Shown here one piece after another: positions 1 to 18,729 of a DNA stretch of 18,729 bases. A program made the position numbers and the translations under genes. A model generated the notes under the pieces. The model saw only the letters and a program-made list of their open reading frames with translations. It searched no databases and had not been told where the DNA came from. Every line of letters begins with the position of its first letter. Within the stretch, counting starts at the first letter, position 1. This DNA comes from an archaeon (lineage in GTDB: Archaea; Asgardarchaeota; Thorarchaeia; Thorarchaeales; Thorarchaeaceae): positions 1 through 18,729 of the forward strand of contig JAJRZD010000076.1 in assembly GCA_024275415.1 (NCBI GenBank). Direction: 5' to 3'.

Positions 1-1
1 C

Positions 2-130
2 GCTCTTTTCATTGAACCACTCAACCTCCGTCCAAAACTCAGTGAAGTCTGCCTCGTAAAGTGGCTTCAGGTGGAAACCAGTTTCTGCATAGTACATGCC
101 GTCATACTTTGCGATTTCGGGTGAGACCTC
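2..130 (-). pseudogene. In-frame continuation of the 131..619 ORF beyond the TAA, running off the window edge
   Basis: Manual translation gives 43 stop-free codons with protein-like composition: EVSPEIAKYDGMYYAETGFHLKPLYEADFTEFWTEVEWFNEKS. Confidence 0.55.
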
Positions 131-619
131 TTACCAAATATCGGCGTACCGGAACCAAGCGGGTTCCTCATCGCCGAGTGCTACACCACTGACGCTGCCA
201 ATATTCATGAGCCGTTCGGGTGGTGATTGCTCGGGATCCTGATATACTGGTGCGGGGCCTAGATTCAGCTCAAACTTGATGGCCTGCTCGAACCATTCTT
301 TGTATGTGTTGTTGTACAGAATGTCGAGCGGGTTGTTGAGCACCGCATCCCACCAGTGAGTTACCCAATACACCTTGATGCCTGCCGCAGCCGCTAGGTC
401 GGCGTATTCGAGGTCCTCTGGTGCCGCATGCCCATTCGCTACCCAGATCGTGAAATTTCCAGTGATGAGTTGCGGCTCGTAGTAAAAACCACCGTGCATC
501 GTATCAATGGCGCTCACTGGCTGTTGCAGAGTCAGTCCAAGTAACAGCGCGAGCGCGAAGAGCGTTGGTGTGTGCCTCGGCAATAGTGCTATCTCCCAAA
601 CACCATCAATTATCATCAC
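131..619 (-). CDS. Secreted hypothetical protein, 5' part of an ORF interrupted by an in-frame TAA; possibly glycoside-hydrolase-like
   Basis: Signal-peptide-like stretch (TLFALALLLGLTLQQPVSA), two N-x-T sequons and a GVALGDEEP motif. The same frame stays open past the TAA at 131-133. The true start may be the TTG near 583, which follows GGAGA. Confidence 0.65.
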   Translation of the reverse strand: MMIIDGVWEIALLPRHTPTLFALALLLGLTLQQPVSAIDTMHGGFYYEPQLITGNFTIWVANGHAAPEDLEYADLAAAAGIKVYWVTHWWDAVLNNPLDILYNNTYKEWFEQAIKFELNLGPAPVYQDPEQSPPERLMNIGSVSGVALGDEEPAWFRYADIW

Positions 620-907
620 AGTCTTTTGCGCTGGATGATAAACATACTATACAGCCGTTGTAGGCTTATTTGTGTTCTCAATCCCTGAGTCTGTGAAACG
701 TTGATGTTGTCCTCTACCATGAAACACTCGAACGTTACTGGAGTGTGACAGGTGTTTGTTATTCAGAACCTAATGGTTCTGCTATTACAAAAGAAGTAGA
801 GAAATAGAATTCACATTGTTGAGAATGTAGTCTGTCTTCACATAGGAACGTTTTGTTGCAGAAAGAATCCCTCGTCGATAATGGTCAGGAACCAAGCTGC
901 TTAGAAC

Positions 908-1288
908 CTAGCTGTCGTCCTTCTTCTGTCGTTTCTCGTAATCCTCAATCGCCTTGTGAAGTGCGTCTGCTGCAAGGTTAGAGCAGTGCATCTTCTGAGG
1001 GGGCAGACCGTCCAATTCCTCGGCGACCTGTCCGCGAGTCAGCTTCTTTGCTTCCTCGATGGTCATTCCTATCGCCATCTCAGTGGTCACTGATGATGTG
1101 GCTATCGCCGCGACACATCCAAAGGTTTCCACCTTCGCATCCACTATCACGCCGTCTTTCACTTTTACAAAGAGTCTGAGCATGTCACCACACACGGGGT
1201 TTCCCACTTCGCCGACGCCATCGGGGTCTTCCATGCGGCCCATGTTCTTCGGGTTCGTGAAATGCTCACGGACTTTCTCTGAGTACAC
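908..1288 (-). CDS. iscU: Fe-S cluster scaffold protein IscU/NifU-N
   Basis: MYSEKVREHF start, GNPVCGD (C33, D35), FGC (C58) and LPPQKMHC (H101, C102). GTG start preceded by an AAGGTGA ribosome-binding site. Confidence 0.97.
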   Translation of the reverse strand: MYSEKVREHFTNPKNMGRMEDPDGVGEVGNPVCGDMLRLFVKVKDGVIVDAKVETFGCVAAIATSSVTTEMAIGMTIEEAKKLTRGQVAEELDGLPPQKMHCSNLAADALHKAIEDYEKRQKKDDS

Positions 1289-1349
1289 TACAAATTCACC
1301 TTCTTGTTGGTTACGTTATCACCATGCTTTAGTGTTTTTCTTAGTGGCA

Positions 1350-2564
1350 TCACCAATCATCTCCAGGGACATCATGGTGATGGTCGTCTTCAGGCTCCGT
1401 GTTAGCGAAATACTGTCCGTGTCTGATCGGGCTGAATTCTCGGAGTCGTTCCACTGCTGGGACAAGGGCATCGATGAACCCGTCAATTTCCTCTTTGGTA
1501 TTGTTCCTTGAGAACGATATCCGCAACGAGCCATGAGATACCTCAGGTGGTAGTCCGATTGCCTTCAAGACATGGCTCCCCTGAAGCGTCTTTGAGGAGC
1601 ACGCGGAGCCTGTTGCTACCGAGTATCCGAACATGTCGAGCTGGACGAGCATACTTTCGCCCTCGATGAACTCGACAAGCATGCTGAAAAGACCAGGTAT
1701 CCGATTCGTGGGATGACCTGTGAACCGGATGTCACTGATTCTTTCGGAGACCTTCTCCTTGACATACGCAGCGAGCTCGTTCAGGTGTTTAACATCATTG
1801 GGGTTCCAGATCTCGACTGCCTTGGCAAACCCGACAATGGCAGGGATGTTCTCGACTCCGGGGCGGAGCCTTCGTTCTTCATCGCCTCCCTCGTGGAGTC
1901 TGTCGATTCTCGTCCCCCTGCGGATGTACAGCGCACCCGCGCCCTTGGGGCCATGTATCAGATGGGCATCGACAGTGATGAGATCCACCATGACCTTCTC
2001 AGTATCGATAGGCATCTTCATGAAAGTCTGTGTGGCGTCCGTGTGGAACAACACGCCGGCGGCCTTGGTGATTTTGGCTATCTCCTCGATGGGCTGGACA
2101 GTCCCAATCTCACCGTTTCCATGTTGGATAGTAACGAGGACTGTATCTTCCTTTATGGCACTCTTCAGTTGTTCCAGACTTATCAGGCCGTACTCGTCAA
2201 CATCAAGATACTCGATCTCGTACCCAGCCCCTTCGAGGCGAGCCAGTGACCTGAGTACTGACTGCACTTCGATTGGCGATGTGATGATGTGTCTTCCTTT
2301 CTTCTTGTTGGCTCTCGCAACACCACGAGTTGCTAGGTTATTTGATTCGGTCGCACCAGATGTGAAGATGATAGCTCGGGGATCGGTATTGAGAGACTCC
2401 GCAATGGTCTTTCGAGCATTCTCCATCCCCATCACTGCTCCTACATCCTGTGAGTGACTCAGTTCCAGTCCTGCCGTCCCGTAATGCTCACGGAAGTACG
2501 GAAGCATTGCCTCTATGACCCTTTCATCCACTTGAGTAGAGTTAGCGTTGTCAAAGTATGCCAT
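1350..2564 (-). CDS. iscS: IscS/NifS-family (class V aminotransferase fold) protein with degenerate PLP site; probably not an active cysteine desulfurase
   Basis: Family motifs YFDNANST, IIFTSGATESNN, FHTDATQ, HGPKG, GSACSS (C322), SHVLKAIG and GSLRISF, adjacent to iscU. The Schiff-base Lys position is Leu202 and the stacking His position is Val100. Confidence 0.93.
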   Translation of the reverse strand: MAYFDNANSTQVDERVIEAMLPYFREHYGTAGLELSHSQDVGAVMGMENARKTIAESLNTDPRAIIFTSGATESNNLATRGVARANKKKGRHIITSPIEVQSVLRSLARLEGAGYEIEYLDVDEYGLISLEQLKSAIKEDTVLVTIQHGNGEIGTVQPIEEIAKITKAAGVLFHTDATQTFMKMPIDTEKVMVDLITVDAHLIHGPKGAGALYIRRGTRIDRLHEGGDEERRLRPGVENIPAIVGFAKAVEIWNPNDVKHLNELAAYVKEKVSERISDIRFTGHPTNRIPGLFSMLVEFIEGESMLVQLDMFGYSVATGSACSSKTLQGSHVLKAIGLPPEVSHGSLRISFSRNNTKEEIDGFIDALVPAVERLREFSPIRHGQYFANTEPEDDHHHDVPGDDW

Positions 2565-2570
2565 ACCACA

Positions 2571-3029
2571 TCAGTCCTTACAAGCAGAGCATTCAGTGTC
2601 TACATGGGCGCAGTATTCCTTGTGGACATCACAAAGAGTACCTTCCCTGCGGAGTATCTCGATCAACTTGTTGATTTCCCGAGTCATTGTTTCATAAACA
2701 TAATTACCCTCATCTCGGGCATCCCATGCGTCGATGATAACGTCTGCTGACTTCCTGACAGCAGGGATGACCTTTGCTGGGATCTCGACTTGGTCTCCTC
2801 GTGACCGCTTGGACTTGCTTAACTTGTATTGTGTGACGGCTGGTTCCGTGACACCTAGCATCTGAGCAATCTGCTTCTGGGGAATTCCTTTCTCAATCAT
2901 GGTTCTTGTCAGCTCACGCCGTATTGCAGGAAGTACGTACCAGACTTCTACCTCCTGTGGCATGAGCCAGGTTCTTCGTTTCTTCCTCTTTTCAGTCGGG
3001 TTACTTGCCAAAATCAATGCCTCGGTCAC
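2571..3029 (-). CDS. Archaeal HTH transcriptional regulator (COG2522-like) with C-terminal Cys/His metal-binding tail
   Basis: MPQEVEVWYVLPAIRRELTR, HTH region GIPQKQIAQMLGVTEPAVTQY and tail CDVHKEYCAHVDTECSAC. Its stop lies 6 nt before the iscS start. Alternative ATG start at 2963. Confidence 0.85.
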   Translation of the reverse strand: MTEALILASNPTEKRKKRRTWLMPQEVEVWYVLPAIRRELTRTMIEKGIPQKQIAQMLGVTEPAVTQYKLSKSKRSRGDQVEIPAKVIPAVRKSADVIIDAWDARDEGNYVYETMTREINKLIEILRREGTLCDVHKEYCAHVDTECSACKD

Positions 3030-3067
3030 TTTACTATGGTTTACGGTTCATGATAGTTAAGGTGGCA

Positions 3068-3095
3068 ATATAAGGATGTCGGCACGACATTATAT
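3068..3095. promoter_or_regulatory. Inverted repeat ATGTCG-gca-CGACAT flanked by TATA-like elements in the divergent HTH/iscSU - DUF116 intergenic region
   Basis: 6-bp arms at 3076-3081 and 3085-3090, with TATAA (3069-3073) and TTATAT (3090-3095) on either side. Confidence 0.45.
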
Positions 3096-3254
3096 CAGTA
3101 ATACACATCAAGAGACCATTTCACATTGTGAACTCCAATCAAAGCGAAAAGCTCGATTTCATACCCAAAACAACGAACATCTTAAATCACTCTAAACATA
3201 ACCTTATATTTGCACCTCCCCAAAGCTAATTGTTATCCAAGCTGGTGGCCACTA

Positions 3255-3851
3255 ATGTCCAAACACGACAGTACCAATGAAGAGAGCGCCGGTCAAAGCA
3301 AGAATGTAACGTTGGACGACATTACTGGTTTGCTGAACGAAATCGCACTTCAAAAACATGTTGCGCAAGACGAGCTTGCAAAAATGGTTATAGCCGAACT
3401 GGAAATCCATGATGAAACTCTTCTGAACTTTGCCTATATCGAGGCGGAGAATGTCCTGAATAGCGCGTCGTATTCGAGTATAGCTGTTGAAGACAGGATT
3501 CTGCTCATCCCTCATTGCCTACGGGATCGTGAACACTGCATCGCCCCTGTGGACGAAGAGGGATATCATTGCCAGAAGTGTGGCAGATGCATAATCAATG
3601 ATATCACCTTGAAAGCGGAAGCAAAAGGCATCAAGTGGTACATGGTAGGCGGAGGGTCTCATGCAATGCGAATTGTGAAGAATGCAAGGCCACGAGCTGT
3701 TCTTGGGATTGCTTGTTTCGATGATGCAAAAGCTGCGACTGAGAAGATAGGAGCGTATGGTATTCCCACACAATCAGTCCTGTTATCGAAAGACGGATGT
3801 GTGGATACCGAGGTTGATTTTGAAAGAGTGTCACGAGTAATGGATCTCTGA
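3255..3851 (+). CDS. DUF116-family Cys-rich protein, putative Fe-S binding
   Basis: RILLIPHCLR, HCQKCGRC, VGGGS, VLGIAC and DGCVDT motifs are typical of DUF116. The ATG at 3255 follows GGTGG; the ORF track starts at 3210. Confidence 0.88.
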   Translation: MSKHDSTNEESAGQSKNVTLDDITGLLNEIALQKHVAQDELAKMVIAELEIHDETLLNFAYIEAENVLNSASYSSIAVEDRILLIPHCLRDREHCIAPVDEEGYHCQKCGRCIINDITLKAEAKGIKWYMVGGGSHAMRIVKNARPRAVLGIACFDDAKAATEKIGAYGIPTQSVLLSKDGCVDTEVDFERVSRVMDL

Positions 3852-3929
3852 CAAAGTTTCACTCCAAATACTAATTGACGCTCAAATGATTCAAAGACAT
3901 CACTAACGAACAGACGCCAAAGTATGCTG

Positions 3930-6176
3930 TCAAGCCTTGTGAAATCGGATTTCGAAAACGGCACCTTTCGAATAGTCACCTGGGATCCGATCCCTCATCG
4001 TGATTGAACCACCGTATCGTTCAACAAGGCTTTTGACAACGGACAGTCCAAGTCCGGTTCCCCTTGCGCCATCCATGTACCTTGAAAAGAGATGTGCCCG
4101 TTTCTCGGGGGGAATCCCTGAGCCATGGTCGCTGATACTGACCACCCAATATCTATGCTTGGAGTCATCCTCTGAAGTGATCTTCACTTCAATTGTTTCG
4201 TTTTCAGGACTGTGCTGGATTGCATTTAGGAGTAGGTTTGTGAAGATATCGTTTATGAAATGATCTGCAAGCACATAGTACGTCCCTTCTTCATAATCGA
4301 TGACAAGCCGCATGCTCTTGGCATCACCTTTGCAGATTAGCGCAAACGAATCCTTGATGTGTTTCACAACATCATATCTGATAAGGTTGACAGTGCTTTC
4401 ATAGCCTATTCGGAGGATACGTTCCACATTATTGATTAACGACCCAGCCCTGTGTAGTGCTTCACGAATGACGCTGAGATGCTTCTTTATGGGCCGGGTT
4501 GTAGCATCATCCAATTCAAGAATGTCGATTGTTGTGATTGCTTGTTGATGATAGTTCCGGATATCATGGACGAGAAGGTCAGAGAAGACAGTTGCTCTTT
4601 TCCGTGCCTGCTCCGCTGCGAACATCCACTGTAGATATGCTATGCCAATCAGGAGTGGCCCCAATGATAGGCCCACAACACGGATAAGATGTGCCACCCA
4701 CCAGCCTACGGTCCAAATGCCATACACCGAGATGAGAATGTTTGGCACAATCCAGACTGAGAGAACCATGATGGATATTATTTCTATTCGGAGCTCTGCG
4801 ATAGATATGCGGGAGCGAAGGAAGAAGATGTAGGAAAAGAGAAGGATCACGAATATATTCAGAACTAACAGGATTGCATTCTTTTCAATATTCGAGAACA
4901 AATCTTGAATTGTTTGTACGGCTGTCGCATTGATGACCAGCACCATAAGCAATGCGAAAATGGCTGCGCCGACAATCCGGGAGATAGTGGGAGCGTATTT
5001 CAAGTCAGGCTTCTTCAACGTCCAGGCAATGGCTAACATGAAGAATATGGCTGTGAGTACGCTCCCAATGATATCACCTATCAAGGTGATATTAAGGTCT
5101 GATTCAAGTGCCGGTAACTCAAAGATTACTGTGTTGATATCAATGATGGCCCAGTTCAGAAAAATAAGAACAAGAGGAGTATGAATAGGGTCTGGTTCCC
5201 TTTTTGAAAATGCGAGGATTAGAATGATCATCTGCACTGCAATGAACAGGCCCATATACTTCGAAACTGCATAAAGGTTCAAGTCCAATACTGTCAGTCC
5301 AAAGGTCACAATCTCCAATAGCATGGTTGTGAAAAAAGGAAGGATAGTCAATGCCATCAATGCAATGACATACGCGAACGATAGTCGTTTTGATGCGCCA
5401 TAGCCTTTGAGAATGAAGAACGTGAGAACTGTAAAGAGGAGTGCCAATCCAAACAATTGGAGGTGTATGGAAACTACCCAGAAGCTAGAGAAATGGTAGA
5501 CTGAGAGAATGAGAGGGATGGAAGACAATGCAAAGACTGCGATAGTCGAAGCACAAAAACCCATAGGTACATCCTCAAGAAGAGCGGCAGATCCAGTCGC
5601 TTTTCGTACTAATAGAAAGGAACCGCCAACGATTCCAAGTATCCCAATCAGATCAACGGCCAGTAACTCAACCACTGTCAATAATGGGAGGATGCTATAA
5701 GAAAACAAGAAGACTATGAGAACGCCTCCCAGAAGCATAGATGCACGAAAGTAGCGCCACTTGAACAATGTGTACAATCTAGAACCTTCGTGCATATTCA
5801 GTGCAATGACCAAGAATAGGATGAATAACAGCGTCGTGATAATATCGCCTGAGTGAACTACAGAGTCGATTGAAGGAGGACTGTGTGCTGTCAGTCCATA
5901 ATATGCCTTACCGATATAGATGAGGCTCAAGAATAAGAAGGGTATGTGGACTGGATATTGCCATCCTGCATTGTGACCTCTTCGTACGACAAGAATGGCT
6001 CCAACAAGCATCAGTGACAGGATTGCCATCTGGGTATCGAGTACAACATGGATGTGAGAGGAATGCACATCTAAAATAGCAACGTAATATAGCAACCAGC
6101 TGAAAGTAGCTATAGTTAACACTATGATGGCGGAATATATTATCGTGTGCATCCCATTCATCCGTCTTAGCATCAC
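3930..6176 (-). CDS. Multi-pass membrane sensor histidine kinase (~16 TM + HisKA + HATPase_c)
   Basis: H-box DLLVHDIRN (H537), N-box FTNLLLNAIQHS, G1 ISDHGSGIP, F-box LFSRY and G2 GTGLGL, preceded by ~515 hydrophobic residues. Confidence 0.93.
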   Translation of the reverse strand: MMLRRMNGMHTIIYSAIIVLTIATFSWLLYYVAILDVHSSHIHVVLDTQMAILSLMLVGAILVVRRGHNAGWQYPVHIPFLFLSLIYIGKAYYGLTAHSPPSIDSVVHSGDIITTLLFILFLVIALNMHEGSRLYTLFKWRYFRASMLLGGVLIVFLFSYSILPLLTVVELLAVDLIGILGIVGGSFLLVRKATGSAALLEDVPMGFCASTIAVFALSSIPLILSVYHFSSFWVVSIHLQLFGLALLFTVLTFFILKGYGASKRLSFAYVIALMALTILPFFTTMLLEIVTFGLTVLDLNLYAVSKYMGLFIAVQMIILILAFSKREPDPIHTPLVLIFLNWAIIDINTVIFELPALESDLNITLIGDIIGSVLTAIFFMLAIAWTLKKPDLKYAPTISRIVGAAIFALLMVLVINATAVQTIQDLFSNIEKNAILLVLNIFVILLFSYIFFLRSRISIAELRIEIISIMVLSVWIVPNILISVYGIWTVGWWVAHLIRVVGLSLGPLLIGIAYLQWMFAAEQARKRATVFSDLLVHDIRNYHQQAITTIDILELDDATTRPIKKHLSVIREALHRAGSLINNVERILRIGYESTVNLIRYDVVKHIKDSFALICKGDAKSMRLVIDYEEGTYYVLADHFINDIFTNLLLNAIQHSPENETIEVKITSEDDSKHRYWVVSISDHGSGIPPEKRAHLFSRYMDGARGTGLGLSVVKSLVERYGGSITMRDRIPGDYSKGAVFEIRFHKA

Positions 6177-6609
6177 AGAGTGAGAGATAGTCCCAATAGA
6201 AAAATGTTTTTTTTACTTTCATCTCATTTTCCCCTTATAAAGGTAAATTCTGCAATGCGCAATTGGACAAAACAGATTGATACTGCGAACACTCAAACAT
6301 TCAGGTCAGGATCCCAGTGGGTTGCAAATAGCTGCGTTAGATGTGCCCAAACGTGGACATCCCTTAGATAGACATTCGAAGTAAATTATAGGGCTTCATA
6401 TACTCGACCACTCTCACAGGAGTATGAGGTCGGACATGACACACAAATGGCCTCGCAGAGTCCACCTAGTGCCGTTATCTGGGAGTGCAACACTCTGGTG
6501 TCCAAGTTTGTACAACTTACAATAAACGGTGACGATCGACAATACAAATGATAGCATCGTCTTAAAGCTGCTCATTCGTATTGGAGTCCACTTTCAAGGA
6601 TCATGCAAT

Positions 6610-6864
6610 CTAGACGAATTCTAAGATGACTGTCCTTTCATGGCTAGAAAGAGTGCTTCTAGTAAGGTCTTCTCCAGTCGAAGAAACAACTCTCCATTTC
6701 TTGTGGACATCGTGATCCTCGAAGGGCCATGATTGACGAACAGCTTCCTCGAATGTTGTATCATCATGTCCTTTTATGAAATACTCCCTCTTCGAGTCTT
6801 TCAGCCTAATTACTCGTGTTACATTTCCTGCGAATCCTTTCAGACTGCCTCTTCTCATATACAT
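6610..6864 (-). CDS. Small hypothetical protein, possible beta-grasp/ubiquitin-like fold without C-terminal GG
   Basis: An 84-aa ORF fills the gap upstream of, and divergent from, the sirtuin. Its strand/helix pattern and TLSSH / ERTVILEF segments resemble ubiquitin TLSDY / ESTLHLV. Confidence 0.6.
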   Translation of the reverse strand: MYMRRGSLKGFAGNVTRVIRLKDSKREYFIKGHDDTTFEEAVRQSWPFEDHDVHKKWRVVSSTGEDLTRSTLSSHERTVILEFV

Positions 6865-7034
6865 CCCATCTATTCAGAAACGAACCTTCAGGTTAAGAGG
6901 CCCGGTTCATCATATATTCGTGTGCAGACAATCTGTAATAGGTCTTTACATCTGCACCGGACACAATGTCCACAATTATGATGGTGGTACACACAATTCG
7001 ATTTGTTGATAAGAAGCCAGTACTATTCTTGGGT

Positions 7035-7772
7035 ATGGTGACTCCCATTCGTGCCCTCAAGGCTGCTGCTGCTGTCATCAGTGAGTCCACATATATGGTC
7101 GCTCTTACCGGAGCTGGGATCAGCAGGGAATCAAACGTGCCAACATTCAGGGGTACTGATGGACTGTGGCGTAACTACGACCCCATGGAGCTAGCGACAC
7201 CTCAAGCATTCGAGCGAGACCCAATGCTTGTCTGGGAATGGTACTCGTGGCGTCAGGGACTGATTCTTGAGTGCGAACCTAACCCTGCTCATCATATCTT
7301 GGCAAAATGGGAAAAGGAAGATATCTTAGGACATATCATAACCCAGAATGTGGACGACCTTCATCGTCGAGCAGGCTCAAAGGGCATTACGAAACTGCAT
7401 GGGGACATATTCAAGGTGAAATGCACGAGATGCACATACCGAGCGATTATTCCAGCTCCCCCTAATGGTGTACCAACATGCCCTGATTGTGAGTCATTAC
7501 TACGTCCTGATGTCGTGTGGTTTGGAGAGAGCCTTGACCAGCAGGTGATGGATGATGTACGTGACGAACTGAACCAGTCTGATGTTATCATCGTCATAGG
7601 GACTTCTGGTATCGTTCAGCCTGCGGCATCATTCCCTCTCATCGTAAAGAGATGGGGTGAGGTGGTCGAGGTGAATCCCGAAGAAACACCCATAACAGTC
7701 ATCGCAGATGTTCATGTCGCTGGAAAGGCGGGGGAAGCATTGCCCCAGATCGATCAGTTAATCCAAAGATAG
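7035..7772 (+). CDS. cobB: NAD+-dependent protein deacylase, Sir2/CobB family (class III)
   Basis: LTGAGISRESNVPTFRG, TQNVDDLH, LHG, Zn motifs CTRC/CPDC, RPDVVWFGE, GTSGIVQPAA and VNPE. Start refined to the ATG at 7035; the ORF track starts at 6966. Confidence 0.96.
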   Translation: MVTPIRALKAAAAVISESTYMVALTGAGISRESNVPTFRGTDGLWRNYDPMELATPQAFERDPMLVWEWYSWRQGLILECEPNPAHHILAKWEKEDILGHIITQNVDDLHRRAGSKGITKLHGDIFKVKCTRCTYRAIIPAPPNGVPTCPDCESLLRPDVVWFGESLDQQVMDDVRDELNQSDVIIVIGTSGIVQPAASFPLIVKRWGEVVEVNPEETPITVIADVHVAGKAGEALPQIDQLIQR

Positions 7773-8957
7773 CTTCGTTCCCGTCCTGTGTGCGATGCTC
7801 CTAGCACGGTTCCTCAACTGTTGCCCTTCCTGCACCCGCCCGATAGCAATCAACGAAAAACCAAGTTGATCCCACGCAGGGGCATAGTCTGGATCCGTCG
7901 AGATTGCCTTCCTGAATGCAATCTCCGCGCCGGCATGGTCACCTTGTTTTCGTAATGCCATGCCCAAATATGTGATGAGATAAGGATCCTCGTTTCGGAT
8001 ATGCAACGCCCTCTGGAACATCTCTTGTGCGTGCCCATACACTCCTTGCTTGAACAAAGAAACGCCTAGCTTCACCCAAGCATCGATGCAGCTGGGCTCT
8101 GTGACCGTGACCTTGCGTAGCCACCTGCTCGCCTTTTCATACTCGCCCATTTTCAAATAGCAGGAGCCCAGCAGGTAGGACGCCCGTACATTGTCCATAT
8201 CGGACGCGATGACCCGATTGAGGGGATCCAAGGCTCGCGTGTGCATATCCTGTTGGTAGAGAACCTCGCCTAACAGAACCAGTGCCTCAATGTTGTCGTT
8301 GTCATCATGCAATGCATTTTGTATCACTCGCTCAGCGTCCAAGAACTTCCCTTCTCTTATCAGCGCCGTAGCAAACAAGAACCATGCCTGTTGCTCTCCG
8401 GTGCTGTTCTCCCCGCTAGGATGTCCGATATATCCCTCACGAGCTGATGTGGTAGGGGAACCTCTGACCTGCTGAGAACCAGAAACCATCCACTGTTCGT
8501 GTTTGAATGGAGCACCAGATTCAATAGGGCTTCCTGAGTCTGCCTCATCCCTGACACTCGTCGTTTCCTCATCTTCAACAACGTCACTCGGCGGTGATAG
8601 CCCTCTACTGGGTTCAGCAGCAGAAATGGATGGCTTGCTCCGTTCGACATATTCCTCTCTGAGCTGGCTTCGAAGACGCGCCCATGTCAACGACTTCCCG
8701 CCCTTGTGCTTCAGGAGTTCCTTACCTATTTTCTCAGCATCGGTTTCCCTACGCTGTTCAAGAAGGAGTACGCAGAGTTCTGTCAATGCTTCGACTAATC
8801 TTGGGTTCTTCCTAAGAACCAGACGATAGTAGTTCTCCGCACTTCGTACATTGCCCTCCTTCCTTCGTTCCCGAGCCGCTTCCAATAATTCCAGCCACTC
8901 CGTGTTAGGTGCCCCGTTGCCTGACTCCTCGAAACTGGTTCCGCCATCCGATGGCAA
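7758..8957 (-). CDS. Tetratricopeptide-repeat protein
   Basis: N-terminal TPR-like hairpin (AENYYRLVLRKNPRLVEALTELC), a low-complexity linker, then ~6 TPR units (e.g. AWVKLGVSLFKQGVYGHAQEMFQRAL, AFRKAISTDPDYAPAWDQLG). TTG start. Confidence 0.9.
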   Translation of the reverse strand: MPSDGGTSFEESGNGAPNTEWLELLEAARERRKEGNVRSAENYYRLVLRKNPRLVEALTELCVLLLEQRRETDAEKIGKELLKHKGGKSLTWARLRSQLREEYVERSKPSISAAEPSRGLSPPSDVVEDEETTSVRDEADSGSPIESGAPFKHEQWMVSGSQQVRGSPTTSAREGYIGHPSGENSTGEQQAWFLFATALIREGKFLDAERVIQNALHDDNDNIEALVLLGEVLYQQDMHTRALDPLNRVIASDMDNVRASYLLGSCYLKMGEYEKASRWLRKVTVTEPSCIDAWVKLGVSLFKQGVYGHAQEMFQRALHIRNEDPYLITYLGMALRKQGDHAGAEIAFRKAISTDPDYAPAWDQLGFSLIAIGRVQEGQQLRNRARSIAHRTGTKLSLD

Positions 8958-9302
8958 CTATAACTTCACCGCCTCTCATGAAATCTTGTCAGCGAAAACA
9001 AAAGAAGATTTGCGTCACTTGATTGCAAGGCTTCTTGCCAGCTTCGTTCTGGTACTGCAGCTCGAACTTTTGATACAAGTATTGTGCAATTCTAATTTGA
9101 TCTCGACCTACTTCTAGTCTGATTCAAACAGGGCGCTTTTTTCGACCCCTTTCTGGAAACCTCCGGTGGTGCTTCCTTAAATGAATGTTTGAGGTATTTC
9201 CTGTGTTTGCAGTGGAAATAAAAGCCAAGAGGAGGGTGTAGACGGCTAAACGTTTCTACTGTTTGATTCCTTGTCATAGTTGCTGTAGTCGGTAAGAGAT
9301 AA

Positions 9303-10337
9303 ATGGTAGTTAGCACCGCTCATTCTCAAAGGTGGCATGGCTTGAAGATTCTGTTAACAGGAGCGACTGGGTTCATCGGGCGGAAGCTGGCTAAAAGGTT
9401 GGTCGACGAAGGCAATGATCTTTATGCTCTCATCCGTTCGACGAGCAATACGGCGGGACTTCCCGAAGCGGTTGAGTTCAGAGAGGCGGATCTCCTCACC
9501 TACGAGGGCCTTGAGAGGGTCGTAGAAGACATTCAAGTGGTCATCCATCTGGCAGCATACTTCGACTTCTATCCATCAGATGTGGATCTCCTGTACAGAG
9601 TGAATGTAGAAGGGACGAGGAATCTCATGAATGCCTGCGTTGGGACAAGTGTAGAGAGGTTCATCTATTGTTCGACAACGGAGGTCATCGGCCCCGTCAG
9701 ATACCCACCTGGGAACGAAGATACGGAACTGCGCCCACAGTTCGACTACTCGAAAAGCAAAGCGATGGCAGAGGATATTGTTCGAGAGATCACGACGGAC
9801 ACTGGATTGAGCCATGTCATCTTGCGGCCAACTGGAGTTATGGGCGAAGGTGATAGTTATACTGCAATGGAGCTTGTCCAGGCTATAAACAACAGGGAGA
9901 TACCCATCCTTCCCGGAGATGGACAAAAACATATCATGTATACTCATGTGGACGATGTGGTGGATGCCTTCGTGAAAGCAGTGACATCAAAAACAGCTGT
10001 GAACGAGACCTTGATCATCTGTCCCGATGAGCCCCTCACCTACAAAGAATTGATCCAGTTCCTTGGCGAAAAGCTGGGTGTTGAACCTCCCAAAAGGCGG
10101 ATTCCCACGAGCATTGCTAAGATTGGGATTGGACTCCTGAGCCCGATAAAGAACCGCAGAAAGAACACATTCCTATGGCACGCTAAGACCATCCAGAGCA
10201 TGGACGAAGACAGGTGGTACACGAATGCCAAGGCCAAACGACTCTTGGACTGGGCTCCAAAGTACTCAATGGAGGAAGGCATCGCTCGACAGATCGAGTG
10301 GGCCTGGGAAACAAATCTATTGGAGAAACGAGTGTGA
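9303..10337 (+). CDS. NAD-dependent epimerase/dehydratase (extended SDR)
   Basis: KILLTGATGFIG Rossmann motif, VIHLAA, YCSTTEV, catalytic YSKSK (YxxxK) and ILRPTGVMG. Confidence 0.93.
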   Translation: MVVSTAHSQRWHGLKILLTGATGFIGRKLAKRLVDEGNDLYALIRSTSNTAGLPEAVEFREADLLTYEGLERVVEDIQVVIHLAAYFDFYPSDVDLLYRVNVEGTRNLMNACVGTSVERFIYCSTTEVIGPVRYPPGNEDTELRPQFDYSKSKAMAEDIVREITTDTGLSHVILRPTGVMGEGDSYTAMELVQAINNREIPILPGDGQKHIMYTHVDDVVDAFVKAVTSKTAVNETLIICPDEPLTYKELIQFLGEKLGVEPPKRRIPTSIAKIGIGLLSPIKNRRKNTFLWHAKTIQSMDEDRWYTNAKAKRLLDWAPKYSMEEGIARQIEWAWETNLLEKRV

Positions 10338-10341
10338 TACA

Positions 10342-11967
10342 ATGGATGCACTTCTTGGATTTCTTTTGATCATAACCCCGATTGTGCTTGCGGTCATCAT
10401 GCTGATAGTGTTTCACAAGGCTGCAGATACCACCGGAGTGGTCGTATGGTTGACCACCATGGTGATAGCGATAGTCGCATTCCAGACTGATGTTGGCGTC
10501 GCCCTAACAGCCAGTGTAGTGGGTATCGTAAGATCATTCCCGATATCCCTGATGGTCGCCACGTCGATCCTGATGATGACCTATATGCAGGAAACGGGAG
10601 CATTACAGAGGCTCATTGTCTTCTTTAAGACGCTTGGCGGAGGTAGCAGACCTATGCAGATTATGTTGATTAGCCTAGGACTGGGTCTCTTCCTTGTGGG
10701 CATCGGCGCTACACCTGTTTCGATGCTACCTCCAGTCATGCTGGCACTTGGCTTCTCACCTCTGGTGGCTGTGGCACTGCCCTCTATAGGGTACGACCCT
10801 CTTACGACATTTGCTCTTCTTGGCGTCCCTGCCCAAGTGTTCACTGACATCTACTCGGCAGTATCTGGGAGTCCAATCGAGCTTTGGTATGCGGGTTCGG
10901 TATTTGCTGCGTTTATGCCTGTCGTTTCAGTTGGGATTGCGGTCGCGATGCTCTGGATTGCAGGCGGGAAGAAGCTTCTCCTCAACCGCGAGGGACTGCT
11001 GCTCGCAGTGATAGCAGGAGGGACAGCCGGTATCACGGCAATAATCTGCAATCTTGAAGTTGTGAACCTGACTCGTCTGACAAATGTCTTTGCTGGCGCT
11101 GCGGTTCTTGCTGTGCTTTTTATCTATAATCGGATAACCAAGAAACCGTTCATCGACCGGAGCCAATTGAAAGAGGAAGACCACGAGGTAGAGAGTAAGA
11201 TGAGCCTGAAACGGGCAAGCATTCCTTGGGTGCTCCTTGTCATCCTCTCACTGGTGACGACGCTCGTAGAGCCAATCAAGTACCTTCTTGCAGTGCAACT
11301 CGATTTTGTCATCTTCTTTACCCAGTACCAAGGATTGGATCTGGTCACCCGCGACCTTGTGATCAGCACAAAGTTCCTCTGGCAGGCATACACTCTAATG
11401 CTCATTGCTACCATTGCCTCAATGCCCTTCTTCAACAACGACAAGACTGTGTTGAAGAATACGTTCAACAAGTTCGTAAAACGTGCCCCTCGCCCTGTCC
11501 TTGCAGCAGCAATCTTCTTTGCGATGGCAGAAGTGCTGAATTTCAGTGGCTTTGTCCCTGACGCTGGAGGAGTGTGGGTTTTCCCCGCGGATCCGACGAA
11601 CAACATGGTCTATCTCCTTGCATCAATGACATCGGCATCGCTGGGGGCGGCATATCCACTTACAGCAGCATTCCTTGGACTCCTTGGCGGGTTCATCTCA
11701 GGCTCAGAGACCTCAGCTATCGCTATGTTCACCAACTATCATTATCAGGCAAGTACTGCAATCGGAGCGAATGCCGTTGTCGTGGCTGCCTCTAATGGGA
11801 TAGGAGGGGGCTTGGCCAGCGTTCTAAGCCCGGCAAAGATACAGAACGCTGCAGCTGTGATTGATGAGATTGGCATCGAAGGACAAGTGATACGGTACGG
11901 GTTGGTTGTAGCTATCATCATGACAGCAATCGTTGCGGTCATGACGATGCTGTGGGCGTTCGTTTGA
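10342..11967 (+). CDS. lctP: L-lactate permease (LctP) family transporter
   Basis: Many hydrophobic helices with the C-terminal LGGFISGSETS and GGGLASVLSPAKI motifs of the LctP family. The ATG at 10342 lies 4 nt after the SDR stop; the ORF-track extension to 10225 overlaps the SDR. Confidence 0.85.
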   Translation: MDALLGFLLIITPIVLAVIMLIVFHKAADTTGVVVWLTTMVIAIVAFQTDVGVALTASVVGIVRSFPISLMVATSILMMTYMQETGALQRLIVFFKTLGGGSRPMQIMLISLGLGLFLVGIGATPVSMLPPVMLALGFSPLVAVALPSIGYDPLTTFALLGVPAQVFTDIYSAVSGSPIELWYAGSVFAAFMPVVSVGIAVAMLWIAGGKKLLLNREGLLLAVIAGGTAGITAIICNLEVVNLTRLTNVFAGAAVLAVLFIYNRITKKPFIDRSQLKEEDHEVESKMSLKRASIPWVLLVILSLVTTLVEPIKYLLAVQLDFVIFFTQYQGLDLVTRDLVISTKFLWQAYTLMLIATIASMPFFNNDKTVLKNTFNKFVKRAPRPVLAAAIFFAMAEVLNFSGFVPDAGGVWVFPADPTNNMVYLLASMTSASLGAAYPLTAAFLGLLGGFISGSETSAIAMFTNYHYQASTAIGANAVVVAASNGIGGGLASVLSPAKIQNAAAVIDEIGIEGQVIRYGLVVAIIMTAIVAVMTMLWAFV

Positions 11968-11973
11968 CAATAG

Positions 11974-11988
11974 GGGACATCTTGTCCC
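11974..11988. terminator. Small hairpin between the convergent lctP and phhB stops
   Basis: GGGACA-tct-TGTCCC with no T-tract. Confidence 0.25.
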
Positions 11989-11995
11989 ATCCATG

Positions 11996-12346
11996 CTAGC
12001 CACTGATGCCATCTATCTTGGCAGCCATGATGAAGTCATTGTCATGCAGTCCGTTGATAGCATGAGTCCATAGTGTGAGCACAACACGGTTCCACTGAAT
12101 GAAGATGTCCGGGTGGTGATCCTGAGCCTCTGCGATCTCTGCTACTGAGTTGACGAATTCCATCGCTTTCTTGAAATCCTTGAATTTGTACTCACGACGG
12201 ATCTTGTCGAACCCGTTCTCCTCGACCCGCGCCCACTCAGGAACCGCTGGTAACAGCTCAGAAATCCTCAGATCGATAAGTGGAGGTATTCCACCTCGAC
12301 AAGGGATACATTGGAGAGCCGCTAGTTCTTTCTTGGTCTTGGTCAA
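11996..12346 (-). CDS. phhB: Pterin-4-alpha-carbinolamine dehydratase
   Basis: CIPCRGG, FKDFKKAMEFVN, HHPDI and LWTHAINGLHDNDFIMAAKID. TTG start after an AGGAG ribosome-binding site. Confidence 0.95.
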   Translation of the reverse strand: MTKTKKELAALQCIPCRGGIPPLIDLRISELLPAVPEWARVEENGFDKIRREYKFKDFKKAMEFVNSVAEIAEAQDHHPDIFIQWNRVVLTLWTHAINGLHDNDFIMAAKIDGISG

Positions 12347-12509
12347 TGATGCATTCTCCTTAACAGGGTTTGCAAACGGTAAACACTCTGCACCATTCCT
12401 TAAGTGGTTTCAGAAACAGCTCAGTTCACTCAAGGGGCGTCTGGGATTCATTCATTAGTTGCGTTTCATTTGTTTGGTGTACTATCACTTTGTGGAAGAT
12501 GAATAGAAG

Positions 12510-13205
12510 ATGTCGAAAAGATTCATGGTGTTGCTCATCGCGTTCTCACTGATGATGATTCCTGTCGTCAACGCCCAGAATGTTCACGGTTGGACTTGGG
12601 CGGTCAATGTAGGAGACCTCAACGAGTACGAGATGACCATTAGATATGAAACCATAGATAGCACGAGAGATGTCTACATCAACATCACATCCTTGGGCAA
12701 TCTGTCAGCCATATCAGCAGTGTCAGACATTGAGATTGGATATGAGGTAATGAACACTGACTATAGCGACCTTGACACCCTCCGCGCGTCCGTCATCTCA
12801 AGCTTCTTTGAAATTCCCGTCGCATTGCCTGTCGGCAACTGGGAGGTGATTGGTGATAATACGCCAGGCCTAATGGGCTCTACTCTTGCGTATCTTGTCT
12901 TGTTGGTTGATGCCGTAGTGATTGAGAACTCGACTTACTTTGGCTTCAATATCGGTTACAACGAATCCGATGTCTATCTTACACTGAACACGACATGGTA
13001 CAAGTCAGATGGTCTACTAAAGTACTACAACATCACCTTCAACAGTGACTTTGCAGATGTCAACTTAATCATGGACAAGGTCGAGCCGCCAGCAGAACCC
13101 TCTACTGTCGATAAGATCATTACATTTGTCACAGACAATCTACTTCTTGTGGTTGGTGTAGTCGCGGTCTTGTGCATCATCGCTGGGATTGCGAACAAGA
13201 AATAG
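12510..13205 (+). CDS. Secreted, C-terminally membrane-anchored surface glycoprotein (hypothetical)
   Basis: Signal peptide MSKRFMVLLIAFSLMMIPVVNA, six N-x-S/T sequons, and a C-terminal TM helix (LLLVVGVVAVLCIIAGIA) followed by NKK. Confidence 0.85.
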   Translation: MSKRFMVLLIAFSLMMIPVVNAQNVHGWTWAVNVGDLNEYEMTIRYETIDSTRDVYINITSLGNLSAISAVSDIEIGYEVMNTDYSDLDTLRASVISSFFEIPVALPVGNWEVIGDNTPGLMGSTLAYLVLLVDAVVIENSTYFGFNIGYNESDVYLTLNTTWYKSDGLLKYYNITFNSDFADVNLIMDKVEPPAEPSTVDKIITFVTDNLLLVVGVVAVLCIIAGIANKK

Positions 13206-13210
13206 GTCTT

Positions 13211-13237
13211 GGGGGATGTCGCAGTCCCCCCTTTTTT
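13211..13237 (+). terminator. Hairpin + T-tract terminator after the surface-protein gene
   Basis: GGGGGA-tgtcgcag-TCCCCC followed by cTTTTTT, 5 nt after the stop. Confidence 0.65.
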
Positions 13238-13290
13238 CACAAACGGAATTCTTATCTCTTTTTGAACAATATAACATTTAGGTAATAAGT

Positions 13291-13740
13291 GTGGCAGAAT
13301 CATTAGAATGTAGTGATAACAGACCACTGGAGCGAGCGAAAGTATTCAGCTTACTATACGCGGTCATGGTCGTCTTCGATGCAATACTCATATTCTCATC
13401 GCCATATTTTGCAATGGACAACGCTGATGCTCGACTCAGGGCGTTCATACTTATGTGGATATCAACCTTGATGACAGTCATCATTATGCTTGAATTGCTA
13501 CGTACGCTCTACGAATGCAAATCGAATGTCTTCTTTCTCTTTGCTGTGGGGCTCCTGAATGTCTTCTTTGTAGCGTTTCACCTTGTGGTATTTGCCGACA
13601 AAATTGCTTCAGATTTAACCGAGTCTACTATTCCACTCTTGGTTGTACTCCTATTAGTGGGCTTTGCTGGACTTGCGATATTGGCGGTCTGGATCATATG
13701 GTCGTATATCAGGATCCGCAAGAGGAAGAACATTGGATAA
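13291..13740 (+). CDS. Four-TM hypothetical membrane protein
   Basis: 149 aa with four hydrophobic segments and a positive-inside tail (RIRKRK). GTG start. Confidence 0.75.
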   Translation: MAESLECSDNRPLERAKVFSLLYAVMVVFDAILIFSSPYFAMDNADARLRAFILMWISTLMTVIIMLELLRTLYECKSNVFFLFAVGLLNVFFVAFHLVVFADKIASDLTESTIPLLVVLLLVGFAGLAILAVWIIWSYIRIRKRKNIG

Positions 13741-13833
13741 GTCTATGAAACACACTCTGGATTGAACCATGGTCAGAGTACAACCGCATAAAACACCCGC
13801 AACTATATGAGGTTCTACTAGTTTCACGGGTAA

Positions 13834-15753
13834 GTGAATGCGATGAAACTGCTTGAACCGATTGATATCAATGACCTTCATCTCAAGAACAGAGCAATTA
13901 TGCTTGCGACACATCTGGGCTACTGTAATGATGATGGGATGGTCAATCAACGCTTGATAGATTTCTACAAGACGCGTGCACAATACCAGCCCGGGCTCAT
14001 CATCGTAGGTGGATGCTATACTGAACATCTTGGCAAGAGTGGACCTACGATGCTTGGGATTGGCACAGATGAGCATATCCCAGGACTCAAGAAGCTGACA
14101 GACGCCATCCATGAACACGATGTTCCTGTCGCAGCCCAGCTCTATCACGCAGGACGATACTCGCATCCGTTGTTCCTAGGAGAAGCACCAGTTTCTGCCT
14201 CTGATGTGCCAAGTCGATTGTTCCGCTCGACTCCTCGCTCTCTCACAAAGGACGAGATCATAACCACCATCAAGAATTTTGGGTTGGCGTCACAGCGGGC
14301 AAAGAAAGCTGGGTTCGATGCTGTAGAGATAATAGGGTCTGCGGGGTATCTAATCAACCAGTTTATGGCTCGTTGTACGAACAAGCGAGAAGACGAGTAC
14401 AATGGCGGATTACACGACAGGGCTCGGTTCGCGCTAGAGGTCGTTGAGTCCGTACGCGAACATGTCGGAGAGGGATTTCCAATATTCTACAGACTCAGCG
14501 GGGATGATTTCGTCGAGAACGGAACTACCTTGGAGGATAACAAGACACTGGCACCATGGCTTGTCGAGGCTGGTGTGGACGTACTCAACGTGACAGGCGG
14601 ATGGCACGAAACCCGTGTGCCTCAGACTACTATGGATGTTCCGAGGGGACATTATGCGTATCTGGCAGAGAGCATAGCAGATGTCGTGGATGTGCCAGTC
14701 GTCGCTTGTAACCGGATCAACAGTCCAACCATCGCAGAGAGGATTTTACAGCGAGGGAAAGCCAAACTCATTGGGATGTCTCGGGGGTTCATCGCAGACC
14801 CGGAAATTATAGAGAAAATCAGGACAGGCAGAAAGAAGGAGATAAGGAACTGCATCGCCTGCAACCTTGGCTGTCTTGACATGGTGTTCCTTTTAGAACC
14901 TGTGACCTGTGCCATAAACCCACTAGCAGGCCACGAGTTTGAAAGGAGTCTTGGTCCAAGAGGTGAGGGTTCTATCGCGGTGGTGGGTGGTGGCGTTGCG
15001 GGGATGGAAACTGCGAGAGTACTGGCACTACGAGGGTTTTCAGTCACCATATTCGAGAGGGAACGTCAGCTTGGTGGACTCCTGAGCTTACTTTCTAAAG
15101 TGCCAACAAGAGGAGAACATGCATCCTATGTGTCATACATGAGGCGTGAGCTGGAACGGCTTGGGGTTTCTGTCAAATTAAATCACGAGGCAGTCCCGTC
15201 TGACTTTGAGTGTGGGACATTTGACCGCATCGTGGTTGCCACGGGAACCATAGCAGGAGCTCCTTCTATCGATGGCGTCGAGGGGCCACAGGTGCTCTCA
15301 GCATACGATATCCTTTCCCTACAACCGGACTCAGTAGGTCGTGTCGCTGTCATCGGTGGCACCTCGATTGGCTGTCATGTGGCTCTTCATGCGACAGGAT
15401 TCGCGGAATCTGTAAACCTGTTTACGCTCGGCGAACGTTTGGGCGAAGACATAGGTCTCTCGACTCGATGGGTCATTAAAAAGAACTTGAAAGAGCGCGG
15501 AGTGAGGATTCACGAGGACAAGATATCTCATATCACCAAGAAGTATGTAGTTATCCAGAAGGGAGATGCGATCTCAATGATCCCAGCAGACACAGTCATC
15601 GTCGCCACGAAGCCTGAACCGCGAGATAGACTCATCAGCCGACTTGAGAAGGCTGGGATCAAAGTAGAAACGGTTGGCTCCGTGAAGAAACCGATGAATC
15701 TGCTAGAAACAGTCCATGATGCGTTCATGTTCGCCAACACGTTAGAGATTTGA
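13834..15753 (+). CDS. fadH: FadH-like NADH:flavin oxidoreductase (2,4-dienoyl-CoA reductase family; FMN, FAD, 4Fe-4S)
   Basis: OYE barrel (QLYHAGR, GSAGYLINQF, NKREDEYNG), GGWHETRVP, Fe-S motif CIACNLGCLD...TCAINP and FAD motif VVGGGVAGME. An alternative ATG lies at 13843. Confidence 0.88.
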   Translation: MNAMKLLEPIDINDLHLKNRAIMLATHLGYCNDDGMVNQRLIDFYKTRAQYQPGLIIVGGCYTEHLGKSGPTMLGIGTDEHIPGLKKLTDAIHEHDVPVAAQLYHAGRYSHPLFLGEAPVSASDVPSRLFRSTPRSLTKDEIITTIKNFGLASQRAKKAGFDAVEIIGSAGYLINQFMARCTNKREDEYNGGLHDRARFALEVVESVREHVGEGFPIFYRLSGDDFVENGTTLEDNKTLAPWLVEAGVDVLNVTGGWHETRVPQTTMDVPRGHYAYLAESIADVVDVPVVACNRINSPTIAERILQRGKAKLIGMSRGFIADPEIIEKIRTGRKKEIRNCIACNLGCLDMVFLLEPVTCAINPLAGHEFERSLGPRGEGSIAVVGGGVAGMETARVLALRGFSVTIFERERQLGGLLSLLSKVPTRGEHASYVSYMRRELERLGVSVKLNHEAVPSDFECGTFDRIVVATGTIAGAPSIDGVEGPQVLSAYDILSLQPDSVGRVAVIGGTSIGCHVALHATGFAESVNLFTLGERLGEDIGLSTRWVIKKNLKERGVRIHEDKISHITKKYVVIQKGDAISMIPADTVIVATKPEPRDRLISRLEKAGIKVETVGSVKKPMNLLETVHDAFMFANTLEI

Positions 15754-15833
15754 AGGCTTATGCACAAGCGGATACTCTTATAGGCATTGGACTTGAACTC
15801 AACCTATCCTAGCGATAGTGGAGAATCACGACG

Positions 15834-17084
15834 ATGCCTATTGATGATGCCTATTTTGGAAGCGTGATAAGTTATCCTGTCTTCTCCGAGGTCGAAAAGA
15901 TTCTCAGCGAGGACTTTGAGATTCTCGCAAGCCAGATCGAGTTTGGGATGCCTACCTTTCTTTATCGTTGGAAAGGAAGTAGATTGTCGCCTACTGACCA
16001 CGACCACCACACTTCGATCTCCAGCTCGGAGATTACAGAGATTGGACACGCTATGGAGGGGAACCTCCCTTCATCTGAAATGCAACGTGAGGTCTTTGAG
16101 AGGATTCATCAACGCTCCAAAGAGATGCGACTCTGGCCCATCATTCGCTGGAAGGACAAGTCACGAGGGATCTATTACACTCGGTTCGTTCCGGAGGAAC
16201 GCCAACCGAAAAGCGATGTCCGGATTAACAAGGCATTATTCATTGCCACTCTTGCATCCATTGCGTTGGGTGGTTTCTTGCAGGCATCAAGCCCTGTGTT
16301 CCTAGCACTGTTCTATCCACAAGGCTACACAATATGGGATGTTGTCTTCACTACTGTCATCTTCATCATGGCACTGATGGGCATCATCGGGACTCATGAG
16401 ATGGGACACTACCAGATGGCGAAACGGCGAGGTATCGAGGCGACACCTCCTTATTTCATTCCTGGATTACCACAGATTGGCGGCACATTTGGCGCATTCA
16501 TTCAGCAGAAAAGTCCTCCAAAGAATAGGAGTGACCTGTTTGACCTTGGCATGGCAGGACCGGTAGCAGGGTTTATTGTCACGCTCGTAGCACTTGTAGT
16601 CGGGTTCCTCCTTTCAGTCCCAGTGACTGCTGAACAGCTTGCTGCCATTGATGCTGCATACCCGAACATGTCTGGAAGTCTTGAGGTTCCACTGCTCTTC
16701 GTATTTGTTGAAATGATATTCAGCGACTTCATCCCAGCGGGTGGCACAATCTATTTGCATCCAGTAGGCTTTGCTGCTTGGGTGGGCTGTCTTGTCACAG
16801 CGTTGAATCTCTTCCCAGCTGGACAGTTGGACGGTGGACATGCATTAAGAGCAATCATTGATGAGAGAATCCACAAGTACGTAGGCTACGGGGCGATTGT
16901 TGTCATGTTCATTCTCGGGTTCTGGTTGATGGCAATACTTGTATTTGCCCTTTCTTCAGGAAAGGAACATCCTGGAGCACTTGATGACACAGTTCCCGTA
17001 TCAAAAACCAGGGTTCTCATGTTTGTCGTTGCAATGATAATTCTTGTCCTGTCCATTCCACCACTTACTCTTTCGTTCTTCTAG
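15834..17084 (+). CDS. Site-2 (M50 family) intramembrane metalloprotease
   Basis: HEMGH zinc motif, GTFGAFI, AGPVAGF and NLFPAGQLDGGH, with multiple TM segments. Confidence 0.95.
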   Translation: MPIDDAYFGSVISYPVFSEVEKILSEDFEILASQIEFGMPTFLYRWKGSRLSPTDHDHHTSISSSEITEIGHAMEGNLPSSEMQREVFERIHQRSKEMRLWPIIRWKDKSRGIYYTRFVPEERQPKSDVRINKALFIATLASIALGGFLQASSPVFLALFYPQGYTIWDVVFTTVIFIMALMGIIGTHEMGHYQMAKRRGIEATPPYFIPGLPQIGGTFGAFIQQKSPPKNRSDLFDLGMAGPVAGFIVTLVALVVGFLLSVPVTAEQLAAIDAAYPNMSGSLEVPLLFVFVEMIFSDFIPAGGTIYLHPVGFAAWVGCLVTALNLFPAGQLDGGHALRAIIDERIHKYVGYGAIVVMFILGFWLMAILVFALSSGKEHPGALDDTVPVSKTRVLMFVVAMIILVLSIPPLTLSFF

Positions 17085-17109
17085 AGCATATGGATAACAG
17101 GCAAGCATC

Positions 17110-18405
17110 CTAGGGGGGGACTCCTCCCGAATGAGGCAGATGTAGTGTGAAGATTGTTCCGACCACTTTGTCATCTTCGACTACCTCTTTGAGGGTCAAC
17201 TGGATCCCATAGTTCTGGGTGATCTCCCTGACTAGCATCAGACCTATGCCCAGACTGGACACATCATCATTCTTCTTGAGCAATCGTTCTTTTTGGTACT
17301 TGGACAGACCACCTGCAGTGTCTTGAATGGATACTGCAATATCAGATCCTTCCATGACGGATACCTTCACCTTTGGCAGTCCTTTGCTGTACCTAATTGC
17401 ATTATCAACGAGGTTCCAAACAACCTGCTCAATCAGAGGGGTCGTGCTTACGTAACACTTGAGCGGGCAGGATAATCTGATTTCCTCCTCTGAGAGAGAA
17501 TGCTCGCCCCTAGCACGTTCAAGTACCTCATCCAAAATCTCTCGGAGGTCTAGGTCAACGATGCTCTCTGACTGCATGGTTATGTCAAGCCATAGACCTC
17601 TGATTTTACGCAGGAACGTCGAGGCAGACTTGAGAGTCTTTCTTGCAGTATCAAGGAATTGCTGATCCTCTCCCTCCTTCCCTTTGACAAGCTCGATGGC
17701 TCCAGATGCCACATTCACAAAGTTCCTGAGATCATGAGATACCAGACTCGCATAGAGAGAGGTCATGCGCAGGTTGTCCTCTATTCTTTGATTGGTGCTT
17801 CCAATGAATGCTAGGAACATCGTTATCATGACAAGTGATTGTGCTATGAATTGGATATATCCAACTAGAAAGACCGCTGGAATGAGAGGCAATAAGCTCA
17901 TAGGCAGACTTGCCAATGCCCAAATCCCGTAGGAAACACCCGCAAGAGACCGGAATGTACTCCTTTCGCGTCCGTTCTTGAGAATCCTGTGTGACACATA
18001 GGTGAAGCTATATGTCATTATGATCGATGTAGGGGTTGCAACTGTGGTCGGGGACAATGCAAAGAACATCAAGAGTGCAATGAATGCAATTGAACCAATC
18101 AGAACTGATAAGTAAAGAATAGAATTACGTACTGTTGATAATCGTCGAAAGTTATATGCCTTGAGTAGAAGGAGTGATGCAAGTACGCGTAGGATCATGC
18201 TACCAAGAAACCCTAGGTATGGGAATGGCGAGAGGGAGTTCTCAGGAATGAACGCCACCCAGAACAGTAGGTGTGTGAATGCCCACCGTCTATACTGGAT
18301 ATCTCTTGAGTAGTGATAGATTCCAATCAGTGCCACCAGTGCAAATAGCACTCCTGCAAAGATTGCAGATACTTCCAAAATGAATTCAATGGGTAATGCT
18401 TGCAC
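17110..18405 (-). CDS. Membrane sensor histidine kinase (~7 TM + HisKA + HATPase_c)
   Basis: H-box SLVSHDLRN (H224), N-box WNLVDNAIRYS, IQDTAGG and LGIGL. The N-terminal ~200 aa are hydrophobic. GTG start. Confidence 0.9.
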   Translation of the reverse strand: MQALPIEFILEVSAIFAGVLFALVALIGIYHYSRDIQYRRWAFTHLLFWVAFIPENSLSPFPYLGFLGSMILRVLASLLLLKAYNFRRLSTVRNSILYLSVLIGSIAFIALLMFFALSPTTVATPTSIIMTYSFTYVSHRILKNGRERSTFRSLAGVSYGIWALASLPMSLLPLIPAVFLVGYIQFIAQSLVMITMFLAFIGSTNQRIEDNLRMTSLYASLVSHDLRNFVNVASGAIELVKGKEGEDQQFLDTARKTLKSASTFLRKIRGLWLDITMQSESIVDLDLREILDEVLERARGEHSLSEEEIRLSCPLKCYVSTTPLIEQVVWNLVDNAIRYSKGLPKVKVSVMEGSDIAVSIQDTAGGLSKYQKERLLKKNDDVSSLGIGLMLVREITQNYGIQLTLKEVVEDDKVVGTIFTLHLPHSGGVPP

Positions 18406-18452
18406 GGTTCGAGGCTCCCTGATTGTTCACTGCTGAATCCGTCCCATCATTG

Positions 18453-18468
18453 ATTATTATATAATAAT
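18453..18468 (-). promoter_or_regulatory. TATA-box-containing perfect 16-bp palindrome upstream of the second kinase
   Basis: ATTATTATATAATAAT is its own reverse complement, contains TTATATA and lies ~48 nt upstream of the GTG at 18405. Confidence 0.5.
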
Positions 18469-18627
18469 ATTCTATATAACATATTCTGTTTCTGAGCACG
18501 TTGAGATGGGATTATGGCCCTGAGGAATCCAATGGAACGATGGATCAACAATGATGAAGTTCCCCCTCTCAGTCTATTATGACGCTGTACCACTCTTGGA
18601 ATACTATCTCATCAGCAGTAGAGCAGG

Positions 18628-18655
18628 AAACAAAAACCCCAGTCATGCTGGGGTT
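18628..18655 (-). terminator. Hairpin + T-tract terminator for a minus-strand gene entering from the right edge
   Basis: AACCCCAG-tcatg-CTGGGGTT (18635-18655) with an adjacent A-run on the plus strand, which is a T-run on the minus strand. Confidence 0.6.
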
Positions 18656-18665
18656 CAGTAGGAAT

Positions 18666-18728
18666 CTACTCGCTGCTCCAATCTTCGCCTTCTGGAACTC
18701 GCATCACACCAAGTTCTAGCAACCGATC
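18666..18728 (-). CDS. 3' end of a partial hypothetical gene (...DRLLELGVMRVPEGEDWSSE*)
   Basis: An open frame from the window edge to the TAG at 18666-18668, 10 nt before the terminator-like hairpin. Confidence 0.45.
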   Translation of the reverse strand, partial: DRLLELGVMRVPEGEDWSSE

Positions 18729-18729
18729 C

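Follow-up and report, generated by a model that had tools for sequence, protein, structure and literature searches.

A candidate autoregulated repressor at the head of a minimal iscS-iscU operon in a Thorarchaeaceae archaeon

The co-occurrence of a helix-turn-helix (HTH) protein, a cysteine-desulfurase homologue and an IscU scaffold in a row of archaeal genes, facing away from a gene for a Cys-rich DUF116 protein, raises the question of whether such a locus encodes a self-contained Fe-S assembly module and, if so, how this would be controlled and supplied with sulfur. The window, that is, the whole stretch of DNA analysed, comprises 18,729 nt of a Thorarchaeaceae archaeon (assembly GCA_024275415.1, contig JAJRZD010000076.1, positions 1 to 18,729, forward strand) and contains the following genes of interest:

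908-1288, minus strand: ORF, IscU gene (IscU1), encoding a NifU_N scaffold
1350-2564, minus strand: ORF, IscS-like gene (IscS1), encoding a type-I cysteine-desulfurase homologue
2571-3029, minus strand: ORF, HTH gene, encoding a 152-aa protein with an XRE-like HTH, a candidate autoregulated repressor
3210-3851, plus strand: ORF, DUF116 gene, divergent from the HTH gene

The reading favoured here, with a probability of roughly 0.6, is that the first three genes form an operon in which an MIS-type minimal Fe-S assembly pair stands under a dedicated autoregulated repressor, with DUF116 as a chance neighbour. As a preliminary description of the locus had it, the ORF coordinates place three co-oriented genes on the minus strand, with gaps of 6 nt (2565-2570) between HTH and IscS1 and of 61 nt (1289-1349) between IscS1 and IscU1, and DUF116 on the opposite strand; a Shine-Dalgarno-like GGTGA lies 8 nt ahead of the GTG start of IscU1. 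No Rrf2/IscR, HscA/B, IscA or ferredoxin came to light when every large ORF of the window was scanned against Pfam, in agreement with the same description, and an adjacent IscS-like/IscU-like pair devoid of these components, which is also conserved in relatives, has the layout of a MIS system. The proposal that regulator, IscS and IscU make up a conserved unit is likewise upheld by gene neighbourhoods, in counts that overstate independence because the compared genomes are related MAGs: the HTH gene lies directly upstream of the IscS1 orthologue in 21 of 21 loci, and an IscS-like gene follows HTH in 32 of 80 HTH-homologue loci (31 directly, one 0.8 kb on). The HTH-IscS order was also found in 16 of the 30 loci of a DPANN class sample, with IscU detected downstream in 11, and the DPANN IscS proteins behind HTH carry the PLP lysine. 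In some lineages (loci L034, L037, L043, L046 and L063), the 8 kb around HTH-IscS1 contain no IscU gene. Moreover, the HTH protein is not exclusively an isc regulator, since about 45 of the 80 HTH loci lack an adjoining iscS and continue with an enoyl-CoA hydratase instead.

The DUF116 gene (PF01976, 130 bits; cut-off 25) is a chance neighbour and not part of the module. Its TTG start (3210) falls within its own TATA-like element (3202-3217), and translation more probably begins with the ATG at 3255. A literature search on DUF116 brought up papers on DUF1162/VPS13 only. The role of client or accessory protein in a four-gene module, as initially suggested, would find some basis in the divergent adjacency of DUF116 and HTH around a common 16-nt promoter-like element and in the Cys-rich nature of the product, but the pairing disappears outside the window: DUF116 is absent from 80 of 80 related HTH loci and 21 of 21 IscS1 loci, whereas its own orthologues sit elsewhere (0 of 15 near HTH, IscS or IscU). 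Neither does its distribution track that of IscS1, as three genus-mates have one gene with no match to the other (G257 has DUF116; G250 and G264 have IscS1) and a fourth (G236) carries DUF116 and the HTH-IscS1 locus on different contigs. The DUF116 promoter shows no operator of the kind described below, either in the window or among orthologues, and the gene lies, together with a histidine kinase, within an insertion of about 3.9 kb between the HTH gene and its ancestral neighbour Sir2 (6966-7772). DUF116 was thus rejected as a module member for its synteny, its distribution and the missing operator, and its participation must be regarded as extremely improbable.

In IscU1, direct reading of the translation confirmed the reported C33, D35, C58, H101 and C102, together with the LPPVK-like motif LPPQK at residues 95-99, so that all cluster ligands are kept, and the protein matches NifU_N (157 bits) and TIGR03419 (189.8 bits, over the cut-off of 187.9). 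IscS1 has the class-V aminotransferase fold with an IscS/NifS-like sequence, as indicated by its matches to PF00266 (Aminotran_5, 241 bits), to TIGR03402 NifS (its best NCBIfam match, 408 bits, under the equivalog cut-off of 530) and, in the PDB, to the sequences of 9wep (360 bits) and 4eb5 (321 bits). Alignment to active desulfurases (9wep) reveals that the PLP Schiff-base lysine of the S-x-H-K motif is missing ('AHK' of 9wep aligns with 'AHL', L202, codon 1959-1961) and that the PLP-stacking His is replaced by V100 (codon 2265-2267), while the Cys of the mobile loop is kept in a GSAC motif (C322, codon 1599-1601). None of the 26 Asgard orthologues covering the lysine site has a lysine there (18 H, 3 L, 3 R and 2 V), and the loop Cys is present in all of them. 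The claim that this IscS is no normal desulfurase is therefore sustained at the sequence level, and IscS1 is predicted to be a non-catalytic partner of IscU.

A similar loss is known from the IscS of Archaeoglobus fulgidus, and the window protein was considered as its orthologue. This was rejected: IscS1 orthologues form their own clade (100 support in a quick IQ-TREE tree), and the IscS1 motif DAHLIHGPKG does not have the Lys-to-Asp change of the A. fulgidus type (SSNDIYGPKG). The actual orthologue is encoded by a second gene of the same genome, IscS2 (C79/C86), which matches A. fulgidus IscS with 368 bits and shares the SSNDIYGPKG motif, with the Asp found in 28 of 28 IscS2 orthologues. Since Lys-bearing sequences stand between the two clades, the loss in IscS1 was independent of that in A. 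fulgidus, and the likeness between both proteins is a case of convergence. The PLP lysine of IscS has thus been lost at least twice, and its absence was then maintained under selection.

If IscS1 is not a normal desulfurase, the pair requires a source of sulfur other than its own catalysis, and this part of the preliminary description is borne out, as far as sequences can tell, by the candidates that the genome offers: a Lys-bearing SufS-type (group-II) desulfurase on contig C10, and the TusA/DsrE sulfur-carrier genes that adjoin the second IscS-IscU pair and stand ahead of IscS2 without exception. The scaffold of this second pair, IscU2, is 259 aa long. Searches for SufB/SmsB found none in this genome, nor any full gene in the genus, and IscU-type scaffolds may thus be the only ones here. 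In the favoured scheme, IscS1 would be unable to form a persulfide from cysteine. Its part would be structural, as with A. fulgidus IscS, its loop Cys serving IscU as cluster ligand or sulfur relay, and the sulfur itself would be drawn from sulfide or a trans-acting donor. A somewhat unlikely alternative gives IscS1 a more active part, in which Cys322 takes a persulfide from a trans-acting donor (the SufS-type enzyme or TusA/DsrE) and passes this on to IscU, or in which some weak PLP chemistry persists without the Schiff-base lysine. Both the invariant loop Cys and an incompletely eroded PLP pocket (T72, D176 and H201 are retained) would fit such a role, as would the Lys-bearing desulfurase and the constant TusA-DsrE company of the IscS2 paralogue. 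On the other hand, the window operon has no sulfur carrier, PMC7585200 reports that the A. fulgidus protein serves as a ligand and shows no activity as a desulfurase, and the variable residue at the lysine site (H/L/R/V) argues against a new catalytic residue.

The HTH protein consists of an XRE-like HTH plus a helical domain (structural model with pLDDT 85; residues 51-69 form the helix-turn-helix) and ends in a putative ligand site, C133-x2-H136-x10-C147-x2-C150 (codons 2580-2633). These four residues are invariant among 20 Asgard sequences, and the motif occurs in 27 of 34 DPANN homologues. Pfam gives only weak HTH_3 and HTH_37 matches under their cut-offs (HTH_3, PF01381, 16.4 bits against 23), and no Rrf2 domain was detected in Pfam or NCBIfam, which returned nothing beyond sub-threshold HTH_3, HTH_37 and HTH_23; no curated family of either database covers the protein. 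Its 340 homologues are all unnamed or labelled 'transcriptional regulator', with a minority carrying PF01381, and the ESM Atlas contributes only unnamed archaeal HTH_3 clusters. No solved structural relative of the whole protein was found: Foldseek gave nothing below E 0.6 against the PDB, VIA-align wide only unrelated helical proteins with Z below 6, and the PDB sequence search only short HTH matches. A literature search on a regulator of archaeal iscSU/MIS, on a palindrome common to ferritin, peroxiredoxin and Fe-S genes, and on COG2522 produced nothing relevant, within a coverage that left out most subscription journals, so that absence is not proof. In any case, the invariant C-x2-H...C-x2-C tail, together with the palindrome at its own and target promoters, makes this protein a candidate autoregulated Fe-S, redox or iron repressor of an uncharacterised archaeal family, although the Cys/His site could instead hold a structural zinc.

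The palindrome in question, 14 bp with the consensus TTmACwATwGTkAA, closely follows the TATA-like box of the HTH gene in Asgard and DPANN genomes alike. In the window, the promoter elements are as follows:

3030-3043, no strand assigned: second, weaker operator-like site adjoining the GTG start; gene-strand sequence TAAACCATAGTAAA, 7.0 bits
3047-3060, no strand assigned: putative operator site 1; gene-strand sequence TTAACTATCATGAA, 12.9 bits, the top PWM site of the whole window
3067-3075, minus strand: TATA-like box of the HTH-iscS-iscU operon, CCTTATATT

In the direction of the HTH gene, site 1 thus comes after the TATA-like box and ahead of the start codon. Most of 77 related loci have the palindrome at the equivalent position, 34 of them as a perfect TTCAC-N4-GTGAA, with a conserved CTTATwwr element 10-27 nt upstream, and tandem second sites are common among relatives (for example TTCACTATTGTGAA-T-GAAACAATAGTGAA). 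The palindrome was also found at the HTH gene in 28 of 34 DPANN loci. The TATA-like box belongs to one arm of a 16-nt inverted repeat (3060-3075 / 3202-3217). A perfect 13-bp dyad at 3120-3132, TTCACATTGTGAA, was also considered as an operator and discarded for its wrong spacer (3 nt) and wrong position.

According to the favoured reading, a dimer of the HTH protein would bind the palindrome and block transcription initiation, and DNA binding would depend on the state of the C-x2-H...C-x2-C site, which would contain an Fe-S cluster, a metal or a redox-sensitive Zn/thiol centre. It is unlikely, but worth considering, that another transcription factor binds the palindrome and that the HTH gene is merely a member of its regulon, with its own function, on another DNA target or as a non-regulatory partner of IscS, elsewhere. 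Regulons often contain further regulators, and a TFB paralogue of this genome also carries a site. However, the HTH gene is the only gene common to all palindrome loci of Asgard and DPANN, whatever adjoins it; a 14-bp dyad fits a dimeric HTH protein, and archaeal autorepressors typically have their sites between TATA box and start.

A further question concerns the other targets of such a repressor. The top intergenic matches in the same genome precede two AhpC/TSA genes, ferritin, the TusA-DsrE-IscS2-IscU2 cluster, Usp and the TFB paralogue, so that both Fe-S gene clusters carry the palindrome. Among 30 Thorarchaeia genomes, it was found upstream of peroxiredoxin (tandem genes) in 30, of ferritin in 27 and of TusA-DsrE-IscS2-IscU2 in 27. 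As background, a site occurs in 4.5% of windows taken at random and in 8 of 753 promoter-like regions (1.1%). Two single-contig relatives contain 4 and 15 exact palindromes, whereas the reversed control gives 0 and 1; almost all of these palindromes are promoter-proximal, and many lie ahead of redox genes. Further sites were found in front of a pyridine-nucleotide disulfide oxidoreductase gene, of Usp and of other oxidoreductases. These data suggest that the HTH protein may link Fe-S assembly with iron storage and with peroxide defence, acting like IscR, PerR or OxyR from outside those families. The same target list also lends itself to a reading of lower probability, in which the protein senses peroxide, thiol redox or iron in the manner of PerR, OxyR or Fur rather than Fe-S status: its C-x2-H...C-x2-C site would bind zinc or iron, oxidation or metal loss would free the repressor, and iscSU would be one target among stress genes. 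Peroxiredoxins and ferritin, the best-conserved targets, are typical of PerR/OxyR/Fur regulons, the oxidoreductase and Usp sites agree with this, and more than half of the HTH genes do not adjoin iscS. Against it, the ligand set of three Cys and one His resembles that of IscR, the HTH-iscSU linkage recurs in two distant phyla, and the operator is present at both Fe-S clusters of the genome.

Extending the favoured reading, and at odds slightly below even, the HTH protein might be a widespread archaeal Fe-S, iron and redox sensor, an analogue of IscR/PerR from an unrelated family, which binds TTmAC-N4-GTkAA from Asgard to DPANN and co-ordinates Fe-S assembly, ferritin and peroxiredoxin; in Thorarchaeia without SufB/SmsB, two independently 'dead' IscS proteins with their IscU would then provide the only Fe-S scaffolds, working on sulfide or a TusA/DsrE relay. 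In the literature found, no regulator is named for archaeal minimal Fe-S systems (MIS/SMS), and MIS is called the least studied assembly system. The locus offers a concrete candidate for this role, a small protein with a defined 14-bp operator and conserved targets (ferritin, peroxiredoxins and two IscS/IscU clusters), in a protein-operator pair conserved between Asgard archaea and DPANN. Together with the repeated loss of the PLP lysine, the apparent absence of SufB/SmsB from many Thorarchaeia makes it more pressing to ask how these relatives of the eukaryotic ancestor assemble Fe-S clusters with no desulfurase dedicated to the task.

Among known regulators, IscR is an Rrf2-family (winged-helix) [2Fe-2S] protein found at the head of bacterial isc operons, with three Cys and one His as ligands of a cluster that governs its DNA binding. 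The HTH gene shares with it the first place in an isc operon, signs of autoregulation (an operator at its own promoter), three Cys and one His as candidate ligands and a regulon that takes in a second Fe-S assembly locus. It differs in its unrelated, XRE-like fold with no Rrf2 match, in ligand spacing and operator, in that cluster binding is only a candidate property, and in a predicted regulon that also includes ferritin and peroxiredoxins. With PerR/OxyR regulons it would share a Cys/His metal site and the target set of peroxiredoxin, ferritin-like iron storage and Fe-S assembly genes, but it lacks any Fur-family or LysR-family domain.

As for the assembly pair, A. fulgidus IscS (PDB 4eb5/4eb7) is a Lys-less protein that pairs with IscU and has no desulfurase activity according to PMC7585200. 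In PMC7585200 and PMC13066941, which cite Marinoni 2012, Yamanaka 2013 and Pagnier 2014, this non-catalytic IscS is proposed to provide a Cys ligand for the [2Fe-2S] cluster of IscU rather than sulfur. The A. fulgidus type is characterised by an (IscS-IscU)2 complex with the loop Cys as cluster ligand, and of these traits the window shows the adjoining IscU gene and the retained Cys. The A. fulgidus IscS2-IscU and the window pair have in common a type-I homologue without the PLP lysine, the loop Cys and a gene beside IscU; the former has Asp at the lysine site, whereas IscS1 has Leu (His, Arg or Val in relatives) and also lacks the stacking His. The isc1 locus of M. acetivorans, with an IscS1 (MA0808) without PLP residues and a 24-kDa IscU1 (MA0807) clustered with four genes of unknown function (PMC7585200), is another Lys-less IscS-IscU pair, and its long IscU1 resembles the 259-aa IscU2 of the present genome; unlike here, no regulator or operator is reported for it. 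The MIS system MisS/MisU (Garcia et al. 2022) is likewise an archaeal two-gene unit of IscS-like and IscU-like proteins without HscAB, IscA, ferredoxin or IscR, which according to PMC13066941 and PMC12442378 has no additional components and for which they name no regulator. MisS, however, is defined there as a cysteine desulfurase, whereas IscS1 lacks the catalytic lysine and is predicted to be inactive, and the window operon has a conserved regulator gene at its head. From the preliminary interpretation there remain, therefore, a conserved three-gene unit, an IscS that is not a normal desulfurase and a sulfur supply from elsewhere, but neither the role of DUF116 nor the novelty of the IscS-IscU part, since Lys-less pairs are documented (PMC7585200) and the layout falls under MIS (PMC13066941, PMC12442378). 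The pair alone is of a known kind, whereas its regulator and the regulon around it appear to be undescribed.

The gene layout put forward in the preliminary description, an HTH gene, an IscS-like gene and iscU in line with DUF116 divergent, was correct in every detail, since the Pfam/NCBIfam matches agree with it and profile scans detected no Rrf2, HscAB, IscA or ferredoxin encoded in the window. The stretch makes up the whole of contig C56 (18.7 kb) in a genome of 3.5 Mb (G000, 92.9% complete), and its relatives carry the label Thorarchaeota. The genes concerned are:

908-1288, minus strand: IscU (IscU1), 126 aa; NifU_N 157 bits, TIGR03419 above cut-off
1350-2564, minus strand: IscS-like protein (IscS1), 404 aa; Aminotran_5 241 bits
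2571-3029, minus strand: HTH protein, 152 aa; Pfam/NCBIfam HTH matches all sub-threshold
3210-3851, plus strand: DUF116 gene, divergent from the HTH gene; DUF116 130 bits

The HTH gene and iscS1 are separated by 6 nt and iscS1 and iscU1 by 61 nt, with GGTGA as the ribosome-binding motif ahead of iscU1.

The proposed synteny of the regulator with iscSU was borne out in relatives, as the HTH gene directly precedes all 21 IscS1 orthologues of a 61-genome sample. HTH homologues also occur in 143 of 201 genomes from a class of small-genome archaea, taken as DPANN on account of the Woesearchaeota and Nanoarchaeota labels among its records. In this class, 16 of 30 loci show IscS after the HTH gene, a downstream IscU being detected in 11 of the 16, and these IscS proteins keep the lysine, so that, to judge from the sequences, the HTH gene goes with iscSU as such, whether or not IscS is the dead form. 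The link is not an obligate one: of 80 loci, about 45 (almost all Thorarchaeota-labelled) have an enoyl-CoA hydratase instead of IscS after the HTH gene. In one Thorarchaeial lineage (loci L034, L037, L043, L046 and L063), HTH-IscS1 lacks an IscU within 8 kb downstream, and IscS1 may there either partner IscU2 (of the second pair described below) or have another role. Residues C133, H136, C147 and C150 are invariant in the HTH family, and the motif is found in 27 of 34 DPANN homologues. The AlphaFold model of the protein is confident (pLDDT 85) and shows two long helices besides the HTH, as well as a knuckle at the C terminus; structure searches with it found no solved relative.

The predicted operator is a 14-bp palindrome, TTmACwATwGTkAA. 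It precedes the HTH gene and follows a TATA-like box (CTTATwwr) at a distance of 10-27 nt. It takes the perfect form TTCAC-N4-GTGAA in 34 of 77 related loci and the form TTAAC-N4-GTTAA in 28 of 34 DPANN loci. The corresponding elements of the window are:

3030-3043: weaker second operator-like site, from the weight-matrix scan
3047-3060: predicted operator, 12.9 bits, the best-scoring site of the window
3067-3075: TATA-like box of the HTH operon

A perfect 13-bp dyad, TTCACATTGTGAA, also occurs at 3120-3132, midway between the divergent HTH and DUF116 genes, with the half-sites of the operator and a spacer of 3 nt versus 4.

DUF116 had been regarded as a module member or client, and the synteny with iscSU proposed for it together with the regulator failed in its case. 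No DUF116 gene lies within 8 kb in any of the 80 loci with an HTH homologue from other species, nor at any of the 21 IscS1 orthologue loci. Its orthologues, present in 13 of the 61 genomes of the order with a distribution unrelated to that of IscS1, are in none of these genomes near HTH, IscS or IscU, and no convincing operator was found at them. Most often (58 of 80 loci) the gene divergent from the HTH gene is Sir2, with genes for a TPR protein and an epimerase next in line, and the order Sir2-TPR-epimerase-lactate permease is unchanged in the window beyond an insertion:

3030-6965: insertion of ~3.9 kb, separating the HTH gene from Sir2
3930-6176: histidine kinase, 748 aa, multi-pass membrane protein, in the insertion with DUF116
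6610-6864: small ORF, in the insertion
6966-7772: Sir2, ancestral divergent neighbour of the HTH gene
7758-8957: TPR protein, downstream of Sir2 in the ancestral order
9303-10337: epimerase, after the TPR protein in the ancestral order

This comparison indicates that DUF116 and the histidine kinase entered jointly with this ~3.9-kb segment, and a four-gene module including DUF116 is rejected on synteny, distribution and the lack of a convincing operator. A 16-nt inverted repeat (3060-3075 / 3202-3217; AGGTGGCAATATAAGG / CCTTATATTTGCACCT) is present here, the HTH operon and DUF116 carrying a near-identical TATA-like 16-mer in opposite orientations; because the TTG annotated as the DUF116 start lies within this element, the ATG at 3255 is the likelier start. 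In several genera of other Thorarchaeia (L254-L257, L259-L261), DUF116 lies within open frames of 537-580 aa, which implies fusion to another domain, and a weak paralogue of 537 aa is encoded on contig C11 of G000.

A weight matrix built from 55 palindrome sites and scanned over the 3.5-Mb genome gave just 24 matches of at least 14 bits. The best intergenic ones lie directly upstream of two tandem AhpC/TSA peroxiredoxins, ferritin, a TusA-DsrE-IscS2-IscU2 cluster, a universal stress protein gene, a TFB paralogue and an M3 peptidase. In ~30 genomes drawn from many genera, sites scoring 10 bits or more recur at a fixed distance ahead of ferritin (27/30), the peroxiredoxins (30/30) and TusA (27/30); as background, such a site is present in 4.5% of random 160-nt windows and in 1.1% (8/753) of regions resembling promoters. 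Exact copies of the palindrome number 4 and 15 in two single-contig relatives (reversed control, 0 and 1) and are nearly all promoter-proximal; TusA-DsrE-IscS2, a peroxiredoxin, a disulfide oxidoreductase and other redox enzymes are among the genes downstream. The operator-like site before the TFB (TFIIB) paralogue (TTCACAATTATTAA, 16.5 bits, 38 nt upstream, G000 C111:1682, locus L130) suggests a stress-specific initiation factor within the candidate regulon.

The second Fe-S cluster of the genome is split over two contig ends, breaking the IscS2/IscU2 pair between the end of C79 and the start of C86:

G000 C79:2063-3705 and C86:1-1091 (loci L126, L131): TusA - DsrE-like - IscS2 - IscU2

IscU2 has 259 aa, including a C-terminal extension of ~130 aa, and the putative operator TTAACCATAGTTAA lies 24 nt ahead of tusA; gene order and putative operator are kept in 27 of 30 relatives. 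SufB/SmsB (PF01458) was not found in G000 at its 92.9% completeness, and among four genus-mates no more than a 70-residue fragment turned up, in one of them; all 14 control genomes contain it. Over the 61 genomes of the order, 27 have IscS2 only, 21 SufB only, 7 both and 6 neither, and within one genus the figures are 8, 7 and 0 for IscS2 only, SufB only and both. SufB and the TusA-DsrE-IscS2 cluster thus tend to be complementary across the order, a lead rather than a test because the MAGs are related and incomplete.

The preliminary reading of IscS1 as inactive agrees with its alignment to active desulfurases, where Leu202 takes the place of the PLP lysine and Val100 that of the stacking histidine; the mobile-loop cysteine C322 is intact (GSAC). 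Among 26 Asgard orthologues with 64-85% identity, His (18), Leu (3), Arg (3) or Val (2) stands where the lysine would be, never Lys, and the loop cysteine is retained in all 26, so IscS1 is, as predicted from sequence, a conserved pseudo-enzyme. IscS2 is clearly orthologous to the IscS2 of A. fulgidus (4eb5, 368 bits; SSNDIYGPKG motif identical), with 'HK' changed to 'ND' in 28/28 Thorarchaeial orthologues. In a quick maximum-likelihood tree, the IscS1 and IscS2 clades are separate (support 100 each) and Lys-bearing DPANN sequences fall between them, a topology that argues for two independent lysine losses, in IscS1 and in the A. fulgidus type. Besides a Lys-bearing SufS-type enzyme on C10, G000 encodes two further homologues:

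C12:8896-10062, minus strand: DndA/SspA-like IscS, HK motif intact
C43:21762-22973: class-V aminotransferase homologue, group-II-like, with an RSGLLCAHP Cys motif

The former has an in-frame TAA past the catalytic-Cys region and adjoins a 668-aa DndD/SMC-like ATPase, a neighbour that makes a DNA phosphorothioation-type system probable, possibly decayed. The latter seemingly lacks the PLP lysine too (…ASANMSFMAPPG…), and may be a third pseudo-desulfurase.

The most likely scheme is one in which the HTH protein would bind as a dimer to the dyad between TATA box and transcription start, repressing the operon that it heads along with its further targets, until Fe-S cluster availability, iron or oxidation is sensed at its Cys/His site and repression is relieved. 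A different factor may bind the dyad instead. IscS1, where no PLP aldimine could form, would act as structural partner of IscU1, its loop cysteine serving as cluster ligand or sulfur relay. Sulfur would come from sulfide or from donors in trans, the candidate routes in G000 being the SufS-type enzyme and the TusA and DsrE carriers of the second pair.

The searchable literature yielded no description of the leading regulator, the cross-phyla operator or the ferritin/peroxiredoxin/Fe-S regulon, which appear undescribed; the novelty suggested for the whole system would therefore hold for these and not for the IscS-IscU pair, one more member of an already known kind of Lys-less IscS with IscU. A. 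fulgidus IscS, in which Asp replaces the lysine, is without desulfurase activity and ligates the [2Fe-2S] cluster of IscU through a Cys, and PLP-binding residues are also missing from M. acetivorans IscS1 (PMC7585200). The MIS system is an IscS/IscU pair free of accessory genes (PMC13066941, PMC12442378), of the same kind as the pair described here.

Follow-up and report, generated by a model that had tools for sequence, protein, structure and literature searches.

An IscS paralogue without the Schiff-base lysine, encoded beside IscU in Asgard archaea, as a candidate non-catalytic partner in Fe-S assembly

The locus and the altered pocket of IscS*

The window, by which we mean the whole 18,729-nucleotide stretch of DNA analyzed, comes from a Thorarchaeota (Asgard) archaeon and carries a gene for an IscS-like protein, designated IscS* here, between genes for an HTH protein and an IscU scaffold (Table 1). 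The HTH gene lies 6 nt upstream of IscS* and the IscU gene starts 61 nt downstream of it. In the Pfam profile search IscS* scored 241 bits against PF00266. Its best NCBIfam matches, to NifS (TIGR03402, 408.3 against a cut-off of 530.75) and IscS (TIGR02006, 351.6 against 643.2) fell short, and all of the NCBIfam equivalog cut-offs were missed. The AF2 monomer model (pLDDT of 80.8) gave TM scores of 0.84-0.89 to A. fulgidus IscS and NFS1, with Foldseek values of 0.82-0.86 to IscS and NFS1. The model indicates that the IscS/NifS fold is retained.

Table 1. Genes and features of the IscS* locus.
Feature	Positions	Strand	Description or basis
IscS*	1350..2564	(-)	404 aa, IscS/NifS-type, class V aminotransferase fold, without Schiff-base Lys
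IscU scaffold	908..1288	(-)	126 aa; NifU_N 157 bits; TIGR03419 189.8, above cut-off
HTH protein	2571..3029	(-)	152 aa; weak HTH Pfam matches only
Leu202 codon, CTG	1959..1961	(-)	Position of the PLP Schiff-base Lys (E. coli Lys206)
Val100 codon, GTG	2265..2267	(-)	Position of the PLP-stacking His (E. coli His104)
Loop D228-E-E-R-R-L-R-P-G-V237	1854..1883	(-)	In place of the canonical GQERG-x-RSGT
Cys loop T318-GSAC322SSK-T326	1587..1613	(-)	Type I mobile loop; alignment, clade conservation
C-terminal tail, residues 383-404	1353..1418	(-)	Clade-specific; clade alignment

The translated motifs of IscS* read DAHLIHGPKG, PIEVQSV, RLRPGVEN and ATGSACSSKT, opposite SAHK, IEHHS, RAGTEN and GSAC in the alignment to solved cysteine desulfurases. 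Translation and alignment bore out, to the codon, the residue changes given in an earlier note on this DNA (Leu202, Val100, RPGV and an intact GSACSS), and by comparison with E. coli IscS, Leu202 stands for Lys206, Val100 for His104 and Asp199 for Ser203. The Lys206 site is His in 64% of the clade to which IscS* belongs and Leu, Arg or Val in the remainder, against Lys in 140 of 140 canonical sequences; the His104 site is Val, Thr, His, Arg or Ser, against His in 99% of the canonical sequences. The Thr of the canonical GQERG-x-RSGT loop binds the PLP phosphate of the other subunit. In the loop that replaces it, which has low pLDDT in the monomer model, D228, E229, R232, P235 and G236 do not vary within the clade and occur seldom or never in canonical sequences, and position 237 has changed from Thr to Val or Ile. 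Both phosphate-contact residues are altered, Ser203 to Asp199 and Thr243 (of the other subunit) to Val237. Asn155 is replaced by Gly151, and the GNPSS loop has a two-residue insertion and reads T30, G32, E34, L35 and D40. Gln183 has become His in most clade members and is kept as Gln179 in the present protein; Thr72, Asp176, His201 and Arg348 are also kept, Asp176 and Arg348 being the equivalents of E. coli Asp180 and Arg354. The changes at Ser203 and Asn155, the GNPSS-loop insertion and the C-terminal tail had been overlooked in the earlier note.

In E. coli IscS, the single mutation of His104, Gln183 or Lys206 abolishes activity (PMC9978102). Judged from its sequence, IscS* cannot form the Lys-PLP aldimine, in keeping with the loss of desulfurase chemistry that the earlier note had claimed. 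It is very improbable that IscS* is still an enzyme, either a desulfurase or one of another PLP-dependent activity, that uses non-covalent PLP or PMP or a different lysine such as Lys207. Such an activity could draw on the retained Asp176, Thr72, His201, Arg348 and Cys322, and a very slow partial reaction has been suggested for E. coli K206A (PMC9978102). However, the Lys, the stacking His, Asn155 and the phosphate-binding Ser and Thr have all changed together, an Asp occupies the phosphate site, and the residue at the Lys site is free to change (L, H, R, V), as a catalytic one would not be. Lys207 is as invariant in canonical enzymes as in the clade and thus represents no compensating gain. 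As the Lys-PLP chemistry appears to be lost, together with most of the pocket for cofactor and substrate, IscS* probably holds neither PLP nor PMP; because Asp176, Thr72, His201 and Arg348 are kept, the pocket may nonetheless accommodate a non-covalent cofactor or another ligand.

The Cys loop has fared differently from the pocket. The segment T318-K325, with Cys322 encoded by TGC at 1599-1601, is invariant in 55 clade members and is the best-conserved block of IscS*, and the loop Cys was present in 213 of 213 IscS-like sequences, whether or not they have the Lys. Across about 60 close homologues, D199, the R-P-G segment and the Cys loop show little or no variation. The pocket of the clade is in a new fixed and more acidic state, in which the newly fixed residues are mostly acidic (E34, D40, D199, D228 and E229). 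The C-terminal tail comprises G-x-Y-F-A, an acidic run, D-H-H-H-D, [LIV]-P and a C-terminal x-D-D-W. It is found in nearly all clade members (terminal W in 84%, H395 in 91%), was absent from every other IscS-like match compared, and is predicted to be disordered in the AF2 model. It follows the segment equivalent to helix alpha12 of E. coli IscS, a helix that contacts IscU (PMC2854127). These features would suit a role in metal handling, whereby the acidic and His-containing pocket and the tail bind Fe2+ or another cation for IscU and IscS* acts as iron donor or gate instead of only a partner on the sulfur side. The newly fixed acidic residues would lie next to H201, H202 (64% of the clade) and H204, and the conserved D-H-H-H-D...D-D-W comes after the IscU-contacting C-terminal helix. 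Yet the proposal derives purely from composition, the tail is predicted to be disordered, and position 202 is L, R or V in many members, the Leu202 of the present protein among them; we hold this role to be quite unlikely.

An Asgard clade under purifying selection

A survey of the subfamily, as the earlier note had suggested, gave about 60 Asgard sequence clusters from independent MAGs, and the Lys is absent in all of them (L, H, R or V). The clade is tight, and at 50% identity it makes up just one cluster in a set of 1.8 billion representatives. One hundred columns are invariant among 55 clade sequences. Synonymous sites are saturated in the clade pairs (pS of 0.78-0.95, compared to pN of 0.10-0.21), and the sole unsaturated pair has a dN/dS of 0.05. 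IscS* is under strong purifying selection. Sequencing error and decay, both of which the earlier note had named as possible refutations, do not explain these data. Nothing but the loss of catalytic residues speaks for a decaying pseudogene or an assembly error; against it, the reading frame runs unbroken through 404 aa, the clade members share these substitutions, synonymous sites are saturated while pN is low, and the invariant columns are many. We regard this explanation as ruled out for practical purposes.

In the trees IscS* formed a clade of its own with 100% support. The best trees part it from the A. fulgidus type, with 10 and 7 Lys/no-Lys changes required. The AU test did not reject a single clade with the A. 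fulgidus type (p of 0.20, lnL difference of 45.6), and for this reason an independent loss of the Lys is favored rather than demonstrated. IscS* is not the orthologue of A. fulgidus IscS2, which has an S-S-N-D motif; that orthologue is a different gene of the same genome (below). The earlier note had called the protein further eroded. This is apt in that IscS* has lost more cofactor contacts than A. fulgidus IscS, but the term suggests descent from the Archaeoglobus type, whereas IscS* belongs to a separate, coexisting paralogous clade. Our literature searches found no description of the Asgard clade, which we consider a new and more stripped lineage of the oddity known from Archaeoglobus.

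Operon, IscU docking and the rest of the genome

Thor, Loki and other Asgard loci share the gene order regulator-IscS*-IscU. In 19 of the 20 other Thor genomes with IscS*, the HTH gene immediately precedes it on the same strand, and the HTH gene is found upstream in the Loki and other Asgard loci as well. As exceptions, IscU is non-adjacent in one Hermod locus and a 350-aa gene separates the pair in one Thor genome. The HTH protein ends in a tail of the form C-x2-H-x3-C-x-H-x4-C-x2-C, which makes it a probable metal- or Fe-S-sensing regulator. It also occurs in genomes without IscS* and therefore does not belong to this module alone. We rejected the divergent DUF116 gene (3210-3851) as a part of the module, as it is not beside IscS* in five related loci. 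In the window and nine related loci, the IscS-like and IscU-like pair stands without chaperones or carriers.

The IscU ligands are intact, with C33, D35, C58, H101 and C102 invariant in eight orthologues. The IscU-contacting segments of E. coli IscS (309-316, E347 and 379-391) correspond to 303-310, E341 and 373-385 of IscS*, and these are among the invariant columns. We modeled the complex of IscS* and IscU, as the earlier note had proposed. It scored 0.39, compared to 0.10 for the best control. This is a weak pass. Among 80 solved complexes 58 attain the mark, compared to 2 among 110 mismatched pairs, and passes at scores of 0.60 or below comprise only seven solved complexes and both of the passing mismatches. 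At least 83% of contacts were common to the three runs, with partner pLDDT of at least 88. Since a similar IscS-IscU complex has already been solved, the pass may reflect no more than likeness to such known structures.

The genome is 92.9% complete. It contains, on contigs C79 and C86, an orthologue of A. fulgidus IscS2 (SSNDIYGPKG motif, E-value of 4e-109 to 4eb5) in a tusA-dsrE-iscS-iscU operon. Only two NifU_N scaffolds were found, each beside a Lys-less IscS; at this completeness there was neither SufB/D nor a Lys-containing IscS paired with IscU. The sole type I enzyme with the Lys is DndA, located inside a dnd cluster. Its copy on contig C12 is 349 aa long, and the TAA that might suggest a broken gene is its natural end; we therefore rejected a break in this gene. 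The other Lys-containing desulfurase is a lone gene of the SufS family on contig C10 (SVHK and RSGAHC motifs), for which the genome offers no SufE, SufU or SufBD partner. These two were the only results of the search for a second, Lys-containing IscS or SufS that the earlier note had called for. Its suggestion of a heterodimer with an active IscS finds no candidate partner but DndA and is thus unsupported at this completeness. The note had also overlooked the absence of the SufB/D scaffold, the HTH regulator and the remodeling of the pocket.

The same inventory bears on a persulfide relay, in which IscS* would be a transpersulfidase whose Cys322 takes up sulfane sulfur in trans, from the C10 SufS-family enzyme, DndA or TusA/DsrE carriers, and passes it to IscU. 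The partnerless SufS-family protein and the two TusA genes of the genome could serve as such sources, and an invariant mobile Cys loop suits a relay as well as a ligand role. However, the loci examined have no sulfur-carrier or desulfurase gene, and neither TusA nor DsrE in particular, within or next to the IscS* operon, whereas tusA and dsrE immediately precede the Archaeoglobus-type paralogue of the same genome. The relay is the less expected outcome, conceivable at perhaps one chance in several.

Proposed role and relation to known systems

We infer that IscS*, as a paralogue of the type I cysteine desulfurase IscS, is probably non-catalytic, and that it probably docks on IscU and contributes its Cys322 to an Fe-S assembly that does not depend on cysteine, likely in a cofactor-free state. 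It would combine a defunct pocket with the retained fold, the segments for docking to IscU and the mobile loop of Cys322, and would be co-transcribed with the Cys/His-tailed HTH regulator and the intact IscU. Within an (IscS*-IscU)2 complex, Cys322 would reach into the assembly site of IscU, either to provide the nascent [2Fe-2S] cluster with its fourth ligand or to serve as the point at which a thiol or persulfide is handed off. The source of sulfur would be free sulfide or carriers that act in trans, rather than cysteine desulfuration by IscS*. The earlier note had offered a Cys-ligand donor, a sulfur relay or a structural partner, and this remains the best reading, given the purifying selection and the adjacent intact IscU, once its heterodimer is set aside.

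The closest precedent is A. fulgidus IscS, which has Asp for the Lys and no desulfurase activity, and whose Cys ligates the [2Fe-2S] cluster on IscU (PMC7585200, PMC8918507, PMC13066941); structures are available for IscS2-IscU (PDB 4eb5, 4eb7 and 4hvk) and the D199K variant (4r5f). The account of this protein in the earlier note was correct and incomplete, as the protein is not cofactor-free: it holds PMP or PLP non-covalently (PMC8918507). A. fulgidus IscS2 and IscS* have in common the type I fold, the missing Schiff-base Lys, the kept Cys loop and an adjacent IscU gene. The A. fulgidus type keeps the stacking His (VEH), Ser203 (SS) and RSG[ST], whereas IscS* reads IEV, VD and RPGV. IscS* has the His/acidic tail and the upstream regulator; tusA-dsrE accompany the A. 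fulgidus-type copy in the present genome and not IscS*. M. acetivorans IscS1 (MA0808, isc1 cluster) is likewise a Lys-less paralogue with the Cys loop kept and located beside IscU, and its authors suggested that it acts like A. fulgidus IscS (PMC7585200). It belongs to a different clade (SAHT, IEDFPV and GSACFS), with 100% support as a separate group, and has no His/acidic tail; it formed inclusion bodies and is thus uncharacterized. The minimal ISC system (MIS) of Garcia et al. shares with the IscS* locus a two-gene IscS-like and IscU-like core without chaperones, ferredoxin or A-type carrier. The MIS is described as containing cysteine desulfurase (PMC13066941, PMC12192291), a chemistry predicted to be absent in IscS*. 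E. coli IscS and human NFS1 have the same fold, type I Cys loop, IscU-contacting segments and equivalents of Asp180 and Arg354; Lys206, His104, Asn155, Ser203 and Thr243 are the residues changed in IscS*.

These comparisons bear on the open question of how Fe-S clusters are built in strict anaerobes without cysteine desulfuration; for A. fulgidus IscS-IscU, reviews state the sulfur source to be unknown (PMC8918507). With its pocket rebuilt and its Cys loop and docking segments invariant, the IscS* clade offers a cleaner experiment of nature than the Archaeoglobus protein does, one that sets the part of IscS as scaffold or ligand apart from its enzymology. If the pairing of both scaffolds with Lys-less IscS and the absence of SufB/D hold, general Fe-S assembly in the present genome would proceed without a scaffold-coupled desulfurase. 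An unlikely extension is that regulator, IscS* and IscU form a self-contained Fe-S system with no need of cysteine, in which the former PLP pocket and the tail bind and deliver iron in a frataxin-like manner, Cys322 completes the ligation, sulfide is the sulfur source, and the whole stands in for SMS/SUF in Thorarchaeota genera without SufB. Finally, the clade lies in the archaea closest to eukaryotes. Recent work describes eukaryotic NFS1 as Asgard-associated (PMC12872458), and the variety of IscS paralogues among Asgard archaea is thus relevant to the debate over NFS1.

Residue changes and retained surfaces

The Aminotran_5 model matches P0001, the 404-aa IscS homologue of the window, end to end (241 bits). 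Its top model matches are NifS (408 bits; cut-off 531) and IscS (352 bits; cut-off 643), every NifS/IscS score lying below the curated equivalog cut-off. The earlier note had described an IscS pseudo-enzyme that lost the PLP lysine and the stacking histidine and kept the cysteine loop. Residue-by-residue alignment to solved cysteine desulfurases bears out these changes and the motifs given: DAHL202 pairs with SAHK, IEV100Q with IEHH, RPGV237EN with RAGTEN and GSAC322 with GSAC. The codon coordinates that it gave proved exact. In E. coli IscS numbering (from 1p3w match offsets, with the residue roles of PMC9978102), Lys206 is replaced by Leu202, His104 by Val100, Ser203 by Asp199, Asn155 by Gly151 and Thr243 by Val237. 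Asp180, Gln183, His205 and Arg354 are kept as Asp176, Gln179, His201 and Arg348. The AF2 model of P0001 is confident overall (pLDDT 80.8), though less so in the tail, the Cys loop and the loop between subunits; its superpositions with NFS1 and with the IscS proteins of E. coli and A. fulgidus give TM 0.82–0.89. The best solved-structure matches (9wep, 9wer, 9wew, 9wf8, 9wfb, 9wfe and 9wfy) are "cysteine desulfurase" variants of one series, each of 406 aa and with the Lys, which are a few residues apart.

We compared 56 members of the P0001 clade, the close Asgard homologues devoid of the Schiff-base Lys, with 140 Lys-containing relatives. Where the clade departs from a position conserved to 80% or more in canonical enzymes, the residue is nearly always one of the cofactor or substrate residues, known or likely. 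Some have relaxed to varied residues, namely 100 (His), 71 (Gly of the GxT phosphate loop), 179 (Gln), 202 (Lys) and 237 (Thr). Others are newly fixed (at least 95% one residue in the clade, rare in canonical proteins): T30, G32, E34 and D40, with L35 (95%), and also D199, D228, E229 and R232, five of these residues being acidic. T30, G32, E34, L35 and D40 together make up a rebuilt GNPSS loop with a two-residue insertion, E34–L35. The Cys loop T318–K325 is invariant or nearly so, as are 303–310, E341 and 373–385, which correspond to the segments of E. coli IscS that contact IscU (309–316, Glu347 and 379–391; PMC2854127). This residue pattern suggests that PLP chemistry has been lost and the pocket rebuilt to a new fixed state, with the Cys loop and the IscU surface preserved. 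That some catalysis persists with a cofactor held non-covalently is an alternative that we regard as very improbable.

The clade carries a further feature that was absent from the earlier note. In nearly all members the last 22 residues form a tail (G-x-Y-F-A, a run of acidic residues, D-H-H-H-D, [LIV]-P, x-D-D-W), which was found in none of the non-clade IscS-like hits compared. In P0001 the tail is predicted to be disordered and comes straight after the C-terminal helix, which in E. coli IscS contacts IscU; deletion of 376–404 there abolishes IscU binding (PMC2854127). The composition of the tail hints at a possible role in metal binding or partner docking. The acidic pocket and the His-rich tail could together serve iron handling, an alternative that we consider unlikely.

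Conservation and descent of the clade

A search of 5.8 billion proteins returned about 60 clusters at 64–85% identity to P0001, those with named sources coming from Thorarchaeota, Promethearchaeota, Hermodarchaeota and Lokiarchaeota MAGs; beyond them identity falls sharply to 52% or less. The Schiff-base Lys is missing in all of these clusters, the site being H, L, R or V, and Asp199 (96%), R-P-G and the Cys loop are kept. In a library of 1.84 billion representatives at 50% identity, the clade falls entirely into one cluster (635 bits; next match 400 bits). In six orthologues with DNA, pS was 0.78–0.95 (saturated) versus a pN of 0.10–0.21, and dN/dS was 0.05 in the sole unsaturated pair. The sequencing error or relaxed selection that the earlier note had set against its reading is thus not seen in these low pN and dN/dS values or in the Lys-less clusters. 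The clade is a conserved family, neither an error nor a wreck.

An inactive IscS that pairs with IscU is an already known kind of protein. A. fulgidus IscS (Lys to Asp199) is without desulfurase activity, and its Cys is a ligand of the [2Fe-2S] cluster on IscU D35A (PMC7585200, PMC8918507, PMC13066941). Its cofactor is PMP in crystals of the protein by itself and PLP in those of the complex; the review PMC8918507 gives the route of sulfur to this IscS–IscU pair as unresolved. IscS1 of M. acetivorans is likewise Lys-less and is uncharacterised (PMC7585200). In trees of 213 and 80 IscS-like proteins, the P0001 clade, the A. fulgidus type, the IscS1 type and a further Asgard "SAHL" group form separate, well-supported clades. 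Lys-containing sequences fall between them, so 10 and 7 changes between Lys and no Lys are needed, respectively; all 213 sequences retain the loop Cys. A tree that unites the P0001 clade and the A. fulgidus type was not rejected by the AU test (p 0.20). On these trees, independent loss of the Lys in the two lineages is favoured, not proven. They are distinct paralogues, and both occur in the same genomes.

A Lys-less Asgard clade other than that of P0001 (P0064–P0068 and P0081, from Thorarchaeota and Hodarchaeales) has the N-terminus YFCYGDT, SAHLIYGPKG, Gln for the stacking His and an RGGT that is kept. Its sister group in the tree is the Lys-containing Heimdallarchaeota clade P0072–P0076.

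No literature description of the P0001 clade was found. What is new here is that the lineage is separate, that its pocket is more deeply remodelled and fixed anew, and that it has the tail and the linkage to a regulator.

Operon and distribution across the class

Coordinates of the operon, its neighbours and the other class V and Fe-S loci of the genome (G000, the window's own assembly; C, contig; L, extracted locus)
Feature	Location	Strand	Remarks
Regulator	window 2571-3029	-	HTH with Cys/His tail, 152 aa; 6-nt gap to P0001 gene
P0001 ORF	window 1350-2564	-	404 aa
IscU	window 908-1288	-	61-nt gap from P0001 gene; last in order regulator-P0001-IscU
DUF116 protein	window 3210-3851	+	Cys-rich motif; divergent from operon
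Flanking genes	window 3930-6176, 6966-7772, 9303-11967	-, +, +	748-aa membrane histidine kinase, SIR2-family deacetylase, NAD-dependent epimerase, lactate permease
Second Fe-S module	G000:C79:2087-3705 (L005:875-2493) and G000:C86:1-1094 (L096)		tusA, dsrE, A. fulgidus-type IscS, IscU fusion
dnd DNA-phosphorothioation cluster	G000:C12 (L002:1564-3881)		DndA (349 aa, Lys kept), dndE, dndD
Lone SufS-family cysteine desulfurase	G000:C10:6983-8224 (L001:1432-2673)		canonical SVHK and RSGAHC motifs
SufS-like protein	G000:C43:21762-22973 (L004:1444-2655)		403 aa; Lys lost (ASANMSF), RSGLLC Cys kept

The order regulator–P0001–IscU recurs in five Thor loci, one Lokiarchaeota locus and one other Asgard locus. 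Exceptions are a Hermod locus, where IscU is not adjacent, and a complete Thor genome, where a 350-aa gene intervenes between the P0001 orthologue and IscU. P0001 orthologues are present in 21 of the 61 genomes of the class sample, and the regulator gene lies directly upstream in 19 of 20 (the window's own set aside). The regulator, whose tail reads C-x2-H-x3-C-x-H-x4-C-x2-C and which matches no Pfam family above threshold, is nearly universal (53/61), some genomes having it without a P0001 orthologue. Where the IscS–IscU pair is missing it keeps the same neighbourhood, beside an enoyl-CoA hydratase gene (L093–L095), and therefore the pair behaves like an insert that a conserved locus either has or lacks. 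The DUF116 gene was not found next to the operon in five related loci. In the Loki and other Asgard loci (L089, L091), SIR2, epimerase, lactate permease and PAS histidine kinase genes likewise flank the operon, so the wider neighbourhood is conserved.

Across the same 61 genomes, A. fulgidus-type IscS occurs in 51 and SufB in 29. P0001 orthologues and SufB occur together in 5, the former alone in 16, SufB alone in 24 and neither in 16; the genera rich in the clade (g1, g10, g13 and g15) are mostly without SufB. This complementarity is no more than suggestive, given the kinship of the genomes and the incompleteness of many of them.

IscU pairing and possible sulfur supply

The cluster ligands of the window IscU are complete (C33, D35, C58, H101 and C102). 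Complex prediction of P0001 with IscU scored 0.39 versus 0.10 for the best control, which lends weak support; three runs share at least 83% of contacts, with a partner pLDDT of at least 88. Of 80 solved complexes, 58 reach the mark passed here, as do 2 of 110 mismatched pairs; at scores of 0.60 or below, only 7 solved complexes and both of those mismatches reach it. Since solved IscS–IscU complexes exist, the pass may reflect mere likeness to them. The best-supported reading, which we hold to be probable, is that P0001 is a non-catalytic IscS, a putative IscU-docking partner offering Cys322 to the assembly site. It would dock IscU without catalysis, Cys322 would reach the site as a ligand or a sulfur hand-off point, and sulfide or carriers in trans would be the source of the sulfur.

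The earlier note had entertained an active, Lys-containing desulfurase elsewhere in this genome (3.5 Mb, 92.9% complete). Two proteins with the Lys were found, DndA and the lone SufS-family enzyme; the only two NifU_N scaffolds both adjoin a Lys-less IscS. Neither the SufBD core (PF01458) nor SufE was detected in this 92.9% complete genome (SufBD in 14 of 14 control genomes), and a genome with both IscU scaffolds paired in this way and no SufB/D found is likewise new. The second of these IscS proteins is the A. fulgidus orthologue (4eb5 at E 4e-109; motif SSNDIYGPKG, Lys to Asp), split over the ends of two contigs. Before it stand tusA and dsrE, and after it comes the gene of a 258-aa IscU with a fused pyridine-nucleotide-disulfide-oxidoreductase-like tail. 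The SufS-family gene has a replication factor A gene as neighbour, with no SufE, SufU or SufBCD beside it, and its product is a possible sulfur donor in trans. A persulfide relay through P0001, fed by this orphan enzyme or by TusA/DsrE, is conceivable; we judge it rather unlikely, and keep to the non-catalytic docking partner.

An "internal TAA" at the dnd cluster, considered as a gene break, is the DndA stop codon. The SufS-like protein of C43 is, by its motifs, a type II counterpart of an IscS that has lost the Lys and kept the Cys.
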